Positions 1 through 64,000 of a stretch of 64,000 nt of DNA are shown piece after piece (the stretch's first letter is position 1; every line of letters starts with the position of its first letter). Below the pieces are notes generated by a model, which did no database searches, was not told where the DNA came from, and worked only from the letters and a program-made list of their open reading frames with translations. This stretch comes from Escherichia phage AnnaHegner_Bas87. The position numbers were made by a program, and so were the translations under genes. The stretch is from the sequence record PQ850594.1. One strand, written 5' to 3'.

Positions 1-50
1 AATAAGTAATGAAACTACTATATCCAAAAGGAAAATGAAAGGAGAAGAAA

Positions 51-269
51 ATGAAAATGATGAAACAGGTAACTTATGGTCTAGCTTGCTTAGGGACAGG
101 TTTTGTGATTTCCACAGCAGTACCTGTAAATGCAGTAGGCTCTCATTCTATTATAGAAGCTCCTGTAGAGAAGCTTAGTTCTCAATGTAAACAAAGGACC
201 ATTCAAAATAATTTGGTTGTTATTTGCCCAGACGCTCAATCTTCAGCTCTGAGAAAAATTCTTCCTTAA
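51..269 (+). CDS. small exported or membrane protein, possible lysis accessory
   Basis: GGAG RBS 5 nt upstream; N-terminal MKMMKQ + hydrophobic stretch + VNA-like cleavage site; sits immediately upstream of endolysin. Confidence 0.3.
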   Translation: MKMMKQVTYGLACLGTGFVISTAVPVNAVGSHSIIEAPVEKLSSQCKQRTIQNNLVVICPDAQSSALRKILP

Positions 270-302
270 TTGACCTAAAATAACAACAAAAGGAGGTCAA
301 AG

Positions 303-794
303 ATGGACGCTATCGCATTGCCGCCTGTACAGATGAGCCTAAGTCCGGCTGGTATGGAGTTTATCATGAAGCATGAAGGCATGAGAACTAAAGCCTATAA
401 AGACTCCGCTGGAATCTGGACTATATGTGTAGGGGCTACGCGCGATATGAATGGGTATCCAGTAAGACAAGGATTAACGTATTCTATAGAGGATTGTCTA
501 GCTCTGCTAGATAGAGACACACAAGACTCTGTTCGTGCTACTCAGAAAAACATAAGAGTTCCTATGCTAGCTCATGAATTTGATGCTGTCACTTCTTTCA
601 ACTTTAATGTTGGTGGTGGTGCTTTGTCAGCTTCAAAACTTAGGAAAGTGATCAACGGAGATGTGAAGGGTGATGTTTACTCAGAGTTCTTACGTTGGGA
701 TAAGATAACTGTTAAAGGTGTAAAGCAGCGGAGTCCGGGACTTCACAATCGCAGGGTTGCAGAAGCAAATCTATACACTACAGGAAAATATTAA
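303..794 (+). CDS. endolysin, T4-lysozyme-like (GH24) muramidase
   Basis: HEGMRTKAYKDSAGIWTICVGAT matches the catalytic E...D...T region of phage lysozymes; RBS AAGGAGG upstream. Confidence 0.85.
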   Translation: MDAIALPPVQMSLSPAGMEFIMKHEGMRTKAYKDSAGIWTICVGATRDMNGYPVRQGLTYSIEDCLALLDRDTQDSVRATQKNIRVPMLAHEFDAVTSFNFNVGGGALSASKLRKVINGDVKGDVYSEFLRWDKITVKGVKQRSPGLHNRRVAEANLYTTGKY

Positions 795-806
795 TGGAGG
801 TGCCTT

Positions 807-1610
807 TTGGCTATCGAAACAACTGCAGTAGTTACTACCGACTTAAACCCTCTGTACCCACGGGACAGGGATTATCTTTATGAAGGGGCTGCCCAGATAC
901 GACTGGTCAAACAAGTCTTAATTAACACTTTCCCTAACATCACAGAGCCGGTTCAACTTGATTCGGATTCTTTCAATATCCTAGCAAACAAGGTCTCTTT
1001 TACTGGAGACTCTATGGATGTTGGTGGTTTGATGATCAAAAACTTAACTCCGGGAACAGGAGACAAAGATGCTGTAACCAAGGGTCAGATGGAAGCTTTC
1101 ATGTTAAACTGGATGCAGAATAAACTCTATCGTATTGGAGCTTACTATATCACTGAAGAAGATATCAACCCCGGAGATTCTAGCTCTCTTGGCTTCGGTT
1201 CTTGGGCTAAAGTAACTGGTGTTGTTATGGGTACTGGTGTTGTTAACCCTGACGGTTCGGTTCCTAACGCCCAGCGTGTGGAATTCCAAGCAGGTGGCAC
1301 AGGAGGTCGAGTATTCAACACAATCCGTGCTGACAATATGCCTCTTACTACAATCAATGGTTCCAGTTTTCAAGTTAGTTCTTATTCTCACTCACATAAT
1401 ATCACGATGGGTCGTGGAGATGCTAGCGGTCACAACAGCAGTCCTAATTGGTACAGTCCGGGTGGTGGTTATACTCAGGTAACTGATACTAACACTCACT
1501 CTCACTCGATTACAGGTTCTGTTAGTTTTGGACGTGATGATGTATCGAGACAACCTATCAACACTTTGCCGCCTTTCAGAGCAGCGCATATCTGGAGACG
1601 TATTAGCTAA
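807..1610 (+). CDS. tail fibre / tail-associated structural protein
   Basis: Gly/Ser/Thr-rich with HSHS repeats, in structural block after endolysin; no enzymatic motif. Confidence 0.4.
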   Translation: MAIETTAVVTTDLNPLYPRDRDYLYEGAAQIRLVKQVLINTFPNITEPVQLDSDSFNILANKVSFTGDSMDVGGLMIKNLTPGTGDKDAVTKGQMEAFMLNWMQNKLYRIGAYYITEEDINPGDSSSLGFGSWAKVTGVVMGTGVVNPDGSVPNAQRVEFQAGGTGGRVFNTIRADNMPLTTINGSSFQVSSYSHSHNITMGRGDASGHNSSPNWYSPGGGYTQVTDTNTHSHSITGSVSFGRDDVSRQPINTLPPFRAAHIWRRIS

Positions 1611-1619
1611 GGAGGAACT

Positions 1620-4600
1620 ATGGCGCTTTATCCAATAAAATCTTTAGGGGCTGTAGGGGTTATTGCTGACCAAGCTCCGACTGATTTAGCACCTAATGCT
1701 TTCACTAATGCTATCAATGCCCGCTTTGTAGAGCAAAGAGTTTTTAAGACGGGGGGCAATGCCCCTCTTTCTTATGTAGAAGAAGATAAAGAGATTACAC
1801 CACTTTCTTTTATATCAATGCCTTTTGACTACTATAGTGCAGGTAATAGCTTTCTGATTGTTGGTACAGACAAAAAGCTATACAAGCTAACAGATGAAAG
1901 TTTGACAGATATTAGCCGAAAGGTTGCTACTGTCACAAAAAGAGCTTCCGCTTCTATTAAGATATATCCGGTTGTTTCTCAGATTGTTCCTAAAGAAACT
2001 TCTATTTCAATGAATTTCAATCAAACTAAAGCCTTGGAAGTTTCTATTCTTCCTGAAGATGCTAATAACACAGCTTTAGTTTGGGAGGTTAGTAATTCTT
2101 CTTATGGTAAAGTAGAAGCTGACACCGAGAACCCTAAAACTGCAACCTTGACGTCTTATGAAAAAGAAGGGAATTTAGTAGTTACTGTATCAACAGCTGA
2201 TAAATCTATTAGTGCTCAGATTGCAGTAAACATCATAGATGGTGATTCTGGTATCTTCTTAAGTCAGGATACAATAACTGTCCGCAAAGGTGGTAACACA
2301 ACGCTAACTGCTGTTACTGGAAAAACTCCTGTAACTTGGGTCTCTAGTAATGCTTCTGTTGTGTCTGTAACACCTAATGCTAATACACTGACAGCTACTT
2401 TGTCTGCTAATGGTGAGGGTACTGTAACAATAACTGCTGATAACGGAACTAAGAGTGCTTCTTGTCAAGTTACTGTTATACCTCAGATAGATAGTATCAC
2501 TCTGAGTCAGACAAGCGTTCAAATGAGCAGGGGTACTCAGTATGTTTTAACTGCTACGGTTAATCCTTCAGATGCTCCCAATAAAAGCATAACTTGGACT
2601 TCCTCTAATCCTACCATTGCCACAGTTTCTGGAAATAGTACAGAAGCGGTAATAACAGGGTTACTAGCTGGGTTTACTGAAATCACAGCTGTTACTCAAG
2701 AGGGTGATAGATCAGCAACCTGTACAGTGAGAGTTGATTTAGCTGGGAGAATGATGCGAACTTCTGCAATGGCTTTATCAGAACCTGTTGTAGATTCTAT
2801 ACAAGAAGAAGAAACCAATAATACTCCTATCGAATCAGAAGAGGTTTTATATTTTGTTAATGAGCCATCTGGAGTTGATACCTCAGGAATGTATGAAGGT
2901 AACAACTTCTATGATTACTCAAACGTCAACGATATGGAAGGTTTTGCACGAGCTGCACTCATGTCCAGCGATACTCCGTTGCAATCTTTATCACTAGATA
3001 TCATCGATGCCTCTCTTGATGTTGGGGAAGATATTGTAATCACAGCCAATGCTTTGCCTGAGGGAGAGTATTTCTATCAGTGGACAGTGGACAAAGCAGG
3101 ATATGTTTCAACCACATCTACTACCGGGAAATCTCTAAAACTGACAGCTATTCGTAAAGGTGAGATCAAAGTTACTTGTACTGCTAGTCAAATGACTCAG
3201 AAAGATTATGATGCTTTTGACGACTATCCTTGGTATCACACCATAATCTCTAACTGTGCAGTGGCTACCACTCACTATGAAACACCACAGGTCAAAGAAT
3301 TTGAATCTGAGTATTTCGTAGATCTTCCGGGATGGGGTGAGCAAACAGTCGTTGATAATGATGGCAACCCTTCTGTTAAGAAATTTAACTGGAAGTGTGA
3401 GCGTATTCGTGCATTCAACAACAGACTTTTTGCTCTGAATATGAGGGAATCTAATGCATCTGGTGTAACTACTCACTACCCTCTAAGACTTCGGTGGTCG
3501 AATTTCGCTAACGAAAACAAAGCTCCATCTCTTTGGGATGATTATGCTTATGATCGTTTAACAACTTCAGACCTATCAGCAAACATTGTTGGTCAAACTG
3601 AGGCTTTGGAAAATGGGTACGCTGGGTATATAGATTTAGCAGATTCTAACGGAAGCTTGATTGATGTACTTCCTCTGAAAGATTACCTTTTTGTTTACAC
3701 GGAGTTCGAAACCTACATTGGCTCTCCAACCAATAACACATATCAGCCCCTTATGTTTAAGAAGCTGTTTAATGACTCTGGCATACTTGCTCCTGAGTGT
3801 GCAGTTGAAGTCGAAGGTGGACACTTCGTAGTAACTCAAAATGATGTGATCTTACATAATGGTGCATCTAAAAAATCTATAGCATCTAACCGAGTCAAGA
3901 ATCTTCTCATTAATGAGATCTGTCTAGTAAACCCTCTAGCTACTAGAGTTCACCTACACCAAGACAAGAAAGAGGTTTGGGTTTTATATGTAGGTCCGGG
4001 AGAGCCTAAAGAGAGTTTTGCTTGTAATAAAGCCGCTGTTTGGAATTATGAGTTTGACACTTGGTCTTTCCGTACAATACCATATGCTCAGTGTATTGGG
4101 TTAGTCGATCCACCAGTTCTTGAGAGAGGTCCAATCTGGGCAGATTTTCAAGAGATCACTTGGGATGATCCCTCTATTAACCAATTAGTCTGGAGAAAGG
4201 ATGCTAATAACTTCCGTCAAAGGATTACAATAGTTGGCTCTTTCCTGAAGGGATTCTATCAAGTGGATGTTGGTGCTCTGGACTACATCTACGATAGAAC
4301 CAATGATAGGATTATAGAAAAACCTTTAGAAATGAGGCTAGAAAGAACTGGTATTGATTTTGATAATGTCACTAATGAGTGGAATCAAAAACATATTAAT
4401 AGATTTAGACCTCAAGTTACTGGTACAGGTACTTATACTTTTGAAGTCGGTGGAAGTCAATTCTCAAACGAGTATGGACACAATCACTCAACTAAAGAGT
4501 TTAGGGTAGGCTCAGATCGTCATGTATCCGTGAGACTGAACCATCCATACCTATTCTATAATGTTATAGATAATGATGTTAACAGTAATGCTTCTATGAA

Positions 4601-4640
4601 TGGTTTAACCATAGAGTTTAGTGTTGGCGGTCGAAGATAA
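1620..4640 (+). CDS. tail fibre or tailspike protein with bacterial Ig-like (Big_2-type) repeats
   Basis: 1006 aa; repeated ~80 aa Ig-like units (e.g. VTITADNGTKSASCQVTV, ITAVTQEGDRSATCTVRV); T7-like tail-fibre style N-terminus. Confidence 0.6.
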   Translation: MALYPIKSLGAVGVIADQAPTDLAPNAFTNAINARFVEQRVFKTGGNAPLSYVEEDKEITPLSFISMPFDYYSAGNSFLIVGTDKKLYKLTDESLTDISRKVATVTKRASASIKIYPVVSQIVPKETSISMNFNQTKALEVSILPEDANNTALVWEVSNSSYGKVEADTENPKTATLTSYEKEGNLVVTVSTADKSISAQIAVNIIDGDSGIFLSQDTITVRKGGNTTLTAVTGKTPVTWVSSNASVVSVTPNANTLTATLSANGEGTVTITADNGTKSASCQVTVIPQIDSITLSQTSVQMSRGTQYVLTATVNPSDAPNKSITWTSSNPTIATVSGNSTEAVITGLLAGFTEITAVTQEGDRSATCTVRVDLAGRMMRTSAMALSEPVVDSIQEEETNNTPIESEEVLYFVNEPSGVDTSGMYEGNNFYDYSNVNDMEGFARAALMSSDTPLQSLSLDIIDASLDVGEDIVITANALPEGEYFYQWTVDKAGYVSTTSTTGKSLKLTAIRKGEIKVTCTASQMTQKDYDAFDDYPWYHTIISNCAVATTHYETPQVKEFESEYFVDLPGWGEQTVVDNDGNPSVKKFNWKCERIRAFNNRLFALNMRESNASGVTTHYPLRLRWSNFANENKAPSLWDDYAYDRLTTSDLSANIVGQTEALENGYAGYIDLADSNGSLIDVLPLKDYLFVYTEFETYIGSPTNNTYQPLMFKKLFNDSGILAPECAVEVEGGHFVVTQNDVILHNGASKKSIASNRVKNLLINEICLVNPLATRVHLHQDKKEVWVLYVGPGEPKESFACNKAAVWNYEFDTWSFRTIPYAQCIGLVDPPVLERGPIWADFQEITWDDPSINQLVWRKDANNFRQRITIVGSFLKGFYQVDVGALDYIYDRTNDRIIEKPLEMRLERTGIDFDNVTNEWNQKHINRFRPQVTGTGTYTFEVGGSQFSNEYGHNHSTKEFRVGSDRHVSVRLNHPYLFYNVIDNDVNSNASMNGLTIEFSVGGRR

Positions 4641-4644
4641 CAAA

Positions 4645-4673
4645 TAGGGGCTTCGGCCCCTTTTATTGTTTTT
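4645..4673 (+). terminator. rho-independent terminator
   Basis: GGGGC-TTCG-GCCCC hairpin followed by TTTTATTGTTTTT directly after stop codon. Confidence 0.75.
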
Positions 4674-4687
4674 AATTGGAGGTACTT

Positions 4688-5656
4688 ATGGGTGCTGGAG
4701 GTTTTCGAAAGAATACTGGTAGAAACAACACCACACTTCCGTACAATGTTGGTTTTCTAAACAATGTGCAGGATACAGAAACTTACAACGTTGCCGTCTA
4801 TGATGAACTACAAAAAGTTAGTACAGCAACTAATCAGATGTTTCAAGCTATTGATGAAATACATGAAGAAATTGATGTTAGGATTAAAGCTCTTAATGCA
4901 ATGAATCTTCAATTTGATGAACTTGAAAACAGAATTACTACAGAGATCGAAACAGCTATTGCTGATATTCAAACACAGATGGGCAATCTGTCCACTGAAG
5001 ATATTTGGGATAATTCAGTACAACCGCCAGTTAAGCTAGAAAGTTCTATGGCAGGGTTTAAAACTTCTATAGAAGGTAATGAGGTTAAGATACAATCTGT
5101 TGAGGGAATCGTAAACCAGCAGGGAGAGGAAATTGGCTTAGTTCAAACAGAGATCTCCAACATTAACAGCAGTCTATCTTCTTATATGAAGCTATCTGAC
5201 TACGAAGCTACGTGGGGAATTAACTCAAATGTCAACGGTAGGTATGCTGGTGTCAAACTAACTAACAACGGCACGAATAGTCAGTTCCAAGTTACAGCTG
5301 ATAAGTTTGTTGTAGGTGATGGTAACTCGGGTAATACACCTTTTGTATTTGAAGGAGGTCGAGCTAAGATAGAGTTTGCTGATATTAAGAACGTCAATAT
5401 CACAACTGCTCAAATTGCTAATGCTCGTATTCAGTTTGCTCAAATAGATAACGTGTGGATTACTGATGGTCAGATTGCCAATCTTACAGCTAACAAGATC
5501 ACTGCTGGCTCTATGAGTGGTTCAAACTGGAGACTTACTGTTGGTGGGGATTTTGTGATGGGTGGCACAGGTGGGGCACAGCTCTGGATGAATGGTAATA
5601 GAATTGATTTCTATGATGGGAGCGGTGCACTGAGAATCAGAATAGGGAGTTGGTAA
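4688..5656 (+). CDS. tail fibre-like structural protein
   Basis: start moved to ATG at 4688 (GGAGG RBS; track ORF begins at in-frame TTG 4676); coiled-coil N-half, Gly-rich C-half. Confidence 0.4.
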   Translation: MGAGGFRKNTGRNNTTLPYNVGFLNNVQDTETYNVAVYDELQKVSTATNQMFQAIDEIHEEIDVRIKALNAMNLQFDELENRITTEIETAIADIQTQMGNLSTEDIWDNSVQPPVKLESSMAGFKTSIEGNEVKIQSVEGIVNQQGEEIGLVQTEISNINSSLSSYMKLSDYEATWGINSNVNGRYAGVKLTNNGTNSQFQVTADKFVVGDGNSGNTPFVFEGGRAKIEFADIKNVNITTAQIANARIQFAQIDNVWITDGQIANLTANKITAGSMSGSNWRLTVGGDFVMGGTGGAQLWMNGNRIDFYDGSGALRIRIGSW

Positions 5657-5657
5657 T

Positions 5658-6689
5658 ATGGCTTATGGAATATGGTGTCAACCTGTAGGACCGGGACCAG
5701 CTTCCCCAGCTCCTCTCTTTATTGATAGCGGAAGCACTTTTCCTCAAATAAAAAATTCAATAAGTGGGAGTTTCAACTTTAACGGGGCTGGTAGATCTTT
5801 TCCTATTAGTGGGTGGGATGGGAGTGGTCAAATAGTGATTGTACCAACAGGCTCTCTTTGTTGGCAATGGGAGGTTCCTCCTAATTTAGTTCCTGATGTA
5901 TATTGTGTCAACAATATCTATGTAGAGAATAACACATCATTCAGGGTTACATTAAACCAAAACCCGGGAAGCAACCCTTTGTTTGACTGTGGTTTCAATG
6001 TATATCAAATCTACCCAAGAGCTGATAGGAACTATGGAATAACCTTCTCTAATACAGCTGATTATTTCTCTATCTCAGATGCTGGGATTGTGGGTCAATG
6101 CATCTGGGCTTGGCAAGGAACTATAAACAACGCTCTACAGATACCTGATATTGGTGGTTTCTATATGCCTAATGCTGTAGTTTTTGCTAACTGGTCTGAT
6201 GGTGGTGTTGGTTTATCTTATACATCAGGAGATAGGGTGATTCGAGTTTATCAAAACAGGTCTTATAACAATGGCAACACTAATGAAGGTGGTTCTGTGT
6301 TTGCTAGGGTTGCTGTATTTTGTAATGGTGCTGGGGTTCCTGAACACAACGGCGGTTTAAATATATACTCTCCCGGAACTACTCAGTGCGTATTCTCTAC
6401 TTATAGGTCTCCTTTTACAGTAGACACTTTCGTAGGCTCAGCAGGTGGAAATACTGGCTTAGCTTATCCTATGATTCCTCTGTCTTCTGGAGTTGGAGCT
6501 ATCAGAGGAAGTGGGAGTGGTTGGTATTATCAACAAATGCGTTCTCATACCATGTCAGGGTCTTCAATAGGAACTGGATATGGTAGATATATGTTCCAAT
6601 GGTCTAACAGTTATGACTTAGGTTCTAATGCTGCTGTTAATATCTCCATCCCTGTAATCAACGCTGCTAAGATTTTTGCAGGTTTATGA
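5658..6689 (+). CDS. tail fibre / receptor-binding-like structural protein
   Basis: Gly/Asn-rich beta-type composition, structural block; no catalytic motif. Confidence 0.35.
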   Translation: MAYGIWCQPVGPGPASPAPLFIDSGSTFPQIKNSISGSFNFNGAGRSFPISGWDGSGQIVIVPTGSLCWQWEVPPNLVPDVYCVNNIYVENNTSFRVTLNQNPGSNPLFDCGFNVYQIYPRADRNYGITFSNTADYFSISDAGIVGQCIWAWQGTINNALQIPDIGGFYMPNAVVFANWSDGGVGLSYTSGDRVIRVYQNRSYNNGNTNEGGSVFARVAVFCNGAGVPEHNGGLNIYSPGTTQCVFSTYRSPFTVDTFVGSAGGNTGLAYPMIPLSSGVGAIRGSGSGWYYQQMRSHTMSGSSIGTGYGRYMFQWSNSYDLGSNAAVNISIPVINAAKIFAGL

Positions 6690-6701
6690 TAAGGAGTTTT
6701 T

Positions 6702-7499
6702 ATGACAAAAATAATGGGAGTGTCAGAGCTTGACCCTTTGGTCCAACAAGCTTCTAAGAAATATGGCATTCCTGCTGCTCTTATACATGCAGTGATTCAG
6801 AGAGAGTCTAATGGAAGACCTTCTGTTGAATCTGGTACAGGACCAGTAGGTTTAATGCAAATCAGTAAGGGGTTGGCTAAAGATTATGGATATAAACTTG
6901 AAGATAGGTTAGACCCTGCAAAGAATATTGACATGGGTGCTAGATATTTAAGAGATAACCTGAAAGCTTTTGATGGTGATGTGAGGAAGGCTTTGGTGGG
7001 GTATTCAGAAGGAACTGGTGGTGCTAAGCAAATGTTTGCTGGTAAGAGAGGGTTTACACCTCAAGCTTTAGATTCAATGAATAATAAGCTGTTCCTACCA
7101 TTCTTTGATAAGAACACAGCAGCGGCACAAGTGGCTAATCCTGTAGGTGCTTTGAAAGCAGTTCAGCCTGTGGACCAGTTTGATTCTAATACGCTGACTA
7201 GAGAAGGTGCTGCAAACGCTCCTACTCAAGCAGAGATAGCTGCAAGCAAGGCTGGAGCTTTAGGTGGTCGTCCTGTAGAGTTTTACTCTGATGAACAATC
7301 TACTGGGGAAAATCAAAAACCTCAACAGAACTTTGGAAATGCTGTATTGGCAGCTGCTTCTATGCTTGCAGGAAAACAGCCTAACTCTCAAACCGTACAG
7401 AGAGCACATGCCCCTACTCAAGCAGGTTCTCGATACAGTCCACAAACACAAGCCGTGCTGAGACGTTTGTCTAGCATAGGTACTGATATTTACAGATAA
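6702..7499 (+). CDS. virion-associated lytic transglycosylase (SLT domain)
   Basis: ESNGRPSVESGTGPVGLMQIS matches the SLT catalytic Glu and GLMQ motif. Confidence 0.7.
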   Translation: MTKIMGVSELDPLVQQASKKYGIPAALIHAVIQRESNGRPSVESGTGPVGLMQISKGLAKDYGYKLEDRLDPAKNIDMGARYLRDNLKAFDGDVRKALVGYSEGTGGAKQMFAGKRGFTPQALDSMNNKLFLPFFDKNTAAAQVANPVGALKAVQPVDQFDSNTLTREGAANAPTQAEIAASKAGALGGRPVEFYSDEQSTGENQKPQQNFGNAVLAAASMLAGKQPNSQTVQRAHAPTQAGSRYSPQTQAVLRRLSSIGTDIYR

Positions 7500-7508
7500 G
7501 GAGGACGT

Positions 7509-8561
7509 ATGTCTCTTTTCGGTTCTGCTCCTAAATCTAAGACTACGGTAGCTCCGTCTTCTCAGGTTGATGCTCTTCTGAAACAGATTGTAGCAAATGC
7601 TCAGGCTATGAATCAAAACGATCAAGGTTTTATTAATCGTAACATAGCAGGTTTTAATGAAAATCAAACAGCAGCTCTTTCTAATTTAGCAAATTCTAAC
7701 ACACTCAACCAACTCAGTAAGATGTACACCCCTAGAACTCAACAAGGGTTGGACCAGATGAATGAGTTGGCTCAGAAATATCAAAACCTAGTTAATAAAG
7801 GTGGTATCACTGCTCAGGATGTTAATAATTTTAGCTCTGGATTGAATAGCTCTGCTTTAGCTAAGTCTACAGGTAAAGCTGCTGCTAATGTATCTCTTGG
7901 TAATGGTTCTGATTCAGGTTCTCTTAGACGTGCTGCTGCTCAAGGTGCTGCTCTCTCTTCAGCGAATACAAACCTTTCTCGTTCTATTCAAGGTAAAAAC
8001 ATGGGTGTTAGCAATCTTATGAATAACAACTCCTATCAGCAAGGTTTGCTCAATGCTCAATCGGGTCTAGCAAATCAGAATCTGAATCTAGGAGCTGCTG
8101 GGGTACAAGCTGGTCAACAGGCAATACAGAATCAGCTCACTGCTGGGAATCTTCAACAACAGCAAGATCAACTCCAAGCTAACAACAATTGGGAGAATGC
8201 TATTGGCAATCAGCAGTATGGTTGGAATCAGCTTAACAACCAGCTTAATGTATTAAACTCAGTAAGCCCAATGGCTGGGTACACCATTACTAACAAAGGT
8301 GCTGCCCCTAATGTTTCACAACAAATCCTTGGTGCTGGGGTTACTGGTCTTGGTATTGCTGGACGTCTAGGTGCTTTTACCCCTAATCAGCAAACTACTA
8401 ATGCTTGGAACTCATACAATGCTTCTGGAGGTCAAGCTGGGATGGCTGGTCCTATGATTGGTGGCTCAAACCTGTCTCAACAGAATGGTCAGAGCAACTG
8501 GTTATCTACCGCAGGAAGTAATATCTTAGGTGGTGTTCTAGGAGCCTTTGGAGCAAATTAA
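7509..8561 (+). CDS. N/Q-rich internal virion protein
   Basis: low-complexity Asn/Gln/Gly-rich; N-terminus MSLFGSAPKSKTT paralogous to next gene. Confidence 0.4.
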   Translation: MSLFGSAPKSKTTVAPSSQVDALLKQIVANAQAMNQNDQGFINRNIAGFNENQTAALSNLANSNTLNQLSKMYTPRTQQGLDQMNELAQKYQNLVNKGGITAQDVNNFSSGLNSSALAKSTGKAAANVSLGNGSDSGSLRRAAAQGAALSSANTNLSRSIQGKNMGVSNLMNNNSYQQGLLNAQSGLANQNLNLGAAGVQAGQQAIQNQLTAGNLQQQQDQLQANNNWENAIGNQQYGWNQLNNQLNVLNSVSPMAGYTITNKGAAPNVSQQILGAGVTGLGIAGRLGAFTPNQQTTNAWNSYNASGGQAGMAGPMIGGSNLSQQNGQSNWLSTAGSNILGGVLGAFGAN

Positions 8562-8570
8562 GGAGGAGCT

Positions 8571-9539
8571 ATGGCTTTATTTGGTAGTGGGAGTAGCAAG
8601 ACTACTTCTAAAATGACAAGACCTGACTACATTCAGTCCTATATTGATCAGTTGGTCAATCAGGTTAATAACACTAGTTCAGGCGATTATGTGTATCGAG
8701 AAAATGTTGGACTTAATCAAAACCAGCAAGAAGCTCTGAACAATCTATCACAATCTGGTGCATTAGGTGCACTTTCTTCTCAGTATATGGATGCTGCTCA
8801 ATCTGGTTTAGGTTATCTAGATAATGCATACTCTGGATATAACAACCTGTCTAACTCTGGTCAAATCACTGGGGAACAGATTGGTGCTCTTGCAGGCCAG
8901 CTCTATGACGACGAGGCTGTGCAAGCAGCTATTGCAGCGAATAATGAACAAACCCAACAGAGTTTGGCTAGGAATGCACTTCCTCAAATCTCTCAGCAGT
9001 TTGCTGGTCAGCAAGGTTCTGGTGCACGTATGGCTAAATCTTTTGCTCAGGGTGATGCTCTGAACCAGATGCAGAACACAGCAACTAATATTACTAACAG
9101 TGCTTATGACTCCGCTCTAACTCAAGCACAGAACATTCTTTCTGGTAATAGACAAACACAAGCATCTGCTTTGGGTGGTTTATCTAACATTGGCTCCAAT
9201 CTTGCTAATCTAGGAAACCAAGCTGGTCAGTTATCACAACAGCAAATGATGAATCAGTGGAATGCAGGACTGCAACAGCAGCAACAACAGCAGTCTGATT
9301 TGAACAATGCTTATGAGAATGCTCAGAATGCCGCTAATTGGGGTTGGCAGGATATTAACAATCAACTAGGTGCTGCCGGGGTTCTTAATGGAGCTTTAGG
9401 GACAACCACAACTACTAAAACATCTGGTGGTAGTGGAGGCTTCCTAGGTGGTGCTGCTAGCGGTGCTGCTGCTGGCTCAGCTTTTGGCCCTTGGGGTGCT
9501 TTAGCTGGCGGTGTTATCGGTGGCTTAGCTAGCTCTTAA
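8571..9539 (+). CDS. N/Q-rich internal virion protein (paralog of 7509-8561)
   Basis: MALFGSGSSKTT N-terminus, QQQQQQ tract, Gly-rich C-terminus. Confidence 0.4.
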   Translation: MALFGSGSSKTTSKMTRPDYIQSYIDQLVNQVNNTSSGDYVYRENVGLNQNQQEALNNLSQSGALGALSSQYMDAAQSGLGYLDNAYSGYNNLSNSGQITGEQIGALAGQLYDDEAVQAAIAANNEQTQQSLARNALPQISQQFAGQQGSGARMAKSFAQGDALNQMQNTATNITNSAYDSALTQAQNILSGNRQTQASALGGLSNIGSNLANLGNQAGQLSQQQMMNQWNAGLQQQQQQQSDLNNAYENAQNAANWGWQDINNQLGAAGVLNGALGTTTTTKTSGGSGGFLGGAASGAAAGSAFGPWGALAGGVIGGLASS

Positions 9540-9553
9540 TTAGGAGAATAATT

Positions 9554-11221
9554 ATGCAACAAACTTCTTATGCGTATCTTCGCAGTCAAGACCCAAGAAA
9601 TCAGATTTATGGTGTTAAACAAGGGGCCGCTTCGGCCTCTCCATACATGGCAAGACCTGCTTATCCAGCTGCTGATGTTTCTATGTATAACCGGAGACCT
9701 CCTGCCTCTCCTGTAGGTTTATCCTCTCTTGTTGCTACTACTCAAGAAGACCAAGAAGCTATGTTAAATCCGGGATTTAGGCAGCGCCTTATGGAAGCAG
9801 AGAATCAAGGGACTCCTACAAGCCTTCAGGGTATTGATATTGGCGAACCAGCTCCTGCTATGAATAACCCAGATCTATCCTCTGATGAGGGTCTACAAGC
9901 TGCTGGGTTGATGCCTAGTGACCCACTTCCTGTTACTCCTCCTCGTAAACCTCTGGAAGAAACAGATAAAGAGTTCTCTCCAGTTCAGGTGGAACAGGCT
10001 CAGAATGTTATTAACACTTTAGCTAATAGTAATCCAGCTCCTGAAGGTATGGCTGGTGCAACTCGTGCTAAAGACCAAGAACGTATTAATAATGATATTA
10101 TGGAAGTAGCTAAAGCTAAAGATCCAGCACAAGCTTGGAATGAGCTTCAGAAGCAACCGTTCTACCAGAAGTCTAGTTTCTATACTGGCTTAATGGGTGT
10201 TGGTCTTTCTATCATGTCAGGTAAATCCCCTATTGAAGCTTTCCAGATTGGTTCTGGCTTAGCTGCTCAGGATGAAACTAAACAACAACTAGAAGCCAAC
10301 CGTGATGCTCTGTTAGAACAAGGCTATTCTCAAGATTCAGTTGCTGCTGCAATTGCTTCGGGAGATCCCTCCCTTCTCAAAATGCGTCAGATTAGTCCTC
10401 AGGAGAAGATGGCTCTTGCTGCTCAGGATGAAGAACGTGCTAATCGTGAGTGGGATAGACGTCAACAGATTCAAGAGAATTCGATGCGGGAACGTGCTGC
10501 TGAAACTCGTCGTGCTGCTGAAGAACGTGCTAATGCTCAGTTCGAGAAACAGAAAGAACTTATTGGATATCGTGATCAAGTTAAAGCAGAGCGTGCAGAG
10601 AAGGCTGCTCAGAGCTTTACTTTCAACCCTAAAGAAGTTCGTCTGGCTCAGAACACAGCAGAAGGTACAGTTGCTAAGCAGTGGGCAGAGAAAGCAGGTC
10701 TGTTCAACCAGTCTCATAAGGACTTGGATTTAGCAGACAAAGCTGTTAAGGATAAGGATTACCAAACTGCTCGTTCTGCTTACATGCAGGCTATTATGAA
10801 CTCCGCAAGGGCAGAAATTGGTGCTAACCGTTCTCTCCAAGCTGATGACTTGGCTCACTTTGCAGAAGACCCGTCAATCTTCGTTAAGGTTGGTAATACT
10901 TGGTCCCTTAAAGCAGGCTATCGTCCTTCTGATGCTGCTCTGTCATATGCTCGTAAGCAGGCAACTGTTGGTGCTACTTCCGCTGAGAAAGGTGTGAAGG
11001 ATGCTAAGAAAGCAACAATTGAGGCATATATCGGTTCTGGTATGGATAAGAAAAGAGCTACAGCTCTTGTCAACCGTGCTATCCCATCTGCTGGTTTCTA
11101 TGACCCATTCGGTACGTTTGAGAGTGAAGCTGAAGCAGCTGTTGGTGGAGATACTACAAATCCTCGCTTAACAGGTGCTCTTTCTTCTTCAGCGGCAGAT
11201 ACGAGTTGGATGTTCCAGTAA
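9554..11221 (+). CDS. internal virion protein
   Basis: 555 aa, charged coiled-coil middle, structural-block position. Confidence 0.35.
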   Translation: MQQTSYAYLRSQDPRNQIYGVKQGAASASPYMARPAYPAADVSMYNRRPPASPVGLSSLVATTQEDQEAMLNPGFRQRLMEAENQGTPTSLQGIDIGEPAPAMNNPDLSSDEGLQAAGLMPSDPLPVTPPRKPLEETDKEFSPVQVEQAQNVINTLANSNPAPEGMAGATRAKDQERINNDIMEVAKAKDPAQAWNELQKQPFYQKSSFYTGLMGVGLSIMSGKSPIEAFQIGSGLAAQDETKQQLEANRDALLEQGYSQDSVAAAIASGDPSLLKMRQISPQEKMALAAQDEERANREWDRRQQIQENSMRERAAETRRAAEERANAQFEKQKELIGYRDQVKAERAEKAAQSFTFNPKEVRLAQNTAEGTVAKQWAEKAGLFNQSHKDLDLADKAVKDKDYQTARSAYMQAIMNSARAEIGANRSLQADDLAHFAEDPSIFVKVGNTWSLKAGYRPSDAALSYARKQATVGATSAEKGVKDAKKATIEAYIGSGMDKKRATALVNRAIPSAGFYDPFGTFESEAEAAVGGDTTNPRLTGALSSSAADTSWMFQ

Positions 11222-11246
11222 TCTAAGACCTAAGTCCTATCTCTTA

Positions 11247-11255
11247 TAATGTATA
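11247..11255 (+). promoter_or_regulatory. TAATGTATA phage-sigma promoter-like element
   Basis: exact TAATGTATA about 37 nt upstream of the 11292 start codon, followed by AAGGAGA RBS. Confidence 0.5.
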
Positions 11256-11291
11256 TAGGAGGTAGGACATTTTTATTTATAAGGAGACGTT

Positions 11292-14200
11292 ATGGCTAAT
11301 TTAAAATCGTGGGAAGAAGCTTCCAAAGCTCCTGCGTATCTGAATGCCTCTCCAGAGCAACAGGCTCAAATGAGAGAACAATACAAGGCAGCAGGGGGCA
11401 CTATTCCTGAGACTCAACCACAAGAGCAACCACAACAAGAAGAACGAGGTGTTATTGGGGAGTTTGCTCAAGGTGTGTCTAACGCTCTTCAATCAGGTGG
11501 TGCTAACATTGCAGCTAGTGCTGCTAAAGGTTTAGGTGGGCTGGTAGAGATTGGTGAAAACCTAACTGGTTCGGAAACAAGCTATGGTAAGCGCATTCAA
11601 GAGAACTCTAAGCAATTGCTGGAAGAACGCTTATCTAAGATAGAAGATGGTTTTGGTAAAACAGCTGGTCAGTATGCTGGTGTTGCTGCTGATATTGGTT
11701 TGACAGTTGCAAACCCTGCTGTTGCTGCTGCTGTTATCGCAGCTCGTGAAACAGGTCGTGCTTATGCTGATCAAACTCCTAAAGAAGATGAAGATAAGTC
11801 AATCTTAGATGCTGCTCTTGTTGGTGGTGCTAACTACGCTGCTCAGAAGATACTTCCGGGCATGACTGGTACAGCTTCTACTACTCTAGGTCGTGTAGGA
11901 CAAAGCGTAGCCTCTAACGCGGTTGCTGGTGCTAAGGGTGGTGCTATTGTTGGTGCTGCTGAAGCTCAGAACAAATATGGAGATGATACTACTCTAGCTA
12001 ATGTCTTAGAAGGGGCTATTGAAGAAGGTGCACTCGGTGCCGCTTATGGTGGGGCGATTGGTGGGGTTCATGGGTTAATAAGTCGTCCTAGTCCTCAAGT
12101 GTTTGATCGTACTCCTGAGCATGTTAAGACTGACATTGCTGCTGAAGATGAGGCTATTCGTAAAGCTGCTAACGCTGATGAACTTCGTGAAGCCTATGCT
12201 AAAGCTGAGAATGCTAATGCTGCCTCTGCTTTAAACCTTCTGGATGAAAATGGTTTCCGAATCACAGATGCAGTTGCTATGGACTCTCCTGCTGTTCAAC
12301 GTATATTAAATACAGATCAAAATCGTGCAGAGAAGGCTGCTACGGTTCAGAAAGATAGTTCTAACGTTCCCGGTCTTAATCCTTTAGCTTCTCCTAAGAA
12401 GACTCAAGGTAAAGCTTTTGCGGACAACGAGTACAACCAGAAACAAGCTGTGGCAATGAAAGATGCAATGGCTGACTACACTAAAGATAACACCAAAGCC
12501 CTTACTGATGTTCTAGACAACCTAGACCGAGAGTTAGTAGCTCTGAGAGCAAGTGGTGATTTTACTGGTAGTGCTATTGACATTAAAAACCGTACTCAAG
12601 CTGATCGTGATTTTATTGATGCTTATAAAACTTTTTACAGTGAAGCTAATCGTTTCAAAGCTCGTGATGGTGAAGACCTAAACAACTTCATTGATAAAGC
12701 TACTCAGTTGCAGAAGCTCTCTGAAAATGTTTCTCCAGAAATGAAGAAGGCCATTGGTGGATTAAAGAAACTAAAAGGTATGCCTGAAGGTTTTAACCCT
12801 ATCCAAGATGCTTTCACTCTGAATAATACAGCTAAGTTCATGAGTAACCAAGACCGTGGTTGGACCTCTCTGACTGATGACGGTTTTCGTGAAGCTCCGG
12901 CTCCTGTGTTAGTTAAGAATCCTCTCGGTGCAGCCAAGTATGTACTTAACCGCTTTACTTCCGATCGTGCTCGTGCTCAACGTGAGAAGCAACAGTCAGC
13001 TAATAGTGAAGCTATCCGCTCTTTGGCTAGGGCTGATTTAGAAGTACAACGAGCTAGAACTCAGGCTGAAGAAGCAAGAGCAAAAATGGAAGAAGAACCA
13101 ACTACAGAAGATATCAAATTCCGTACTCAAAATGATGCACCTTCCGAACCGGTTCGTGAGGAGCCTTCTGCTACTACTGTGACGGAAGAAATTCCTTCCT
13201 CTCCAGCTCCAGCTGAAACACCTCTTACTGCGAGGGATTTGGTTGCTCAAAGACGTGCTCTCCAACAAGCAGAGCTTAGACGTCAAGAAGCTGAAGCTGC
13301 TCAGGCTCAAGAAAGTGCTACATCAGAACCTGAACCACAGCAAGAAGCTCTTACAGCTAGAGAATTAGTAGCTCAGCGTAGGGCTGTAGCAGAGGCTAAG
13401 AAACGTCAAGAGGCAGAGGAAGCAGAACGTGCTAAAGAAGCTCCTGAGGAGGCCGTAGAAGAGCCTAAAGAGAAACCTGAGCCATTACCTGCTCGTGCTC
13501 CTAAAGCTCCTGAGAAGGCTCCTGAGCCTGTTAAACCATCACTCGGTGTAGAGCGTCTGGCTTCTATGTCAACTGCTGCCCGTCAGGCAACAAAAGATCG
13601 TGCTGACCGATTTGCTCGTTCTTTGTATTCGGCTGCTGCTAAAGCTAAAGCTACTGCGGAAAACTTCCTTTCTTATAAAGGAGACCCTAAAGAGCTTATG
13701 CGTCGTATCCGTCAGGAAGACCAAGCAAACAACACACAGCGTCATGAAGAGATGGCTAGAAACCAACTAGCTTCACAGCAAGGCATTGCTTCTGCTAAAT
13801 CTCAACATGTTCGTGCTTCTTTTGCTGATTGGGTGAAAGAACGTGGGTTGCCTTCTGATATTGCTACTAAGGCTTTACGGGCTGAAGAGAAAGGTTTAGG
13901 TGGGAACGTCACAAGTCTAGATTCACTGAAGCGAAGAGCTGAGCGTTTATATCAGAAACAAAGAGATGATGAGTTTGACCGTCTCTATAGAGAGGCTCTG
14001 GAAGAGAATAAAGCTTTTGATAAGAGAGATGCTCCTAAACTGGTAGACCAGAAGAAAGAGCTTCAGGATGAAATTGGTGCGTTGCTTGATGCTGAACCGT
14101 TACGTCCTGCTCAGAAAGATGCTATGCGTAGGATTATGGAAGACTTCGTGGAGAGCAAGTTTAAATCTTCAGAGAAAGCTGGAAGGGTTGAGGCTTTGGA

Positions 14201-15737
14201 AGTTGGTCAGATGAAGGATGTGTGGGATGGGTTTATTAATACCTATAACCGAGAAGTTAACATGTTCAACAAGGCTAACAAGAATTCTCAATACGAAGCA
14301 GCAGCTAAACACTTGCAAGCACGTCAAGAACGTCTTGAGACGCTCCGTAACAGAGCTAAGGCTCGCAGTGATGCTAAGGCAGCCATGGAGGCTGAGAAGC
14401 AGTCCTTGGAGGCTATAGCGGCTCAGAAATCAGAGATAGAGAAGATGTTCAAAGAATTGCCTGAAAGTGTCAGAGAGGCTCAGGAAGGGCGTACTTTGAA
14501 ACAGCTTGCTGCTCACCATGATAAGAACTCTCCAGTACCACCGGAGCGTTTCCGTAGTATTATTGAACGTATCCACAACGCTGAGAGTGATTACCTCGAT
14601 CGCAAACGTCGTTTGACCGAAGCAGAGGAAGATGCTCGTGAAGCTAAGTGGAACAGGATGTATGAACAGGCTGAGGAAATGAACCGTAGGTTTGATATCG
14701 ATGCTAGAGTGAAGAGAGATAAAGCTCTAAAGGAAGCTCAAGAACGAGAGAATGACTTAATGGCAGTTCAACGTCAGCGTGATGACATTCATAAGCGTTT
14801 AGTCAATACTCTGGAAGAGAAGGGAGTTTCTAGGGAAGATGCTGAAGCGTATGCTGGGTCTTACATGGATAATCGGTATGCTTTGTTAGAGAAACCAATG
14901 ACTCCAGTGGAACACCAGAATGCTCGTGCTCGTATTGAATCTGACGTAGAGAAGTTTGTTAAGAAATACGAAACAGCTACTCCAATCGAAAGAGAGATCG
15001 CTAAAGCAACTGGTGATGTAGATGGGAAACCTTCTGACTTAGATGCAGAAACATTAAAAGCTATCGAAGATGCTCGTAAAGTTGATTCCGATTTTAAGAA
15101 ACTCTTAGATGAAGAGAAGGAAATGGAGAAGATTCGTTCAGCTCTACCTGAAGATGAAAGATCTCAGGCGAACTCTGATATTCTGGAAAGTATCAAGAAA
15201 CAGGAAGATGATTTTGCTAGCAAAGCAGAGAAAGCTTTTATTGAAGGGAAGGATTTGCAGGAGTTAGCGAGTGTTGCAGAAGTTCTAGATAGGGTTCATG
15301 GTGCAGACAAGGCTGGTAACAACCGTCGATTTGTACGTGCTCTACAGACTGCTGCCGAGAACAAGAAACGTTATGGGGATAATCCAGTGGCTTGGTTTAG
15401 TGCTGATGATTACTCTGCTATTGCGAAACTTGGTGCTGCTTCGGCAGGTGGTAACAAATCTCGAGCACTTGAGAAAATCTTTGGTTCTACAGCAGAACAA
15501 GCTAAAGGGAAACTTTTAGGGCGGGATGATGTAGCTAAGATTAGGCGTGTGATTGAAGCGAATCCTAATGTTAAGATTCCTTCTTACAAGACAACTACTC
15601 GACAAGAGTACATGCAGTTCTTGGAGAAGTATAATGACGAGGGAGAGTTGAAAGTCAAACGTGGTTCTCTGTCTGACAAGTTGGAGAGAGGTAAGCGTCA
15701 AGCCAAACTCCGTGTTAGAGTTCGAGCTAAAGAGTAA
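11292..15737 (+). CDS. giant internal virion / ejection protein
   Basis: 1481 aa; Ala/Gly-rich N-terminus, long Glu/Lys/Arg coiled coil, internal ~30 aa direct repeat (LTAR-D/E-LVAQRRA). Confidence 0.45.
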   Translation: MANLKSWEEASKAPAYLNASPEQQAQMREQYKAAGGTIPETQPQEQPQQEERGVIGEFAQGVSNALQSGGANIAASAAKGLGGLVEIGENLTGSETSYGKRIQENSKQLLEERLSKIEDGFGKTAGQYAGVAADIGLTVANPAVAAAVIAARETGRAYADQTPKEDEDKSILDAALVGGANYAAQKILPGMTGTASTTLGRVGQSVASNAVAGAKGGAIVGAAEAQNKYGDDTTLANVLEGAIEEGALGAAYGGAIGGVHGLISRPSPQVFDRTPEHVKTDIAAEDEAIRKAANADELREAYAKAENANAASALNLLDENGFRITDAVAMDSPAVQRILNTDQNRAEKAATVQKDSSNVPGLNPLASPKKTQGKAFADNEYNQKQAVAMKDAMADYTKDNTKALTDVLDNLDRELVALRASGDFTGSAIDIKNRTQADRDFIDAYKTFYSEANRFKARDGEDLNNFIDKATQLQKLSENVSPEMKKAIGGLKKLKGMPEGFNPIQDAFTLNNTAKFMSNQDRGWTSLTDDGFREAPAPVLVKNPLGAAKYVLNRFTSDRARAQREKQQSANSEAIRSLARADLEVQRARTQAEEARAKMEEEPTTEDIKFRTQNDAPSEPVREEPSATTVTEEIPSSPAPAETPLTARDLVAQRRALQQAELRRQEAEAAQAQESATSEPEPQQEALTARELVAQRRAVAEAKKRQEAEEAERAKEAPEEAVEEPKEKPEPLPARAPKAPEKAPEPVKPSLGVERLASMSTAARQATKDRADRFARSLYSAAAKAKATAENFLSYKGDPKELMRRIRQEDQANNTQRHEEMARNQLASQQGIASAKSQHVRASFADWVKERGLPSDIATKALRAEEKGLGGNVTSLDSLKRRAERLYQKQRDDEFDRLYREALEENKAFDKRDAPKLVDQKKELQDEIGALLDAEPLRPAQKDAMRRIMEDFVESKFKSSEKAGRVEALEVGQMKDVWDGFINTYNREVNMFNKANKNSQYEAAAKHLQARQERLETLRNRAKARSDAKAAMEAEKQSLEAIAAQKSEIEKMFKELPESVREAQEGRTLKQLAAHHDKNSPVPPERFRSIIERIHNAESDYLDRKRRLTEAEEDAREAKWNRMYEQAEEMNRRFDIDARVKRDKALKEAQERENDLMAVQRQRDDIHKRLVNTLEEKGVSREDAEAYAGSYMDNRYALLEKPMTPVEHQNARARIESDVEKFVKKYETATPIEREIAKATGDVDGKPSDLDAETLKAIEDARKVDSDFKKLLDEEKEMEKIRSALPEDERSQANSDILESIKKQEDDFASKAEKAFIEGKDLQELASVAEVLDRVHGADKAGNNRRFVRALQTAAENKKRYGDNPVAWFSADDYSAIAKLGAASAGGNKSRALEKIFGSTAEQAKGKLLGRDDVAKIRRVIEANPNVKIPSYKTTTRQEYMQFLEKYNDEGELKVKRGSLSDKLERGKRQAKLRVRVRAKE

Positions 15738-15790
15738 ACAAAAAAAGCCCCCAACCTGTAAAAAGGAAGGGGGCTTCTTTATTTCTAGAT
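15738..15790. terminator. bidirectional terminator between convergent blocks
   Basis: AGCCCCC...GGGGGCT hairpin with A-run on the left and T-rich on the right. Confidence 0.6.
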
Positions 15791-15842
15791 GTTAGAATCC
15801 ATCGAATTCATCACACATCCCAATTTTCTTCTTCGAAGTCAA

Positions 15843-16109
15843 TCATAAGACCTCCCAATCATCTGCAAATAAATCACCCTGAGATGGAACCCATCCGGGT
15901 TGCATAATACCCTGAGCATTCTTTAAGTCTAAATGAGGGGCGATAGTGAATCGACCTGTGATGCCAGCTTTTTCATAATCAGAACCCGGTCGAGCTTCTT
16001 CTACTTCATATCCACCTGCTTTGATGACGAACTGATTTGCACCATTCCAACCAGAACGAGCAATCTTCTTACCTTCTTTTACTTTAATAAGTGCTGAACT
16101 AAAATCCAT
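15843..16109 (-). CDS. DUF2829-family protein, Tad2-like anti-defence candidate
   Basis: MDFSSALIKVKEGKKIARSGWNG ... PGWVPSQGDLFADDWEVL matches my recollection of the DUF2829 signature. Confidence 0.55.
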   Translation of the reverse strand: MDFSSALIKVKEGKKIARSGWNGANQFVIKAGGYEVEEARPGSDYEKAGITGRFTIAPHLDLKNAQGIMQPGWVPSQGDLFADDWEVL

Positions 16110-16117
16110 TTGTTCTC

Positions 16118-16420
16118 CTAGATTAAATCATAATACTTAATAATATCGGAGAGCTTAAACTCTCGAATGTCATTCTTGTCGTTGTCCCAAGCGGTCATTA
16201 TCCAACAAGGTTTGCCCCCATTATGATAGCGGGAAGAAGCAACTGAGGTTCGTAAAGGAATAACGGAGCGGTCTGCAACTTCACCTCTCCAATTACGATA
16301 GCTAAAGCGAAGAACTTGTTTCGTAGATACTTGATCATGTGTGTTTTCCTTGTTCATAGATTCAAAGACTTCTCTTTCTTCAGGAGTCTCTAGATTTTTT
16401 AAATTCACGTCTTGCATCAT
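16118..16420 (-). CDS. hypothetical protein
   Basis: AAGGAAG RBS before ATGATG start; no recognisable motif. Confidence 0.4.
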   Translation of the reverse strand: MMQDVNLKNLETPEEREVFESMNKENTHDQVSTKQVLRFSYRNWRGEVADRSVIPLRTSVASSRYHNGGKPCWIMTAWDNDKNDIREFKLSDIIKYYDLI

Positions 16421-16784
16421 TCTCTTCCTTAGTTTTTATCTTATGGCAAGGCTCTTTGCATAAGACTTGAAAACCATCTTTCTCAACTAAAGCCCTCTCG
16501 ATGATTTCATCCCAAGTAGCTTCATGGTCCACTGGAACAATAGGCTCTACATGGTCTACTGCTACGTCTTTAAGAGGAGAATCATTACCACACATGGCGC
16601 ATTTGTAATGCATTGCCAGTTTGCCAGTTTTAGGGTTGATTTTACGTTCTGTCTGAGCCTCTTTGAGAGAATCAAACATAGGTTTCCATTTCCTAGTCAG
16701 AGAACGAATCCCTGACTTAATGAAGGAGTTATAACGTGCTTCAGTCCACTGACCAGAGCATCTTGTCTTCTCAGCTTTCGCCAT
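16380..16784 (-). CDS. HNH endonuclease
   Basis: CAMCG...VAVDHVEPIVPVDHE...LCKEPCHKIK, HNH with Cys pairs. Confidence 0.6.
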   Translation of the reverse strand: MAKAEKTRCSGQWTEARYNSFIKSGIRSLTRKWKPMFDSLKEAQTERKINPKTGKLAMHYKCAMCGNDSPLKDVAVDHVEPIVPVDHEATWDEIIERALVEKDGFQVLCKEPCHKIKTKEENDARREFKKSRDS

Positions 16785-16962
16785 AACCTACATCCATATC
16801 AGCGTCTTCCCAAATGCGTTTATTGACTCGGTGTGATTCTTTATCAGCACGAGGGATACGACCTGTGCGACGATCAAATGCTTGGTGCTTAATCTTTTGA
16901 TCTTTACGAGATTCACGAGTAGAGAAGTTTTCATCATACGAACGATAGTCAAATTTACCCAT
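16771..16962 (-). CDS. hypothetical small basic protein
   Basis: ORF only. Confidence 0.3.
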   Translation of the reverse strand: MGKFDYRSYDENFSTRESRKDQKIKHQAFDRRTGRIPRADKESHRVNKRIWEDADMDVGYGES

Positions 16963-16972
16963 TATAATATCC

Positions 16973-17818
16973 TTATTCCCAAGTTTTATCTAACCATGAC
17001 CAATCAAAGAGGTCACCTTCAGCTTGTCCAACGAAGAGCAATCGAGCGTTTTCTAACATCTTATCTTCTGCTTCTTCCTCGAACCTCTTATAGTATTCCA
17101 TTCGTATAATATGATAAAGAGTCCACTTATCGAATACCTTCTCAATAAGTTTGATTGCAGCCTTGCTACCAATGCCTTTACGACGCATTACTAGATTGCC
17201 ACCCCACATCATTTCAACCTTCTCACCACATCCGGGAATGTTATCTGTGCTATCCCCGATCAGCATCTGGTAGAAGAAGTTCTGCCATGCTACTTCCTCT
17301 GGTACATAGTGGGGAGGTACTTCTTTCTGTCTCTCCCCGCAAGCCCAACGGTAATGCCATCCGGGGGTGATTAACAAATCTTTATCACGGGTGCAAATGA
17401 TAGTGTTCTTATCACGTCTCTGTCTTTCAGCTAAGGCATCATCTGCCTCTCTCCCAAAAACTTCAACGAATTCATAATTCTCTTTAATGTAATCACTGAC
17501 ATTTTGCCAGTGGTGAGGTCTTTCTCCCGGTGGTCGATTAGCTTTATAACCTTGCTGCTTAGCAATATCAAACCGAAAATTACCACCTTCGCTGAAGTAA
17601 AAGATTGTTTTCTCGCAACCAGACCTTGCAATGATTACATCTATTTTATGTTGAAGTCGTTCAATCAAGAATCCATAATCAACTGGAACACGACCTGTGT
17701 CTAGAAAAGGATGCTCTTGTGTAAGAGCACCGACTTCATATCGCAGAACATCTGCATCCACAATTGCTACTTCAGGATAGATTACATCAGACATAGAGAC
17801 CTCTCCGTGTCCCTTCAA
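16973..17818 (-). CDS. 5'-3' exonuclease / flap endonuclease (T7 gp6-like)
   Basis: IVDADVL, READDALA, GDSTDNIPG and GIGSKAA motifs of the FEN/5'-nuclease family. Confidence 0.8.
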   Translation of the reverse strand: MKGHGEVSMSDVIYPEVAIVDADVLRYEVGALTQEHPFLDTGRVPVDYGFLIERLQHKIDVIIARSGCEKTIFYFSEGGNFRFDIAKQQGYKANRPPGERPHHWQNVSDYIKENYEFVEVFGREADDALAERQRRDKNTIICTRDKDLLITPGWHYRWACGERQKEVPPHYVPEEVAWQNFFYQMLIGDSTDNIPGCGEKVEMMWGGNLVMRRKGIGSKAAIKLIEKVFDKWTLYHIIRMEYYKRFEEEAEDKMLENARLLFVGQAEGDLFDWSWLDKTWE

Positions 17819-18383
17819 TAATCCACTCTAAATCCTCAACTGCCTCTTCTACAGAACGGTCATTAAAGAGGAGGTAGGTTGGTAGGTTTGTTCCTTCAAT
17901 ATAAGAACGGGAGTCTCCTTCAAAGGAGCAGCCATCGCGGAGAATCTGAACTACTCGAACATGGAAGTGTTTCTCTAGTTCTTCAACTTCTGCTTTAAAT
18001 CCACCATCAGAGAAGACGATAACATCATTCTGTGATGGGATACGTTGTTGAATACTGCTAACAGCAAGTTTACCCATGCAGGTCTCACCAAACATAGGCT
18101 TCAGGTAATTCTCGCTAGTTGCAATCATCAAGTCTCGAACTGACTTACCGTCCCATTCAGGACGGCTATGTTCTTTCCACTCACGGTCGTTGTACAGCTC
18201 CATGAACTCGTAAAGAGGTAGACCTAATGCAGCAGCAGCCACTCGATACATAGGCTCCTTAAAAGCCTTTACATGCGGCCTAAACTCGGTGTTACCAAGT
18301 GTTTTCTCTAACCAAGAATTAGCGATTGTATCTTTACCACAACCCGGTGGTCCATTCAGAATTACTACTAATGGTTTACTCAT
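17787..18383 (-). CDS. P-loop kinase, putative dNMP kinase
   Basis: Walker A GPPGCGKDT at N-terminus; size consistent with phage dNMP kinases. Confidence 0.5.
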   Translation of the reverse strand: MSKPLVVILNGPPGCGKDTIANSWLEKTLGNTEFRPHVKAFKEPMYRVAAAALGLPLYEFMELYNDREWKEHSRPEWDGKSVRDLMIATSENYLKPMFGETCMGKLAVSSIQQRIPSQNDVIVFSDGGFKAEVEELEKHFHVRVVQILRDGCSFEGDSRSYIEGTNLPTYLLFNDRSVEEAVEDLEWIIEGTRRGLYV

Positions 18384-19033
18384 TATTGAATCATCCCTTG
18401 AAGATCTTCTTTATCAAAGTGCTTCTCTACTACCGCTTCATACAGATCACGATTCTCTGAATAACGACGATAGAAGGTTCCGTGTGAAATTCCCAACTCT
18501 TGCTGGATGTGATCATGTGGGATGCCGAGAAAGAGCATTGAGAACATGCTTGCCATCTTACGGTTTTCCATAATGTCACTCAGGTCTTGGAAGAAGAAAA
18601 AGATTCTAGATTCCAAGAACGGGTCTCCAGTAGAATCATGCTTATCCATCGCAATCTCTAAAGGACTTTCCCATGAATTCATCTCAGGAGGTCTAAACAT
18701 ATCAGCCTCTGGAATAGAGTAGATACGTCGGTCTCCAACTGTCTGACGATTAGAACGAATCGACCAGATGATATTCTTGACACGATAAGTCATGTGCTCA
18801 ATATCTTTTTCATCAGTGAGCAGAAGTTCTTCTTGCTTTGCAAATACAAAACGCCAAGCGTTCAGTAACACTTCCTGAGCAACATCCTCTGCCTCGTGAT
18901 AATCTTTAATGTCATACATAAAATACTTATGCACAACTTTCCAGTTCTCTCGATAAAATTCATCGAAGGTTGGATAATATTTAATAGGAATGCCATGAAT
19001 ACGATAGCGTGTGGGTGTTGTCTTCTTCTTCAT
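18383..19033 (-). CDS. phage-encoded sigma-70-family sigma factor
   Basis: region 2-like [15 protein letters not shown] and C-terminal region 4-like HTH; ATGA overlap with downstream gene. Confidence 0.7.
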
Positions 19034-19057
19034 AAGTCGTCCTTAACTTACTTTATA

Positions 19058-19282
19058 TTAAACTACACAGAACAAATATATTGCTGTGTCAGGACAAGGG
19101 ATGTGATCACTAGGTTGCCTAATTCTATCCCATTCATCATCTTCTGCTATATAATAAGCCCAATAAGACTCACCATCGTTGATGAAGAATTTGAATGTTC
19201 GTCCCCAAATCTGATTATTATGTTCCCATACTGCATGAAATTGAGTAACACCTTCTGGTATTGTAAGTTCCGCTCTGATCAT
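19058..19282 (-). CDS. hypothetical protein
   Basis: ORF only. Confidence 0.35.
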   Translation of the reverse strand: MIRAELTIPEGVTQFHAVWEHNNQIWGRTFKFFINDGESYWAYYIAEDDEWDRIRQPSDHIPCPDTAIYLFCVV

Positions 19283-19578
19283 TGTATTCCTCTCTCCTTG
19301 AGAGCTTTAAGTAAACCATTATGGTTAGCAGCACAGGTTGTATAATTATCCTGATACCACTCAAGTGTTGTTGCAAATGCCACTCCCTGTGCACTCTGAA
19401 GTAAAGGGAGGTCTACATCACATTCAGCTTTTAGGTTTGTTGGTAAGGGCATTAGCTGCCTGCTGTTGTCGCTCATTGAACAAGCCATCAAACTAGAAGC
19501 GAGCAAAATCACCAAACAACTCTTTTGCTTTTTCTTTGTAAGCATTTTCTGCACCTTCTTGAGTGCTATGATAACCAA
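19279..19578 (-). CDS. o-spanin (outer-membrane lipoprotein, Rz1-like)
   Basis: signal peptide KKKQKSCLVILLASSLMAC with lipobox Cys, Pro-rich periplasmic part; true start probably internal Met. Confidence 0.5.
   Translation of the reverse strand: MVIIALKKVQKMLTKKKQKSCLVILLASSLMACSMSDNSRQLMPLPTNLKAECDVDLPLLQSAQGVAFATTLEWYQDNYTTCAANHNGLLKALKERGIQ
19448..19486 (-). repeat. duplicated spanin-junction segment, copy 2
   Basis: encodes GLFNERQQQAANAL in the HNH frame after its stop; near-synonymous copy of the i-spanin 3' end. Confidence 0.7.
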
Positions 19579-19843
19579 GCCAAATTACTTTGTTTTGATA
19601 TCCGATACGAGCACTCCATTTATTAATATCTGACCTGTATCCTACACCTTTTATTCCAGTTAAAGAGTTCTTTTGAACTATTTTATTGGCATTGTTGAGG
19701 ACAGGTGTTGCTTTTCTTAGATTGCTCCAAGAGTTATTAGACTTATCTAAATCTTTATGGTCTATTTGGAAATCGGGAATTTCTCCAGTTTTTATATACC
19801 AAGCAACTCGGTGAGCTTTGTATGTCTTTCTCTGAAAATTCAA
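19493..19843 (-). CDS. HNH homing endonuclease (HNH_3-type with AP2-like DNA-binding domain)
   Basis: HRVAW...IDHKDLDKSNN...NLR and AP2-like KWSARIGY...LGYH..EGAENAY; homologous N-terminal region extends upstream of the track start. Confidence 0.7.
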   Translation of the reverse strand: MNFQRKTYKAHRVAWYIKTGEIPDFQIDHKDLDKSNNSWSNLRKATPVLNNANKIVQKNSLTGIKGVGYRSDINKWSARIGYQNKVIWLGYHSTQEGAENAYKEKAKELFGDFARF

Positions 19844-19974
19844 TGTTACATAACCAGCTTTTGTTTTACACCCTGCAACCTTTCCTGCGAGTCTTGAGTT
19901 CCACTGAGCGCTCTTATCTTTAGAATGTTTCCAGTACAGAAGACCGGAAGCCTCGTCATAAGACAGATATTTAA

Positions 19975-20316
19975 TTAATTCTTTAATTTCAGTGCCTCCG
20001 CTGCTTGTTGTTGTCGTTCATTGAAAAGTCCTACATACTCATCGCTAGCACACACATTGTAAAAAACTGGCTTAGTCTTTTCATAATGCATCTCTTTGTA
20101 AATAGTTTCCGTGTTCTTCTTCCAGTTTGATAAACCAGTTAGAACTTTCTGAGCCACTTCATCAGCAGCCCTAGCCCTCTCAATCTCTATCTCGTGCTGC
20201 TTCTTCTCTTGGTCAAGAGTGTTGCTATCATTTCGATATTGCTCAAACTTCATTCCACCAAAGAAAATAAGAGCTGTGAAAATAAGAAAGCCTATATTGT
20301 TTTGAAGCTTTTCCAT
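19975..20316 (-). CDS. i-spanin (Rz-like)
   Basis: start moved to ATG 20316 (GGAG RBS; track start is GTG 20340 inside terminator hairpin); N-terminal TM, coiled coil. Confidence 0.5.
   Translation of the reverse strand: MEKLQNNIGFLIFTALIFFGGMKFEQYRNDSNTLDQEKKQHEIEIERARAADEVAQKVLTGLSNWKKNTETIYKEMHYEKTKPVFYNVCASDEYVGLFNERQQQAAEALKLKN
19996..20031 (-). repeat. duplicated spanin-junction segment, copy 1
   Basis: encodes GLFNERQQQAAEAL as the true i-spanin C-terminus. Confidence 0.7.
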
Positions 20317-20329
20317 TTTAACTCCAACG

Positions 20330-20351
20330 AAAAAAGCCACCCAAAGGTGGC
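20330..20351 (-). terminator. rho-independent terminator (minus strand)
   Basis: GCCACC-CAAA-GGTGGC hairpin followed on the minus strand by a T-run. Confidence 0.6.
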
Positions 20352-20374
20352 TAAGCTATTACAAGGAGAGATTC

Positions 20375-21115
20375 TTAGAATGGAGAGTCATCCTCTTCAA
20401 AGGTTGATTGCGGCTCTTCATTAATGGTAGGGATGCTTGGAGTAGCATCTTTCTGTTCAGTGTCAGAAGCTTTAGTAACTTCACGACCAGCCAGAGGGAT
20501 ATTCTTAGCATCGTTAGCTTGAGTCAAGAGGCTACGTTGGAATGGGAAGATTGCTTGATAAGCAGCTAAGTTAGCGTCAGTCTCAGCATACGGTTCGAAG
20601 AAGATCAACTCACTACGAGGAGCACCTACCGCGTCACGATATTTAGTCGGGATTGGAGTGATGCTTTTAATGGAGTTTTTCTTCTCACCAGCTTTGTTTA
20701 CATAGGAATTAACCAGAATGTTAACAGGCTGACCTAACAGCATATCTTTAAACCAACCCAAATCACCTTTCAGTGCTTGAACACTTGGGTCGATCATTTT
20801 AATCAGATTTAGAATACCAGAGTTCTTAGCTCGTGGATTTACATCGAAAGATTTAAACTGGCAAGCAGGACGAGGGTCCAGAGGTTTGCCTTCATTATCA
20901 GTCCCTGTTGCATCTACGCCAATCAGCTCAAAAGCTAAGTCCATACGGAAAGCTGGATTCTTAGGAGTAACTGCTTTGGTTTTAGGGTCAATCCAAGGGT
21001 CACGATTGTGAACACCCAAACCTACAACACGAACAATACGTGCTTCGTACTCACCATCAGGGATTACATCGTAGTTGGATTTACGGGATACAGACAGTTC
21101 AGGGATCATAGACAT
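20375..21115 (-). CDS. putative single-stranded DNA-binding protein
   Basis: acidic C-terminal tail ending EEDDSPF resembles SSB/gp2.5 tails; adjacent to replication genes; weak inference. Confidence 0.4.
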   Translation of the reverse strand: MSMIPELSVSRKSNYDVIPDGEYEARIVRVVGLGVHNRDPWIDPKTKAVTPKNPAFRMDLAFELIGVDATGTDNEGKPLDPRPACQFKSFDVNPRAKNSGILNLIKMIDPSVQALKGDLGWFKDMLLGQPVNILVNSYVNKAGEKKNSIKSITPIPTKYRDAVGAPRSELIFFEPYAETDANLAAYQAIFPFQRSLLTQANDAKNIPLAGREVTKASDTEQKDATPSIPTINEEPQSTFEEDDSPF

Positions 21116-21174
21116 ATTAATATTTCCTTATATAGATTTAAGATTGTTGCTCTCTTTGAGCGGTTTGTATACTA

Positions 21175-21183
21175 TATACATTA
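21175..21183 (-). promoter_or_regulatory. TAATGTATA promoter-like element (minus strand)
   Basis: exact motif about 60 nt upstream of the 21115 start. Confidence 0.5.
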
Positions 21184-21245
21184 CACTTATACAGATAAGG
21201 TTCTATTATACTATAACCTTTTTGGTAGTAGATAATGACAAGTAG

Positions 21246-21254
21246 TAATGTATA
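21246..21254 (+). promoter_or_regulatory. TAATGTATA promoter-like element (plus strand)
   Basis: exact motif on the plus strand back-to-back with the minus-strand copy, facing a ~190 nt ORF-free segment. Confidence 0.35.
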
Positions 21255-21448
21255 TATGGTATAGCTAGTAAAGCTATTGCAGGCTTGTATATTGGGCAAT
21301 CATTGTAACCCTTGCAAGTACCGAAGGGCAGGAGACACCTGCGAGATAAAAATAGAGAATTAAGGAAATCCTTGATTTAGGTTGAGGACTCCTAGGACTT
21401 TGATTCTCTATTAAAATCAAAAGAAAACTTAACTTAAAACAATAACTT

Positions 21449-22087
21449 CTACCATTCTAAAAGACCTTTAAAACTAGTTTGTTCTACTGTTCTCTGATAA
21501 GGTAAGTTAGATTCTGCTTGTTTGCTTAACATCTCTTGTACTTTATCAGTAATTGGATAATCTTTTTGTAATAAAGAAGCTATCCACTCTTTCCTACTTT
21601 CCAGTTCTTTTCTAATCTCTTGCAGAGACACAGCTTTGTAATCAATTTGTTCCATAGAGGTACAAAAATATCTCCAATCTTTGATAGTAGAGTTATGAGT
21701 ATGAGCATAGATATTATACTTTCCTCTCATTTCATCAGAGTGAATAGGAATATGAGTTACCCAAAATTCTTTGTATTTATAATCACCACTGATGTGTCTA
21801 AAGACTTTCATCATATCAGGGAGAAGTTCTAATCTGTCATGATTTCCTAAGACAAGATGTTTCTCTCCCTTTACTTCAGCGATAATATCAAGTGCATATT
21901 TCTCAAACACCCAATCACCTGTAAAGAAAGTTTTATCACGTTTAGTAACATGGTCGAACGCTGCTAAGATAGCTTTGTCATGTTCTTCAATACTACTAAA
22001 CTTCTTTCTAAAATTACAGATGTTACGATGGCCTAGGTGACCATCACCTGCAAAATAAACTTCAGCCATTCTCGTATGTGTCCTCAT
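21449..22087 (-). CDS. calcineurin-like metallophosphoesterase
   Basis: GDGHLGH, GNHD and HTHN metal-binding motifs. Confidence 0.65.
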   Translation of the reverse strand: MRTHTRMAEVYFAGDGHLGHRNICNFRKKFSSIEEHDKAILAAFDHVTKRDKTFFTGDWVFEKYALDIIAEVKGEKHLVLGNHDRLELLPDMMKVFRHISGDYKYKEFWVTHIPIHSDEMRGKYNIYAHTHNSTIKDWRYFCTSMEQIDYKAVSLQEIRKELESRKEWIASLLQKDYPITDKVQEMLSKQAESNLPYQRTVEQTSFKGLLEW

Positions 22088-22247
22088 AATATGAGTAGTT
22101 GAAGGATTCAGCTTTCGTTTCAGCCTCCTCCATATCGTCTGTTTCCAGAATCACTTTCCAGCCAGAACCTTCAGGATACTCAGCCCCTTCGTCTAGCCAG
22201 ACTTTATACCGTTTAGATAGTGCAACCATCGCAGATATAATCTCCAC
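22062..22247 (-). CDS. small acidic protein (paralog of 22797-22976)
   Basis: shares Y-K/S-VW...GW.VIL.TDD.EEAE...NYS.YYE pattern with the downstream paralog. Confidence 0.4.
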   Translation of the reverse strand: MEIISAMVALSKRYKVWLDEGAEYPEGSGWKVILETDDMEEAETKAESFNYSYYEDTYENG

Positions 22248-22416
22248 TCAAGGATTCTTGTAAGAGACGAGATTGCTCATCGGCATACAAAGCATCAATT
22301 TCTTCCTTGAGCTTTGCAAGCTCTACAAAGTTGATAAGTTGCCCATAATCTGTCGCATCTGTGATAAATTGAAACAAACCTGTCGCATCATTTTTAATAA
22401 TATATTCATTAGACAT
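22213..22416 (-). CDS. hypothetical small protein
   Basis: ORF only. Confidence 0.35.
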   Translation of the reverse strand: MSNEYIIKNDATGLFQFITDATDYGQLINFVELAKLKEEIDALYADEQSRLLQESLSGDYICDGCTI

Positions 22417-22640
22417 TATAGCAACTCCCTTTGTTTACTGTTGATAACAGTCATCGCTGTTACTGGGTTGTTTGTTCCAAGATATTCTAGAACAGAGACA
22501 CCCTTAGTCGGTTTATCAGCCTCTATGTAATTCTTAACCTTGCCACCAAGAACCGCTAGAGAAGCCTGAGCTTCTGCTTCATCAGTATGAACTCGGTCAA
22601 CTGTTTTCTTTCCAATCGTGTAAGTGTGAACGTAAATCAT
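22416..22640 (-). CDS. hypothetical small protein
   Basis: ORF only. Confidence 0.35.
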   Translation of the reverse strand: MIYVHTYTIGKKTVDRVHTDEAEAQASLAVLGGKVKNYIEADKPTKGVSVLEYLGTNNPVTAMTVINSKQRELL

Positions 22641-22843
22641 TTAACTTCCTCAATATTGACTAATTCAAAACTTCCTATTTCTTCAAGTTTGATAATCTCT
22701 TTAACCTTCTCAACAGCTTTAATAGGGTTTTCTTCTTCTACAACTTTACACCCTGACACTTCAAGACTTCCTGTTCCACGAAGGTATAAATTTAACTTAT
22801 AAACTACTTTGTAGTATTTCATCGTGCTCCCAATTTCTTTCAT
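22637..22843 (-). CDS. hypothetical small protein
   Basis: ORF only. Confidence 0.35.
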   Translation of the reverse strand: MKEIGSTMKYYKVVYKLNLYLRGTGSLEVSGCKVVEEENPIKAVEKVKEIIKLEEIGSFELVNIEEVK

Positions 22844-22976
22844 AATATCCAGAGTTGTAGTTTAGGGCGCATTTCTCGGCCTCTTCTATGTCGTCTGTGT
22901 TTAGGATATTAACCCAACCACCAACTTCATCAAAACCCTCTTCTTCTTCATTAAACCATACGCTGTATTTCTTCAT
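22797..22976 (-). CDS. small acidic protein (paralog of 22062-22247)
   Basis: start moved to internal Met (MKKYSVW) giving ATGA overlap with the upstream small ORF. Confidence 0.4.
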   Translation of the reverse strand: MKKYSVWFNEEEEGFDEVGGWVNILNTDDIEEAEKCALNYNSGYYERNWEHDEILQSSL

Positions 22977-23152
22977 CTTGATAAGACTCTCCCCCAATCC
23001 TTGATGTAACAGCGACCGTCAACCCACTTGGTCTCTGATTTAAACTCTTTTGAGATTCGAGTCTCGCAATCTTCTTTACTGTAATCTCCAAGAGCATCCA
23101 TCGCCCAAAGAAACAGAGCAATTACAATAGACCAGATTAGAAACTTCTTCAT
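22973..23152 (-). CDS. small secreted protein (sub-60 aa, not in ORF track)
   Basis: ATG overlapping the stop of the HAD gene; MKKFLIWSIVIALFLWAMDALG signal-like N-terminus; 59 aa. Confidence 0.35.
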   Translation of the reverse strand: MKKFLIWSIVIALFLWAMDALGDYSKEDCETRISKEFKSETKWVDGRCYIKDWGRVLSR

Positions 23153-23541
23153 CGTATCACCAGAGGCTCTTCAGAGTATACAGGAGAGGCTATTTCTACC
23201 GGAGGTGCTGCTCTAAGGTCATTAAGCCTTACGCCCTTCAGCATACCATCTAGGTGGTCCATTTTAGGGATACCTACAGGGAAGTCATCAATCCAAACAT
23301 CCACAAAGAAACCCAAGCTCTGAGTGACGGAATCCTTCTGAACACCGTTGCAAAAGATAACAGGAATATCTAGACTTGCTGCATCTGCTAGAAGCTCCTC
23401 ATTTGAATACCCATTGGGTTGAGCAAAACGATAGGTGACAATACGTACGTCATGTCCACGAGATTTCATAAGACCTACAATGTGGGTCCACATCTCTTTG
23501 TCCACTGTAAAAGTATCATCATAATCTAAACCAATATTCAT
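23149..23541 (-). CDS. HAD-superfamily phosphatase-like protein
   Basis: N-terminal GLDYDDT (DxDxT) and later VWIDD acidic motif. Confidence 0.5.
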   Translation of the reverse strand: MNIGLDYDDTFTVDKEMWTHIVGLMKSRGHDVRIVTYRFAQPNGYSNEELLADAASLDIPVIFCNGVQKDSVTQSLGFFVDVWIDDFPVGIPKMDHLDGMLKGVRLNDLRAAPPVEIASPVYSEEPLVIR

Positions 23542-23556
23542 ATTAGCCTCTTAGAC

Positions 23557-23580
23557 AAGAAAAGCCACCCGAAGGTAGCT
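23557..23580 (-). terminator. rho-independent terminator (minus strand)
   Basis: AGCTACC-TTCG-GGTGGCT hairpin with G-U wobble on the minus strand, then TTTTCTT. Confidence 0.55.
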
Positions 23581-23822
23581 TATTTATTCTGTGTTTCCAG
23601 TTCGCTGATACGAACTTTCAAACCATTGATTTCAGCCTGAGCGGCTTCTAGCTTAATTAGAGCTTCTTCAGCGTCAGCTTCTGTTTGAAGAACCGCAGTA
23701 GTTAGTTCATACAAAGCCTGACGTAGTGAATCTTTGCCCATAGAATGAATCTGTGCAACAAAGAATTGCTTACCTTCAGTTGTTTCTAGAGTCTCTTTCA
23801 ATTCTTTAGATGTTAAAGTCAT
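23580..23822 (-). CDS. small coiled-coil protein
   Basis: AAGGGAG RBS; heptad-like Ala/Glu/Leu composition. Confidence 0.4.
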   Translation of the reverse strand: MTLTSKELKETLETTEGKQFFVAQIHSMGKDSLRQALYELTTAVLQTEADAEEALIKLEAAQAEINGLKVRISELETQNK

Positions 23823-23824
23823 TA

Positions 23825-23992
23825 TTACTCCCTTTCATAAATTTTGAGAACTGTACCACCATCTGCTTTAATCTGAGCAGCGACTTCATCGCGTTCTTCA
23901 TCAGAATAAACCAGTTGGTTGTGAAATTTTCCTGTAGCATCTTGGAAATATACATTCCATTTTGGAGCAGGTTTACGAATCAAATCCATCAT
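23825..23992 (-). CDS. hypothetical small protein (sub-60 aa, not in ORF track)
   Basis: GAGGAG RBS then ATGATG; 55 aa ORF ending 3 nt before the next start. Confidence 0.35.
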   Translation of the reverse strand: MMDLIRKPAPKWNVYFQDATGKFHNQLVYSDEERDEVAAQIKADGGTVLKIYERE

Positions 23993-24180
23993 TGATCTTT
24001 CTCCTCTCGTTCAACCCATGTACGGAAAAGCTCCCCATACACTTTGGCATCATCAAAACGTCCTTCTTCCTGTGCGAGTTTTTGTTGCTTCAAGCACCAT
24101 TCAGAACTTTTTACTTCTTCCACTTCCTTGTCTCCTTAAAAAGAACTAATCAATAAGACTAGTTCATTTCGTAATACGAT

Positions 24181-24372
24181 TCAGCTCTTCCACGGGAGGT
24201 TGATGGTTAAATTCTTAATGGAGAAATCTTTATCAGGAAACTCTTCCATTAACTCAGCCGCTTCTTGAATAGCTTTTCTTTCTGTGTTATAGATGCAGAA
24301 ATGTCCATTACAGCAAACAATTGCATCTTTTGCTCCCGTAATGGCCCATGTTTCATGTACATGTCTAGTCAT
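24181..24372 (-). CDS. hypothetical small Cys-containing protein
   Basis: ORF only; CCNGHFCIYN. Confidence 0.35.
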   Translation of the reverse strand: MTRHVHETWAITGAKDAIVCCNGHFCIYNTERKAIQEAAELMEEFPDKDFSIKNLTINLPWKS

Positions 24373-24389
24373 TATTCCTCCACTACAAA

Positions 24390-26237
24390 TTAGTGAGTGT
24401 GATTCCAGTTTAACCCAATCTTACAGTCAGATGCCAGAGGGCATTCCATTTTGAGATACTCACCTGCTTTACGAACACACTCTTCAGTGAGGGTACGAAG
24501 TTTGTTAACATCGTCACGATGTACAGTGAACTGGCCTTCATCATGCATGTCAATAACCTTCGCACAACGAACACCATCACGCTCAATCCATTTATTAAGG
24601 AATAGCATTGCATACTTCATAACAATCGCCCCAGCGCTCTGTAAGAGAGTATTTAAGGCTTTATGAACCATAACCTTTCCAGTTGCATCTCTTCTCATTG
24701 TAATACGACGTCCATCCACACCGTAGATGTATCCACTTTGTGCTTTCTCTGTCATACGTTCAATAAGAATTGCAATACAAGGATTCTCTGCTAAGAATCT
24801 TGCCCTCATGACAGCTCCTTCATCAGAGCCACCGCCTACGATGCTTCCTAACTTAGCGTCACCAGCTCCGTAGTTGAATGCGTAGATAAATGTTTTAGCA
24901 TTATCACGAGTAGGAAGGCCAGCAAGTTTTTGGTTATGTGAGTGAATATCTCCTTCTAAAAGAATATCTCTGTACATAACAGCAGAAGCTAGACCGCGTT
25001 CAGCTTCTCGTTTCTTAGCCGGGTTGTTTTCTCGCTCTGCTTCAGCGAGCATCTCACGACACTCTTTAATAAGGTAGTGAGCTAGCATCCTCAGCTCAAG
25101 ACCAGAGCCATCGTAACCTAAGAAGATTTCACGACCAGCAGGAACATAGAACTTATAGGCACCTACAGGTTTGTCTTTCTTGCCCGGTTTTCCCACTTCG
25201 TAGATAGTGTTAGTACCCTTTCGTACGTAACACCCATCAGGGATATGGTTGGTAATGGTGAAAGGATGGTTATGACTATCGTCTGAGGAATAGTCAGATT
25301 GAAAAAGACTGCGGCACTCGTGACCAAACAAACCGCGAGAAGGAATATTAACAACAATGCGATGTTTAAAACGAAATGTCGGAGTAGCGCAGCTATTAGC
25401 TTCGGCGGACAACTTACCATCTTTACGTTCCTTGTCGATAAGCCCGCTAATCAAACCTAGCCTGTGAGCCGCTACAACGCGTCTCTTAAGCAAACTTCCT
25501 ACACCCCCTAGCTCACCCCCAAGCCCTTCTTCAAGAGTCTCCTCAAGGTTTGTAGGGGCTGTAGGCCACTTGTTTGATGTAGCCAAAGCTTTTTTGATTT
25601 CATCAAAGGTTACAGGCTTCTTCCTATTAGGGTTAAGACCTAAACCGCTGACATAGGCTTTCATATAATTGACAGTGTGATAACGGAAGTGCTTATCCAA
25701 AAACCTTCGGATATCAGCATCTATCATCTCTGCTGTCTGTTTCTCTTTAGCGTTACCTCGAATCCAAGCAGAATACCATGCAGAGTATGTACCATACTTC
25801 TTCATAGCTTTACGAATTTCAAAAGTATTCCAAGGTTTCTTAGAATAATTCCACTCTGGAGGTATAAAACCTTCATCCATCAAGGCTTCTTTAATACGTG
25901 CATCTTTTGATGGGTCAAAATCTACATACTCAACGCAAGTAAACGCCCCACCGATATCTTCTCTTTTAAGACCAACCCTATCGCAATAGAGCTGAGGCCA
26001 CTTCTGTAAAGCACCTGACTTCTTAAAAGGCTTAGCATAAGTTGAACCATCCACCCGCATTTTAGGGAGGAGAGGAATCAGTTCTTTATCAATATTGACA
26101 ATAATCTCTTTGAGAAGGTGAACAAACCACCGAGCGTTTCTTCTGTTGAAGTTGACTCCATGCTTCGCTTGTTTTGAGATTATATCAGCGACTGTCATCT
26201 CCGTTATGAAAGGTAACTTATCAGGGTTATCCATCAC
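24390..26237 (-). CDS. DNA polymerase, family A, polymerase domain only (T7 gp5-like)
   Basis: DGSGLELRMLAHY (motif A), RDNAKTFIYAFNYGAG (motif B), VIDMHDEGQF (motif C); no exonuclease domain in this ORF. Confidence 0.85.
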   Translation of the reverse strand: MMDNPDKLPFITEMTVADIISKQAKHGVNFNRRNARWFVHLLKEIIVNIDKELIPLLPKMRVDGSTYAKPFKKSGALQKWPQLYCDRVGLKREDIGGAFTCVEYVDFDPSKDARIKEALMDEGFIPPEWNYSKKPWNTFEIRKAMKKYGTYSAWYSAWIRGNAKEKQTAEMIDADIRRFLDKHFRYHTVNYMKAYVSGLGLNPNRKKPVTFDEIKKALATSNKWPTAPTNLEETLEEGLGGELGGVGSLLKRRVVAAHRLGLISGLIDKERKDGKLSAEANSCATPTFRFKHRIVVNIPSRGLFGHECRSLFQSDYSSDDSHNHPFTITNHIPDGCYVRKGTNTIYEVGKPGKKDKPVGAYKFYVPAGREIFLGYDGSGLELRMLAHYLIKECREMLAEAERENNPAKKREAERGLASAVMYRDILLEGDIHSHNQKLAGLPTRDNAKTFIYAFNYGAGDAKLGSIVGGGSDEGAVMRARFLAENPCIAILIERMTEKAQSGYIYGVDGRRITMRRDATGKVMVHKALNTLLQSAGAIVMKYAMLFLNKWIERDGVRCAKVIDMHDEGQFTVHRDDVNKLRTLTEECVRKAGEYLKMECPLASDCKIGLNWNHTH

Positions 26238-26250
26238 CCACTCCTTATAG

Positions 26251-26604
26251 TTATTGGTATATTAAATCTGTGAATGCTTGGTTGTCTTCAACAATATCTA
26301 AAGCTTCATATGAATCAGCCAATTCATCCACATAAAAGACTGCTGGAATATCTTCTGCTCGTTGTCTACGAGCTTCTCTCCGTTCGTTGCTGTTTCTCTG
26401 AACCTGTGCAAGTTTCATACCCCACACCTGCTCATATAACTCTGGATACTTGTCACTAACCACTACATAGTTTCGAGCTGGTTGGTTTCTATTAATCTTC
26501 GCTGTCAACTCAATAAACTGGCGAAACTCTTGAATAGAGAGGTTGTCATGAATATTATCCCACTTGAGAACGCAGTGACGTTCTAGGCGTTGAGGTACTG
26601 GCAT
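26251..26604 (-). CDS. hypothetical protein
   Basis: ORF only. Confidence 0.4.
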   Translation of the reverse strand: MPVPQRLERHCVLKWDNIHDNLSIQEFRQFIELTAKINRNQPARNYVVVSDKYPELYEQVWGMKLAQVQRNSNERREARRQRAEDIPAVFYVDELADSYEALDIVEDNQAFTDLIYQ

Positions 26605-26607
26605 AAC

Positions 26608-26877
26608 TTACTCCACTGTAGGGAATGGTTTTAGGTTGTTCATGGCTGTACGAACATCAGCACAGACTTCAGGGTCACGATAAGAGAGGAATTTACCATC
26701 CTTACCACGAATCATTACATTAGTCCGTGCTGTTTTATTAGGCAATAAAGAAATCCCTCCAATCAGGTGATTGGTAGGGTGTTGTCCTTGATTAACCTTG
26801 TAGTCATGAGTCTGAGCGTCACCATTAAAGAGATGATCACGAATTTGGATTAAGCTGATCTTCATATTATGCACCAA
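26608..26877 (-). CDS. small protein, tandem paralog A
   Basis: shares KTARTNVMIRGKDGKF...NLKPFP with the adjacent gene. Confidence 0.4.
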   Translation of the reverse strand: MVHNMKISLIQIRDHLFNGDAQTHDYKVNQGQHPTNHLIGGISLLPNKTARTNVMIRGKDGKFLSYRDPEVCADVRTAMNNLKPFPTVE

Positions 26878-27118
26878 AGTTAGGGAAAGGTTTCAGATTT
26901 TCAATAGACTTAGCAATACGCTTAGGAACAATCTTATCACGGAAGGAGATGAACTTGCCATCAGGGCCACGAAGGGCTACATTAGTACGAGCTGTTGTTT
27001 TGTTAAACTGAATCATCTCAACAGAGCTTGTAACATTTTCTACAGGAAAAGTATAACTCTCAGTTGTGTTCAGAGAAGGAAGGAAATCAGTTACAGTGAT
27101 ATAAGTTACTTTAGACAT
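26867..27118 (-). CDS. small protein, tandem paralog B
   Basis: TTARTNVALRGPDGKF...NLKPFP. Confidence 0.4.
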   Translation of the reverse strand: MSKVTYITVTDFLPSLNTTESYTFPVENVTSSVEMIQFNKTTARTNVALRGPDGKFISFRDKIVPKRIAKSIENLKPFPNFGA

Positions 27119-27140
27119 ATTTATTACCTTAGGTTACATA

Positions 27141-27170
27141 AAAGAAAAGGCCACCCGAAATGGGTAGCCT
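27141..27170 (-). terminator. rho-independent terminator (minus strand)
   Basis: AGGCTACCC-loop-GGGTGGCCT hairpin (G-U wobble on minus strand) then TTTCTTTT. Confidence 0.55.
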
Positions 27171-27174
27171 TATA

Positions 27175-27492
27175 TTAACTTGAGCTTAAAGCTCCTTTTC
27201 GACCGCCTGCTGATTTTCCAGCACGATCTCCACTTTTGCCGCCGTTCGAGCGATTTCGAGAGACTGATTCAACACGTAAGTTACTTGACGCATTAGAACC
27301 TCCCGACTTGATTGATCGTTTGTGTCCAACATCTTTACCTCGGACAGCAGCTTTTCCATCGCGCTTTTCAACGATGCGACGTGCACGGTGGCGCTGAGCA
27401 TCTCCGCTCTTGCTACCAACGCCGGTCTCACCCCTTGCGATTGCAGTTCTTCGTTCTTGTGCATAATCACGTTTCGCCTTATCGGTCATCAC
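27175..27492 (-). CDS. basic Gly/Lys/Arg-rich protein, KGG-repeat-like
   Basis: strong TAAGGAG RBS and TAATGTATA motif upstream; preferred over overlapping alternative-frame ORF 27186-27470. Confidence 0.45.
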   Translation of the reverse strand: MMTDKAKRDYAQERRTAIARGETGVGSKSGDAQRHRARRIVEKRDGKAAVRGKDVGHKRSIKSGGSNASSNLRVESVSRNRSNGGKSGDRAGKSAGGRKGALSSS

Positions 27493-27524
27493 AACTCCTT
27501 AACATATCAGTGTACACTAAGGAG

Positions 27525-27533
27525 TATACATTA
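27525..27533 (-). promoter_or_regulatory. TAATGTATA promoter-like element (minus strand)
   Basis: exact motif in the 44 nt gap between the PhoH stop and the 27492 start. Confidence 0.5.
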
Positions 27534-27536
27534 TGT

Positions 27537-28274
27537 TTATGATTTTTCAGATTCCATTGCTTTAACAATAGCTTTACAGAAACCTGAACGAACAATATCG
27601 TCTGATTCACCATCTACTAGAGCGGCAAATTCAAATAACTGGTGACGGTAGATGAAATCAGTAGCCCAATCCAGACCACTCTCACCACGCATATCATGCT
27701 GATTAGTATCTCCCATGCAGAACATCTGAGAGGTTTCACCAAGACGTGTCATGATTGAATATGCTTCATCAGGAGTAGTATTCTGGAACTCATCAACAAT
27801 CACGATGGCGTCATTGAATGATCGACCACGCAGATATTCCAGAGGTACGAACTCAATGTTACCATTACCTACTTGACATTCGTAGAAACCTTTACCGTAG
27901 CGCTGAGTAATAACATCAACGATTGGCATCAGGTATGGTTCAAACTTCTCACGAAGCCCACCGGGAAGTAGTCCAAGACTGTTACCCATACCAACAGCAG
28001 GTCGGCTTAGGATAATCTTCTCAATCTTCCCACTCTTCAGAGCATCGATCACTGTAGAAGTGATTACGAATGTCTTACCACAGCCAGCAGGAGCATCTGT
28101 GAATACAACCTGTTTGGTTTTAATTGCATCAAGCAGCTCACTCTGGAATTGGTTCTGAGGTACTACCGGCTTAGCAAGAACTACTTCTTCAAATTCCCGC
28201 TTTCCTTTCTTGGTGACGAGAGCTTCACGACGTAATTCTCTCCGTGATGCTTTCCGAGATTCTCTACGACTCAT
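27537..28274 (-). CDS. phoH: PhoH-like ATPase
   Basis: Walker A APAGCGKTF and overall PhoH-like layout. Confidence 0.8.
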   Translation of the reverse strand: MSRRESRKASRRELRREALVTKKGKREFEEVVLAKPVVPQNQFQSELLDAIKTKQVVFTDAPAGCGKTFVITSTVIDALKSGKIEKIILSRPAVGMGNSLGLLPGGLREKFEPYLMPIVDVITQRYGKGFYECQVGNGNIEFVPLEYLRGRSFNDAIVIVDEFQNTTPDEAYSIMTRLGETSQMFCMGDTNQHDMRGESGLDWATDFIYRHQLFEFAALVDGESDDIVRSGFCKAIVKAMESEKS

Positions 28275-28452
28275 TTCCTACCTCCGTGTTCTTCATATAA
28301 GAAGCTACAGGATTTACACTCTGAGCAATGGATACCTATAACCTTAATTTCGACAAACTTCTTATTCTTCCCTTTAGTCGGGGAGCCTTTGGCAAGCTCC
28401 CGTATTACTTTCGAGTCCAAATGGAGAAGAGTTGATTCACATTTAAAACATT

Positions 28453-28773
28453 TCAGATTGATTTGTCCTTATGTAAACGGTATACTTCAGTAGCCATACA
28501 AGCTATACGCTCGTCATGAGGAAGATGCATACCAGTGGAGCCATTCCATCCATTGAACTCTGAATCGAAGAATCCAATAGGCTCAGGATACATCTCTTGC
28601 AAGGTGGTTAAGTCATCAGCCACTTGTTGCCACTTATCGTCAGACCAGATTGGGTCATCCAACCAATAATACAAATAGGAGTGGATAAGCATCTGTGTTC
28701 TGTGTCGTTTAATCACTTCAGCAGGACTGATTTCATTTCCGTTACCAGTCCTAAATGTATTATTGTTGATCAT
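28453..28773 (-). CDS. small protein resembling the N-terminal Ia domain of NAD-dependent DNA ligase
   Basis: IHSYLYYWLDDPIWSDDKWQQVADDL...YPE parallels the LigA H.YLY...D.PEI.D..YD..L pattern; no adenylation domain present. Confidence 0.35.
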   Translation of the reverse strand: MINNNTFRTGNGNEISPAEVIKRHRTQMLIHSYLYYWLDDPIWSDDKWQQVADDLTTLQEMYPEPIGFFDSEFNGWNGSTGMHLPHDERIACMATEVYRLHKDKSI

Positions 28774-29249
28774 TCCAAAACCCTTTCTTCTAAATCATAA
28801 AAGATTTGATTTGTCCCATTATTCTCAACAAGCACTGTTCCATTATCTAACAGGGTAGCAACTTGGGAATAAGGAATGTTCTTTAACATCAGAGAGTTGG
28901 TGGTTGGCTTCTTTTTGAAGTAAGCGACAGGCTCAACGTAGAAGGAAATCCCACGACTCCCTTTGATTGGAGTACTCGAAGACAATACCCAAATTGTTTC
29001 TGGATTGCCTACTCCTTTTTCAACACCGACCTCAACAAGAGAGTCAGCAGCGAAACCTACAGGACGCCTAGAAGAACCAAGCAACCGAATATATCCCGGT
29101 AGTTTTGACATATTAGACCAACTGCCAGTGTTTTCATTAAACATAGGTCGTGTATTTCCATATGCCCAAACCTGATTATCACAATCGCGGGCTATGTATT
29201 TGGTCCACTCAGGAACATCATATTCTCTTCCTTCAAAAATAGCTTTCAT
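28770..29249 (-). CDS. hypothetical protein
   Basis: ORF only. Confidence 0.4.
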   Translation of the reverse strand: MKAIFEGREYDVPEWTKYIARDCDNQVWAYGNTRPMFNENTGSWSNMSKLPGYIRLLGSSRRPVGFAADSLVEVGVEKGVGNPETIWVLSSSTPIKGSRGISFYVEPVAYFKKKPTTNSLMLKNIPYSQVATLLDNGTVLVENNGTNQIFYDLEERVLE

Positions 29250-29558
29250 TTAGATAACCTTGTGCTTGTAGGTGTTAGGTTTGTAGTAATGCAACCAGTT
29301 TATGTGTTGCTTCTGTTCAAGGTAGTGCCTGCAATCATGACAAAAAGCATGACCCAAACCTGTTTCCTCGTTCAGCTTGAAATTGATAAGAAGCTTCTTC
29401 TTTTGACAGAAGCTACATACTTTAGTGGGCTTCACGTAGTGCGTCCCATGAGATTGGGAAAAGTTTACGAAGCTCTTCATCAACAGTTGATGCGAATAAA
29501 CGCACTTCGTATTGAGCATGGTCTGACAGACGTTGACGACACAACTCTGACCAACCAA
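29250..29558 (-). CDS. Cys-rich putative zinc-binding protein
   Basis: CSFCQKKK...CHDCRH; start uncertain because it overlaps the ThyX-like 3' end. Confidence 0.3.
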   Translation of the reverse strand: MVGQSCVVNVCQTMLNTKCVYSHQLLMKSFVNFSQSHGTHYVKPTKVCSFCQKKKLLINFKLNEETGLGHAFCHDCRHYLEQKQHINWLHYYKPNTYKHKVI

Positions 29559-30072
29559 ATAAAGACCCTGTCCACACCCACTCAGTGATCATGCCCTGAG
29601 GCAATACGAATCGAGCTTGCTCTGGAGCGATAAACTTAATCAATTCATCATACGACTCAAGAGCTGTTTCGTATGCCCGATTAATCAGAACTAGTGCAGA
29701 GTTTTGTGCTCCTGTGGTGAGGAGATTCCCCGCACCTGCATGGAGGTCCGAAGGTCTTTCAAAAATCTCTTTAGGGATGAAGAGTTCAACTGCTCCATCT
29801 TTATACCGCCGGGACATTTCGTTCCATGAGAATCCAACTTGGTGTTTATTGAGTTGTCTAGCAATTGCAATGGGAGCCTTACACCGAAAGGTGATTTGAG
29901 GGTGTCGAAAAGGAGTCACATGACGTTCCCGAGCTAAGAATTTAATCAACCGCTCGTCACGTTCGTTCAGATCACCATCTCGTGTCACACCAAAGGAAAC
30001 CCTTGCTGCATTGACCACAGATTTGTCGGAACCCATGTGCTCTACCAGTGTTGCTTTTAAAAAATCAGACAT
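29422..30072 (-). CDS. thyX: ThyX-family (flavin-dependent thymidylate synthase-like) protein with divergent signature
   Basis: overall ThyX pattern but the canonical RHR-X7-8-S motif reads KHQVGFSWNEMSRRY. Confidence 0.55.
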   Translation of the reverse strand: MSDFLKATLVEHMGSDKSVVNAARVSFGVTRDGDLNERDERLIKFLARERHVTPFRHPQITFRCKAPIAIARQLNKHQVGFSWNEMSRRYKDGAVELFIPKEIFERPSDLHAGAGNLLTTGAQNSALVLINRAYETALESYDELIKFIAPEQARFVLPQGMITEWVWTGSLFGWSELCRQRLSDHAQYEVRLFASTVDEELRKLFPISWDALREAH

Positions 30073-30532
30073 ACTTCAACTTCTCCTTGTTGTAAACTTC
30101 TTCTGCCTCTTCGCAAGAAGCAAAAGTCCCTAAATGTATATTCTTACCTTTGACGCCAATGATGGCTCGGTATCTATCACCAGAAGTTGTCTTACGAAGA
30201 TACACACCCCTAGGAAGATTTCCTATCTTGCTATCAACATCATACTGCTTTCTGTTATGGCAGTTAGTGGATGGATTTACATCTCTTAGGTTATCAATCG
30301 AATCATTAAGTTTGTTCTGGTCGATGTGGTCAATTTCAAACTCAGGAAACTTTCCATGAACAAAGAACCAAGCAAGGCGACAAGCTCTGTAGCTTTTCCC
30401 TTCATACTCAATATAACGATAACCTAGAGAAGATACATATCCAGCTTGATTCCCTTTAACCCTTCGACCTTTTGTGTTCTTCCAGAAGAAGGCTCCAGTC
30501 TTAGGGTTATATTCCAAGTCATCTTGTATCAT
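30065..30532 (-). CDS. HNH homing endonuclease (HNH_3-type with AP2-like domain)
   Basis: YRACRLAW...IDHIDQNKLNDSIDNLR and AP2-like RYRAIIGVKGKNIHLGTF..EEAEEVY; stop overlaps the ThyX-like start. Confidence 0.7.
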   Translation of the reverse strand: MIQDDLEYNPKTGAFFWKNTKGRRVKGNQAGYVSSLGYRYIEYEGKSYRACRLAWFFVHGKFPEFEIDHIDQNKLNDSIDNLRDVNPSTNCHNRKQYDVDSKIGNLPRGVYLRKTTSGDRYRAIIGVKGKNIHLGTFASCEEAEEVYNKEKLKYV

Positions 30533-30539
30533 CTCTTCC

Positions 30540-30752
30540 TTAATAATAAACTTTTGGTACTACTACAATGAAACCCGCTGCTGTCATATATGCACGGTGG
30601 ATTGAAATCTTCGAATCACGACCCATCTTCTTGAGGGCACGTTTAGTGCATCGTGCAGTTTTACGAGTAGCACACGTGTTAACCCTTGGATACTCCATCT
30701 CTGGATATTCAGAAACAACAGCCCAAAAATACACATCTTTTCCTTGAGTCAT
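30540..30752 (-). CDS. small protein, KVYY family member 1
   Basis: W.VV...TR..AR..KRALK....ISI.....Y ending KVYY; four paralogs in the window. Confidence 0.4.
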   Translation of the reverse strand: MTQGKDVYFWAVVSEYPEMEYPRVNTCATRKTARCTKRALKKMGRDSKISIHRAYMTAAGFIVVVPKVYY

Positions 30753-30767
30753 AATAGCACCTATTCT

Positions 30768-30983
30768 TTAATAGTAAATCTTTTTATAAATCAGGTTGCT
30801 TCCACTTTCTGTTTCAATCCCTTTCTGGATTGTAATCTTAGAAGCACCGGTATTAGCAATTTTTAAAGCTCGTTTAAAGCGGCGAGCCTCTCTCCGTGTT
30901 GTGTATGAGGAGAAGCTAGGGATTGTACTATCAAAATTAAACCACTTAACTACCCAAAAAGTAATCCAAGGTTTCTTTTCCAT
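30768..30983 (-). CDS. small protein, KVYY family member 2
   Basis: TRREARRFKRALK...ITIQK ending KIYY. Confidence 0.4.
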   Translation of the reverse strand: MEKKPWITFWVVKWFNFDSTIPSFSSYTTRREARRFKRALKIANTGASKITIQKGIETESGSNLIYKKIYY

Positions 30984-30984
30984 A

Positions 30985-31260
30985 TTAAATACCTTTCAGA
31001 GCTGTATCTAAAAACGCACGGAGGTTTGATTCAGTTTGCATACCGGACAAGCTGTAGTGAGCACCACTGTTCATGTTAGGAACCACAAAGGCTGGGATAC
31101 TGCGAACACCATATTCAATGGCTCGCTCTCGACCATCACCTTCAGAGATATTTACTTCTTCAACTTCTACGTTGTAATCAGCTACAACTTTCTTAAACAC
31201 AGGAGCCATAGCTGCACATGGAGCACAGGAATTACTATAAAACTTAATTACTTTACTCAT
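30985..31260 (-). CDS. thioredoxin/glutaredoxin-fold protein
   Basis: CAPC active-site motif; start moved to internal Met (MSKVIKF) with AAGGAA RBS. Confidence 0.6.
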   Translation of the reverse strand: MSKVIKFYSNSCAPCAAMAPVFKKVVADYNVEVEEVNISEGDGRERAIEYGVRSIPAFVVPNMNSGAHYSLSGMQTESNLRAFLDTALKGI

Positions 31261-31450
31261 TTTATTCCTTGTTAATAAACAGATTGATATGACGCTGGGT
31301 AGCAGGAACAACAATAAAAGATTTATACTGACCTTTTGCTAAGTCATGAGCAATCTTCTTTGTCTGACCAAGACCCATCACACAGCCACTAACGATAATG
31401 GCATGTGCTTGTAATTCTTCAGGTAGGTTTAGTTTCACTCTTTGGATTCC

Positions 31451-31636
31451 TTATAGCATACAAAGAATAATAACAAGAGGTAGTGTTATAGCAAAATGTA
31501 CCAGAACAACACTACCTAGCTTGATAGCTTTAACATCCTCTTCTGCTGGGTTTTCTTTAATTGCTAAATTTCGAGCTTTATATATAACAGTACCAACTAT
31601 TAACGACCACACGGCCCACACAATCAGTGAAATCAT
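31451..31636 (-). CDS. small two-TM membrane protein (paralog pair)
   Basis: two hydrophobic helices around a KENP loop. Confidence 0.4.
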   Translation of the reverse strand: MISLIVWAVWSLIVGTVIYKARNLAIKENPAEEDVKAIKLGSVVLVHFAITLPLVIILCML

Positions 31637-31645
31637 ATCAAACCC

Positions 31646-31867
31646 TTATGCAGTCAACAGGTGGAGAAGGAAAGGAATGACAACAGAGAAAACTACCAGA
31701 GCAATGCTACCATGTTTAATAGGTTTGGCATCATTTGGATTTTCTTTAAGCATCTGCTTCTGAGCCAGATAAACGATACCACCAACAAGGATTGCCCATA
31801 CAGACCATACGATTGCTGAAAACATACTCATATCCTTATAAAGAAGTTCGCCCCACCTCTTGAACAA
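31646..31867 (-). CDS. small two-TM membrane protein (paralog pair)
   Basis: AIVWSVWAILVGGIVY...KENPND...ALVVFSVVIPFLL. Confidence 0.4.
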   Translation of the reverse strand: MFKRWGELLYKDMSMFSAIVWSVWAILVGGIVYLAQKQMLKENPNDAKPIKHGSIALVVFSVVIPFLLHLLTA

Positions 31868-31888
31868 AGAGACAGGGCGGAGGTTTGA

Positions 31889-32464
31889 TTAGTAAGACAC
31901 ATCACCACTGGAGTGGGACATGTTGCTCTTGACGAAGTAACAGAACTTGCCAAGACCTTCATTAATTTCTTGAAGCATACTCTGGTCCACTGGATAGGTG
32001 CACAAGTCTGAATCAAACTCATCCATCTTCTCAATGATACACATAAGAGTCATGCACATGTCGGAAAGCATACCGTCCATGTCGAGATCAGCGTTACCTT
32101 CTCGGAACCAAGCATGGCCTAAATAATTACTAGCAGTAGCATCCACTTTAACACAATGAAAGCGCATACGCTCTGCTATTCGGTCGCCTGCCTCACGAGC
32201 ATAATCTTCTAGTTCATCGAACATACCATGAACACCTTGGAAACCAGCTCCAGAGACGTTCCAGTGGTAGTTCTTTGCTTTGATGTGTAGAAGTTCAAGG
32301 TTAGCTTGCACACCACACAAGATGTGTTCTAAGCTGTTACCGCTAATCAGTTTATTCATTCCCTCAAGACGAGAGATAGAAGAGTCAGTAGTAGAGAATG
32401 GGTTGCTAGAACCCACTCGTGTTAGTTCTGGTAAGTCGAAGACATTATTATGCATTAGGTGCAT
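31889..32464 (-). CDS. Dps/ferritin-like protein
   Basis: YHWNVSGAGFQGVHGMFDELEDYAREAGDRIAERM matches the Dps ferroxidase-site signature. Confidence 0.6.
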   Translation of the reverse strand: MHLMHNNVFDLPELTRVGSSNPFSTTDSSISRLEGMNKLISGNSLEHILCGVQANLELLHIKAKNYHWNVSGAGFQGVHGMFDELEDYAREAGDRIAERMRFHCVKVDATASNYLGHAWFREGNADLDMDGMLSDMCMTLMCIIEKMDEFDSDLCTYPVDQSMLQEINEGLGKFCYFVKSNMSHSSGDVSY

Positions 32465-32795
32465 CCCCTTCTAAGTTAGTTGAATTAGCTACATTACGAG
32501 CAATGTTATCCATGACCTGCTGGGTAATAACAATGCAATTCTGTGGGTCTACAGACTTAGAACGCCCCATTTCAGGGTCATAAACCTTAACACGCTTGGC
32601 TGTTGAGCCAGTAACTTGCAACACTTTGAGAAGATAACCTTGGTTTCCAATAGACCATGCAACAACATCACGATTCTTGATATAACGACCAAGCATATCA
32701 CGATGATAGAACTGCTGCATAACTTTAGCTTTGCTAATCTCTTCAGATGGCGGGGCCACTTTACTCAAATCTAACATAACTCTCTCCTGTTTCAT
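32448..32795 (-). CDS. hypothetical protein
   Basis: AGGAGAG RBS; AAATGTATA promoter-like variant upstream. Confidence 0.4.
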   Translation of the reverse strand: MKQERVMLDLSKVAPPSEEISKAKVMQQFYHRDMLGRYIKNRDVVAWSIGNQGYLLKVLQVTGSTAKRVKVYDPEMGRSKSVDPQNCIVITQQVMDNIARNVANSTNLEGDAPNA

Positions 32796-32813
32796 ACAAT
32801 ATTCTTATACTGT

Positions 32814-32822
32814 ATATACATT
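32814..32822 (-). promoter_or_regulatory. promoter-like variant AAATGTATA (minus strand)
   Basis: one-mismatch variant of TAATGTATA about 20 nt upstream of the 32795 start. Confidence 0.3.
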
Positions 32823-32847
32823 TGAGAGTTATCATATCTACTACCAA

Positions 32848-33063
32848 CTAGTAATAAACCTTGCTGGATATGAATCCAGCACTGTTATGGATATTTTCAA
32901 TCCAACGATGAATCTCCACCTTTTCAGCGATTCCTAAAGCTTTTGTAGCTTTTATAGTTTTCTTAGCAAGACGAGCCTCTTGTCTTGTGTTGAATAATTG
33001 AATACAATCACCACCAAGAGCTTTGTTAGCCCATTTAGTACGAACTGCCCATAATTTATCCAT
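32848..33063 (-). CDS. small protein, KVYY family member 3
   Basis: NTRQEARLAKKTIK...VEIHR ending KVYY. Confidence 0.4.
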   Translation of the reverse strand: MDKLWAVRTKWANKALGGDCIQLFNTRQEARLAKKTIKATKALGIAEKVEIHRWIENIHNSAGFISSKVYY

Positions 33064-33275
33064 TAGTAATGTACCTTTCCGCTGATATAGAAACGACCTG
33101 ATTTAAAGTCTTGAGCTTTGTGGATAGTGATCTTATTAATTGTGCTTTCACAACTTAACAAGAACTTCTTATGAGCGCGAGCTTCTTGACGGGTATTCCT
33201 AATACCCATTGACTCTGTACCACTGCTCCAGTGAATACGAACTACCCAACGTCTTTTCATTGTTCCAAACTCCAT
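33063..33275 (-). CDS. small protein, KVYY family member 4
   Basis: NTRQEARAHKKFL...ITIHK ending KVHY. Confidence 0.4.
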   Translation of the reverse strand: MEFGTMKRRWVVRIHWSSGTESMGIRNTRQEARAHKKFLLSCESTINKITIHKAQDFKSGRFYISGKVHY

Positions 33276-33466
33276 TATCTGTCAACCAATTTAGGGACAA
33301 ACTGCATTACACAGACCTGACTACGAGGGAGATTTATTTCACAAGCGGCTCTTCTCGTCTCAATCTTAACGCTAGAATCTGGACCAACGTTAGATATAAA
33401 TACTCCCATAGCAAATGCCCCAACTACAAAACCAATAGCTAAGTAAGTAGCTTTTTCTTCTTTCAT
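33275..33466 (-). CDS. small membrane protein
   Basis: single hydrophobic helix LAIGFVVGAFAMGVFI. Confidence 0.35.
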   Translation of the reverse strand: MKEEKATYLAIGFVVGAFAMGVFISNVGPDSSVKIETRRAACEINLPRSQVCVMQFVPKLVDR

Positions 33467-33471
33467 CTTGG

Positions 33472-34005
33472 TTATACACCTTTAGATGCAACTACCCCAT
33501 TGCTGCCATTGTAACGACCCTTCACTGCATAGGAATCATCACCAGCGTGAGAGTGTTCAAACATAACCATCTGACCAACACGCATCCCAGCACGAACTCG
33601 TAAGCTGTGGTTGTGGGTAACGTTATGGAATTCAAAGGTCAGCTTACTGCTGTTAAACCCTGCATCAGCCCAACCAGCATGTAAGTGGTTCAAACCACAA
33701 CGAGCCATTGAGGAGCGAAGTACAAACAGACTTGAGATGTTATCTGGAAGGTTAAACTCTTCCATTGAGTGCGCTAAGAAGAATTGTCCCGGAGTGATGA
33801 CAATACCATCTTCAGGGATTTTCACCTCTTTCCACTTGAGGTTTTCTTTAGCATCAATGTCAACAATGCCGTCAGCCTGTTCTTCAACAAGGATAGTATC
33901 ACCAATACGGATATCCACACTAGCAGCGTTAACATATTTATGCTCCGCATCTAAAAAGCCATTATCAATAACACTGTGTAATTCTTGAGAACCTAAAAGA
34001 CTCAT
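33472..34005 (-). CDS. dcd: dCTP deaminase / dUTPase-superfamily enzyme
   Basis: HAGWADAGFNS...GMRVGQMV matches the dCTP deaminase G.iDpGf...pGmri.Q pattern. Confidence 0.65.
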   Translation of the reverse strand: MSLLGSQELHSVIDNGFLDAEHKYVNAASVDIRIGDTILVEEQADGIVDIDAKENLKWKEVKIPEDGIVITPGQFFLAHSMEEFNLPDNISSLFVLRSSMARCGLNHLHAGWADAGFNSSKLTFEFHNVTHNHSLRVRAGMRVGQMVMFEHSHAGDDSYAVKGRYNGSNGVVASKGV

Positions 34006-35450
34006 GAGTTTCTGTTTCCTTGTACAGATGATGCCAAATTGTTAATCATGTTACGAGCTGTTTCACGAGTCAGCGTAACACCTGCTAAGTTACTATCAAG
34101 TTCACCAACTAATTCACGAGCTGTTGCTCGGAGTTCTGCACCAAGTGTAGTGTTAGAATGAGCCAGACCATTACGACGACCGACAGGTCGAGGAGTATTG
34201 TTAGCATCATTAGCTAAAGATGCAAAACCAATACGAGCAGCTTCACGAGCGGCTATAGCTGCTACCCGATCTTCCGTAGGGGTTGGCAAATCACCAACTT
34301 CTACACGTTCTATATCACTAGAACGTAGACCCTGAACAACAGAGCTAACTGTTTCCCATGAACGACGGGAGCGCTGCAAATCACCCATAGATGGAGAAGA
34401 AGCAGGTCGAACAGTTACTCCACCTGTATCATGAGTGACGTGCCATGTACGAGTACCCATTCCAGAAGAACGGGCACTACCAAAACTACCAGTGAAAGTA
34501 TCACGAGGTGACTCTGTAGCAGGTGCTGCGAATCTTGTCTGTTGCCAAGAGTCACGTCTGTCAGTTCCCGGAGTCCAAGGCTGCGTAATTGCTTCAGCAC
34601 CTATAGTGGTTAATCCGCTAGACCATTCTGTCTGTAGATTAACTTCCTCGTCCAGATAACTACGACCCCTTTCCTGAGGAATGTTTAATATAGTTTCCAT
34701 CATCTTCAGGGTATAATGACGACGCTGATTCTGATATAAATTTACACCAGCCATAGGTCCAACTAAATCACTAATCAGGTGAACTTCTGGCTCACCGAAA
34801 GCTCCCATTGCAAGGTGCATGTATTCAGTAGAACTGCTATAAACTGCAACAGTTGCTTCAGGCCACTTCTTGTGAACATACTTCATTTCACGACTAGATA
34901 CCACAGGAATGTCACGAGTGTATGACATTGCAAACAAACCTTCGTTTGACACATACAGATTACCAAGAGTCATAAACCCTTGACAGATCATAGGAAAGCG
35001 ACGGCTTAAAGTATCCATATCCAAAGGTAGATTAATCATCATCTGGATTTTAACTTGATCAATCTCAATTTCCAGAATCTCTTGGAAAGTGAAAAGCGCT
35101 TCAGCATAGGTTGTCCCGTTAACAGGCTGAATTAGTCGAGATGTAACCTGAAGCCCCTTACTTTCTGTCCAAGATAAGAAGTTGTCAAGGAATAGTGCAG
35201 CATTACCTACGTTAGCAGGGCTGTTTTCTTGACGAGTGTTCCAACGAAGCCCTCCTTGAACTAGGAAGATATCAACATCATTCGGAGTTCTATTTTGAAA
35301 GAACGTATCACGGATAGCACCACCTGCAATAACAGGATAGATGCCATCAGGGACTACGTTATCTCTGATCAAATTACGAATCAGGTCAAGCCCTACACTG
35401 AGGGCTTCTCCTTCTTGAAGGTTCAATTCAGATAGTGGAATCTTAATCAT
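34002..35450 (-). CDS. Pol-beta-superfamily nucleotidyltransferase (CCA-adding/poly(A) polymerase-like head) with low-complexity C-terminal half
   Basis: PVIAGGAIRDTFF...PNDVDIFLV (GG.xRD plus DxD); C-terminal ~200 aa Ser/Arg/Thr/Gly-rich. Confidence 0.5.
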   Translation of the reverse strand: MIKIPLSELNLQEGEALSVGLDLIRNLIRDNVVPDGIYPVIAGGAIRDTFFQNRTPNDVDIFLVQGGLRWNTRQENSPANVGNAALFLDNFLSWTESKGLQVTSRLIQPVNGTTYAEALFTFQEILEIEIDQVKIQMMINLPLDMDTLSRRFPMICQGFMTLGNLYVSNEGLFAMSYTRDIPVVSSREMKYVHKKWPEATVAVYSSSTEYMHLAMGAFGEPEVHLISDLVGPMAGVNLYQNQRRHYTLKMMETILNIPQERGRSYLDEEVNLQTEWSSGLTTIGAEAITQPWTPGTDRRDSWQQTRFAAPATESPRDTFTGSFGSARSSGMGTRTWHVTHDTGGVTVRPASSPSMGDLQRSRRSWETVSSVVQGLRSSDIERVEVGDLPTPTEDRVAAIAAREAARIGFASLANDANNTPRPVGRRNGLAHSNTTLGAELRATARELVGELDSNLAGVTLTRETARNMINNLASSVQGNRNS

Positions 35451-35452
35451 TT

Positions 35453-36001
35453 CTACATTTTCCAGTTGAGAGATGGGGGATTCTTATAATCAAATCCAGC
35501 CATTTGGCAAAGACACATGTAAACCTTAACTGTCAAGTTAACGTCTTGTTCACAATACGTGAACATGTCTTCAGTGAAAGCATCCCATGCTTCTTCCTGT
35601 TCACCATAGTCACCCTTCAGCTCTCCCAGAAATTCGCCCCATTGCTTGAGGCCATGACCGCGAGGTCCGTGTCTAGGGTCGCCTTTGGGATATTCTGGAC
35701 TGTCACCAATACGGTCAGGCTTGAGGTATCGACTCAGGCACAGGGTATCAAAGACATTAAAACGAAAAGGTATCACATGAGAGTAGAATTTAAACAAAGC
35801 AGGAAGGTCAAAATCAATAATATTGTGACCTATTACTACATCAGCTTCTTTCAGTTTGTGTAGTGCTTCTTCAATTTGGTGAGGGCGATACCCCCACCGT
35901 TCTCCAGACAGTACATCAAATATCCATATACACCAGACATTCTGAATACCATCATAGAGGTTATCACCTTCAATATCAAACGCATACAGTTTCTTTACCA
36001 C
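35453..36001 (-). CDS. 3'-5' exonuclease, DnaQ-like (T7 gp5 N-terminal exonuclease homolog)
   Basis: FDIEGDN (Exo I), HNIIDFDLP (Exo II), YCEQDV (Exo III); collinear with the T7 DNA polymerase exonuclease domain. Confidence 0.75.
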
Positions 36002-37785
36002 GGACGTGCCTCCCCTTCTTGTGAAAGTAAGGAAGCTGCATCTTCTCCGTTGGTGACTGTAAACGGATTATCTTCATCAACTTCATGATCTTCTCGTTCC
36101 ACAAGACGACCTGTTTCGTTAATGTATTTGGTATAGCAAACCCCTGTCTGTCCATAGTTACGCTCTTTGAGCAGACGTATGATTGACAAGTTTTTACCTA
36201 ACCCATCCGCTTGTTTATTACGTTCGAAACCGATAATACATTGACACCAGCGCATTAATGAACGTGAGCCAGTAAACTGTACTTCTTTAACCTGACCACC
36301 TTCTTCGTGAGGGGCACCGCCCGCCGGAGCATTCAAGTGAGATAACACAAAAGCAGTGAAGTCTAATTCCTTACACATACCAGCAAGCTCTGAAGCAATC
36401 TTACTGATTTCTGTATTCACTTCGGATGGAGTTAAGTGAGATACCAATGCAGTGATGTTATCAAGAATGATAAATTTACACTGATTCTCAACTACCCAAA
36501 AGCGAATACACTGCTTAATGTCTTCCCATTCGTTCTGCCCAAAGTTGTCATACAAGAAAAACTTATCAGCGTATCGAAGTGCTTCATCTCGTAGCTGGCT
36601 TTCTTCGTACTCAACATCTGGTCGGTGGAAAGGTACAGATGCTGACTTACCTGCAATGTTCTTAACAGACATGCCTACCTTCTCTTCCAAGAAGAAGCCA
36701 CCACCATTAAAACCATGCTCAAGGCAAAGCCATGCTACCAGTTCGTGTGCGATTAAGGTTTTACCTGAACCAACACCACCGCCGATTGCAACCATCTCTC
36801 CCCAACGAATACCGAAAGTCATGTCGTTAAGAGTTTTCCACGGATAAGGGATACCCCACTCCGCTTTCTTCAGAGCATCTTCAAGGCAATCAAAAACTGT
36901 AACAGCGCCGGCAGGAGATTCCCGCTTAGCTGAATATTTCAGATTGTTGAAAAGCTCTTGACCTCTCCCTGCAAGTAACATGTCGTTTGCATCTTTGATT
37001 TCCTTTTCTTGTCCGTTATAAGTGAACGTACCTTTTGGAATTCTTGCAAACTTGACATGTGGGTACAGAGAACGACCTTTAGTCAATGCAATCTCTCCTG
37101 CATCATCATTGTCCATGCAGAGTACAATCTCCTCGAAACCATTAATAAAATCACGATTTCTTGACAACACAGAAGAGATTGAACCTGCACCGAACGGAAG
37201 AGAGACACAAGCAGGTTTGATATTAGTTGCGTTTGTGAACGCAGTAAGTACGTGGAATCCAGACATACAAGAGAGTGGGTCTTCGAAGATGAAGAGCTTC
37301 TTATTGTAAACATCGCCACGTTGTGCTTGAGCCATACCAAATAAGTCGGCTTCTTTCACATTACCTACATAATAGAACTTCTTGCTGTCTAGAAGTTTTA
37401 CTTCATATCCAACAATATTCCCATCACGTTCACGAGGGAAGAAGTAGCTGTCAGGAGTTTGACCATCTGTTTGGCTTAAACCGATACGGCATCCATAACG
37501 TTCAGATACAGCTTTAGGAATTAAGCGACGAGTCAACTCTCCCTGAGGAAGCTCTAAGCAATCGTCTAAGACTTCTCGGAGTTCTTCAGGGGACAGCTCT
37601 TTCTTTTCATTAGGAGTGGGCGTCGTTCCTTTCTCGAAGATTTCATACGCACCACATCTGTTACATGAACCCCACTCCTCACCGGACTCTTCATTTCGGA
37701 AGAGAATCATGTGATTGCGGGTCTTATCACGACCATGAGAGATACACTCTTTACAGCCTGTGTCTCCCAAAATGATCTTTGACAT
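35995..37785 (-). CDS. primase-helicase (T7 gp4-like)
   Basis: N-terminal zinc ribbon CKEC...CNRC, TOPRIM region, DnaB-type Walker [10 protein letters not shown]. Confidence 0.85.
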
Positions 37786-37820
37786 GCTCTATCCTCCTTG
37801 GAATTCCTTGAGCAATCTTC

Positions 37821-38027
37821 TTAATAAAACGATCGTATTTCTTCCCACACGTCATCTTGCAAGTTTCGGAAACCCTGCAAGGTTTGCTTTGTTCTGTGAA
37901 TAAATTCTTCAGAGTGCTTATCAGGTGTGAGCATACTGACAAACTTTTCATAGCGATTAATCTTCCACCGCATCTTTAAGTAGTCAGATTCAAGCTTTCT
38001 TAATTTCTGCCTGTCAGTTACTGTCAT
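37821..38027 (-). CDS. hypothetical small protein
   Basis: start moved to internal Met to limit overlap with the upstream gene. Confidence 0.3.
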   Translation of the reverse strand: MTVTDRQKLRKLESDYLKMRWKINRYEKFVSMLTPDKHSEEFIHRTKQTLQGFRNLQDDVWEEIRSFY

Positions 38028-38445
38028 CCTTCTCACCTGCCAGATATGCTGTCCAGTCACCCGATTCAACCAGAACATCTTGTTCTTCGTCGATGTGATA
38101 AATCCACGCTTCCACAGTTTCGCCGCTGTCCAATAATACTGGAATCAGCGTACGCTTATAAAAGGTGTATGGGTTATCATTGCCACGGTGACCTTCCAGA
38201 CCGTCATATGGGCCTTCCAGACCAGCTTGGGTTGTTTCAAAGACTTCTACACGAACAGGCTTACCATTGCTGTCATGCTCCAAAGATACACTTGGGAAGT
38301 ATGCTGTGCAATACTGATACAGGTTACAGTTGTTTACTGTCCACCCTTCACCAATAGACACACCACCTGCACGAGCATTGATAGCATGGTTGTGTTGACC
38401 TTTTCTCAAGCTTCCGTAAGTTGCAACTAGTACTTTATCAGACAT
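38014..38445 (-). CDS. gamma-glutamyl cyclotransferase-like (AIG2/GGCT fold) protein
   Basis: N-terminal VATYGSLRKGQHNH (YGSL motif). Confidence 0.55.
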   Translation of the reverse strand: MSDKVLVATYGSLRKGQHNHAINARAGGVSIGEGWTVNNCNLYQYCTAYFPSVSLEHDSNGKPVRVEVFETTQAGLEGPYDGLEGHRGNDNPYTFYKRTLIPVLLDSGETVEAWIYHIDEEQDVLVESGDWTAYLAGEKDDSN

Positions 38446-38511
38446 TATATTACCTTTTAGTGTTTCAGTTAAATTCGAACTAGCCTCCTCTTTCGAAGAG
38501 GCTAAAGCAAA

Positions 38512-38697
38512 TCATTCTACTTCGAAGTGTTTGATCACACCAGTCAACACATCAGATTGGAATGTACCCACTAGCTCTGTACCTCGGAAGAAGTTAACAC
38601 TTGTTCCAAGTGATTCAAAGCGATCTGCTTGAATGTCCAGAGATTGAATATTTCCTTCTGCTGACATTGTACGAAACATGATTGTGTATTTATTCAC
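38512..38697 (-). CDS. hypothetical small protein in ligase cluster
   Basis: 61 aa ending in Glu (KHFEVE). Confidence 0.35.
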   Translation of the reverse strand: MNKYTIMFRTMSAEGNIQSLDIQADRFESLGTSVNFFRGTELVGTFQSDVLTGVIKHFEVE

Positions 38698-38936
38698 AGA
38701 CTTGTTACTCCCTTATCTGCTTGTGCAATTGCGATGATACGCTCAGCACATTCCATTGAATATTTATCACCTCGTTTGAGGAAGGTGATGATTGCAGAGA
38801 ACTGATTACCAATCATTCTCTTATTTGTGATACCGAACTCTTCACAGAGTTGGTTGATAGCTTTACGAGAGCCTACAATCAGAGGCTCTTTTTCTTCGGT
38901 CATTCCACGGCTGATCAAATCTTCGATAGACAACAT
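38694..38936 (-). CDS. hypothetical small protein in ligase cluster
   Basis: ORF only. Confidence 0.35.
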   Translation of the reverse strand: MLSIEDLISRGMTEEKEPLIVGSRKAINQLCEEFGITNKRMIGNQFSAIITFLKRGDKYSMECAERIIAIAQADKGVTSL

Positions 38937-38962
38937 TACAAATTCCTTTTTGTTTAATTTAA

Positions 38963-40198
38963 TTACAGAGTTACTGCTACTTCGCTACCTTCAACATTGA
39001 CAGACTCTAACTTGCGAGGGTTATGAATCTGTACCGGATTAACCGGAACGTTCCAACCACTACGGTAGAAGTTACGACCATCACAGAACAAAATGACATT
39101 GGCAGACATTGCATTCGGTTGCAGGTTGTTATGGACATGACGGATATCTGCAATCCAATAACCACGAGACAAAGTGTAACCAGTAGGTGCATTACGAATA
39201 GTTTGAGTATTCATCTGACCTTCCAGTTGCATCTCTTCAGGAACTACATCTACCGAATCAACTGGCTGTGCTACCTGATCTTCCAGTGCAAAGTTTTCAT
39301 CATTAGCGCTTTCGCTGTCATCTACCAACTCACCGTCTCCATCTTCAATCGGAGTCTGGTAAACCACTTTATACTGAGGAGTATAGAGAGGGTTCTGAGC
39401 TTTAACAAACTCAAGGATGTTATGGCGGTAGGTATCCAGAGTTGTACCAGTCAGGCCCGGTGCTGTATTAACTTCCAGTACCCACGCTTCTTGACCTTTG
39501 GTGATAATATCAACTGCACCGAAATCCAGACCCATTGATTCAACAGCTTTCACCGCATTGATCAGAGAGGCGTCATTCGGAGCATCTGTGAAGGAGCTTG
39601 AGTAAACCCAGCCAGTGTGGTGATTACGAATATCTTCACGATAGTTAGGGTCTTCGCGATAACCATTGCGACGAATCTTCTTCTGAACATAGGTGATTAC
39701 ACCTTTGAACACATGGACACGCCACTCACGACGTGGGCCTTGAATGCCTTTAGTGTACAGTTCAGCTCGACCAAGACCATCACCCGGTTCTACAACAACA
39801 ATACCCGAACCAGAGTGACCAGTCAGCTCATGGCGCTCATACACAATATTACCAGTGTTTGACCACTCCTGAGCAGTCTCTTGAACATCTGTGTATTCCA
39901 CAGTTTTAACACCTGCTTGGTCCATCACACTGAAAGCACGACGTTTGTTCGCTGCCATATATAAGGCTGCGGTACGGTTAAGGACGGTTGCAGAACCAAA
40001 GAATGATTCAGGATAGCGACGGTTCCCGTAGTTAACAACCACATCACCTTCACGAGAACGCCAGCGGCTATTCTCTGAAAGAAGACCCATCACGTTAGCA
40101 TTGATGCGTTCATCACGGATAGTATCACTGATAGCAGATACTAGAGCGTTAACAGAATCAGACGGGCCATACGGAAGAACACGGATACGAGTAGTCAT
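38963..40198 (-). CDS. ATP-grasp ligase (RimK/glutathione-synthetase-like) with C-terminal extension
   Basis: EWRVHVFKG ... AWVLEVNTAPGLTG matches ATP-grasp nucleotide-binding strands. Confidence 0.65.
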   Translation of the reverse strand: MTTRIRVLPYGPSDSVNALVSAISDTIRDERINANVMGLLSENSRWRSREGDVVVNYGNRRYPESFFGSATVLNRTAALYMAANKRRAFSVMDQAGVKTVEYTDVQETAQEWSNTGNIVYERHELTGHSGSGIVVVEPGDGLGRAELYTKGIQGPRREWRVHVFKGVITYVQKKIRRNGYREDPNYREDIRNHHTGWVYSSSFTDAPNDASLINAVKAVESMGLDFGAVDIITKGQEAWVLEVNTAPGLTGTTLDTYRHNILEFVKAQNPLYTPQYKVVYQTPIEDGDGELVDDSESANDENFALEDQVAQPVDSVDVVPEEMQLEGQMNTQTIRNAPTGYTLSRGYWIADIRHVHNNLQPNAMSANVILFCDGRNFYRSGWNVPVNPVQIHNPRKLESVNVEGSEVAVTL

Positions 40199-40200
40199 TT

Positions 40201-40431
40201 TTAGATACCTTTTAGTTTAAGAATTTCGTTACGACAGGATTGAATTTTAGCTTCGATTGCCCAATACTCAGCGAACATTTCGTCTTCTTGGGCATCGCTT
40301 GGAGAGTCAATTAAGTTAAAAGCAAACGGATACAGCTTTCGCTGCTCCGTTACCAGTTGTTGAAGTCGGAGTTGTTGATACTCCAGCATTGTCAGGTGAG
40401 GCTTAGCTCCCTTGCTTGACATGAGGCTCAA
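40201..40431 (-). CDS. hypothetical small protein in ligase cluster
   Basis: ORF only. Confidence 0.35.
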   Translation of the reverse strand: MSLMSSKGAKPHLTMLEYQQLRLQQLVTEQRKLYPFAFNLIDSPSDAQEDEMFAEYWAIEAKIQSCRNEILKLKGI

Positions 40432-40636
40432 CTTTAATCCCCTTCATTTTAACATAGTCAGCCAACACGTTATTGATAACGGTTGGAAAAGGGATTTCTA
40501 CTGGAGAGTCAACCAGCTTCCCAATACCTTCTTGCATCCACTTCTGGATTGCTCGGAGGTTATCACATCCTGTGCTTGTCATCGGAATACGGCGGGTAGT
40601 TACCACGTTATCCAACATCAGTTTACGAACTTCCAT
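40403..40636 (-). CDS. hypothetical small protein in ligase cluster
   Basis: ORF only. Confidence 0.35.
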   Translation of the reverse strand: MEVRKLMLDNVVTTRRIPMTSTGCDNLRAIQKWMQEGIGKLVDSPVEIPFPTVINNVLADYVKMKGIKVEPHVKQGS

Positions 40637-40647
40637 AACTATACCTC

Positions 40648-42681
40648 TTAGTGTTTACCTTTACAGTAATCTGAATTACAGATCACCCTGTTTTCTTTGT
40701 TCAGTGAGCAAGTTTCTGCATCACGCCACGGAATTTGTTTATAACAGACTGCACAAAACCCAATTGAAGTCCAGAGGGCTTTTGTAAACTCAGCTGTTCG
40801 TTGTCCATCGTAACTGACAACTGTTTTTCGGAGAGAGGTTGACTTTTCTGGAAATGTCTCCGCTTTCTCAGCGGGTACCTCCTTTGGGGCATTCTTTGGA
40901 CCATAAACAGAGATGGCATAAGTATCACCACCACGTTTTTCCAAATACGAATTAGGAACATCTGCAAGTGTGATGTCCCCTGAACGTTTTGCTGAGCTGA
41001 CCATTACAATCATACGGCTAAGCATACGTTCATCAACACGAACAGCTACTTCAGGACGACGTGGGTTGGTTGTGTCTACTGCTTTAGTCCAAATATAACC
41101 TTCAGATAGAGTAACATTCTTTACTTTATCTTTGATTTCTTTGGAGCAGATATAACAAACGTCTTCACCACGAAGTTTACTCATTTCGTTGTCAAACTCG
41201 AAATCAGTCTTGACTTCACCACAGATAGCACATACACCCAAAGGCACATCTTCTTCCTCTTCAGAGGTTTTAGATAACGCTTCGAAGCATTCTGGATGCC
41301 AGTATGCCTGATAAGCAAACACAGCCTTACGAGCATCTTTCCAGTCAATGTGCTTATCACAACCACCACAGTCACCATGAGAGTGAGATTCCCAGAACTT
41401 ACGAGTGACTTCTACACCATTCTTAGTGATGAAGGAGTCCTCTGCATCAAAAGGGATATCATCATCAAAATCAGCAGTAGTGCTTTGAGGCTCCTTATCT
41501 GTAGCATCAACAAACAGCCCTGAAGTTAGTACGAGGCGAATCATACTGTCCACTTCGGAGATACAAGCGATTGTCCCGCGATATACTACCTTTGGGTTTT
41601 CAAGAGCCTTAAGATATTCATCTTTGGCTACGTTGTGAACATCCCCTTCGACATACTCTTGGGCTTTATCATCGTAGATGTAACCAACCATCTTACCACG
41701 ATCTGTGTTGTTATAAGCATGGAACTCGTGAGGAATAATATCCACACGACCATCACGACGATAAGGAAGACCACGATCGGCAGCCAGTTTGTTCTGGTCT
41801 TCAATCGCTTTACGACGACGAATGTCTCCGCTTGTCACGCCGGGCTTGTCGTCTTTGTTTCCGTAAATGTCGCTTGTGCTGCTGCTTGGTTTGTTTGTCT
41901 GTTGGTTCTGATAAAGAGAGGAGTTCGAGTAATAGCCGCCCCAGCGACTCGTTACCGTAAAAACCGGAAGCTTGTGCTCCACCTCTTGAACCAGAGTCAT
42001 ACGACTGTTAGACACATCAAAGATATACTCAGTTCCCACTTTACACTCGAAGTGGTCATTGATACGGTTCTTGTGGGATTTAGAACGCTCTAAAATCCAC
42101 ATAAGCATAGCTTCTTCAGAAGCCCCAAACCAATCCAAACCACAGCGGGCTAGGTGGAAAGGACGCTCATCATTACGGATAATGTGAAGCGTGTTGTCTT
42201 TAGCATCATGCCAAATCAAAGTGAATGCACCATCCAGTTTTTGGATAGTCTCTGCTGCTCCAATGGTGTTAATTGAGTGGCAGATGTTTTCACTATCAAC
42301 TTCGAAACGCTTACTGTCAGGAAGGAGATCTTGATCTAACAGGGTTCCATTATGAACCAGAGTAATATCCCCGTGAGTAAATGGGTGAGCATTTCGAGCA
42401 TTGACAGCCCCACGAGTGGCATGTCGGCTGTGACCAACAATCCACGAAGGAGGAACTACGTAGTTCGTAAGCCCTTTGGTAATATTTGTATATTCTGTCT
42501 GGAGCATAAAAGCATAAGAAGGAAGAGCTTCTTTATAAGAGAAGACTTGCTTTTCACCTTTACGCTGACCAAACACACCAGTTGAGTGCTGTCCACGGAA
42601 AACACCAGCATACAGAAGTTGGTTGAAAATGTCCAAATCTGCTGAGGTCATGTTGCCGCCAGCTAATACGATACCACAAAT
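40648..42681 (-). CDS. class II glutamine amidotransferase / Ntn-hydrolase-fold protein fused to Cys-rich C-terminal domain
   Basis: GATase-II signature (RGQHSTG, HSRHATRG, HNGTL); upstream in-frame ATT-TGT-GGT-ATC-GTA supplies the CGIV nucleophile, so start set to ATT 42679-42681 with AGGTGG RBS. Confidence 0.65.
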   Translation of the reverse strand: MCGIVLAGGNMTSADLDIFNQLLYAGVFRGQHSTGVFGQRKGEKQVFSYKEALPSYAFMLQTEYTNITKGLTNYVVPPSWIVGHSRHATRGAVNARNAHPFTHGDITLVHNGTLLDQDLLPDSKRFEVDSENICHSINTIGAAETIQKLDGAFTLIWHDAKDNTLHIIRNDERPFHLARCGLDWFGASEEAMLMWILERSKSHKNRINDHFECKVGTEYIFDVSNSRMTLVQEVEHKLPVFTVTSRWGGYYSNSSLYQNQQTNKPSSSTSDIYGNKDDKPGVTSGDIRRRKAIEDQNKLAADRGLPYRRDGRVDIIPHEFHAYNNTDRGKMVGYIYDDKAQEYVEGDVHNVAKDEYLKALENPKVVYRGTIACISEVDSMIRLVLTSGLFVDATDKEPQSTTADFDDDIPFDAEDSFITKNGVEVTRKFWESHSHGDCGGCDKHIDWKDARKAVFAYQAYWHPECFEALSKTSEEEEDVPLGVCAICGEVKTDFEFDNEMSKLRGEDVCYICSKEIKDKVKNVTLSEGYIWTKAVDTTNPRRPEVAVRVDERMLSRMIVMVSSAKRSGDITLADVPNSYLEKRGGDTYAISVYGPKNAPKEVPAEKAETFPEKSTSLRKTVVSYDGQRTAEFTKALWTSIGFCAVCYKQIPWRDAETCSLNKENRVICNSDYCKGKH

Positions 42682-42758
42682 TTTCTAATCCACCTGAAGG
42701 GTAAACCCTTTCATCTAATTAACCTTTAAATGCGCCCTGTATAAGAGCGCCCGTTGTG

Positions 42759-43859
42759 TTACAGTAGTCGTTCTAATTGCATTTCCAGATGGTCTGGAAT
42801 ATAACCAGTGACGTTATCATCACTGCTACCTGATTCACGCATCAATGCAAACATGTGACGAATTTCACGAACCGTTGCGATTCGAGTGCTTTCAATCTGA
42901 GGGGTGTAGTAGGTCATGATCTCTTCGTAGACACTGTTGGCATTACCGCGCACATATCCCAAGAAACCATAGAAGTCATTCATATCACGTAAGTTGATAA
43001 GGACTTCACCATCAGGGCCAGTCTGTTGCACACGAACACGACCAACCAAAGTCACAGATTGCTCACGACAGAAGAGAATATCACGAGCAAGACGATACCC
43101 TTCAGTGAGATCACTGTCTCTTGGAGTATAGTCTAGGGGTAGATGTTGAATCATAGGAGCGAAGCGCAGCTCATTCAACTTCTCAACATAAGCTTCATTG
43201 TCTAAATCTGCATATTCAACAGCCAGTTTCTTGAGAACCAAGAAGCGGTTGACCAGATTCAGAAGTTGGCTCTTTTTCCACTTCGGCTCTGAGATACGGA
43301 ACTCAACAGAACCAAATTGAGATAGAGGCAAAAGATTAAGGGAGGTATATTTATCCCAGCTATTAACAAGAGAGTGGAAGAAAGCTTCCCCGTCTCGGTT
43401 GAACGCTGACGAAGCATTCATAACTTGTGCTTGAACGACAGCAAAAGCTGGACAGAAGTTGCTACGATAGCGATGGTATCCAGAACATTTGAACATCATC
43501 TTTTCATAGAACGTCCATCCAAGAATAACTTTCTTAAGGATGTTACTATCAGCGTCACGCATATCCATATGAACATGAGTGGAGCAGCGCCAAGTTCCCT
43601 CGGCTCCAGAATCCTGTACTGCTTCACTCAGATTGTTAATAGCACGAAGTAATTCTTCACCGTTGTAAGGTCGTGCACATACTAATTCACAACCATCACG
43701 AAGAGAGCCATCTTCAGTACAAACCCACATATCAGCGTCAATGTCAGTTGTACCTTCGACTTCTAACTCAATACCAACACCACACTGAAAAGCAATACTT
43801 GGATGCGGTTCAGATAAGCGAGGGTTACGGTATCCAAAAACTTGTGCTACGGTTGTCAT
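42759..43859 (-). CDS. glutamine-synthetase-like amidoligase (GCS2/YbdK-like carboxylate-amine ligase)
   Basis: GVGIELEVEG N-terminal acidic strand and STHVHMD His motif. Confidence 0.55.
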   Translation of the reverse strand: MTTVAQVFGYRNPRLSEPHPSIAFQCGVGIELEVEGTTDIDADMWVCTEDGSLRDGCELVCARPYNGEELLRAINNLSEAVQDSGAEGTWRCSTHVHMDMRDADSNILKKVILGWTFYEKMMFKCSGYHRYRSNFCPAFAVVQAQVMNASSAFNRDGEAFFHSLVNSWDKYTSLNLLPLSQFGSVEFRISEPKWKKSQLLNLVNRFLVLKKLAVEYADLDNEAYVEKLNELRFAPMIQHLPLDYTPRDSDLTEGYRLARDILFCREQSVTLVGRVRVQQTGPDGEVLINLRDMNDFYGFLGYVRGNANSVYEEIMTYYTPQIESTRIATVREIRHMFALMRESGSSDDNVTGYIPDHLEMQLERLL

Positions 43860-44482
43860 AATGATTCCACCAACTCTACATTATATGATGACAGGTCTGA
43901 AGAAATATGCTTGAACTTCTCCAGAAGGTTTAAAGATTGACGACCATTGTCGCCATAACCAGCTTCAAGAAGCACGTTTCCAACGTAAGCCCCTTTGTAA
44001 TAAACTTTTCCATCGACAGGATTGATATAGATGAAACGAGTAACCAACCCTTCAAACTCTGGATTAAACAGGTTGTACACCAAATCACCCGGAATCGAAC
44101 GTCCGAGAGAAGGTGGAGTACCACGAAGTTTATTCCCCATCAAGCCTTTAGCTCGCTGACGAACAGGGTTGATATGGGTCCAGCTCACCATGTTATTACC
44201 ATGCTGAAGGTATCCTACATCTGGAGACTCCAGAATGAGGCTGTGATCAAACACTGGGATATTACTAACAATCTGACGTTCAAACTGACCTTCGGAGTTT
44301 TTAGTCCAGCGTTCCGCCTCAAACACTAAAGACATTTCAGCGTCGTGTGAGTAGTCGTCAATATCAAAGTTACCTTGCTGACGAACATCAAGCACATATA
44401 GAGGGAGGTTTTTACCATCAGGTGATCGCTGGGCAATCCATGTTCCACAATAATAGTGTTGAAAATCTCTTAACAAGCTCAC
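43856..44482 (-). CDS. hypothetical protein in ligase cluster
   Basis: ORF only; overlaps neighbours by 4 nt. Confidence 0.4.
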   Translation of the reverse strand: MSLLRDFQHYYCGTWIAQRSPDGKNLPLYVLDVRQQGNFDIDDYSHDAEMSLVFEAERWTKNSEGQFERQIVSNIPVFDHSLILESPDVGYLQHGNNMVSWTHINPVRQRAKGLMGNKLRGTPPSLGRSIPGDLVYNLFNPEFEGLVTRFIYINPVDGKVYYKGAYVGNVLLEAGYGDNGRQSLNLLEKFKHISSDLSSYNVELVESL

Positions 44483-44491
44483 AATATCACC

Positions 44492-45298
44492 TTATACAAT
44501 CTGGAGTTTAGAGGAGAATTTATCCGCTTCTTTAACATCGTTACTGTTGATGATGTTGTGAAGCTTTTCAATTGGAAGGCGAGAATGAAGTGACATCAAT
44601 ACTTCCATATCACAGCCTTGAACAACCTTATCAACTTGCTCATAAACAAACTTGCGGGTTGACTTCTCGCCAATCCAGAAGTTAGAAAGAGAACGATATT
44701 CAATACCGTAATCTTTGTAGCGAATGGCAGAAGCCTTTCCGTATAACTCTTTACGACGAGTGTCTTTATCCATGATCACAGCTGGCAAGGACAGGAAGTA
44801 ATCACACAACACACCCAACATCATTTGAGTCTGACGACTAATTTCCAGCGTACCAGTGACGCCAAGGTGAACATGACCGCCAGCAGTACGCAGACCTTTG
44901 TCTGTCGCTACTGGAGATGGGTTTTTCTGACCAGTGAAGGCGTTGAAATCAGGAGTACAACCAAATACAAAAGCTGACGGGTGGAATGATTCAAGCTCTT
45001 CTGAAGTGAACACATGAGAGCTAATCCCAAGCGCTGCTTCCAGACCACGATCATTCAGGATTTTGTTAGTCAGATCAATACCACGCTGAATATTATCATC
45101 AAACGCTTCAAATCCTTTCTGTGGGTTAATATCGAATTCAGCCAGAACGTTGTCTTCTTGAAGACGAACATCAGGGGCCAGATCAATTTTGTTGTCTTTA
45201 GAGCAGCCCAGCTTACCAGCCACAGAGGTGATAATACCAGAAGCAGTACGAACAAACATTTCAGGGTCAGAACCAATAAGGAAAGCACGCTTAGTCAT
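44492..45298 (-). CDS. second amidoligase-like protein (weak)
   Basis: start moved to internal Met (MTKRAFLIGSDPEMF); GSDPEMF acidic strand and GGHVHLGV motif. Confidence 0.4.
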   Translation of the reverse strand: MTKRAFLIGSDPEMFVRTASGIITSVAGKLGCSKDNKIDLAPDVRLQEDNVLAEFDINPQKGFEAFDDNIQRGIDLTNKILNDRGLEAALGISSHVFTSEELESFHPSAFVFGCTPDFNAFTGQKNPSPVATDKGLRTAGGHVHLGVTGTLEISRQTQMMLGVLCDYFLSLPAVIMDKDTRRKELYGKASAIRYKDYGIEYRSLSNFWIGEKSTRKFVYEQVDKVVQGCDMEVLMSLHSRLPIEKLHNIINSNDVKEADKFSSKLQIV

Positions 45299-46241
45299 TG
45301 TAATACTCCACGAGTTCATCAAAAAGGGAAACAACACGAGCACCAGCTTCTTCTGGTGTCATTGAGGAAGGTACTGCTTGCATCAGTCGTTCGATAAAAC
45401 TGCGAACAGTGATTCTGTCCATACGCTGATCTAATACTTCTCGCTTGTGACCTGCACAAGTTGACCAGAGACGCAACCACTCACTCATACTTTCATAATG
45501 GTCAGGGTCTTGGTCACGACGGCGTGCCATACGACGGAGAACTCCATCATTATGGTTTCGTACATAACCATCTCGGTTATCATCAACACCGAACACATTC
45601 TGAACCCATACGTTTTCAGAAAATTCATCAGTGGTGCAAATTAGTGGCAGAAATGCAATTGCACTCATGTCACCATCAAAATAAGTCGCTGCTGACTCAT
45701 CGGTTGAGTCTACGTCATTACTATAACACCAGCGACCAAAGAAGTTACGACTTAAACCAGCTAAGCGTAGAGCTAAACCGATTCGTTGTCGCTTAAGCAA
45801 CTCTTCCTTGTCTTGTACGCCTTCCTGAAGGAACTCCATTCCATTAAAATCACCATCCAAATAACTACGGATGGTCATTAGTCCAGTAAACACCTTGTCT
45901 GCTGGATGGTTTCGAAGGTTCACGGCAATGGAGTTCACCGAAGTGACAGAGAACATATCTTTATAGCAAGACATTGAGTTAAAAATGTCTGTTGCTTCAA
46001 CTAAAGCTCTTTCGATATCTTTAGCCGGCACGCCATAAAAATTGTGAGGCCAGAAGTTAATAACTTCAATTTCTGAAGTTCTGTCACGAAGGCTTGTTCG
46101 GTTACGACTTTCACCGTTAATGTCTGTAACAGAATACATGTGCATACAGTTAAAAGTACCAAAGCAAGCTCTTCCTTTGAACACTGACTCACCGAAATCC
46201 TCTGCCGGTGTTACCGGAGCAATCGATGCGGAGATTGACAT
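45291..46241 (-). CDS. hypothetical protein in ligase cluster
   Basis: ORF only. Confidence 0.4.
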   Translation of the reverse strand: MSISASIAPVTPAEDFGESVFKGRACFGTFNCMHMYSVTDINGESRNRTSLRDRTSEIEVINFWPHNFYGVPAKDIERALVEATDIFNSMSCYKDMFSVTSVNSIAVNLRNHPADKVFTGLMTIRSYLDGDFNGMEFLQEGVQDKEELLKRQRIGLALRLAGLSRNFFGRWCYSNDVDSTDESAATYFDGDMSAIAFLPLICTTDEFSENVWVQNVFGVDDNRDGYVRNHNDGVLRRMARRRDQDPDHYESMSEWLRLWSTCAGHKREVLDQRMDRITVRSFIERLMQAVPSSMTPEEAGARVVSLFDELVEYYND

Positions 46242-46249
46242 ATTCGCCT

Positions 46250-47467
46250 CTATTTATTAAAGAATAATTTTTCCATAATGGTTTCCCACTCTTCTGAGGG
46301 GAGGGTTGAGAACCCGTTTCCGTGAAGCCTGTTTGTCATGCAACTAATAATATTGTACATGTTGTAGCTTCGGGTGGATTCTGTTCCATTGTTCCAGTTA
46401 TAACCGAAAACAATTTTATCGAAGGAGGTTTTATCCGTAGTTACTTCTCGGATGAACTCAACCAAGAGCGATTTCTCTGTGATGACCGCACGTTCACCAT
46501 CTGGCAGATTACAATACTGAGGAAGAAGGATTGGTAAGAACATCGAATTGTTCACTCGACAATCGCGCACACCTTCACTGCGATAGATTAGGCTTGAGAA
46601 GTCTTCATCACGCAGGTGTCCTTCACCTTCAGTGTATTCACACTGTCGCCATTTGGTCTGGCGAGGTTTAACCATTGTACTACCAACGCCTACTGTATAC
46701 AGAGACGCTTGGAAGATACATGAATCGTAATCATTCCCTGTTAAAGCAACTTGCTCATTGCCGAACACATCCACTGAAGAGTTGATCAGTCGGCTGAATG
46801 CAAGAGAGGCTAAAGGGGACCAACCTTTCTTATACATCTTGTTCAACATTTCATACACAGCAGATTTTTCATCATCTGTATAGAATGTACGATTCAGCAT
46901 CAGATAGAACAGAGCGCGATCAGCAGGACAACCATCAGTACAAACACCCATGAATCCTACTTCATGCCATACCAGACATGAGTCAGAATCCTTATCCATG
47001 AATGCTTCAAAGGCTTCCATTACAGCCCTGTCAGTAACATCAGGACGGTTGTTTTCTTCTGCCCATGTTTCTACATGAGAAGGAGGACGAGGGTCTCCAT
47101 TCTCCACCCCTTCGCGGAAATATTGAGTGGTAATAGGCTTTTTATCACCATAACGTTTTACACCATAAGCGGGAAGGTGTGTACCAGAGTTCCAGATGTA
47201 CTTAATTTCGGACATAGGCATCATGTTTTCAAGAACGTTCTCTTCAGCAGTGCCTTGACGAACCATCATATTTTCACTCCACACCTTAATGCGGATATTC
47301 CAGCCGTAGTTGCTGTCATACGTGTTATAATAATCAGGATCACCATCTTCATCTTCATCATAATCACCACCCTGATAGTAACCTGCTTTCAGGAAACCAT
47401 AACAAGGAGGCCAGATGGTTACAACATCATCTGATTCTTTCCAGCTTTGAAGTGTTACAGGGAACAT
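46250..47467 (-). CDS. hypothetical protein in ligase cluster
   Basis: 405 aa ORF, acidic N-terminal patch; no motif recognised. Confidence 0.4.
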   Translation of the reverse strand: MFPVTLQSWKESDDVVTIWPPCYGFLKAGYYQGGDYDEDEDGDPDYYNTYDSNYGWNIRIKVWSENMMVRQGTAEENVLENMMPMSEIKYIWNSGTHLPAYGVKRYGDKKPITTQYFREGVENGDPRPPSHVETWAEENNRPDVTDRAVMEAFEAFMDKDSDSCLVWHEVGFMGVCTDGCPADRALFYLMLNRTFYTDDEKSAVYEMLNKMYKKGWSPLASLAFSRLINSSVDVFGNEQVALTGNDYDSCIFQASLYTVGVGSTMVKPRQTKWRQCEYTEGEGHLRDEDFSSLIYRSEGVRDCRVNNSMFLPILLPQYCNLPDGERAVITEKSLLVEFIREVTTDKTSFDKIVFGYNWNNGTESTRSYNMYNIISCMTNRLHGNGFSTLPSEEWETIMEKLFFNK

Positions 47468-47478
47468 CTTTTACCTCT

Positions 47479-47841
47479 TTACTCTGCTACCAAAAGGCTC
47501 AGAGATTTGCGAATGTAGTCAATACTACGGAAGTTTCGATAGTTCTCTTGGAAGCGCATTTTTTCAAACTCTGCTTCCTGAAGCTCTACCTCTGCTGCTT
47601 TATATCCTGATAAAGCTAAACTTACCACATCCTGAGGTAAGGTATTACGACGGCGAATAAGATATTTATTCGCTTTTAGTTTACCTTGTGCACGAGCCAT
47701 TTTGGCCTTTGCCGCCTTGATACCATGAGAAATCCAAAGCAGTTGCTGTTTCAGATCTTCCTCATCCATACCACCTAAATCATTTGCTACTTTATGAAGC
47801 GTAGACAGGTTCACATGGCCTTTAATGGGGCGTAGGTTCAT
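47479..47841 (-). CDS. hypothetical protein
   Basis: ORF only. Confidence 0.4.
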   Translation of the reverse strand: MNLRPIKGHVNLSTLHKVANDLGGMDEEDLKQQLLWISHGIKAAKAKMARAQGKLKANKYLIRRRNTLPQDVVSLALSGYKAAEVELQEAEFEKMRFQENYRNFRSIDYIRKSLSLLVAE

Positions 47842-48208
47842 AACTTCTCCTGTTTGTCACATTGATTGGTTAGCCAGTTGTAAGACCCTCTGTTATTCTT
47901 GCTTAACTCGCAAGATGCAAAAGAGTACATCCTGACAAACCCCACAGTGGCTAAGCAAATAAAGATTGCTGCCAATAAGAATTTAGCTTTCAACTTATTA
48001 TCCATACAACCTCTTCTTTGAACTTAAAAAAGGACTCTCATAAGAGAGCCAAGCTTTAAGGCCAATTAAATAGATATCACCCAATATCTGTGGATAACCT
48101 GCTCTTAAAATATTCTATCCGACGGATGTTCGAGGATTATTCCTCTCCCTAGCATCGGCCCCATACGGGAAAGATTAAATTAAGATTAGGTTAGTTGAGC
48201 CAGAATAG

Positions 48209-48243
48209 CTCACATAGCCCTCTGATACTCACGAGGGCTATAG
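48209..48243 (-). repeat. conserved hairpin element, copy A
   Basis: CTCACATAGCCCTC-loop-GAGGGCTATA, 9 bp stem, immediately 3' of gene 48247-48498. Confidence 0.6.
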
Positions 48244-48246
48244 ATG

Positions 48247-48498
48247 TTACTCTGTATCTCCGTCGAAGCGGAGGATTGCTGTCGGAACAGGAATAACTGC
48301 CATGTCAATCTCTAAACGGAAGAGATGACCTGTGCTCAACTGAACTGCTGTTACCGGCTTAGCGATACCAGCAACAGAGGCAGAAGGGATTCGGATAAAG
48401 AATTCCCCCGGATATTCAACCGAACGAAACACATCTCCCGGTGTCATATCTTTTACTTGAACAGTAGGCTCAGGAGGTGTTTTATTGGAAATTTGCAT
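48247..48498 (-). CDS. small protein, PGDVFR family
   Basis: PGDVFR...G.LFRLE...VIPVP shared with 53775-54005. Confidence 0.45.
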   Translation of the reverse strand: MQISNKTPPEPTVQVKDMTPGDVFRSVEYPGEFFIRIPSASVAGIAKPVTAVQLSTGHLFRLEIDMAVIPVPTAILRFDGDTE

Positions 48499-48731
48499 TA
48501 CAAACCTTTCTTAGCACGATCTTTGGCAGTCTTGCCAGTGCGAATACGGTGGGAAACATTAACCAGTTCGCCGCCTTCGACGATGGTTACGCTTTTATTT
48601 TTCGCAATATCGAATACAGTCTTCTCTGTACCGCCCAGACGAATCTGTTTAGGTTCGCTGTGGGTCTGAGTTGATTTAGACTGGAACTGGAACGGCTGAC
48701 GGATGGCATCAATTGCGCTAACTTTAGACAT
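48498..48731 (-). CDS. hypothetical small protein
   Basis: ORF only. Confidence 0.35.
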   Translation of the reverse strand: MSKVSAIDAIRQPFQFQSKSTQTHSEPKQIRLGGTEKTVFDIAKNKSVTIVEGGELVNVSHRIRTGKTAKDRAKKGL

Positions 48732-48758
48732 GCTTTATTACCTTACATTAAAGAGAGA

Positions 48759-49187
48759 TTAAACAACAAATTGGAACGCTTCGTATCCAAACTTGTATGA
48801 GAAGTCATGCTTGAATTTCACTACACGACCACGATCACGGAAAGATTTCAGACGACTAATAAAGCCAGCCATCGGCTCAGGGTCAATAGGGCTACGAATC
48901 TTCATAGCTACAGAGTGCAGCTTGAAGCGTTTACCAGTGCTACAGGCCATCATCACATACTCCATACGAGTAGTCCAGATGTTGAGCACCATGCTTGTTT
49001 TCTCCGCTGACCAACCAGTCTTGCGGGCGATTTCTTTATGGACATTAAGCTCCAAAGGAAGAGGGAATTGCTTGTTGAATGAAGCCGGATATAGCTTGAC
49101 CAGAAGGTCAATGTTTTCTTTATACGTTAAGTAAGCCAATTTCTTGCTTACGTTAGGGAATTTCCCAGACATTTTTTGAAGCTCCAA
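48759..49187 (-). CDS. ProQ/FinO-domain-like RNA-binding protein
   Basis: KKLAYLTYKE...YPASF...PLPLELNVHKEIA...WTTRMEYV...GKRFKL parallels the ProQ N-terminal domain. Confidence 0.45.
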   Translation of the reverse strand: MELQKMSGKFPNVSKKLAYLTYKENIDLLVKLYPASFNKQFPLPLELNVHKEIARKTGWSAEKTSMVLNIWTTRMEYVMMACSTGKRFKLHSVAMKIRSPIDPEPMAGFISRLKSFRDRGRVVKFKHDFSYKFGYEAFQFVV

Positions 49188-49371
49188 AACAGCGCCGAAA
49201 AGAGAGGCGTCATAGTAGCTAAAGGGAGGAGAGAAGAGGGATTATTTACTTACCTTTTTCTGTCCATTGATATACCAGATAACTGAACCGTCAGGCTGTC
49301 GTTGACCGAAGCCTTTCAAGTTAACCATTTCTTCTTCAGAGTAGGCACGTTTTCTCACTGAGTTTCTCCTG

Positions 49372-49629
49372 TCAATAGAAGGTGTGTGTAGAGTCATCGT
49401 TCATACATAACCAAACGAAGAAGACAATCACACAGAAAGCAATAACACCGAGAACTGCAAGGATTATAGTGTTAGCTAATGTGGTATCTAACACGCTTTG
49501 CAGGTACATAAAGAATTGTACGATACCACATAACCCTAGCACGACCCCAACGACAATGAGGAGCCAATATGTGCAGAGAAGGACTGCATCTAATAGTGAT
49601 ACATACTTTGGATGATCTTTATGTCTCAC
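49372..49629 (-). CDS. small multi-pass membrane protein
   Basis: three hydrophobic segments. Confidence 0.4.
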   Translation of the reverse strand: MRHKDHPKYVSLLDAVLLCTYWLLIVVGVVLGLCGIVQFFMYLQSVLDTTLANTIILAVLGVIAFCVIVFFVWLCMNDDSTHTFY

Positions 49630-49885
49630 TGATCTTTTCCACTAAATCCAGAGTTGCTGATTCAAATACAACACCAACTACCATATTAGGTGCCATATTA
49701 CGAACGTATCCGCTCTGCATAGACACGGCCCGAGAGTATTCAGAACCGTTAGAACTTTTGTTTACCTTCATGTAAAGGGTTTGCTCTTTATCTTCTTTCA
49801 GAGTAAAGAAAGAGCCGGGAAGAAGCCTCTGAACAGTCAGAGGGATATCTGCAACATGAGTCTTATTGATAGTAAGAACTGTCAT
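49619..49885 (-). CDS. small protein, PGDVFR-family-like
   Basis: LLPGSFFTLKEDKEQTLYMKV resembles the family N-terminus. Confidence 0.35.
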   Translation of the reverse strand: MTVLTINKTHVADIPLTVQRLLPGSFFTLKEDKEQTLYMKVNKSSNGSEYSRAVSMQSGYVRNMAPNMVVGVVFESATLDLVEKISET

Positions 49886-49888
49886 TGC

Positions 49889-50143
49889 TTATTCCTTAAT
49901 AGTTGCTTCAGCTTTAATAGGAATAACAGCAACATCTTTACGAGGTGCGGTCGCTCGACCTGTGTTAAGGCAGGCTACAAGTCTGTGCTCATCCGCACCT
50001 TTAATACACAGTCGAGTTGAGAACTCGGTAGATAGTAAGATGTACAAATCGTCATCTTCACTGTTAGGATACATGAAGCAATCCCCAAGACGCAGAGCGC
50101 TGAGTGGTATTGCGTTCTTACTGGCTGGTTTATTAACTTTCAT
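49889..50143 (-). CDS. small protein, PGDVFR-family-like
   Basis: LRLGDCFMY...VAVIPIKAEA. Confidence 0.35.
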   Translation of the reverse strand: MKVNKPASKNAIPLSALRLGDCFMYPNSEDDDLYILLSTEFSTRLCIKGADEHRLVACLNTGRATAPRKDVAVIPIKAEATIKE

Positions 50144-50419
50144 TTTACCACCTTTAGTTATGGACCAATTTATGAGAGAACTCTCGGAAGAATGCTTTCA
50201 TAAATAGGGGGAGGGGACGAATCCTCCCATATCCTATTAATTAATGTTGCATGTAAGACCTAACAATCCGATGCTGTAGTGGATAGCGTAAAACGCTTAC
50301 CGGCATTAAACCCAGCCCATGAGGGGCTTATGTGATTAAAATGCTCAACATTGAGCGGTTAGTTGATAGGAGATCTGAAGTCCTATCTCAAAGGACTCTC
50401 GTAAGAATCCTTCACGATA

Positions 50420-50674
50420 TCACTTAGTAAGAAAGATTATCAACTTATCCGCTACCCAGCCTATTAACATAAGGACAGGTAAGAAGAAGATAAAGATCAG
50501 CATAAAAGGCCAGAAGAATATCACCGTCCAAATAGAAAGTATATCAGGCTGACCACTCCATGAGCAGTGGAAGAAGTTGTAGAGTGTATTGGTTTTGAAA
50601 CACCATTTAACTGCGATGGCTGCTAACCACCAACCAATAACATAAATCAGGAGGACATACGCTGCTGTAACCAT
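50420..50674 (-). CDS. small membrane protein
   Basis: two or three hydrophobic helices, Trp-rich. Confidence 0.4.
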   Translation of the reverse strand: MVTAAYVLLIYVIGWWLAAIAVKWCFKTNTLYNFFHCSWSGQPDILSIWTVIFFWPFMLIFIFFLPVLMLIGWVADKLIIFLTK

Positions 50675-50901
50675 TCACCGTTCCATTGATAGTTTCGAGT
50701 GACCACGTTTCCGTGGATAAGGAAGTGCTGTCGGCGAAGGATATCTTTAACGTTGTAATAAGCAGCGTTTCCAAGATGACCTTCTTTGATAAGCCAACGC
50801 AGATTACGAATATCAACCAACAACAGTTTTACTTGCTGTTGGCATGAAGTCTTAGCTGCTGTTTCAAGCAACGCTTTCGTATCAGAATAATGACCAGACA
50901 T
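50647..50901 (-). CDS. hypothetical protein
   Basis: ORF only. Confidence 0.35.
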   Translation of the reverse strand: MSGHYSDTKALLETAAKTSCQQQVKLLLVDIRNLRWLIKEGHLGNAAYYNVKDILRRQHFLIHGNVVTRNYQWNGEWLQQRMSS

Positions 50902-50902
50902 A

Positions 50903-51229
50903 TCACCACTCCTTACCCTTTGTTGTTACAGAGCCACTACACTGTACACCACGGGAGATAAAGTCATAACGCGACCAATCACCTTGTGTCTCCATATCAC
51001 GCCCTGCATAAGCCTTCTCATCAACAGCACCGCCGTTGGAACAAGAAGCACCAGCATAACGCATATCAATTTCACCACTAGGAATCTTCTCCCCGCTGTG
51101 CCAACGGGAAACACAGACACCTTCTACCGATAATGCACACCATCCATCAGGACGATGCTGTACGCAGCCTGTAAGAGCTACACAGGCGATAAAGATACAG
51201 GTTAAGGTAATTACACCACCCCAGCTCAT
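50903..51229 (-). CDS. Cys-rich lipoprotein, superinfection-exclusion candidate
   Basis: signal peptide with lipobox LTGC; mature part has 6 additional Cys. Confidence 0.45.
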   Translation of the reverse strand: MSWGGVITLTCIFIACVALTGCVQHRPDGWCALSVEGVCVSRWHSGEKIPSGEIDMRYAGASCSNGGAVDEKAYAGRDMETQGDWSRYDFISRGVQCSGSVTTKGKEW

Positions 51230-51366
51230 GATCCCTCCTGAAGCGCCTTACGGCGGCTATCTCGCCAAGCCATCCATAGGTAGGTTTTGAGTTCTTCTCT
51301 CTCTTCTTCGCTGAATAAAGGAGAAGTAAAGATATCATCAAACCACTCATTAAACTCAGGGGTCAT
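51226..51366 (-). CDS. hypothetical small acidic protein (sub-60 aa, not in ORF track)
   Basis: AGGAGG RBS then ATG right after the tRNA; 46 aa; stop overlaps the lipoprotein start (ATGA). Confidence 0.35.
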   Translation of the reverse strand: MTPEFNEWFDDIFTSPLFSEEEREELKTYLWMAWRDSRRKALQEGS

Positions 51367-51384
51367 ATACCCTCCTACGTTGAT

Positions 51385-51460
51385 TGGTGCACCCTACAGG
51401 ATTCGAACCTGTAACCAACGACTTAGAAGGTCGCTGCTCTATCCATTGAGCTAAGGGTGC
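51385..51460 (-). tRNA. tRNA-Arg (anticodon UCU), with encoded CCA
   Basis: cloverleaf folded by hand: 7 bp acceptor stem GCACCCT/AGGGTGC, D-arm GCTC/GAGC, anticodon loop CUUCUAA, T-arm ACAGG-TTCGAAT-CCTGT. Confidence 0.85.
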
Positions 51461-51469
51461 TGGATTTGT

Positions 51470-51679
51470 TTAACTAAAAATACGCAAGGCCACATCGTGA
51501 CCAATATGACCGGGAACTTTATGCTGCTCTATTTTCAGACAGCGCTTACAGATACGAGATACACGAGACTCTTTTCTCTCAACTGGAGTGTCTTTAGCAT
51601 GAGTGATTTGAAGGTTTTCAGTGATCACCCACTCATGTTTACATTCAGAATCTTCGGGCTTTTTCTTACGAAAGAACAT
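51470..51679 (-). CDS. small zinc-ribbon protein, HEW/CxxC family
   Basis: start moved to internal Met (MFFRKKK) with AAGAGGTG RBS; CKHEW...CKRC. Confidence 0.4.
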   Translation of the reverse strand: MFFRKKKPEDSECKHEWVITENLQITHAKDTPVERKESRVSRICKRCLKIEQHKVPGHIGHDVALRIFS

Positions 51680-51687
51680 AACACCTC

Positions 51688-51852
51688 TTAGATCAGATCT
51701 GTTTTCTTGTGCAGACCACACACTTTACAGCGAGAGTAGATACGCAACCCTTGTCGCTCTCTGTCAGTAAGTTTATTTGTGATCGTCAGTTCATAAGTAG
51801 AAAGATCTTCCCACTCATGGAAATGAAATAGACGTTTGAACCATTTGATCAT
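51688..51852 (-). CDS. small zinc-ribbon protein, HEW/CxxC family (not in ORF track)
   Basis: MIKWFKRLFHFHEW...CKVCG, 54 aa. Confidence 0.4.
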   Translation of the reverse strand: MIKWFKRLFHFHEWEDLSTYELTITNKLTDRERQGLRIYSRCKVCGLHKKTDLI

Positions 51853-51861
51853 AATGATTCC

Positions 51862-52023
51862 TTAGATTACATCACGATGACTAACATCACCACACACCTT
51901 ACACTGAATAACGTAACGTGTGCCCTTGTCATTGTTCCCATCTGAATCCGTATAGACCAGAGGACGGGTGTTAATAATCTTCCAATCATGACAATGGAAG
52001 ACACGCTTTAGCCACTTAATCAT
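51862..52023 (-). CDS. small zinc-ribbon protein, HEW/CxxC family
   Basis: start moved to internal Met (MIKWLKRVFHCHDW...CKVCG). Confidence 0.4.
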   Translation of the reverse strand: MIKWLKRVFHCHDWKIINTRPLVYTDSDGNNDKGTRYVIQCKVCGDVSHRDVI

Positions 52024-52024
52024 A

Positions 52025-52282
52025 TTAAGCACACGCCGGTAATTCAATTAACTGAGGAGTACGACAAGGGCCATCCTCATACACACCTACCAGTGTTGGC
52101 ATGTAAGGCCCAGCGCACTGGTATTCATCGAACAGTTCATTGTAAGTAGGCTTCCACTTCCAAGCCCACACATAACCCATTCGATCAATGGCAATGTAAC
52201 GAGTGTTCAGAGGAACCTGCATCATCACATCACCAACTGCTATTACTTTCGTAATAACTGCTGCTCGGAAGTTTGTCTTCAT
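52025..52282 (-). CDS. hypothetical protein
   Basis: ORF only. Confidence 0.35.
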   Translation of the reverse strand: MKTNFRAAVITKVIAVGDVMMQVPLNTRYIAIDRMGYVWAWKWKPTYNELFDEYQCAGPYMPTLVGVYEDGPCRTPQLIELPACA

Positions 52283-52587
52283 GACTTTGCAGCCTCCATC
52301 ATTTTATTCATTTTAGCCACACCTTTACAGATAAGAGGCATCAATTCATCAGCCAGTTCAGTGGATAAAAGTTCAAGTCCACCTGACTTAATACCATTCA
52401 CTGCATTCTCAACGTCATCCGACAACAACATCATTGTTAACCATGGGGATTTTATTCCCACAGTAAAGCCCGGTTCGTACCGTGAGTGACTATAGGTGAA
52501 ATCTAAATGGGTCACACCGGGCATTTTAGACATTTGAGCACGGATGACTACCTTAGGATTGCAGCGAGTTGAAGATGAAATTGTCAT
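52279..52587 (-). CDS. hypothetical protein
   Basis: ORF only. Confidence 0.35.
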   Translation of the reverse strand: MTISSSTRCNPKVVIRAQMSKMPGVTHLDFTYSHSRYEPGFTVGIKSPWLTMMLLSDDVENAVNGIKSGGLELLSTELADELMPLICKGVAKMNKMMEAAKS

Positions 52588-52835
52588 GGCTTTTTAATCT
52601 CAATCTGAACGTTGACGACGAATACAGTATGGTTTGCACTGTACACTGAAGTGCCTATGATTGGCTTATCATCACTGAGGATTTCAACAGCGTGCTCAAG
52701 GTTAATCTTCAGATGAAGACGCCCTGATTCCATGAAGAAATCACCAGCACGTATCTCACCGAACTTAGCTGGCACACCGATAGAGGGTATCAGTATGTCA
52801 GTGCGACCTTTACGGTCAAATAAACGATTGAACAT
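52584..52835 (-). CDS. hypothetical protein
   Basis: ORF only. Confidence 0.35.
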   Translation of the reverse strand: MFNRLFDRKGRTDILIPSIGVPAKFGEIRAGDFFMESGRLHLKINLEHAVEILSDDKPIIGTSVYSANHTVFVVNVQIEIKKP

Positions 52836-52844
52836 ATCAACCCC

Positions 52845-53054
52845 TTATGTAATATCAACCTCAAACCAACAGGTAAGAGCTTTTTCATTGTTGCGTTTTG
52901 GCTCAAAGGATTTAACAACCGATAATACTCGGCGCTGTTCCCCATCAAACCAGATAGTTTCATCTTTTTCAGGGAGTAGGTTGTGTGCAGCACAAACGAT
53001 TTCACCTAGCACAACCTGTCTGCCATCTTGCTTACGAACTAAACGAATGTTCAT
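52845..53054 (-). CDS. hypothetical small protein
   Basis: start moved to internal Met (MNIRLVRKQ) with AGAGAGG RBS. Confidence 0.35.
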   Translation of the reverse strand: MNIRLVRKQDGRQVVLGEIVCAAHNLLPEKDETIWFDGEQRRVLSVVKSFEPKRNNEKALTCWFEVDIT

Positions 53055-53099
53055 AACAACCTCTCTTGTTAGTTTAAGTAAGAGTTGTCCCTTAATTAA

Positions 53100-53130
53100 A
53101 ACAACAAAGGCCACCCCTAAGGGCAGCCTC
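53100..53130 (-). terminator. rho-independent terminator (minus strand)
   Basis: GGCTGCCC-TTAG-GGGTGGCC hairpin (two G-U wobbles on minus strand) then TTTGTTGT. Confidence 0.5.
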
Positions 53131-53134
53131 TTAT

Positions 53135-53338
53135 TTAAGCGCAAGCACTACGCAGTTTGTTATTCAAGAAGCGATCTTCTGCATTATACAGGAATGCATA
53201 GAACAACTCTTTTGCTACATCCCGATCGCAATTGAGACATTTAGAGATCTGTAACAACAAACCATCACGACTATTAGGATGGTCAATTATCGCAAGACGA
53301 ATAATCTCACGAATACCAATGTCATGCTCAGCCGCCAT
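53135..53338 (-). CDS. hypothetical small protein
   Basis: start moved to internal Met (MAAEHD) overlapping an upstream 46-codon ORF. Confidence 0.35.
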   Translation of the reverse strand: MAAEHDIGIREIIRLAIIDHPNSRDGLLLQISKCLNCDRDVAKELFYAFLYNAEDRFLNNKLRSACA

Positions 53339-53728
53339 AGAACCAATCACCCTGACGTTTACGGATGTTAGTTGTCAGACGAAGCATGGCAGACTCAATC
53401 TTCAGAGCACCATTTGCCACTGCTTCCATACGCTCAGGACGGTTCATACGCTTGGTTGACTTCTTCATAACGTTCTCTCTTTGTTAGTGGAGGCAGTATT
53501 GCCAGTTAATATAAAGGGAAGCCCTACACGTTAAGGCTTCCGCTTGTACAAACTGTCGAGAACTTTCTACCCCTAGATTGTTCTCTATCCCAAACCGATA
53601 CATACCCCTACATATCGGAAAGCTGTTCGAAAATTAACAGGTTTTAGTCTATCACCGGATGTTTGAGACAAGTCTCGCCCTAGCGGTGAGCCATATGGCG
53701 TTGAGATTATAGTTAATTGAGGAACATC

Positions 53729-53763
53729 CTCACATAGCCCTCTGATAAACACAAGGGCTATAA
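53729..53763 (-). repeat. conserved hairpin element, copy B
   Basis: CTCACATAGCCCTC-loop-AAGGGCTATA immediately 3' of gene 53775-54005. Confidence 0.6.
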
Positions 53764-53774
53764 GTCGATGTTAC

Positions 53775-54005
53775 TTAACCATTGATATGAGTTACTTGAA
53801 CATCAGGTACAGGGATGACTTCATGGTCTTCCTGTAATTGGAACAGTGTCCCCTGACTAAGACCAACCACACGACGCATATCGTTAAGGCTAGTGTCTGT
53901 CTTTAGGTAGACATTTTCAGAGTTAGTTGGTAAACGGAACACATCTCCCGGACGTAACTCACTGAGCTTTTTAGTAACAACTACAGAGAAGAGATTAATT
54001 TTCAT
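53775..54005 (-). CDS. small protein, PGDVFR family
   Basis: LRPGDVFRL...GTLFQLQEDHEVIPVP. Confidence 0.45.
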   Translation of the reverse strand: MKINLFSVVVTKKLSELRPGDVFRLPTNSENVYLKTDTSLNDMRRVVGLSQGTLFQLQEDHEVIPVPDVQVTHING

Positions 54006-54178
54006 TTGATTAACACCAAATCAGTACGACGTTCGAAGGAAGGAGAAGATTCACCATTCCACTGAACAAGATAACAGAGAACACCATCAATCGTTGTTCT
54101 CCGACGAATAACACCTGTTTGAGTACCGCCAACAAGGCGAACAGTGTTACCAGTGGTAAACTTAACCTTTGAGCGCAT
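54002..54178 (-). CDS. hypothetical small basic protein
   Basis: start moved to internal Met; overlaps the 3' end of the upstream gene. Confidence 0.3.
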   Translation of the reverse strand: MRSKVKFTTGNTVRLVGGTQTGVIRRRTTIDGVLCYLVQWNGESSPSFERRTDLVLIK

Positions 54179-54467
54179 CCTCTGTTTCCTCATTCTGGCG
54201 TTTAATTTCTTCAGTGAGTTGCTTGTTGAGATCTTGAATACGTTTAATCTCCCAACCCAAAGAAGCCAAACGATCATTACGTGCTTCAATTTGCTCCTGC
54301 ATCTTGAGCAGTTTGGAACGAACATCAGCATTAAAGACTTCCTCTTGCTCAAGAAGGAACTCATAACGACGCTTCCAGCTTGCTGACTTATTACTTAACG
54401 CAATAAATCCTAGAACAGAAATCGTTACGGTGAGTACGAGAAGGAATCTATAAACCTCTAAAGTCAT
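54162..54467 (-). CDS. membrane-anchored coiled-coil protein
   Basis: N-terminal TM (FLLVLTVTISVLGFIAL) then heptad-rich Glu/Lys/Leu/Gln segment. Confidence 0.45.
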   Translation of the reverse strand: MTLEVYRFLLVLTVTISVLGFIALSNKSASWKRRYEFLLEQEEVFNADVRSKLLKMQEQIEARNDRLASLGWEIKRIQDLNKQLTEEIKRQNEETEDALKG

Positions 54468-54668
54468 ATCTTTATCCTCTTAAAGTAAGATATTATAAGA
54501 AATGTTATTTAGAATTTATTATTTCTAAACTTAATTTCTATCAATAATTTTCAGAGGTCTATATACAGTCATTACCTCTGGTCCCAAATCACTTCCACTT
54601 TTTGCAGAGAAAATCATAAGTGTGTGATTTATAAGGAAATTTAGTTTGTCAATCTTGGCACCTATGAA

Positions 54669-55055
54669 TCAATCACGGGCACTATTATTGAACACTAAAT
54701 CACCACAATACATTGGATTGGTATACCACTTTGGCACCCCTTCGCTCTTACTCTGAAAGTATGTACCGCTGTATAAAGGCACATAACCTCTCTTCAGTGC
54801 ACGTCTTGCAAGCCCCTCGCTCTCTCTGATTGACTTCTTTATCAGAGGATTATCATCACGAATCAGCTTTACATAACGTTTAAAAGGTTTCTCCTTCTTT
54901 AATAGGACGGGTATCCACTCGAACTGGTTTCGTTGATTTATAACCTGCTCGGCAGTCAGTTTTCGTTGTGACATTCTGTTTATTACGGTATCCGCAACTA
55001 ATGCTTTACATGCGGTTGGCTGGTTCCCTGCCTCATAATAAATAGTCAATGTCAA
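54669..55055 (-). CDS. SleB/CwlJ-like cell-wall hydrolase domain protein
   Basis: IYYEAGNQPTACKALVADTVINR...QFEW and later ARRALKRGYVPLY..TYF parallel the Hydrolase_2 pattern. Confidence 0.5.
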   Translation of the reverse strand: MTLTIYYEAGNQPTACKALVADTVINRMSQRKLTAEQVINQRNQFEWIPVLLKKEKPFKRYVKLIRDDNPLIKKSIRESEGLARRALKRGYVPLYSGTYFQSKSEGVPKWYTNPMYCGDLVFNNSARD

Positions 55056-55107
55056 AAGTAGCTGGGCCGTTGTTATCAGAACTTACTACCCCCTTGTTTT
55101 ACGGGCA

Positions 55108-55134
55108 TAAAAAAGCCCCATCCGAAGACGGGGC
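55108..55134 (-). terminator. rho-independent terminator (minus strand)
   Basis: GCCCCG-loop-TGGGGC hairpin followed on minus strand by TTTTTTAT. Confidence 0.5.
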
Positions 55135-55373
55135 GACCTGAAAGAGTGAACATGACCTCACTCATTTAAGAATCCTCGTAAAGACTCTTAAAAAAGAGGC
55201 CTCGTTAAAGGCCCGGTCAAATGACCATCCAATAGGGATTGAACCATGCCAATGATTCACAAAGGGAGTTCCCTTTAGGCATCACTAGCTACGCAAAAAG
55301 CCGCACAAAGGCGGCAGACAAAAAGACGCTCAAGAAGAGCGTCATAGTAGTTGACCACTGGTACAGAAGGGGC

Positions 55374-55817
55374 TTACTTAACTCTTGCTGTTTTGATTGG
55401 GTCAATATATTTTTCAACTCCCCATTTATGTTTACTATCAGCGTAGAAAACATCTGGTGCACATTGGCTAGTAGTAGGAAATGCTTTCGGTGGCTTAGTG
55501 CTACCTTTATTCTTCTGCTTACCTTTAGTGCGACCATTACAGAAGATTTCTAAACGTTTCTCTTCTTCTGTTTTCGCTGCACCGTTGGTTAACAAGGAAC
55601 GCTTATGATCAGCAAGAAGAAGCGCATCAGCACGGTGAACACGACGACCTAACACCTTCGCTACGGTAGAAGGTTTATGTTCTTGAGCGGCTTGTTTGAT
55701 AGCTCTTCGTTTAAGGCTACGTTTGCTAATATGGTTAACAGCGGCTGGCTTTTCTTTTTCCAGCTCACTCATAGAGAACACTCGTCCGCCTTTCATGCTG
55801 ATTTTAGATTTAGCCAT
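55374..55817 (-). CDS. hypothetical basic protein
   Basis: Lys/Arg-rich 147 aa ORF. Confidence 0.4.
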   Translation of the reverse strand: MAKSKISMKGGRVFSMSELEKEKPAAVNHISKRSLKRRAIKQAAQEHKPSTVAKVLGRRVHRADALLLADHKRSLLTNGAAKTEEEKRLEIFCNGRTKGKQKNKGSTKPPKAFPTTSQCAPDVFYADSKHKWGVEKYIDPIKTARVK

Positions 55818-55887
55818 TTCTTTATTCCTTTCGCTGATAAATTATATCGTGCAAGCCTTACCATACAGCAAGGCTTAACCAAATAAC

Positions 55888-56097
55888 TTAATCAATTAAA
55901 CTAAATGACTTCCAACTACGTGTAATTGCTACTTTTTCGCCATCAAAGAGAACACTTACAGAGATCAGTTTACCGCGACAACTGGATACCGTGGTAATAC
56001 GTCCGGTTAATGCCTTACCTTTATTCAGGTAGTGATAGCGGACACGACGTCCTAACAAACGAGTAGCTTTCTTCTCTAACGTGCTTAAGCTGGTCAT
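55888..56097 (-). CDS. hypothetical small protein
   Basis: ORF only. Confidence 0.35.
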   Translation of the reverse strand: MTSLSTLEKKATRLLGRRVRYHYLNKGKALTGRITTVSSCRGKLISVSVLFDGEKVAITRSWKSFSLID

Positions 56098-56318
56098 TAA
56101 ATAGCCCCTTTATATTGGAGTGATCTTACACGACGATACATAACAGTTGATGCACTAATCGCCGCTTGTTTTCTTTCGTGCTCATGCTGATTCTTTTTAA
56201 TCTTATCCATCTCGGCATCGTTACGACGACGCTGTAGTATTCTGCTACATTTGCGATGGTTGTTATTAGCACGTGCTTTCTTACAGATAGGGCACAAATG
56301 GGATTGAGTTAAGATCAT
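56097..56318 (-). CDS. hypothetical small Cys-containing basic protein
   Basis: CPICKKARANNNHRKC. Confidence 0.35.
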   Translation of the reverse strand: MILTQSHLCPICKKARANNNHRKCSRILQRRRNDAEMDKIKKNQHEHERKQAAISASTVMYRRVRSLQYKGAI

Positions 56319-56539
56319 TTGCGTAACCCCAGCTTACGAAGGAATCGGCCTAGCTTAGTTTCCTGCGTGATAGTGTAAGTAACAGAGTTTTCAATCAAGG
56401 CTTGTTCTTGAATCGGTGACGGATACCACTCGCCAGTAAGAACGCATTTGCATTCGATTCCGTATTTATCGGTTTTACGATAGGTCATGTTGTTGAGAAT
56501 GTTACGATACATCTTAACTTCTGTTTTCAGTTTTGGCAT
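56315..56539 (-). CDS. hypothetical small protein
   Basis: ORF only. Confidence 0.35.
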   Translation of the reverse strand: MPKLKTEVKMYRNILNNMTYRKTDKYGIECKCVLTGEWYPSPIQEQALIENSVTYTITQETKLGRFLRKLGLRK

Positions 56540-56593
56540 GGTGTTTATCTCTTTTTAGTTTCTTTGATTAGCACACTGAATCAATGCACTAGT

Positions 56594-56627
56594 AAAAGAA
56601 AAAGGCGCTACCCTTTCGAATAGCGCC
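56594..56627 (-). terminator. rho-independent terminator (minus strand)
   Basis: GGCGCTA-10 nt loop-TAGCGCC hairpin followed on minus strand by a T/C-rich run. Confidence 0.55.
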
Positions 56628-56646
56628 CCATGTGTTTTATTGTTGG

Positions 56647-57558
56647 TTATGCTGCCAGTTGACGCGCTGCCATAATCTCAGCGGCCTTGCGCAATACTTC
56701 TTCCTCTTCCTGCGCAGCTTTCTCGTTAGCTTTAACAGTCGAGGCGTTTGAGATACGACCGCGAAGGTTAGATAATTTCTCAGTCATTTCGTTGATCGCC
56801 TTTTCCATTTCATCAGCGTATGAGTCCAGAGATTCAAGCTCTTTAGTCGAGGCATTAATCAGGTAGTCATCGCTGATAGAAACAGTTGAAGCGGTTACTT
56901 TCTTAAGGAGTGAATCGAAAGTTTTCTTAACTTTGCCTACTTCTTCACTCAATGCGATAGTATTGTCAGAAGATGCGCCGTTGCGTTCATCTGCCAGTAG
57001 TGCCGCTTCAATACGGATTGCAGCCAGACGGTCAACCAGTGCATAAATATCCTGATTAAAGTTTTCGTTAACCTTCTGGTTGATCTGGTTTGCTACCGGA
57101 ACGTTGTCGTTGCAACCTTTGTAGAATGCTGGGTTATCAACCTGCACGTCTTCACCTTTAGCAAAGCGTTCAAAGGAATTAGACCAGCGGGCGCGGTTTT
57201 GTTCCATTTTGGCCTTAACTTGTTCCGGTTTAGCATCCTCTTTCGCTTTCGCTTCACCTTCCAGATTAATCCATTTCTTTTTACCGTTCGCCCCGTCGCT
57301 GTTGTACTTGATCGGGGTTAAGAAAGAGATGGCAACCGCAATCACGTCTAAGTCACGATAACGCTCAGTTAACAAGAAATCAACCGCCGCCTGCAATACA
57401 TCCAGTTTCTTACCGTTGGTGCGGAAGTGCTGCAAATGGCCTAACAGGAAGTTAGAAACATCTTGTTTGATTGCCGCGTTGTTGCTACGAATGTTGTTAG
57501 CCAGTGCATTAAAGCCGGATTCGTTAACCAGATTAAAAACTTTAGCCATGATATTCAC
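56647..57558 (-). CDS. hypothetical protein, first long ORF after the ORF-free leader
   Basis: 303 aa; Ala/Lys/Glu-rich helical composition. Confidence 0.45.
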   Translation of the reverse strand: MNIMAKVFNLVNESGFNALANNIRSNNAAIKQDVSNFLLGHLQHFRTNGKKLDVLQAAVDFLLTERYRDLDVIAVAISFLTPIKYNSDGANGKKKWINLEGEAKAKEDAKPEQVKAKMEQNRARWSNSFERFAKGEDVQVDNPAFYKGCNDNVPVANQINQKVNENFNQDIYALVDRLAAIRIEAALLADERNGASSDNTIALSEEVGKVKKTFDSLLKKVTASTVSISDDYLINASTKELESLDSYADEMEKAINEMTEKLSNLRGRISNASTVKANEKAAQEEEEVLRKAAEIMAARQLAA

Positions 57559-57616
57559 CTTTCAATTGTAAGGGCACTATGCCCCGCTCTCTATGAGCTT
57601 TTTAAGTCACTATTGA

Positions 57617-57656
57617 CTTATCAATAATCACTCAATATCAAGTAATTATTGATAAG
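57617..57656. promoter_or_regulatory. perfect 12 bp inverted repeat, operator-like
   Basis: CTTATCAATAAT-16 nt-ATTATTGATAAG about 60-100 nt upstream of the 57558 start. Confidence 0.4.
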
Positions 57657-58468
57657 CGAGGCGGTCTTATCAGGAGTTAACCTTGCCGCCTCCTTATCCG
57701 TGATGTTTCATCTGGTATCTTTAATTAGTCGCTATAAATAAAGCCGACCTGATAGCGATGATCAATCATCACAATAAGGCAGTGCGTCCGACTCTATTTA
57801 ATTACTTTATCGTAACCGTCGGCAATATCGTCTACTTTGCTTTCGCTCCCGCCTATCCTTTTGTACTAACTCTCAATCGCTAACCATCGCCCACTACGGG
57901 AGGTTATTGCGAAAGAGTCATTAGCCGTCTAATACATTGACGTTTTATATCTTTCAGCAGGTTTACTACATAAACTGATTATGTACGCCATCAATAGTGG
58001 CCTCAAATCATTCACATCGTAAACGTTCACACTAAACCTTTTTGTTAAATAGCAATTTGCCACTTTTTAACCATTCACCGCCGCCCCCAATTGGGCGTTA
58101 ATTCGTCGGATTTGCCTACCCTGATAAACTTCTTTCACTGTAGCACCTTGTTAGCGATGGCCGCCGCTACCCTTTAACCGTGGGCGATTAGTTTAGGCCG
58201 TTGCGTGTACTCAATGAATCCGTTTTATCAGTGGTGACGTTTCCAGTTAAGGGATTGTAAAAACTGTTTACCCTGATAATTTAGGGAGTCTTACGCCGTT
58301 TTATCTGGTATGTTTTCCGATGGTTATTATCATCCAACATATTCAACCGATATAGGAGAATGTTTAAATTGTTAAAGAGCGGTAAATCTATCAGTGTGCT
58401 TTCTCACACTATGCAACTGTTAGCCGTTGTTACGCTTTTCTTAAGCGGTGAATTGCTTAAGTGTGCTC

Positions 58469-58497
58469 ATTATGAATCATGCTGTTTTAGCTGTCAA
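58469..58497 (-). promoter_or_regulatory. sigma-70-like promoter (TTGACA-17 bp-CATAAT), leftward
   Basis: on minus strand TTGACA at 58492-58497 and CATAAT at 58469-58474; part of a 38 bp repeat. Confidence 0.45.
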
Positions 58498-58955
58498 CCG
58501 CTTTTTTAATCTTTTTCGTCGTTCCCGCTGTTGGGAAGATATATCAACCAGCTTTGTTTGATTGAAGATTAAGCGGTAAGGCTTAACTTATGATTCATAT
58601 TTTTAAAGAGCGGTGAAGCATTTACAGCTTAACACATCGTGTTAGCTTGTCAACTCTTTTTATCATCTTCTTTTATTCTATTCCCTTATCTCGCTTGAAT
58701 CTTTGCGAAAGGGCAAGATGATAAGTCTGATTTGTCTTTTAGGAATCTAGTGCGCTTTCAAGCATCGACCATTTGAAAGTATCGAACAAATGAGGCTTAT
58801 TTTGTTGCTCATCGTCCGCCTGTTTCACGTATGAATCAGGAATCAATTCTAGTGGTCAACTAAGCGCCTTATAGTAATGACGTCGCCGCCACCTGTAAGA
58901 CAAATCATATTTTTAAAGAGCGGGGATATTTTAAGTCATCGCTGACTGAGTGCTT

Positions 58956-58984
58956 ATTATGAATCAGGCTGTTTTCGGTGTCAA
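58956..58984 (-). promoter_or_regulatory. sigma-70-like promoter (TTGACA-17 bp-CATAAT), leftward, repeat copy 2
   Basis: same arrangement and about 85 percent identical 38 bp block. Confidence 0.45.
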
Positions 58985-59161
58985 TACTATTTTTAAAGTA
59001 TTTTCACTTTCTAGCCTGATTTTTAAAGAGCGTAGCACTTTCATTGTGCGTCTTACTGTCGGTATTCCTACCGCTCCCCGTTGAAGCCTTTTACCGTGAT
59101 GCTAATCACCTATCGAGGAGTTTTTACTACTTGTTGTTACTTACTGCTTACTACGGGATTC

Positions 59162-59189
59162 ATATTACTATACAGGAAAACCCTGTCAA
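59162..59189 (-). promoter_or_regulatory. weaker sigma-70-like promoter within 85 bp duplicated element, copy A
   Basis: TTGACA on minus strand at 59184-59189 with TAATAT-like -10. Confidence 0.3.
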
Positions 59190-59393
59190 TACCCTTTTTT
59201 CAAATTATTTTATATCTCACTGTTTTATAAAGGAATTTATTTTAGGGAGGATAGGAACTACAAAGAAATCAGGAGGTAAAGGAACGTGCACGCGTGATAC
59301 ATCACAAGAAATGGCTTGTAAAGCAATAATAAGCGTCCTGTAACGCATCACAACGAGCTAAAAGGGAGTAAGGCATACAATCACCTTAGAAAT

Positions 59394-59417
59394 GAAAAAA
59401 GCGCCTCAAAAGGGCGC
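59394..59417 (-). terminator. rho-independent terminator (minus strand)
   Basis: GCGCC-loop-GGCGC hairpin followed on minus strand by TTTTTT; directly after stop of 59439-59765. Confidence 0.6.
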
Positions 59418-59438
59418 TTAGAGAGTCTTACGGATTGG

Positions 59439-59765
59439 TTACGGATTGGTGCAAGTGCCGTTACCGGATGATATTTCGTTCATCGACTCATCGAACAACG
59501 TCATTCTAGACCGCATCATGTGATCTATAGTGATTTGCTTTCCGGTAATTTCGTTAACAAGCATCGCATACTTGCCATCAACGACACGATGATCATAGTC
59601 ATTCAGGTCAATCAATACTACCTTGCTAGACTTCTTGCCAGTGTCGTAGTTTTCCATAAGATAGGTGCATTGCAGACCATCTAAACTGGCCTCGTTGAAT
59701 ACGGCAGCATGTGACACGGAAGAAACGGCGAACAAGGCAGCAAATACAGCAAATTTAATTTTCAT
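59439..59765 (-). CDS. small secreted periplasmic protein
   Basis: start moved to internal Met: MKIKFAVFAALFAVSSVSHA signal peptide. Confidence 0.45.
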   Translation of the reverse strand: MKIKFAVFAALFAVSSVSHAAVFNEASLDGLQCTYLMENYDTGKKSSKVVLIDLNDYDHRVVDGKYAMLVNEITGKQITIDHMMRSRMTLFDESMNEISSGNGTCTNP

Positions 59766-59857
59766 GATCCAACCCTTAAGCGGAACGTGCAACAAAGAAA
59801 AACAAGTCATAGATAAATGCTATGATACAGAGAACTAACAGACAATGCAAAAAATAC

Positions 59858-60133
59858 TTATGTAACATTACTCACCACTTTATCTAGATGATCATCGAAC
59901 GTTTCACAAATGGATTGCACTTCGTCAATATCTAATAGCAGACCGTGACGGGCAAAGAATTGAGCTAACTCAAGATAATCCGCACCAATAAGCATGACAC
60001 CATTGAAAGGGGCGATCTTAACATCTTGAGATGTTACCAATAATAAATTACCAATATCAGCAATAGCGTCATAATTCAGTGTAACGCCTACGCCGTAATT
60101 ATGTGTTTCAATAATGGCGATAGTTTCCATCAT
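59858..60133 (-). CDS. hypothetical protein
   Basis: ORF only. Confidence 0.35.
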   Translation of the reverse strand: MMETIAIIETHNYGVGVTLNYDAIADIGNLLLVTSQDVKIAPFNGVMLIGADYLELAQFFARHGLLLDIDEVQSICETFDDHLDKVVSNVT

Positions 60134-60396
60134 TAGTTATCCTCGATAGTCAATAACTCTTCCAGCGATAAGCCAGATTTAACCAGCAAATCACGATACT
60201 CGTTAGCATCCATCGGATCAAGGCCGGACAACTGAGCGATAGTCATGCGTGCACGTAATGAAGATAAAGACACTAGCGCACGGATAGGGATCAGTACAAG
60301 CCCATATTTACCGCTGATAACTAAATCACCATGCTGGATGCACATGTAGGCGTTTATCACGGTTGCAAATGATTCGTTCATTGAATAGCCTCGCAA
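60133..60396 (-). CDS. hypothetical protein
   Basis: ORF only. Confidence 0.35.
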   Translation of the reverse strand: MRGYSMNESFATVINAYMCIQHGDLVISGKYGLVLIPIRALVSLSSLRARMTIAQLSGLDPMDANEYRDLLVKSGLSLEELLTIEDN

Positions 60397-61238
60397 TTAG
60401 CAAAGTTAATAAAGGTTGTATAAACTGCTACACCGTCATTGTAAGCAGTGGTAGCGAGTACAGTTTCACTCACATCACCATAACTAACGAGATTAGTTAC
60501 AAACTGTAATTTCTCTTTCTCAACCTTCTGGTAAAGAGAATACGTCACCATATCACGATCACTATCAGCACGTTTCAATTTAATAACTGATTGAATGCCT
60601 GATTTCTCGTCCAACGGGGTAAGAGTGACACGAACATCTTTTACGGTTACAGAGTTAAAATGCACCTTCCAGAATGAATCATTACCATCACTGCCAACGT
60701 CACGGCAGACCATATCAGGAGCATTCTTAAACGTGCTAACAAAGGATTGCAGACCAGTAGAAAGAGAGTCTTTTGCCTGAACATTGGTAGCGATAGCACT
60801 AACACCGATAGCTGCAACCAGTGCATAAGAAGCCAGATTAACAGACTTCATAATCTTATTTGCAATAGAAGGCTTGCTATCTTTCTTCTTGTTCTGAATA
60901 GCTTCAACCATAGCAGACAAGCGGGCTAATACTGCGTTAACATCGCGGCAAGATTCAGGCCAATCCTTTTGAGTCCAACTATCTAAATTAGCCTGAATGT
61001 AACAGTTGATAGCATCTTGCATATCGGTAAAACCATTCTCTTTCATCGACTCTTTATCTTCACACTGTAAGGCGTTCGCGGTGGAATCAATGATAAGGCA
61101 AGCCAGAATGACAGAGTTTTTGAAGCTGGTACGAGCTTGCTGATTATCCATCCATTGAGAAGGCACACCAACGGAAAGACCTAACGAAGAAAGTACATCA
61201 TTTGCTTGATTCAAGTATTTAATTGCTAACTTTGACAT
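60378..61238 (-). CDS. membrane protein with central signal-anchor-like helix
   Basis: 286 aa; central MKSVNLASYALVAAIGVSAIATNVQA segment between two soluble domains. Confidence 0.4.
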   Translation of the reverse strand: MSKLAIKYLNQANDVLSSLGLSVGVPSQWMDNQQARTSFKNSVILACLIIDSTANALQCEDKESMKENGFTDMQDAINCYIQANLDSWTQKDWPESCRDVNAVLARLSAMVEAIQNKKKDSKPSIANKIMKSVNLASYALVAAIGVSAIATNVQAKDSLSTGLQSFVSTFKNAPDMVCRDVGSDGNDSFWKVHFNSVTVKDVRVTLTPLDEKSGIQSVIKLKRADSDRDMVTYSLYQKVEKEKLQFVTNLVSYGDVSETVLATTAYNDGVAVYTTFINFANCEAIQ

Positions 61239-61283
61239 TTCATTAATCCTTTCGGTTGATGTGAACTACAAACTACGATTGCA

Positions 61284-61311
61284 ACTATATATTAAAGGAA
61301 AAACCTGTCAA
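61284..61311 (-). promoter_or_regulatory. sigma-70-like promoter (TTGACA-16 bp-TATAGT), leftward, within 85 bp element copy B
   Basis: about 45 nt upstream of the 61238 start. Confidence 0.45.
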
Positions 61312-61424
61312 CTACTTATTTTCAAACTATTTCATAACTCACTGAATATAAAAGGAATTTAATTTACTAAACTTTCTTGTTCAGAGGAATGACTAACTAA
61401 AAGAATGTTACTTTATAACACTTA

Positions 61425-61975
61425 TAGAACGGGTAGCAGACCAACGGGATAGATAGATGGGTAAGACGTGCCGCATAGGTTAGCCAATGGGTAAGAAGCC
61501 TAACGAGGAAGGGGAAACGGGTGGGATATAATGTAAGTTAGTTACAGGTAACAGGTCAGACCATGCGGTAATAAATTACCAGTCAAAAATCTACTCATCA
61601 AAAGAAAAAAGAAACGCTGAAAAAGAAAAGAATAAAAGAAAGAATAAAAATAATAACTAAAGTAAACAACTACCAGTCTAAACATACATACATCAATAAT
61701 CCACTCATGAATAATCACATAAGTTATTACATTCAAACTATGGGGGATGGTCATCAATGGTATAGTTGCATAGTGTTACTAGTAGTTATCATAGGTTATC
61801 ATTAGCCTGATCATAGTCACTATTATAGCCCCTTAACAGAGGCTAGCCTTTCATCCTTCCTTAACATGAGTAAGAGAAATACGGGTAGGAAATCACTGGT
61901 TAGATATACATGGGTAAATAATGCATGTGTAATATCAATGGGTAGGGTATTTATGGGTAGGGATACCACTGGTAG
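61425..61975. repeat. iteron-like array 1 of (A/C)(T/C)GGGTA-type motifs
   Basis: at least 8 dispersed copies (e.g. GATGGGTAAG, AATGGGTAAG, CATGGGTAAA, AATGGGTAGGG, TATGGGTAGGG) in ORF-free DNA, separated by a purine-rich A tract. Confidence 0.6.
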
Positions 61976-62184
61976 CAGGTAGGCTAGGGCTTAGAGCTTA
62001 AAGGCTGATTGATTTCCTAAAGGCAATTGCATTGGTAATAACCCTTTTTTAAATGAGGACTCCCCCTTTTTAGGAAACGCGCTCGGAGAGGCTAGGTCCA
62101 TCCGGTCAAATTGAAATTTTAAACTCTTATATATAACTATATGCCCCAACGTTAGTTGTGGATTTAAGAATAAGGAACTATTTT

Positions 62185-62349
62185 ATGTGGAATATTAAGT
62201 TACTAATTAAGCAATTCAAATGTCAACACGAATACTACCCGATACGAATATCGAGAGGTGATGAACGGTTACACGCTTATTACAAGAGTACTTGGAGATG
62301 CGCAGACTGTGGTAAGGTTAGGAATAGTAAATGGGTGGATAGGCCTTAA
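62185..62349 (+). CDS. small zinc-ribbon protein, HEW/CxxC-family-like
   Basis: start moved to ATG 62185 with AAGGAA RBS (track start is GTG 62158); FKCQHEY...WRCADCGK. Confidence 0.4.
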   Translation: MWNIKLLIKQFKCQHEYYPIRISRGDERLHAYYKSTWRCADCGKVRNSKWVDRP

Positions 62350-62460
62350 TGGGTATGCCTTAATGTGGGGTAGCCTTTATGGAGTCCCTTTACTTCAGCG
62401 TACATGGGTTAGTACATGGGTGGGCCTTTAGATGAGTACGCCTTTATGGGTTGATCACTC
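62325..62460. repeat. iteron-like array 2 of ATGGGT(A/G/T) motifs
   Basis: 6 further copies, the first inside the 3' end of ORF 62185-62349. Confidence 0.55.
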
Positions 62461-62484
62461 TCTTATATCAGAGGAGATATAAAA

Positions 62485-62751
62485 ATGATTCTAGACTTTT
62501 TATCAGAGTTGATTCCTTACTTCCGCACTGAAAAATGTGCATTTAAAGTTGAAGAAGTTGGGGACACTGAAGTAATAACTTGTTTGGGTAGATTAGTAGA
62601 CCTAGACGATGATGAAGATTTTGATGTTACAATAGACCTGAGTTCATTGGGCTGGTTGTACATGAGATTTTGCATAACCTACAAACCTGAGACTTATAAA
62701 GACTATCGTTATAGTGATAACACTGACACTGAAGGAGAGAATGATGAATAA
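62485..62751 (+). CDS. small acidic protein
   Basis: GGAG RBS; Asp/Glu-rich, acidic C-terminus. Confidence 0.4.
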   Translation: MILDFLSELIPYFRTEKCAFKVEEVGDTEVITCLGRLVDLDDDEDFDVTIDLSSLGWLYMRFCITYKPETYKDYRYSDNTDTEGENDE

Positions 62752-63397
62752 TATGACAGGAACTAATACACTGAATGCAATCTATGAGAACATGGGATGT
62801 AAAGGCGAGGTTGTTTATAATGGTGGTCTCCGTCCTTTATCAGAGGACACTTTCTATCTGAATCGTGTTCATGAAACTACTGGAGGTAAATCCCGAGTTG
62901 AGATGGTAAAACAACTGGCTCATGGTTCTGTGTATGGTTATGCTCCTTCAACCCGTGAATTATGGGAAGGTTTGATTTCTCATACAGAAGCTAAGGATGT
63001 GAAAGATTATTTCACTGTAGCGAAAGAGGTTAAACGTAAACTTCCTTCCAGTTTAGAAGTTGTTCCGTATGTATCCGACAAACATGCACACCTACCGGAC
63101 TATGCCCGTGAGATGATTGAGATGATAGAAGAGGCTGAGTATGAAGCTCTGAATAACTATCTCAACTCGAAAGATCAATGGTCACGTAATGTAGTAATTG
63201 ATGAAGAAGGTAATGAAGTTGTAACGTGGGTGCATGTTAGTGAACAAGCTCTGGACCCCGAGCTTGAAGAATACAAAAAATTTTTGGCGTCCTCTTCTTT
63301 TGATGTAGAGAATGACAAATCTGTTCCAGTTAGCTGGGAAGGTGAAACTGTAGCTCTCCAGACTTTGTTCAACCTACACGTAGGTGATGTAGACTAA
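62744..63397 (+). CDS. hypothetical protein
   Basis: start moved to ATG with AAGGAG RBS at 6 nt spacing; overlaps upstream stop. Confidence 0.4.
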   Translation: MNNMTGTNTLNAIYENMGCKGEVVYNGGLRPLSEDTFYLNRVHETTGGKSRVEMVKQLAHGSVYGYAPSTRELWEGLISHTEAKDVKDYFTVAKEVKRKLPSSLEVVPYVSDKHAHLPDYAREMIEMIEEAEYEALNNYLNSKDQWSRNVVIDEEGNEVVTWVHVSEQALDPELEEYKKFLASSSFDVENDKSVPVSWEGETVALQTLFNLHVGDVD

Positions 63398-63408
63398 TAA
63401 AAGGTGTT

Positions 63409-63433
63409 GCCTCCTCTCGTGGGAGGCTTTTTG
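63409..63433 (+). terminator. rho-independent terminator
   Basis: GCCTCC-7 nt loop-GGAGGC followed by TTTTTGTT. Confidence 0.6.
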
Positions 63434-63462
63434 TTATAACGATAATGTAGAAGGAGTATAAG

Positions 63463-63933
63463 ATGTTTGGAGAAAAAGGAGAACTCACGCCTGCACAGGT
63501 AGCTGAGATTACAGGAAGACTGCCCGGAGTAACGGAAGAACTTGAATCCAAGGGCATGGAACCAAGCACAGGGAAGTTCACTAAAGGTAATAAATTTGGA
63601 CGTCCCAAAGGTAGTAGAGGTAAATTGACACAGCTCATGCTCGATCGTGTTGCTGCTAGTCATCTGTCTCCCGATGAAGTGTTGATTCAGATTTATGAAG
63701 ATCCAAGTATTCCACCCGATCTTAGATTCAAGGCTGCAAGTAAAGTCGCTGATCTGGTATATCCTAAGGCAGCTTCTGTTGAGGTTAAGATTGAGGAAGA
63801 GAATGTAATCAATGAAGAATCACTGAACGCACAGATTCGAGACTTCTTGACTGGTGCACTGAAAGTGGATGTGCTACCTCCAGAGGACTCTGAGGACGCT
63901 GAAAAGGAGGAGGAGGAAGCGGACGAGAGTTAA
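63463..63933 (+). CDS. putative DNA-binding protein, possible small terminase subunit
   Basis: GGAG RBS; basic KGNKFGRPKGSRGK patch and acidic C-terminal tail; position ahead of the missing packaging genes; weak. Confidence 0.3.
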   Translation: MFGEKGELTPAQVAEITGRLPGVTEELESKGMEPSTGKFTKGNKFGRPKGSRGKLTQLMLDRVAASHLSPDEVLIQIYEDPSIPPDLRFKAASKVADLVYPKAASVEVKIEEENVINEESLNAQIRDFLTGALKVDVLPPEDSEDAEKEEEEADES

Positions 63934-64000
63934 TAGGAATAAAGGGGGAGGGTTCTTTTCGCGAGGGATCTCTCCCTTTCTTATTTTATTGGAGGAATAT

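Follow-up and report, generated by a model that had tools for sequence, protein, structure and literature searches.

A phiEco32/LUZ24-type amide-ligase module in Escherichia phage AnnaHegner_Bas87 and its possible gamma-glutamyl chemistry

The stretch of 64,000 nucleotides from Escherichia phage AnnaHegner_Bas87 analysed here (PQ850594.1; hereafter the window) carries the amide-ligase module of the phiEco32/LUZ24 type, which belongs to strictly lytic podophages. The module encodes three ligases that form amide bonds with ATP, an enzyme that splits glutamine and one that cleaves off gamma-glutamyl groups, alongside three larger unannotated proteins and several small ORFs (Table 1). We tentatively propose that these proteins may form a pathway of several soluble, cytoplasmic enzymes, in which gamma-glutamyl-type amides are first built on a small molecule or cytoplasmic precursor and later trimmed.

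The phage is a Gordonclarkvirinae (phiEco32-like) lytic coliphage with 99% identity to phage Bas86. A first-pass annotation, made from the sequence alone, had described a minus-strand cluster of amide-bond enzymes and read it as an uncharacterised tagging system. All genes were found where it had placed them, the enzyme classes agree with Pfam, PHROG, NCBIfam and the conserved residues, and its interpretation is partly supported overall. The suggested novelty was not upheld, as the cluster is already known from a comparative-genomics catalogue of 2009 and from hundreds of phages. The prediction is credited to Iyer et al. (2009) where PMC10580990 and PMC11945000 refer to it, later papers use the label "peptidoglycan modification module", Pfam PF14395 is named after the phiEco32-type module, and the GenBank records of near-identical phages hold the same annotations. 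In the literature searched we found no experimental work on the module and, as the first-pass annotation had stated, no phage version with a demonstrated substrate. New in this analysis are the ATT start of the amidotransferase, the barrel of the 208-aa protein (h208), the paralogy of the 405-aa and 316-aa proteins, and the replacement by Peptidase_C26.

Table 1. Features of the module and its flanks; all lie on the minus strand of the window.
Feature	Coordinates	Length (aa)	Match or remark
Primase/helicase	35995..37785		Annotated in Bas86; flanking replication gene, outside the module
Amide-ligase module	38014-47467		Pfam, PHROG, ORF calls
Gamma-glutamyl(amine) cyclotransferase, AIG2/GGACT type	38014..38445	143	Pfam GGACT 8.9e-16
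Small ORF	38512..38697	61	C-terminal ...FEVE; 6/85 loci only
Small ORF	38694..38936	80	Lineage-specific; 11/85 loci; no Pfam match
RimK-like ATP-grasp ligase	38963..40198	411	PHROG 2599 5.8e-169; C-terminal extension of ~120 aa
Small ORF	40201..40431	~73-76	Lineage-specific; annotated in Bas86
DUF7195 small basic protein	40403..40636	77	Pfam PF23825 3.3e-19; directly after the amidotransferase gene
Class-II (Ntn) glutamine amidotransferase	40648..42681	677	ATT start; GATase_6 2.6e-14 (Pfam query ORF 40648-42651)
Amidoligase_2 (PF12224), putative GS-like carboxylate-amine ligase	42759..43859	366	Pfam 3.1e-8, above cut-off
Beta-barrel protein (h208)	43856..44482	208	Between the two ligase genes
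COOH-NH2 ligase, phiEco32 type (PF14395), putative GCS/GS-like carboxylate-amine ligase	44492..45298	268 (most likely start)	Pfam 2.8e-8, above cut-off
316-aa protein (hypB)	45291..46241	316	Conserved CFG, NSMSCY, PADKVFTGLM, GYxRN
405-aa protein (hypA)	46250..47467	405	Conserved PPCYGF (N-terminal), PADRxLFYLMxNR, WRQ, GHxRDED
Basic protein	47479..47841	120	PHROG 11370 (function unknown); directly upstream of the module

Results

Ligases

Sequence profiles and conserved residues place both the COOH-NH2 ligase and Amidoligase_2 in a probable GS-like class, although no relationship between the two was detectable and profile search returned no PDB relative of either. The COOH-NH2 ligase also matches PHROG 3815 (2.5e-111), and its orthologues in LUZ24, BUCT695 and Privateer-like phages, at 39-58% identity, keep the acidic residues, HxH and ExR. 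Its length had been given as 283 aa; the start is most likely at 45298 (MTKRAF) rather than at the GTG at 45343. Amidoligase_2 matches PHROG 7469 (4.1e-142), and its ExExE, R54, HxH and ExR are kept in at least 85% of 73 sequences. For the third ligase, of the ATP-grasp type, the Pfam RimK-type ATP-grasp match (7e-4) lies under the cut-off, and the weak matches to RimK-family NCBIfam models, among them MptN (5.8e-9) and rimK_fam (2.9e-6), lie far under the cut-offs of these models. Its ATP-grasp Lys, Arg, Glu and Asn residues are nevertheless kept across homologues, and for each module enzyme the catalytic residues are retained in 49-76 distinct homologues.

Amidotransferase and gamma-glutamyl-cleaving enzymes

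The catalytic Cys of the amidotransferase is kept only with translation from the ATT codon at 42681, which is preceded by AGGTGG at 8-nt spacing, with an in-frame stop upstream; the earlier length of 677 aa is correct solely with this start. The resulting N-terminus, MCG[ILV]V, is found in 77 of 79 homologues, 11 of which use an ATT start, and the GlmS/PurF N-domain alignment begins at residue 2 (NCBIfam). A glutaminase domain of ~215 aa is followed by a weakly conserved region and three Cys-rich, zinc-ribbon-like motifs, which are lineage-specific. An ordinary role in nucleotide biosynthesis, considered earlier as a counter-explanation, does not fit this glutaminase domain, which stands alone: neither a synthase domain nor any domain of the PRTase, SIS or AsnB synthetase kind was found (Pfam, NCBIfam and C-terminal analysis). 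As it has no recognisable acceptor domain, the amidotransferase must serve another module enzyme.

The cyclotransferase (PHROG 2520, 4.2e-41) carries a YGSL motif and, within D-x-LEG, the catalytic Glu; across 49 sequences, YGxL and this residue (Glu84) are conserved in 85% or more. The place of the 316-aa gene just upstream of the ligase is taken in 17 loci by a gamma-glutamyl hydrolase of the Peptidase_C26 family (Pfam 1.3e-14). The cyclotransferase is absent from 7 of 11 such loci versus 3 of 21 with a 316-like or LUZ24-type upstream gene (Fisher p = 0.013, for loci that are non-independent). That two unrelated enzymes which cleave gamma-glutamyl groups alternate within a single module suggests gamma-glutamyl chemistry.

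Unannotated proteins

Sequence comparison with Pfam, NCBIfam, PADLOC and the PDB gave no match for the 405-aa, 316-aa and 208-aa proteins. The first two are distant paralogs, and Cys, His, Asp and Arg residues are conserved in the pair. The confident structure model of the 405-aa protein is matched by no solved PDB structure, and its predicted fold is possibly new. The stop of the 316-aa gene overlaps the start of the COOH-NH2 ligase gene, and in 32 further loci the ~300-aa gene directly upstream of the ligase is a homologue of the 316-aa gene (hhalign 96.5%, E 1e-9). The third protein, h208, is made of Tudor/SH3/KOW-like barrels with a conserved basic loop (PVRQRxKG..NK) predicted to be disordered; it has no conserved terminus and no invariant Lys, and is apparently a small, non-catalytic beta-barrel adaptor. 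Every protein of the module is acidic (pI 4.6-5.9) and soluble, with neither membrane-like nor signal segments, and no docking domain common to the enzymes was found.

Conservation of the locus

Gene content and order are repeated in 80 IMG/VR loci, with ligases that share 32-95% identity with the one in the window; the genes occur together in related and distant phages alike. Among 46 non-redundant complete viral loci, the order is nearly invariant, and the four ligase and amidotransferase genes are found together in 45. The genes for Amidoligase_2, the amidotransferase and the ATP-grasp enzyme each occur in 45, that for h208, the only non-enzyme that is nearly universal, in 40 and that for the cyclotransferase in 31. 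Such clustering greatly exceeds what chance would give. Members of the COOH-NH2 ligase family occur in 309 isolate-phage records, and 100,044 species-representative genomes gave eight matches, all on contigs of 0.5-12.5 kb. The module family is thus essentially absent from bacterial chromosomes and prophages and confined to virulent phages.

The small ORFs, counted over 85 loci, are more variable. The description of these ORFs as motif-less fails for the one matching DUF7195, which is found in 25 loci, LUZ24-like loci included. Homologues of the ORF at 40201..40431 occur in 11 loci, always in the gap between the DUF7195 and ATP-grasp genes. The 61-aa ORF ending in Glu had been put forward as a carrier or substrate peptide; its presence in six loci only makes it no conserved module partner. 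No conserved tag or carrier protein accompanies the module, and none of the small proteins in the 85 loci ends in a conserved Glu, Gln or Gly; the specific tagging scheme suggested earlier is not supported. Whether the 120-aa protein upstream belongs to the module is uncertain; its homologues keep the same position in 11 loci. Downstream, a primase/helicase lies within 10 kb in 32 of the 46 non-redundant loci.

Discussion

The proposed pathway would act early in infection, alongside DNA replication. The COOH-NH2 ligase, Amidoligase_2 and the RimK-like enzyme would each activate a carboxylate as an acyl-phosphate with ATP and join it to an amine, giving up to three amide bonds, with glutamate in at least one. 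The amidotransferase, with catalytic Cys1 and without a synthase domain, would pass glutamine-derived ammonia to one ligase, converting a carboxylate to an amide; alternatively, like the related enzymes EgtC and Dug3, it could hydrolyse a gamma-glutamyl amide. The GGACT-type cyclotransferase would then take off the gamma-glutamyl group as 5-oxoproline; in some lineages the Peptidase_C26 gamma-glutamyl hydrolase stands in its place. h208 might serve as a scaffold or substrate-presenting subunit, and the 405/316-aa pair might add a further activity, perhaps that of a Cys-dependent hydrolase or transferase. One candidate substrate is the peptidoglycan nucleotide precursor of the 2009 proposal. 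We infer this chemistry from the enzyme classes only; the reaction order, the gamma-glutamyl logic and the preference for a small-molecule over a macromolecular substrate are likewise suggestions.

Against a small molecule, the Tudor/SH3-like h208, the zinc-ribbon motifs of the amidotransferase and the ATP-grasp extension are accessory, apparently non-catalytic parts of a kind seen more often in enzymes docking on macromolecules than in those for small molecules, and RimK, among the nearest characterised ATP-grasp relatives of the module ligase, modifies a protein. The ligases could instead attach glutamate, or a short non-ribosomal peptide, to a terminus or side chain of some protein, either one of the phage or a universally conserved one of the host, such as a replication or translation factor, with the amidotransferase, cyclotransferase and C26 hydrolase editing or removing the adduct and h208 and the 405/316-aa pair acting in recruitment. 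The ATP-grasp enzyme is indeed nearest to the RimK-family glutamate ligases, barrels like those of h208 are typical binders of peptides or nucleic acids, GGACT-type enzymes have epsilon-(gamma-glutamyl)-lysine as substrate, and PafA and Dop are GS-like ligases that act on proteins. The zinc-ribbon motifs of the amidotransferase and the position of the module beside primase/helicase in 32 of 46 loci also favour this reading. We nevertheless consider protein modification rather unlikely: the module has no conserved small tag or carrier, h208 offers neither an invariant Lys nor a conserved terminus, the zinc ribbons of the amidotransferase are lineage-specific and no docking domain is common to the enzymes, and the linkage to primase/helicase may reflect common descent of the podophages.

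Remodelling of peptidoglycan, with three unusual peptide links introduced into the stem peptide for superinfection exclusion or in preparation for lysis, is the sole published hypothesis as attributed to Iyer et al. (2009) in the statements of PMC10580990 and PMC11945000. It overlaps the proposed pathway as one possible substrate. Stem-peptide chemistry (MurT/GatD and AsnB-type amidation) also resembles three ligases with glutamine-dependent amidation. GGACT enzymes, however, act on L-gamma-glutamyl groups and not on the D-isoglutamyl of peptidoglycan, and soluble proteins without signal or membrane segments could reach cytoplasmic precursors only. The module contains no Mur-ligase domain (Pfam) and no membrane component, its confinement to virulent phages and absence from chromosomes and prophages fit lysogen-style exclusion poorly, and the scheme must hold across Enterobacteria, Pseudomonas, Vibrio and marine OM43 hosts. 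We therefore regard remodelling for exclusion or lysis as improbable.

DNA is disfavoured as the target. Decoration of phage DNA bases before or after replication could explain the restriction resistance of Gordonclarkvirinae: the module lies beside the replication genes in the same orientation, the window retains 11 EcoRI, 18 EcoRV and 8 EcoKI sites, and in viromes amidoligases and amidotransferases lie beside thymidine-hypermodification genes (Lee et al., PMC8989533). However, Pseudomonas phage Rembedalsseter has the complete module, yet its native-versus-amplified Nanopore analysis gave no DNA modification motifs (PMC11780129). The window encodes ThyX, and we found no ThyA-like hydroxymethylase or DNA kinase in ten further large window ORFs (Pfam), no aGPT-Pplase match in any module protein (Pfam), and none of the three in the flanks of 54 representative loci. 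The acidic module proteins also speak against this target, as does the extreme avoidance of restriction sites in the genome (CCWGG 0 versus ~143-161 expected; BamHI, SalI and SacI 0), a pattern contrary to the one that a broadly protective modification would permit. With a dCTP deaminase and a 482-aa 'nucleotidyltransferase' as other candidates for the resistance, hypermodification by the module appears very unlikely.

An auxiliary metabolic role, boosting host glutamine, glutamate or nitrogen metabolism, is barely credible: several genome papers call the amidoligase and amidotransferase auxiliary metabolic genes, and both terms are reportedly used in an eLife paper on a Planctomycetes phage, but the module comprises about seven co-inherited genes in fixed order and without close cellular orthologues, phage-only proteins with no PDB match among their products, and its amidotransferase and ATP-grasp enzymes score far under the GlmS, PurF, AsnB and RimK equivalog cut-offs.

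Mass spectrometry has shown that the related phage SU10 expresses its counterparts of the ATP-grasp, amidotransferase and cyclotransferase proteins (PMC4281155).

Identity of the module and earlier descriptions

A similarity search with the region 38014-47467 matched 98 phage records. The top match was Escherichia phage OliverMaurmann_Bas86 (99.1% identity across the entire query), SU7-like phages came next, and the Kuravirus (phiEco32-like) phages showed a 60-80% match; phiEco32 itself is among the database matches. These similarities place the source of the window in the Gordonclarkvirinae (phiEco32-like), as a lytic podophage. In Bas86 the same minus-strand run is annotated as a gamma-glutamyl cyclotransferase, a 'ribosomal protein S6 glutaminyl transferase', an 'L-glutamine-D-fructose-6-phosphate aminotransferase', an amidoligase enzyme and a COOH.NH2 ligase, and the module genes are followed by a primase/helicase and a PolA exonuclease subunit.

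Judged by gene families and gene order, the cluster is a member of the phiEco32/LUZ24-type phage amidoligase module (Pfam PF14395, 'Phage phiEco32-like COOH.NH2 ligase-type 2'). The families and their order are identical (COOH-NH2 ligase, Amidoligase_2, GAT-II, ATP-grasp and AIG2/GGCT, beside the primase/helicase), with no essential difference, and LUZ24 and UFV-P2 are syntenic with the same gene order. All genes listed in the first-pass annotation are present at the locus, and both its enzyme set and the co-occurrence of these genes across phages are borne out by profile matches and conserved loci. The novelty that it implied is not, as the module had already been catalogued (Iyer et al., 2009; PF14395). 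What is added here to the definition of the module is the 208-aa adaptor protein h208, a novel paralog pair of 405 and 316 aa, a DUF7195 protein and a variant with a Peptidase_C26 gamma-glutamyl hydrolase (C26).

The phiEco32 amidoligase and GATase have been predicted to alter the cell wall against superinfection, a prediction credited to Iyer, Abhiman, Burroughs and Aravind (2009) in a citing paper (PMC10580990). [quoted passage not shown] In the literature searched, no experiment on module function and no substrate, product or phenotype is reported, 17 years after the computational description; this agrees with the first-pass statement that no phage version has a demonstrated substrate. The module genes are expressed, since homologues of the ATP-grasp, amidotransferase and YtfP/GGCT proteins were detected by proteomics among the 'early gene products' of the related phage SU10 (PMC4281155).

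Features of the module and its surroundings in the window, with family assignments and occurrence among 46 non-redundant loci
Feature	Position	Strand	Assignment or description	Loci (of 46)
Family-A polymerase	24390-26237
482-aa 'nucleotidyltransferase'	34002-35450	-	between PolA exonuclease subunit and dCTP deaminase
GGCT	38014-38445	-	GGACT/AIG2 gamma-glutamyl cyclotransferase; Pfam 8.9e-16, 59 bits (cut-off 22.8); YGSL and catalytic Glu present	31
ATP-grasp	38963-40198	-	Pfam RimK match weak, 7e-4, under cut-off; PHROG 2599, 5.8e-169	45
Amidotransferase	40648-42681	-	GATase_6; Pfam 2.6e-14, above cut-off	45
ATT-start site	42681-42695	-
77-nt gap, Amidoligase_2/amidotransferase	42682-42758	-	two hairpins
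Amidoligase_2	42759-43859	-	PF12224; Pfam 3.1e-8, 34.2 bits (cut-off 22); same operon as PF14395 gene	45
h208	43856-44482	-	208 aa	40
COOH-NH2 ligase	44492-45298	-	PF14395; Pfam 2.8e-8, 33.7 bits (cut-off 25); PHROG 3815, 2.5e-111
316-aa protein	45291-46241	-
405-aa protein	46250-47467	-
Hairpin and T-run	48033-48050	-	terminator-like
142-aa protein	48759-49187	-	weak ProQ/FinO match 1e-5, 25.9 bits (cut-off 27)
tRNA-Arg(TCT)	51385-51460	-
Primase/helicase			within 10 kb	32

Assignment of the enzymes

In each of the five enzymes, at least 85% of the distinct sequences compared (49-76 per enzyme) keep the catalytic residues; in the GGACT protein these include Y10, G11, L13 and E84 (49 sequences). 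From their Pfam families and their acidic-strand, HxH and ExR motifs, both ligases are predicted to adopt the GS/GCS-like carboxylate-amine ligase fold; a comparison of the two families detected no relationship between them, and no PDB sequence relatives were found with either profile. The ATP-grasp assignment is further supported by RimK-family NCBIfam models (MptN, 5.8e-9) and by conserved ATP-grasp residues.

Two database names, 'S6 glutaminyl transferase' and 'GlmS', are misleading. The ATP-grasp protein does not appear to be a true RimK, as it scores 21.8 bits against PRK10446 (cut-off 331) and matches the core motif only. Similarly, GlmS was rejected as an identity for the amidotransferase, which scores 33.7 bits against TIGR01135 (cut-off 418), aligns over residues 70-194 only and has no SIS domains.

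No PADLOC defence-system model matched any of ten proteins (nine of the module and the 482-aa protein) at an E-value of 0.01 or better. No Rfam RNA family was found in 36000-50000, and no informative domain fusion was obvious by eye in unusually long homologues.

The COOH-NH2 ligase most likely starts at a conserved MTKRAF at 45298 rather than at an upstream GTG. In Bas86 this gene (12479-13787 of the compared locus) is split by an insertion of ~500-600 bp that encodes an HNH endonuclease, and the annotation gives a joined CDS; judged by alignment lengths it is split likewise in most of the closest relatives, and in the window it is uninterrupted (compared over ~45298-45343). HNH genes inside the module also occur in UFV-P2 and KarlSchell_Bas89.

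The amidotransferase and its start codon

The catalytic N-terminal Cys of the amidotransferase is present only when translation starts at the ATT at 42681; the product then begins (M)CGIVLAGG and has 677 aa, as in the Bas86 annotation. An in-frame TAG precedes the ATT and an AGGTGG lies 8 nt upstream. The N-terminus MCG[ILV]V occurs in 77 of 79 homologues (start codon ATG in 66, ATT in 11), and the GlmS model aligns to the protein from residue 2. The ATT start may reflect deliberately low or regulated translation. The ATT-start site recurs in other loci (L003, L004, L006-L009, L018, L022, L068 and L072 of those compared), and the 20 nt before the start are near-identical in the Kuravirus, Privateer-like and Aeromonas BUCT695 homologues, with the AGGTGG conserved. 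ORF finders restricted to ATG, GTG and TTG shorten the protein and drop its catalytic Cys. One of the two hairpins in the preceding gap lies just ahead of the Shine-Dalgarno sequence; the folding energy of -22.2 kcal/mol (z = -2.2) is not clearly significant.

The protein consists of a glutaminase domain alone, followed by ~150 weakly conserved aa and, in the lineage of the window, by three zinc-ribbon-like motifs. Pfam, NCBIfam and an analysis of the C-terminus identified no fused acceptor domain (PRTase, SIS, AsnB or GltS). With a glutaminase domain only, the amidotransferase is expected either to pass ammonia on to another module enzyme or to act as a gamma-glutamyl amide hydrolase; for the former role, we infer a separate partner enzyme that accepts the ammonia.

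Conservation and distribution

IMG/VR was scanned by pattern and by tblastn with the COOH-NH2 ligase alignment, which yielded 80 loci with a ligase of 32-95% identity. ORFs were called in these loci, LUZ24, BUCT695 and two Privateer-like contigs, and were searched with HMMs built iteratively from the window proteins; the 46 loci of the table are those that were long enough and non-redundant (ligase <80% identical). The gene order is near-invariant: COOH-NH2 ligase, h208, Amidoligase_2, amidotransferase, ATP-grasp, (GGCT), primase/helicase.

Among isolate phages, 309 INPHARED records carry a member of the COOH-NH2 ligase family (Pseudomonas 121, Escherichia 93, Vibrio 22, Aeromonas 11, others). 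In cellular genomes (one bacterial or archaeal genome for each of 100,044 species) the family was found 8 times, and each of these hits lies on a MAG or draft contig of 0.5-12.5 kb. Together, these counts indicate that the module belongs to free virulent phages and not to cells or integrated prophages. It makes up about one tenth of the genome in cultured lytic podophages and is almost as conserved as the adjoining replication genes; among its carriers are candidate therapeutic phages of Pseudomonas and E. coli, as well as many marine virome contigs.

One 21.9-kb record deposited as a 'Planctomycetes phage' (OP650935.1 (H113), Poriferisphaera phage ZRK32) also carries the COOH-NH2 ligase. It shares 64.8% identity with the enzyme of Pseudomonas fluorescens-type Vicosavirus-like phages, which is about the closeness seen for Pseudomonas phage tf, and from this similarity the host assignment of the record may deserve a second look. 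In the two Privateer-like contigs, genes for PRPP synthetase, NAPRTase and TerC lie a few kb upstream of the module (L004 1090-4787, L005 810-4276); they may form an NAD-salvage set and appear unrelated to it.

The 405- and 316-aa proteins and the alternating hydrolase

As the first-pass annotation had it for its three larger motif-less proteins, single-sequence and profile searches with the 405-, 316- and 208-aa proteins gave no match in Pfam, NCBIfam, PADLOC or the PDB sequences. A predicted model of the 405-aa protein had no structural match in the PDB either. The 316-aa protein is homologous (hhalign 96.5%, E 1e-9) to the product of a ~300-aa gene that directly precedes the ligase gene in 32 further loci. 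A direct hhalign comparison of the 405- and 316-aa families is weak (E 0.078); because this ~300-aa family, which is marine, serves as an intermediate and aligns with the 405-aa family as well (88%, E 2.9e-6), we regard the two on profile evidence as distant paralogs. They have in common an N-terminal C[FY]G and the motifs PAD[RK]xxFxxLMxxR, W[RV]Q and G[HY]xR[DN]. The pair also keeps Cys, His, Asp and Arg residues of enzyme-like appearance, and Cys22, Arg184, Asp248, His284 and Asp287 are among the conserved positions. No link to LUZ24 gp14/gp15 was obtained by profile comparison (E 0.01-0.5) or by pairwise BLAST, with only the position and the N-terminal CFG motif in common.

In 17 loci the place directly upstream of the ligase is taken not by a 316-like gene, as in the window, but by C26, a class-I amidotransferase-like gamma-glutamyl hydrolase (Pfam 1.3e-14). 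GGCT is absent from 7 of the 11 complete loci with C26, compared to 3 of 21 with a 316-like or LUZ24-type upstream gene (Fisher p = 0.013, indicative only because the loci are related). Two unrelated gamma-glutamyl-cleaving enzymes thus alternate in a module that also has glutamate-type ligases and a glutamine-splitting enzyme, and its chemistry is therefore probably gamma-glutamyl.

Comparison with known systems

The gamma-glutamyl cycle and glutathione enzymes comprise GshA (GCS), GshB (ATP-grasp), GGCT/ChaC and the Ntn gamma-glutamyl hydrolases Dug3/EgtC, which provide a counterpart for every enzyme class of the module (GCS-like ligase, ATP-grasp, Ntn, cyclotransferase). EgtC is a weak NCBIfam match to the amidotransferase (0.0063). 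However, there is no orthology, with scores far under the family cut-offs, and unlike the cycle the module has two GS-like ligases and phage-only proteins, and no thiol chemistry is indicated. In the Puu pathway of E. coli, PuuA is a GS-like gamma-glutamylputrescine synthetase and PuuD a Peptidase_C26 hydrolase, a pairing that resembles the 17 loci with C26 upstream of the ligase; in contrast to the module, Puu is catabolic and lacks ATP-grasp, Ntn and GGCT enzymes. In the biosynthesis of the butirosin side chain, the gamma-glutamyl moiety is a transient protecting group, attached by the ATP-grasp enzyme BtrJ and removed by the GGCT-like BtrG. This sequence of glutamylation and cyclotransferase removal could be mirrored in the module, but the module has no acyl carrier protein, PLP enzyme or monooxygenase, all of which butirosin requires.

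Pupylation (PafA/Dop) and the LysW/RimK-type carriers use GS-like or RimK-like ligases to form (iso)peptide bonds with glutamate. In contrast to these systems, the module lacks a small carrier with a conserved terminus: no small protein of the Pup or LysW kind, ending in a conserved Gln, Glu or EDWGE, was co-inherited with it in 85 loci, and h208 has no conserved terminus. The small ORFs, proposed in the first-pass annotation as carrier or substrate peptides, are lineage-specific (the 61-aa ORF in only 6 of 85 loci, the 76- and 80-aa ORFs in 11, DUF7195 in 25), and they are not all motif-less, as the 77-aa ORF after the amidotransferase is DUF7195 (Pfam 3.3e-19). No docking domain resembling a RiPP recognition element was found in common to the C-termini of the ATP-grasp and amidotransferase proteins and h208. 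From these comparisons the module is without a ribosomal tag, which leaves the proposed 'tagging' unsupported.

Candidate pathways and substrates

All module proteins are acidic (pI 4.6-5.9) and lack membrane-like segments, which suggests a cytoplasmic pathway. In such a pathway, the three ligases would each use ATP to activate a carboxylate and then join it to an amine; the amidotransferase would supply ammonia to another module enzyme or hydrolyze a gamma-glutamyl amide as EgtC/Dug3 do; and GGCT or C26 would later remove the gamma-glutamyl group. We tentatively rank first a small molecule or cytoplasmic precursor as the substrate, a peptidoglycan precursor being one option, because there is no conserved tag or carrier, the amidotransferase lacks an acceptor domain of its own and the set is like small biosynthetic pathways. 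The main rival, modification of a protein, is rather unlikely. It would be consistent with the RimK-like character of the ATP-grasp, the Tudor/SH3-like barrels of h208, the zinc ribbons on the amidotransferase and the linkage of the module to replication genes.

The published idea of peptidoglycan modification against superinfection, taken literally and alone, seems improbable, as soluble proteins and the confinement to virulent phages fit it poorly. We likewise hold it doubtful that the module adds a non-ribosomal gamma-glutamyl-type adduct of a new kind to a macromolecule of the infected cell, with the 405/316-aa pair as a new class of Cys-dependent transferase/hydrolase and the adduct aiding restriction resistance or host takeover. 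In that case the adduct would sit on a replication or virion protein of the phage, on a conserved protein of the host, or on DNA below Nanopore detection.

DNA hypermodification, the first alternative suggested by the restriction resistance reported for phages of this group, is probably not the function, because native-versus-amplified Nanopore sequencing found no modification motif in Pseudomonas phage Rembedalsseter, which has a complete module (PMC11780129), ordinary replication and nucleotide genes are all that the flanks of 54 loci contain, the window encodes ThyX and gave no Pfam match to a ThyA-like hydroxymethylase or DNA kinase in ten further large ORFs or to aGPT-Pplase among the module proteins, and the genome shows extreme restriction-site avoidance. 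CCWGG is absent from 1-64000 (~143-161 expected), as are BamHI, SalI and SacI sites; PstI and KpnI sites occur once each and GATC at about half of expectation, while EcoRI (11), EcoRV (18) and EcoKI (8) sites are kept. In viromes, amidoligases and amidotransferases have been seen beside thymidine-hypermodification clusters (Lee et al., 2021, PMC8989533). Such clusters resemble the module as phage gene clusters near replication genes, but 5-hmdU synthesis, the 5-HMUDK kinase and aGPT-Pplase are absent from the window scans. The BASEL authors suspect the 482-aa 'nucleotidyltransferase' gene and the dCTP deaminase behind DNA modification; searches of Pfam, NCBIfam, PADLOC and the PDB sequences gave nothing for the 482-aa protein, and the real family-A polymerase is encoded away from it.

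Solving the module would bring to light either a novel metabolite made by the phage or a covalent modification of a new kind, together with a function for the 405-aa family, whose model is without a PDB match. Bas86, 99% identical over the cluster, offers a tractable E. coli K-12 system.

Surroundings of the module

Matches to the phiEco32 sigma-factor promoter consensus in the window do not exceed the number expected by chance, and none lies clearly before the module. The terminator-like hairpin with its T-run is located upstream of the small ORFs ahead of the module, and the tRNA-Arg(TCT) gene lies further upstream. Homologues of the upstream 142-aa protein occur in four of the compared loci (L003, L010, L011 and L013), one with a clearer ProQ match (4.1e-9), and by this similarity the protein is possibly a phage RNA chaperone.

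Follow-up and report, generated by a model that had tools for sequence, protein, structure and literature searches.

The amidotransferase gene and its start region

The window, by which we mean the whole 64-kb stretch of DNA analyzed, carries on its minus strand a gene for an Ntn (class II) glutamine amidotransferase fusion protein (Table 1). The phage infects E. coli and is phiEco32-like; the gene is one of its early genes. The neighboring genes encode a RimK-like ATP-grasp protein, an Amidoligase_2 protein, and a phiEco32-like COOH-NH2 ligase, and the same set was found in metagenomic loci. These are also the neighbors in the amidoligase/ATP-grasp/COOH-NH2 ligase/GAT-II neighborhood of the phiEco32 and LUZ24 types, a likeness that concerns functional context and not the start-codon mechanism.

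Table 1. Features at the start of the amidotransferase gene (window positions).
Feature	Positions	Strand	Remarks
Full coding sequence, Ntn (class II) glutamine amidotransferase fusion protein	40648..42681	-	PHROG 4736 match; same coordinates in the Bas86 annotation
Downstream in-frame ATG (codon 11), used by ORF finders and several GenBank records	42649..42651	-	Not conserved
TGT, catalytic Cys, putative residue 1 after loss of the initiator Met	42676..42678	-	Invariant C1 in alignment A1
ATT, putative initiation codon (read as fMet)	42679..42681	-	Sole plausible start; aligns with Met1 of homologs
Invariant 5' leader, 47 nt	42682..42728	-	Cross-genus comparison
In-frame mini-ORF ATG AAA GGG TTT ACC CTT CAG GTG GAT TAG (MKGFTLQVD*)	42685..42714	-	9 codons; stop 3 nt before ATT
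Shine-Dalgarno sequence AGGTGG, 8-nt spacer ATTAGAAA (42682-42689) to ATT	42690..42695	-	Sequence; duplex energy
Hairpin AAGGG-TTTA-CCCTT, directly 5' of the Shine-Dalgarno sequence	42697..42710	-	3' end 15 nt before ATT
Second hairpin, just past the amidoligase stop codon (42759-42761)	42732..42750	-	No proper T-tract

Read on the minus strand, the start region is CAG GTG GAT TAG (42687-42685) AAA ATT TGT GGT ATC GTA, continued by TTA GCT GGC GGC AAC and then by the downstream ATG. This bears out the original prediction, which had placed TAG-AAA-ATT-TGT-GGT-ATC-GTA in frame upstream of the listed ORF, with AGGTGG about 8 nt before the ATT (the gap is exactly 8 nt) and no ATG, GTG, or TTG between the upstream stop and the Cys codon. 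Only AAA and ATT were found there. It had also held that the ATG start of the ORF track drops the nucleophile, and the mechanical ORF (40648-42651, 667 aa) indeed takes the downstream ATG as its first codon and so leaves out the Cys. Counted with its ATT initiator, the coding sequence has 677 codons, and the predicted mature protein comprises 676 aa from the Cys onward.

The N-terminal domain matched GATase_6 (E = 2.7e-14), GATase_7, and GATase_4 in Pfam. MCG was the protein start in 104 of 120 homologs, with the Ile of our query aligned to their Met1; the likeness to the MCGI(V) start of class II amidotransferases, pointed out earlier from the letters, thus reflects homology and not chance. 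A single-sequence search of the PDB gave no matches, and a family profile was required. With the profile, the family Cys fell on Cys1 of the mature PurF and GlmS proteins from E. coli and of PurF from B. subtilis (chains 1ecb, 1xff, and 1ao0, each aligned at residue 1; E-values 1e-13 to 1e-15). R28, N110-G111 (HNG), and D128 were invariant in alignment A1 and match RG, HNG, and D(S/T)E of PurF and GlmS. Judged from its sequence, the product is probably a class II amidotransferase resembling GlmS, PurF, and AsnB, with the Cys nucleophile placed right after the initiator, as residue 1, and with the Arg, Asn-Gly, and Asp residues of the glutamine site kept. Solved class II relatives are encoded with ATG-TGY or, like B. 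subtilis PurF, with a propeptide, whereas the phage gene has ATT-TGT. The propeptide of B. subtilis PurF is 11 residues long.

PHROG 4736 matched residues 2-514. For the C-terminal ~400 residues, we found this PHROG and a sub-threshold LIM-like zinc motif and no other match; the acceptor/synthase part (residues ~280-677) is Cys-rich and belongs to no recognized family beyond a PHROG. The database name 'L-glutamine-D-fructose-6-phosphate aminotransferase' is therefore not justified for this gene product. In the relative SU10, the amidotransferase was detected by mass spectrometry at the whole-protein level, in a search against the truncated annotation (PMC4281155).

Conservation and annotation of the putative ATT-TGT start

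About a dozen start regions of relatives were read, from three genera of Gordonclarkvirinae (Suseptimavirus, Kuravirus, and Nieuwekanaalvirus); at least 96 GenBank records of relatives match the region. TAG-AAA-ATT-TGT and the 47 nt upstream were identical in every relative read. Conservation of an ATT or ATA codon together with TGT in orthologs had been named as a check on the original prediction, and within Gordonclarkvirinae the outcome was clear: ATT-TGT was invariant in all members examined. In the sister family Grimontviridae (Privateer, Vp_R1, GAP52, and SeKF_80), the gene starts with ATG-TGT.

The leader is invariant although 21 of the first 40 downstream codons carry synonymous changes. 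The peptide CGIVLAGG (Cys to Gly8) is likewise protein-invariant across genera that are ~74-90% identical in DNA, with synonymous changes only, in four columns. The leader motif is unique within the window. Neither a sigma-70 promoter nor an intrinsic terminator nor the motif tAATGTATAtA of the phage sigma factor gp36 (PMC4281155) was found in the invariant leader, and these elements were rejected as the cause of its invariance.

The ATT start of this gene is not new, as it is already annotated in the 2008 GenBank record of phiEco32 and in Bas86 and Bas88. In 7 of 10 sampled Gordonclarkvirinae records, and in Pseudomonas phage O4, the gene is truncated and the Cys is lost; the coding sequences in the SU7, IME267, and ECBP2 records begin at the downstream ATG. 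In most of the genomes deposited for these phages, the gene as annotated leaves out the catalytic cysteine. The correct start is beyond the reach of standard gene callers, and an enzyme cloned from the annotated start would be dead. In the literature searched, to which the 2008 phiEco32 genome paper did not belong, we found no paper tying phiEco32 or its amidotransferase family to an AUU start, and no description of the family-wide ATT/ATC pattern presented below.

Start codons, Shine-Dalgarno sequences, and hairpins across the family

We counted the codon before the Cys in two samples, both independent of gene callers. The general sample of 80 loci contained ATG 67 times, ATT 9 times, ATC 3 times, TTG once, and GTG never, so that ATT/ATC made up 12/80 (15%). 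A replication was based on a metagenome scan with a clade alignment. Here, we counted 37 ATG, 10 ATT, 10 ATC, 5 TTG, 2 GTG, and 0 ATA codons, and ATT/ATC accounted for 20 of the 65 new start regions (31%, one clade). As regards the check on orthologs, ATT recurs before the Cys codon in these samples, and the suggested ATA alternative had a count of zero. ATT/ATC is commoner in this family than GTG and TTG. This excess, with ATA absent, suggests that a weak or fidelity-sensitive start is selected for and is not a product of neutral decay.

In distant homologs, the codon right before that of the Cys is independently ATT or ATC, and a GGAGGA-type Shine-Dalgarno (SD) sequence lies 7 nt upstream. 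Among ten mis-called homologs that were fetched, nine had ATT or ATC right before the Cys and a strong SD; the tenth (L013) has TTG. The cultured Pseudomonas phage O4 shows the order hairpin, GGAGGA, 7 nt, ATC-TGT. The gene in the window shares the marks of an AUU/AUC start: no canonical alternative, an SD at a functional distance, and a conserved codon.

The SD of the window has a predicted duplex energy of -7.2 kcal/mol with the 3' tail of 16S rRNA. It occupies the position of GGAGGA in the other ATT/ATC lineages, most of which have a 7-nt spacer, and pairs less strongly than their usual GGAGGA. Across the family, SD sequences were stronger with ATT/ATC, with median energies of -9.3 versus -6.1 kcal/mol in the general sample and -9.3 versus -6.4 kcal/mol in the replication.

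A hairpin of 4-7 bp ending 12-16 nt before the start was present in 23/36 ATT/ATC regions versus 3/96 ATG regions, kinship being ignored in these counts. In the first set, it was found in 13 of 16 ATT/ATC regions, in 2 of 59 ATG regions, and in 1.6% of shuffles. That ATG members abut upstream genes was controlled for as a confounder, and the association persisted against ATG controls with a true intergenic gap (13/16 versus 1/22). In the replication, the hairpin was detected in 10/20 ATT/ATC regions versus 1/37 ATG regions, half of the ATT/ATC regions thus lacking it. A covariation count on the hand-registered alignment gave 100% pairing but is circular by construction; therefore, the case for the hairpin rests on the ATG-member and shuffle controls.

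The minimum free energy fold of the 121-nt leader region was not significant (z = -1.44); the structure is extended and weak, and some of the SD falls within one of its internal loops. In a within-genome check, other Bas86 genes also had upstream hairpins, mostly terminators, which means that a stable hairpin is in itself nothing out of the ordinary for this genome. The specific trait is the joint occurrence of an ATT/ATC start and a hairpin that abuts the SD. The second hairpin in Table 1 was not called by a consensus terminator scan; its stem sequence varies by genus while the pairing is kept. Weak hairpins flanking the initiation region are reported to stimulate expression (PMC3592434).

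Probable initiation at AUU and alternative readings

Based on the sequence comparisons, it is highly probable that translation begins at the AUU as fMet and that Cys1 is then exposed, from a region that pairs a weak start with strong docking. Initiation at this codon was the core of the original prediction, and it is supported by the MCG alignment, the homology of Cys1, the conservation of the codon, and the recurrence of ATT/ATC. In the mechanism that we propose, initiator tRNA would read AUU as fMet, and the Cys1 nucleophile would be exposed either by deformylase and methionine aminopeptidase, whose specificity permits Met removal before Cys, or by Ntn-type autoprocessing. The strong, well-spaced SD would partly offset the weak near-cognate codon, and the small hairpin directly 5' of it would keep SD and start accessible. 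Expression would be expected to be low and, as we purely infer, IF3-sensitive like that of infC. In the lineage of the window, this may be supplemented by re-initiation from ribosomes that finish the 9-codon mini-ORF, which stops 3 nt upstream.

In E. coli reporters, AUU, AUC, and AUA were found to initiate at ~1-2% of AUG (Hecht et al.; bioRxiv 10.1101/063800), and near-cognate starts were found to reach one sixth to one eighth of AUG (Osterman et al., PMC3592434). Confirmed AUU/AUC/AUA starts in E. coli are those of infC and pcnB only (bioRxiv 10.1101/063800). [quoted passage not shown] The start codon of the phage amidotransferase family varies among orthologs as well, but its dominant alternatives are AUU/AUC, and GUG is nearly absent.

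An infC-like initiation region with a weak start fits the observations best. Like the phage gene, E. coli infC has an AUU initiator that is conserved among orthologs and is served by an SD. The weak start of infC is thought to make its expression IF3-sensitive, and infC autoregulation by IF3 is experimentally established. We know of no description of an SD-flanking hairpin as part of the infC site. The upstream frame of infC is the long thrS gene, whereas that of the phage gene is the 9-codon mini-ORF; in both, the stop of the upstream frame lies 3 nt before the AUU (UAA GGU AUU in infC, UAG AAA AUU in the phage; PMC3592434).

This matching geometry speaks for termination-reinitiation as the main route, in which the mini-ORF is translated to its UAG and the ribosome restarts 3 nt on at the AUU, in the style of thrS-infC. 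The mini-ORF ATG is preceded at 8 nt by a weak SD-like AAAGG (42723-42727), and the whole mini-ORF element is invariant in Gordonclarkvirinae. At infC, re-initiation and de novo initiation are estimated to contribute about equally (Osterman et al., PMC3592434). However, the SD of the mini-ORF is weak, the hairpin covers mini-ORF codons 2-6, and the very invariance of the element leaves no synonymous/nonsynonymous signal on translation of the peptide. The mini-ORF is absent from the other ATT/ATC lineages, where the spacer stop usually closes no ORF, a start codon being missing in frame. Re-initiation was therefore rejected as a general feature of the module and of ATT/ATC members, and was kept as a lineage-specific one. 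As the main route, it appears rather doubtful.

Initiation at the downstream ATG, giving an amidotransferase domain without its nucleophile that would be inactive or repurposed, is very unlikely. This ATG is the first canonical start in frame and was chosen by ORF finders and in the three GenBank records named above, but it lacks an SD, the ten codons preceding it are under protein-level purifying selection, and all catalytic positions of the domain are conserved. It is missing in most genera and therefore cannot be a conserved start; Kuravirus and Nieuwekanaalvirus have CTG or CTC in its place, and their next canonical start comes 23 to >100 codons further downstream.

Still more improbable is readthrough of the TAG, which would produce MKGFTLQVD-X-KI-Cys, with 12 residues forming a propeptide that cleaves itself off in the manner of B. 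subtilis PurF. The mini-ORF does share the frame of the gene and is set apart from it by just one stop, and the PurF propeptide is a precedent, with the mature chain 1ao0 aligning from Cys1. Against this, the mini-ORF is cut off from the Cys by that in-frame TAG, UAG is an efficient terminator in wild-type E. coli hosts, an in-frame ATG mini-ORF is missing in other ATT/ATC lineages, and the strong SD is spaced correctly for the ATT and not for the mini-ORF. A suppressor tRNA or recoded TAG was rejected, as tRNA-Arg(TCT) was the sole tRNA found in the window.

A sequencing error, or recent decay of an ATG-start gene of the Grimontviridae kind into a pseudogene, has a negligible probability: ATT-TGT and the leader are identical in all independently sequenced relatives examined, which excludes the error, the full-length ORF is intact, and the protein was detected in SU10 (PMC4281155).

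Beyond initiation at the AUU itself, we tentatively consider that the order hairpin, strong SD, ~7 nt, AUU/AUC may be a dedicated, selected module and not tolerated drift, forming an IF3-dependent phage counterpart of the infC sensor; this is possible, though on balance we would not expect it. The position of the start in this family is fixed by chemistry, since the Cys has to be residue 1, and, if the module reading were true, AUU/AUC starts in phage genes would be far commoner than annotated. The dozens of natural AUU/AUC start sites and their close AUG- and UUG-start relatives form a ready comparative series for studying how a start region makes up for a weak codon or puts it to use.

A second candidate was noted within the same window, an HNH endonuclease.

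Start codon and nucleophile of the amidotransferase gene

The window stems from a phiEco32-like podophage infecting E. coli (subfamily Gordonclarkvirinae), a mosaic relative of phage Bas86 (91-99% identity genome-wide) with 99.9% identity around the amidotransferase start. On the minus strand, the start region reads AAAGG ttaattag ATG AAA GGG TTT ACC CTT CAG GTG GAT TAG AAA ATT, followed by TGT GGT ATC GTA TTA GCT GGC GGC AAC ATG. According to the original prediction, translation starts at this ATT, placing the catalytic Cys directly after the initiator. The underlying observation was confirmed in every element. The mechanical ORF begins at a downstream ATG, past the Cys codon; the upstream in-frame reading is TAG-AAA-ATT-TGT-GGT-ATC-GTA, with AAA and ATT alone (no ATG, GTG, or TTG) between stop and Cys codon; and a Shine-Dalgarno (SD) sequence precedes the ATT. 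The likeness to the MCGI(V) start also holds: of the 120 top-ranking homologs found in the protein collection, 104 begin with MCG, and their Met1 pairs with the window Ile.

Features of the start region and the tRNA gene of the window
Feature	Position	Strand	Source or remark
Mini-ORF, 9 codons from ATG	42714-42685	-	sequence; among ATT/ATC lineages, in Gordonclarkvirinae only
SD AGGTGG, 8 nt before ATT	42695-42690	-	sequence
In-frame TAG	42687-42685	-	sequence
ATT, inferred start	42681-42679	-	sequence
Cys codon	42678-42676	-	sequence
Mechanical ORF start ATG	42651	-	ORF reading
tRNA-Arg(TCT)	51385-51460	-	single tRNA gene in window

Over its N-terminal ~200 residues, the protein has Pfam matches to GATase_6, GATase_7, and GATase_4. 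A profile of 41 family members matches PurF and GlmS structures (E = 1e-13 to 1e-15), and the family Cys is aligned with residue 1 of mature E. coli PurF (1ecb) and GlmS (1xff) and of B. subtilis PurF (1ao0). Methionine aminopeptidase removes Met preceding small residues, Cys included. Invariant across the family are C1, G2, R28, N110-G111, and D128, whose class II equivalents are the nucleophile, Arg, the oxyanion-hole Asn-Gly, and the substrate-binding Asp. Nucleophile and active-site motifs mark the predicted product as a genuine class II amidotransferase. As regards acceptor domain and reaction, the name 'glucosamine-fructose-6-phosphate aminotransferase' used in databases has no justification. 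The C-terminal ~400 residues (40648-41840, minus strand) contain several CxxC pairs and a sub-threshold LIM-like match, and match no characterised family. Neighbouring genes for a RimK-like ATP-grasp protein, an Amidoligase_2 protein, and a COOH-NH2 ligase form one cluster with the gene.

We compared the genera Suseptimavirus, Kuravirus (including phiEco32), and Nieuwekanaalvirus, and found ATT plus TGT kept in all three. The 47 nt 5' of the ATT are invariant, and 21 of the first 40 codons differ synonymously. The eight codons for CGIVLAGG are constant at the protein level while four vary synonymously, and Kuravirus and Nieuwekanaalvirus have CTG or CTC in place of the window's downstream ATG. 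ATT-TGT was identical in all independently sequenced relatives read (about a dozen start regions, out of at least 96 related records), ruling out a sequencing error. Together, the MCG homologs, the Cys1 alignment, the synonymous-only change, and the variable downstream ATG indirectly support initiation at ATT at the sequence level. In the relative SU10, the protein was found by mass spectrometry as an early product (9 peptides; PMC4281155).

The ATT start of this gene is not original, since some records already annotate it: those of Bas86 and Bas88 from the BASEL collection and the original phiEco32 record of 2008 (EU330206, gene phi32_83). Among the 76 CDSs of Bas86, no other has a non-canonical start. 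The downstream ATG was taken in the SU7, IME267, and ECBP2 records, and the Paul, 172-1, KBNP1711, and EP335 CDSs start 23 to >100 codons further downstream. These records and that of Pseudomonas phage O4 begin 10 to >100 codons late and omit the catalytic Cys. No paper on the gene's ATT start was found in a literature search that did not cover the 2008 phiEco32 genome paper.

Recurrence of ATT and ATC starts across the family

Among the 16 non-MCG homologs, DNA was examined for ten. ATT or ATC immediately precedes the Cys codon in nine, preceded in turn by a strong SD (GGAGGA in most) at a distance of 5-8 nt, and TTG in one; gene callers had truncated such genes or extended them to a GTG/TTG inside the SD. 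In 80 IMG/VR loci collected by tblastn, independently of gene calling, the start codons were ATG (67), ATT (9), ATC (3), TTG (1), and GTG (0). An independent metagenome sample, aimed at the clade with the most mixed start codons, yielded 65 new distinct start regions with ATG (37), ATT (10), ATC (10), TTG (5), and GTG (2). ATA was absent (0/65) from this sample. For comparison, annotated bacterial genes start with ~82% ATG, 14% GTG, and 4% TTG (bioRxiv 10.1101/063800).

In a roughly resolved neighbour-joining tree, ATT/ATC lineages are scattered at about ten places among ATG lineages. The sister family Grimontviridae (Privateer, Vp_R1, GAP52, SeKF_80) has ATG, as do LUZ24, Lyrsu02, LAh_6, CW02, and Slicky01. 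The cultured phage O4 has an ATC start (L107, NC_031274, 301-303) with a hairpin-GGAGGA module, its RefSeq CDS being 37 codons short; its relative TC6 starts with TTG.

SD strength, flanking hairpin, and proposed mechanism

With distinct start regions counted as independent, ignoring kinship, in all SD and hairpin statistics, the median predicted SD duplex energy was -9.3 kcal/mol for ATT/ATC vs -6.1 for ATG regions (p = 6e-4), and -9.3 vs -6.4 in the replication set (p = 3e-5). Of the 16 distinct ATT/ATC regions, 13 have a hairpin (4-7 bp stem, 3-6 nt loop) that directly abuts the SD and has its 3' end 12-16 nt ahead of the start codon, vs 2 of the 59 ATG regions (Fisher p = 4e-10; 1.6% in shuffled sequence). 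When ATG controls were limited to a true intergenic gap, the counts were 13/16 vs 1/22; the replication set gave 10/20 vs 1/37 (p = 4e-5), and both sets pooled 23/36 vs 3/96. Most hairpin-less ATT/ATC regions carry an extended UAAGGAGA-type SD. The stems are unrelated in sequence (AAGGG/CCCTT in the window; GAGCC/GGCTC, GCTAC/GTAGC, CTACG/CGTAG, and AACCTC/GAGGTT elsewhere). All 76 of 76 cells were paired, with changes on both sides in 6 of 7 pairs; since each row was registered on its own hairpin, this count is circular and not independent evidence. Among the sampled loci L026-L196, 25 of 59 ATG members lie in a stop/start overlap or at a gap of ≤4 nt to the upstream gene, vs 1 of 16 ATT/ATC members; 15 of these 16 are separated by an intergenic gap. 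We could not find the family-wide recurrence, or its association with strong SDs and flanking hairpins, described in the literature.

The strong, optimally spaced SD would provide good 30S subunit binding and the adjacent hairpin would keep it accessible, while the start codon itself would limit output and make it sensitive to initiation fidelity. IF3 discriminates against AUU, AUC, and AUA, which underlies infC autoregulation. Hecht et al. put initiation at these near-cognate codons at ~1-2% of AUG (bioRxiv 10.1101/063800), and Osterman et al. put it 6-8-fold below AUG (PMC3592434). Weak hairpins beside the initiation region raised expression of E. coli reporters (PMC3592434). The excess of ATT/ATC over GTG plus TTG, both much better initiators, and the absence of ATA offer an argument, no more, that a weak start has been selected and does not stem from drift. 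Two AUU starts, infC and pcnB, are confirmed in E. coli (bioRxiv 10.1101/063800), and by analogy the gene may work like both. Its codon position, SD, and conserved non-canonical codon make it a putative member of the AUU-initiated class. We regard it as an AUU/AUC-initiated gene and propose a recurrent compensated start module as an extension of this reading.

Re-initiation after the mini-ORF could contribute to the AUU start. The mini-ORF encloses the hairpin, overlaps the SD, and stops at UAG 3 nt before AUU, the same geometry as in thrS-infC (PMC3592434). The equivalent stop codon in other ATT/ATC lineages closes no real ORF, which places the mini-ORF outside the module shared by the family. 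A PurF-like propeptide made by reading through the TAG is unlikely because neither a suppressor tRNA nor any tRNA besides tRNA-Arg was found in the window, and the mini-ORF/TAG arrangement is not kept elsewhere. None of the promoter, terminator, or phage-sigma motifs sought explains the invariant leader. A separate hairpin (42732-42750, minus strand) lies directly 3' of the amidoligase stop codon. Its stem varies by genus (GCGCTC/GGGCGC vs GTGCC/GGCAC) with pairing retained; a proper T-tract is missing, and terminator calling did not pick the hairpin up.

Other sites in the window

A second candidate ATT start (19987-19985, minus strand), with GGAGG 7 nt upstream, opens a 164-codon ORF (19496-19987) for an HNH_3 plus AP2 homing endonuclease. 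Downstream, the first canonical start comes after 48 codons, alignments begin at residue 1-2 in homologs of many phages, and Bas86 is annotated with the last 116 aa only. The COOH-NH2 ligase CDS of Bas86 is interrupted by ~490 inserted nt that encode an HNH endonuclease (L112, 45282-45770), and its annotation is a join; at ~45269-45280 the window does not have this insertion. On one side of the insertion site, 880 nt (44400-45280) show 93.5% identity, compared with >99% in the vicinity, and thereby resemble a co-conversion tract next to a homing site.

Follow-up and report, generated by a model that had tools for sequence, protein, structure and literature searches.

We found that the repeated hairpin is the 5' end of a structured non-coding RNA module of 230-300 nt, and that this module is present twice in the window (the whole 64-kb stretch analysed, from a phiEco32-like coliphage), each time in an intercistronic position of a long early operon driven by sigma70. 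Tentatively, and with somewhat less than even confidence, the hairpin is read as an mRNA processing and 3'-stabilising site of the T7 RNase III type, which is the best reading because its anatomy matches that of the T7 RNase III processing signals.

The 34-nt element was located at 48209-48242 (copy A) and 53729-53762 (copy B), on the minus (transcribed) strand in both cases. Read on the plus strand, both sites have the form CTCACATAGCCCTC-N10-(G/A)AGGGCTATA. A pattern search of the 64 kb allowing ≤3 mismatches returned these 2 sites against 0.00 expected (100 shuffles), which confirmed the two occurrences of the original prediction; of the loop size given there, 10-12 nt, the lower value was correct for both copies and the upper was not. 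The copies mismatch at 3 of the 34 positions, and one of these differences replaces the innermost C-G pair by U.G in minus-strand RNA, where the plus strand would have an A.C mismatch. Each copy begins 4-12 nt past the stop codon of a minus-strand gene (Table 1), and the products of the two genes are paralogues with PGDVFR (33% identity, E 2e-8). The similarity between A and B extends ~110 nt beyond the hairpin, downstream on the minus strand.

The 34-nt hairpin covers just the upper stem of a stem-loop with two tiers, composed of a lower stem of 6-7 bp, an internal loop of 3x3 or 4x4, an upper stem of 10 bp and an apical loop of 4-10 nt, with the upstream stop codon inside the lower stem. In hairpin A, GAGUAAC (48246-48252) pairs with GCUAUUC (48203-48209), with one A.C mismatch in this window, and the UAA within AGUAAC is the stop of the upstream gene; above the 3x3 internal loop (AUC/UGA), UAUAGCCCUC (48233-48242) pairs with GAGGGCUAUG (48213-48222) under the apical loop GUGAGUAUCA (48223-48232). 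In hairpin B the lower stem is formed by AACAUC (53767-53772) and GAUGUU (53723-53728), followed by a 4x4 internal loop (GACU/UGAG), an upper stem of UAUAGCCCUU (53753-53762) with GAGGGCUAUG (53733-53742) and the apical loop GUGUUUAUCA (53743-53752). The folding energies were -28.2 kcal/mol (z -4.6) for hairpin A and -24.4 kcal/mol (z -4.3) for hairpin B.

Table 1. Features of the two modules and their neighbouring genes.
Feature	Position	Strand	Support or remark
Upstream gene A, 83-aa PGDVFR-family protein	48247-48498	minus	
Extended hairpin A	48203-48252	minus	fold, covariation, model R2 65.4 bits
Three-way-junction domain A	48095-48193	minus	model R1 76.5 bits at 48115-48173
P4 hairpin AGAUAU-UGGGUG-AUAUCU	48072-48089	minus	G-rich loop
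Strong intrinsic terminator GGCUCUC-UUAU-GAGAGUC + U6	48026-48050	minus	end of copy A
Upstream gene B, 76-aa PGDVFR-family paralogue	53775-54005	minus	
Extended hairpin B	53723-53772	minus	fold, covariation, model R2 71.7 bits
Core domain B	53648-53703	minus	model R1 64.3 bits
Two copy-B-specific hairpins	53595-53618, 53558-53585	minus	each with UA-GGGG-UA apical loop
Terminator-like hairpin GGAAGCC..GGCUUCC	53508-53541	minus	covarying, poor U-tract
Small hairpin GGCA-AUAC-UGCC	53492-53503	minus	after terminator-like hairpin of copy B
RBS AAAGAGAGA (53474-53482) and 46-aa downstream gene (start 53468)	53328-53482	minus	phi32_112 homologue

Across 20 A-type and B-type sequences, 97.8% of the cells were paired, compared with 36-56% when the partners were slid, and double changes were detected in the lower stem at 5 of 6 pairs and in the upper stem at 2 of 10. 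The loop varied from 4 to 10 nt among the copies, UUCG and CUUG loops included. G.U pairs made up ~11% of the paired cells, and pairing was 99% on the minus-strand RNA versus 88% on the complement. Judging from the sequences, the hairpin therefore acts as RNA from the minus strand, given these G.U pairs and the UUCG and CUUG loops; this agrees with the action on the transcribed strand that had been predicted. UAUAGCC and GGCUAU were invariant across ~40 distinct A-type and B-type sequences (Kuravirus and 7-11), while GGCUAUGUGAG was nearly invariant within Kuravirus, with GGCUAUUGGAG in the 7-11-type copies. On its 3' side the internal loop (UGAG) was also invariant within Kuravirus, and variation was limited to the distal stem and loop.

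Behind the hairpin, the module contains a P1 hairpin, a P2 helix, a 7x7 internal loop and a P3 hairpin. In copy A these are enclosed by a helix of UAACCUA..UCUUAA (48180-48193) with UUAAGA..AGGUUA (48095-48108) and consist of P1 CCC-GUAU-GGG (48160-48169), P2 CCGAUG/CGUCGG (48153-48158 with 48119-48124), the internal loop CUAGGGA/GAACAUC (48146-48152 with 48125-48131) and P3 (48132-48145). P4 was found in Kuravirus-type copies and is missing from 7-11. The 3' arm and U-tract of the terminator are invariant, 7-11 included, its counterpart carries a terminator annotation in SU7, 4E8 and 7-11, and the next gene has its start codon at 48005. Copy B has P1 GCC-AUAU-GGC, P2 (U)CACCG/CGGUG(A), the internal loop CUAGGGC/AAACAUC and P3 GAGA-CUUG-UCUC, and its two specific hairpins covary at several stem pairs. 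Copy A ends in the strong intrinsic terminator, and copy B leads into the RBS of the next gene. This RBS may pair with UCCUC (53719-53723), just 3' of hairpin B; the pairing is invariant across sequences, so covariation is uninformative about it. Of the 48 pairs of module A, 10 had double changes versus 0-2 when slid; the corresponding figures for module B were 79 pairs and 13 with double changes versus 1-2. The 7x7 loop, CUAGGG[A/C] / [G/A]AACAUC, is otherwise invariant between covarying flanking helices, and its A..G to C..A covariation is of a kind known for sheared pairs.

Hairpin and core domain were never found apart: the window and every Kuravirus locus have two of each, 7-11 and SE131 one. 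Both copies were present in ~100 phage records, and a single copy was detected in Salmonella 7-11-like phages and in a Citrovirus-like contig, L050. No nucleotide segment of the early region is better conserved than copy A (85-87% identity to phiEco32, SU10 and LAMP), which is also one of only two early-region segments still alignable with Salmonella phage 7-11. In L050, a distant relative, a stop codon is followed by a long irregular hairpin (~24 bp) of completely different sequence and then by the core domain; the layout being the same, it is shape that is kept and not sequence. In other phages the same module stands behind unrelated genes, with similarity beginning exactly at the stop codon, as at a mosaic junction. 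The search of relatives thus recovered the element, whose absence there the original prediction had regarded as counter-evidence. It also placed limits on two other claims: the position 3' of a PGDVFR-family gene holds in this genome but not in relatives, where the upstream gene is often of an unrelated family, and the duplicated unit is not essentially a cassette of such a gene plus hairpin but the non-coding module headed by the hairpin. At the gathering score, Rfam 15 matched only tRNA-Arg in the window, and permissive Rfam scans of both sites gave chance-level matches, of which the one to STnc100 covers the terminator alone. The module belongs to no Rfam family and is unannotated, and we found no published description or test of the hairpin.

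Early promoters have been reported for SU10 only at the far right end, 5 and 11 kb upstream of the elements. Promoters for gp36 have been reported only upstream of genes 6-68, and the published model of phiEco32 regulation comprises sigma70, gp79 and gp36. The phiEco32 gp36 promoter (tAATGTAtA, ≤1 mismatch) had no match within 800 bp of either site, and the sigma70 consensus scan detected neither a promoter nor an acceptable -35 at the two sites.

Several known kinds of element were tried and rejected. The hairpin is not an intrinsic terminator, as had been stated before: the sequence after it is UGAGCUAUUC in A and UGAGGAUGUU in B, no T-run follows the stem on either strand, and the terminator scan listed neither hairpin but the true terminators 160-190 nt further downstream. 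A sigma70 promoter or operator, which calls for -35 and -10 hexamers 16-18 bp apart or for an inverted repeat of fixed spacing, does not fit a promoter scan empty at both sites and arms whose spacing varies from 4 to 10 nt. A lambda nut site, in which boxA accompanies a short boxB hairpin with a GNRA-like pentaloop, was rejected on a 10 bp stem, a variable 4-10 nt loop and two modules in which boxA (CGCUCUUA-like) was not seen, and a T4 PeSL cassette on an undetected promoter and only two copies, the mosaic-junction property being common to both.

The RNase III-type site of the original prediction is the best-fitting known kind: with the lower stem and internal loop that were missed there, the hairpin has the dimensions and the conservation pattern of the T7 early sites. 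Folding of R0.3 to R1.3 of T7 with the tool used for the hairpin gave the same anatomy. Like the T7 early signals (R0.3, R0.5, R1, R1.1, R1.3), the element is intercistronic in an early operon of the host polymerase, is free of a U-tract and exists in several copies per genome; both have a lower stem of 5-8 bp, an internal loop with 3-5 nt on each side and an upper stem of 9-10 bp closed by a small loop. Conservation follows one pattern in both systems: the foot of the upper stem and the 3' loop strand are kept, and the distal stem and loop are variable. The hairpin is an irregular helix of about two turns on the sense strand. The likeness does not extend to sequence homology, as model R2 had no match in the T7 early region. 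Unlike the T7 sites, the phage element has only 2 copies, is fused to a large structured RNA domain and holds a stop codon within its lower stem, and its cleavage is a prediction from anatomy.

On this processing reading, the two-tier stem-loop would form in the early polycistronic minus-strand transcript as the 5'-terminal helix of the module, and its irregular helix, ~20 bp-equivalent, would serve as the signal for a double-strand-specific endonuclease of the T7 RNase III type. We infer that the cut would fall in or beside the internal loop, after which the upstream message would end in the stable upper hairpin, shielded from 3' exonucleases, and the folded RNA downstream would be freed. Copy A would yield a free RNA of ~180 nt ending at the intrinsic terminator, and copy B a structured 5' leader of the following gene. 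Such a product of copy A would resemble the 3' UTR and intercistronic small RNAs CpxQ and SroC in being released by an endonuclease and ending in a terminator hairpin and U-tail; those RNAs, in contrast, are usually released by RNase E and act with a short single-stranded seed and Hfq, whereas the heart of the module is a structured internal loop. As processing sites, the hairpins would set the real mRNA units and the stability of the early messages.

Several points count against processing. The lower stem of the modelled hairpin is short (6-7 bp) for E. coli RNase III, whose usual preference is about two full helical turns, and has the A.C mismatch in copy A. The invariant stem sequences could point instead to a sequence-specific protein. 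Because it is always found with the domain, the hairpin could belong, as an integral component, to a single functional RNA and not be a cut site. Finally, a conserved RNA followed by a strong terminator inside an operon is also the classical antitermination or attenuation layout.

An invariant 7x7 loop between covarying helices is the pattern that a conserved machine's binding site should show, and the loop most likely binds a conserved factor. It is possible, though doubtful, that hairpin and domain make up an undescribed family of structured phage RNAs (Gordonclarkvirinae, Moazamivirus and at least one Citrovirus-like phage) whose loop docks onto a conserved host machine, either RNA polymerase with put-like read-through or another takeover target. 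The phage phiEco32 is a model for phage takeover of host transcription, with the gp36 sigma factor and gp79, and its early region is viewed as a run of small unknown genes under a few promoters. Two deeply conserved RNA structures supported by covariation now stand inside such an early operon, and docking, if real, would give RNA control of this operon in a layer outside the sigma70/gp79/gp36 model. With the processing or the terminator-control reading alike, the module is a clean new RNA family for Rfam-type curation, and it provides directly testable predictions for the corresponding unannotated regions of ~100 therapeutic-candidate coliphages.

We consider it unlikely, though it is the main rival, that hairpin and domain are one cis-acting regulatory RNA controlling terminator read-through in the style of lambda nutR (by recruiting a factor), HK022 putR (by direct modification of RNA polymerase) or a leader/attenuator, with the hairpin as a structural or binding arm. 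In favour of this explanation, copy A lies directly upstream of the strong invariant terminator, beyond which ~15 kb of early genes follow with no gp36-type promoter near and no sigma70-like site found down to 46000, the early promoters reported in SU10 being at the far right end only. The invariant 7x7 loop with covarying helices and the inseparability of hairpin and domain across phages also suit it, as do two paralogous copies per early operon, as with nutL/nutR and putL/putR, where compensatory changes between copies likewise preserve structure. A small early gene, an RNA element, an intrinsic terminator to be passed and then the distal genes follow one another, which is the topology of cro-nutR/putR-tR1. 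However, at least five terminator-like hairpins upstream of copy B (56629, 55343, 55315, 55214, 55134) have no module before them, and the terminator-like hairpin of copy B itself has a poor U-tract. Domain and terminator are independent in the minimum-energy fold, and inspection found 4-5 nt complementarity only and no conserved alternative antiterminator pairing with the terminator arms. The module also differs from nutR and putR in having no boxA-like sequence, a hairpin far larger than boxB and a distance of 5-11 kb from known promoters instead of a close one. The put RNA, a cis-acting element of ~70 nt, has two stem-loops and renders RNA polymerase resistant to terminators; the shared A/B module is larger, at least 135 nt, and only its topology can be compared with that of put. 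We know of no N-like protein for the phage module. Terminator control by the modules would add an RNA-based layer to early-gene timing.

Of the protein-binding site proposed originally, a DNA site of fixed spacing is unlikely (loop of 4-10 nt, compensatory stem changes), and the RNA version is retained as a rather improbable rival: the hairpin as a sequence-specific target of an RNA-binding protein from phage or host, such as a translational repressor or a stabiliser, with no endonucleolytic cut. The invariance of UAUAGCC/GGCUAU, and of UGAG in Kuravirus, with only the distal stem and loop varying, fits such a site, but the T7 RNase III sites equally show partial sequence conservation, the hairpin at this position in the Citrovirus-like homologue is unrelated in sequence, and the apical loop, the usual recognition element, varies in length and sequence.

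A DNA-level element (a replication origin, a component of an early promoter or operator, or a linker for recombination that promotes gene shuffling like T4 PeSL) is very unlikely: the -10-like box after the hairpin (TATAAT at 53706-53711 in copy B) has no acceptable -35, the copy A -10-like bases belong to the covarying RNA closing helix, so that the transcript must start upstream of them, DnaA boxes, with a perfect one at 48089-48097, are not enriched (23 against 17.5 expected), GC skew shifts only at changes of gene orientation, and the G.U pairs, UUCG/CUUG loops and strand asymmetry point to RNA. The upstream gene differs between phages, with similarity from the stop codon onward, but a recombination-junction role may be a by-product of conservation. 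T4 PeSL are likewise repeated stem-loops between small early genes at mosaic junctions with differing neighbours; they are short units of promoter plus stem-loop that act as DNA and as promoters, whereas the phage module, with no detectable promoter, is an RNA of 230-300 nt with covarying helices.

The repeated element is real and non-random. Its 34-nt minus-strand sequence is UAUAGCCCU(C/U)-GUG(AG/UU)UAUCA-GAGGGCUAUG-UGAG, and a search of the whole window at up to 3 mismatches returned its two sites only (copies A and B, see the table), against 0 expected. A small gene ends with its stop codon just before each copy. The two hairpins are identical at 31 of 34 positions, compared with 33% identity between the products of the upstream genes, which are paralogues with the PGDVFR motif, belong to PHROGs of unknown function and gave no match in Pfam. 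As the original prediction stated, no U-run follows the element and it is not a standard intrinsic terminator. Folding with the flanks added a lower stem. The similarity of the two sites extends downstream past the hairpin, and they have in common the extended hairpin, an AU-rich spacer and a core domain composed of P1, P2, an internal loop and P3. The 5′ hairpin heads a structured RNA module, and this module, duplicated, deeply conserved and unannotated, is the actual entity. An inverted-repeat scan of 25-64 kb missed both hairpins and was set aside.

Features of the two modules, their surroundings and related contigs
Feature	Coordinates	Strand	Description
Hairpin, copy A	48209-48242	-	34-nt element; folded with flanks: lower stem GAGUAAC/GCUAUUC, 3x3 internal loop; -28.2 kcal/mol, z -4.6
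Hairpin, copy B	53729-53762	-	34-nt element; folded with flanks: lower stem AACAUC/GAUGUU, 4x4 internal loop; -24.4 kcal/mol, z -4.3
P1			3-bp stem CCC/GGG, GCC/GGC or GGC/GCC; loop GUAU or AUAU
P2			5-6 bp; CCGAUG/CGUCGG, UCGGUG/CGCCGA or CACCG/CGGUG
Core internal loop	48124-48152 (A); 53657-53683 (B)	-	symmetric 7x7; CUAGGG[A/C] / [G/A]AACAUC
P3			hairpin, loop variable
P4, copy A	48072-48089	-	hairpin with G-rich loop UGGGUG
Terminator, copy A	48026-48050	-	strong
G-rich-loop hairpins, copy B	53558-53618	-	UA-GGGG-UA, twice
UCCUC, copy B	53719-53723	-	just 3′ of the hairpin
GAGAG, copy B	53474-53482		on the minus strand, 240 nt downstream of UCCUC
Perfect DnaA box	48089-48097	-	TTATCCACA
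One-mismatch DnaA box	47998-48006	+	90 bp off
tRNA-Arg	51385-51460	-	anticodon TCT; between both modules, likewise in all relatives
Strong terminator-like hairpin	56602-56629	-	directly after first early gene
Terminator-like hairpins	55115-55343	-	four within 230 bp
Further terminators	53106-53131; 50209-50228	-
Non-coding gap	50144-50419	-	276 nt; two small hairpins; 76-78% conserved vs phiEco32, SU10, LAMP
Conserved stretch	49193-49346		83-86% vs phiEco32, SU10 and LAMP
ORF	49242-49397	-	51 codons; overlaps the conserved stretch, which may thus be coding
Intercistronic hairpin	38465-38517	-	UAGCCUCUUC-GAAA-GAGGAGGCUA; no U-tract; between two middle-region genes
G-rich apical loop, contig L050	3205-3240		UUCAGGGGUGUG; downstream of core
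Small early proteins, contig L050	1978-4396	+	several, all with (D/E)EENE ending
Loop insertion, phiEco32 (L006)	~8690-8790		~60 nt; alignment A3 columns 254-312

The hairpin alignment comprised 20 distinct sequences of relatives, of both A and B type. Paired cells amounted to 97.8%, versus 36-56% when the partners were slid by 1-3 columns, and both sides had changed in 5/6 lower-stem and 2/10 upper-stem pairs. The lower stems of the two types occupy the same alignment columns despite unrelated sequences. Compensation in the upper stem was seen as U.G to U-A in LAMP and L022 (a related sequence) and as UC/GA to AC/GU in 7-11 and SE131, while the loop was 10 nt, UUCG, UUCU, CUCC or 6-7 nt. G.U made up about 11% of the paired cells, and pairing reached 99% on the minus-strand RNA versus 88% on the complement. 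The variable arm spacing, the UUCG/CUUG tetraloops and the G.U pairs point to a structure formed by the sense RNA and against a DNA operator or cruciform.

For the whole module, IMG/VR, metagenomes, GenBank phages and genome bins supplied 22 distinct sequences of type A and 18 of type B, which were analyzed by RNAalifold and pair counting. The A-type structure has 48 pairs (99.1% paired) with 10 double-change pairs versus 0-2 in slid controls, and none of 500 shuffles attained the observed score; the B-type structure has 79 pairs (99.0% paired) with 13 double-change pairs versus 1-2, all of these being counts of sequences and not of independent events. The A-type double changes mostly split the 7-11 clade from Kuravirus, and independent lineages were added by the comparison of A with B and by the L050 contig. 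Compensatory changes were found in 7/14 core pairs. Among 27 distinct cores, the bracketed internal-loop positions flanking P3 are A..G or C..A in 25, A..A in 2 and never C..G, and both the A..G and C..A states occur inside each clade; the remaining loop positions are invariant, the Citrovirus-like contig L050 included. We take the A..G/C..A covariation to be the pattern of a candidate trans Hoogsteen/sugar-edge (sheared), non-Watson-Crick pair. Presumed likenesses to a tetraloop receptor and loop E appeared inconsistent between copies A and B. A pseudoknot between the hairpin loop and a GAUAG motif after P2 was discarded on inspection, being lost in the UUCG-loop variants.

Block A occurs in 103 and block B in 98 GenBank phage records, the former including the Salmonella phages 7-11, SE131, SeKF_80 and pSal-SNUABM-01 of a different family, Grimontviridae. 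With covariance models, the core (R1) and the hairpin (R2) were each found exactly twice in the window, as in Kuravirus loci, and once in the examined 16-18 kb of 7-11 and SE131; in all of these the hairpin never occurred without the core, nor the core without the hairpin. Besides the two modules, the window yielded a weak R2 match (18.8 bits) to an unrelated third intercistronic hairpin with no core domain behind it (table). Block A is the early-region stretch most conserved relative to phiEco32, SU10 and LAMP (85-87%, equalling the tRNA), and it is among only two stretches alignable with 7-11 in 14 kb. L050 is most similar to Pecta and CVT22, both Citrovirus phages. Its core scored 60 bits, P2 being different again (AUAGCG/CGCUAU) and the internal loop identical; an irregular ~24-bp hairpin of unrelated sequence, directly after a stop codon, precedes the core, and a GGGG-loop hairpin and then the next gene follow. 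The binning of L050 as a Flavobacterium MAG is probably wrong, since the named phages closest to it infect Erwinia, Citrobacter and Klebsiella; the closest of all, Erwinia phage Pecta, lacks the module. Matches of up to 22 bits from the pattern search of metagenome and genome contigs (L018, L023-L025, L035, L041, L046, L049 and L051-L053) were dismissed as chance. Records of the relatives annotate nothing but the terminator in the module regions, gathering and permissive Rfam scans gave no family match (STnc100 aligned to the terminator only), no paper describing the modules was found, and 5,426 E. coli genomes contained no host homologue or mimic.

A gene-plus-hairpin cassette, as the original prediction had offered, did not hold, because the gene before the module differs between phages. 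It is PGDVFR-like in the window and probably also in 7-11 and before phiEco32 copy B; SU10 has a membrane protein gene there, and unrelated small proteins are encoded before phiEco32 copy A and in LAMP and 4E8. The stop codon in (U)AAGUAAC is always where similarity starts, which marks the 5′ edge of the module as a mosaic junction, and the upstream gene is outside the unit.

By megablast, 46-56 kb of the window matched phiEco32-like coliphages (Gordonclarkvirinae), namely vB_EcoP-101114UKE3 at 96%, SU7, IME267, ECBP2 and phiEco32. The minus strand carries every gene from ~16 to 62 kb, and both sites lie in the early region, flanking a tRNA-Arg. The gp36 promoters of phiEco32 are reported upstream of genes 6, 13, 26, 40, 58 and 68 only, the reported sigma70 early promoters of SU10 are grouped at the right end, and none was predicted near the module copy of 7-11; from these positions the modules lie inside long early transcripts. 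A promoter function was rejected, as no sigma70-like or gp36-like promoter was found at either site. The early operon is unusually rich in terminators with few known promoters (table).

RNase III-type processing with stabilisation of the 3′ end is ranked first, as a tentative reading, because the dimensions and conservation pattern of the hairpin match the early sites of T7. When T7 early sites were folded with the same tool, an internal loop separated an upper stem of 9-10 bp from a lower stem of 5-8 bp, dimensions that the extended hairpin here shares; in both, the conserved parts are the upper-stem base and the 3′ strand of the loop, and the distal part varies. The leading idea of the original prediction, an RNase III-type site, would fit these data. 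The main rival, which we consider unlikely, is a cis effect of hairpin and domain on the terminator that follows them, with nutR/putR-like topology: the strong invariant terminator stands in mid-operon, with ~15 kb of early genes past it and no promoter seen for them, whereas several terminator-like hairpins upstream of copy B have no preceding module, and a boxA-like sequence and a conserved alternative pairing are absent. An attenuator-type pairing with the terminator was rejected (4-5 nt only, unconserved). A site for a sequence-specific RNA-binding protein is more doubtful again, and roles at the DNA level are the least probable.

Coding was rejected as well. Frames from the P1-loop AUG span 15-28 codons in copy A and 4 codons in copy B, with no ribosome-binding site, and variation falls in loops and compensating pairs, not wobble positions; the 55-codon GTG ORF at 53585-53752 was not conserved.

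Beyond the core the copies differ. In copy A, AACCUAAUCUUAA pairs with UUAAGAGCAGGUU in a closing helix with 3 covarying pairs that encloses P1 and P2-P3; transcription must therefore begin upstream of the spacer, and the helix explains the conserved "promoter-like" ACTAACCTAATCTT. P4 and then the terminator follow. In copy B, two UA-GGGG-UA-capped hairpins come first. The terminator-like hairpin after them covaries and has a poor U-tract, and a small hairpin lies between it and the ribosome-binding site of the next gene, which encodes 46 aa. G-rich apical loops recur 3′ of the core in both copies and in L050. In phiEco32-type phages an insertion enlarges the loop of the copy B terminator-like hairpin, and the stem is retained. 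RNAalifold also paired UCCUC with GAGAG of the ribosome-binding site, which would enclose the whole B module; both are invariant and hence outside covariation testing. Through this pairing, translation of the 46-aa gene could be linked to folding or processing.

A replication origin was rejected, with one perfect DnaA box, no enrichment in the window (23 found vs 17.5 expected) and no skew signal. The perfect box is invariant across all relatives, 7-11 included, and lies where copy A is single-stranded, after the closing helix and before P4; the one-mismatch box is on the other side of the terminator.
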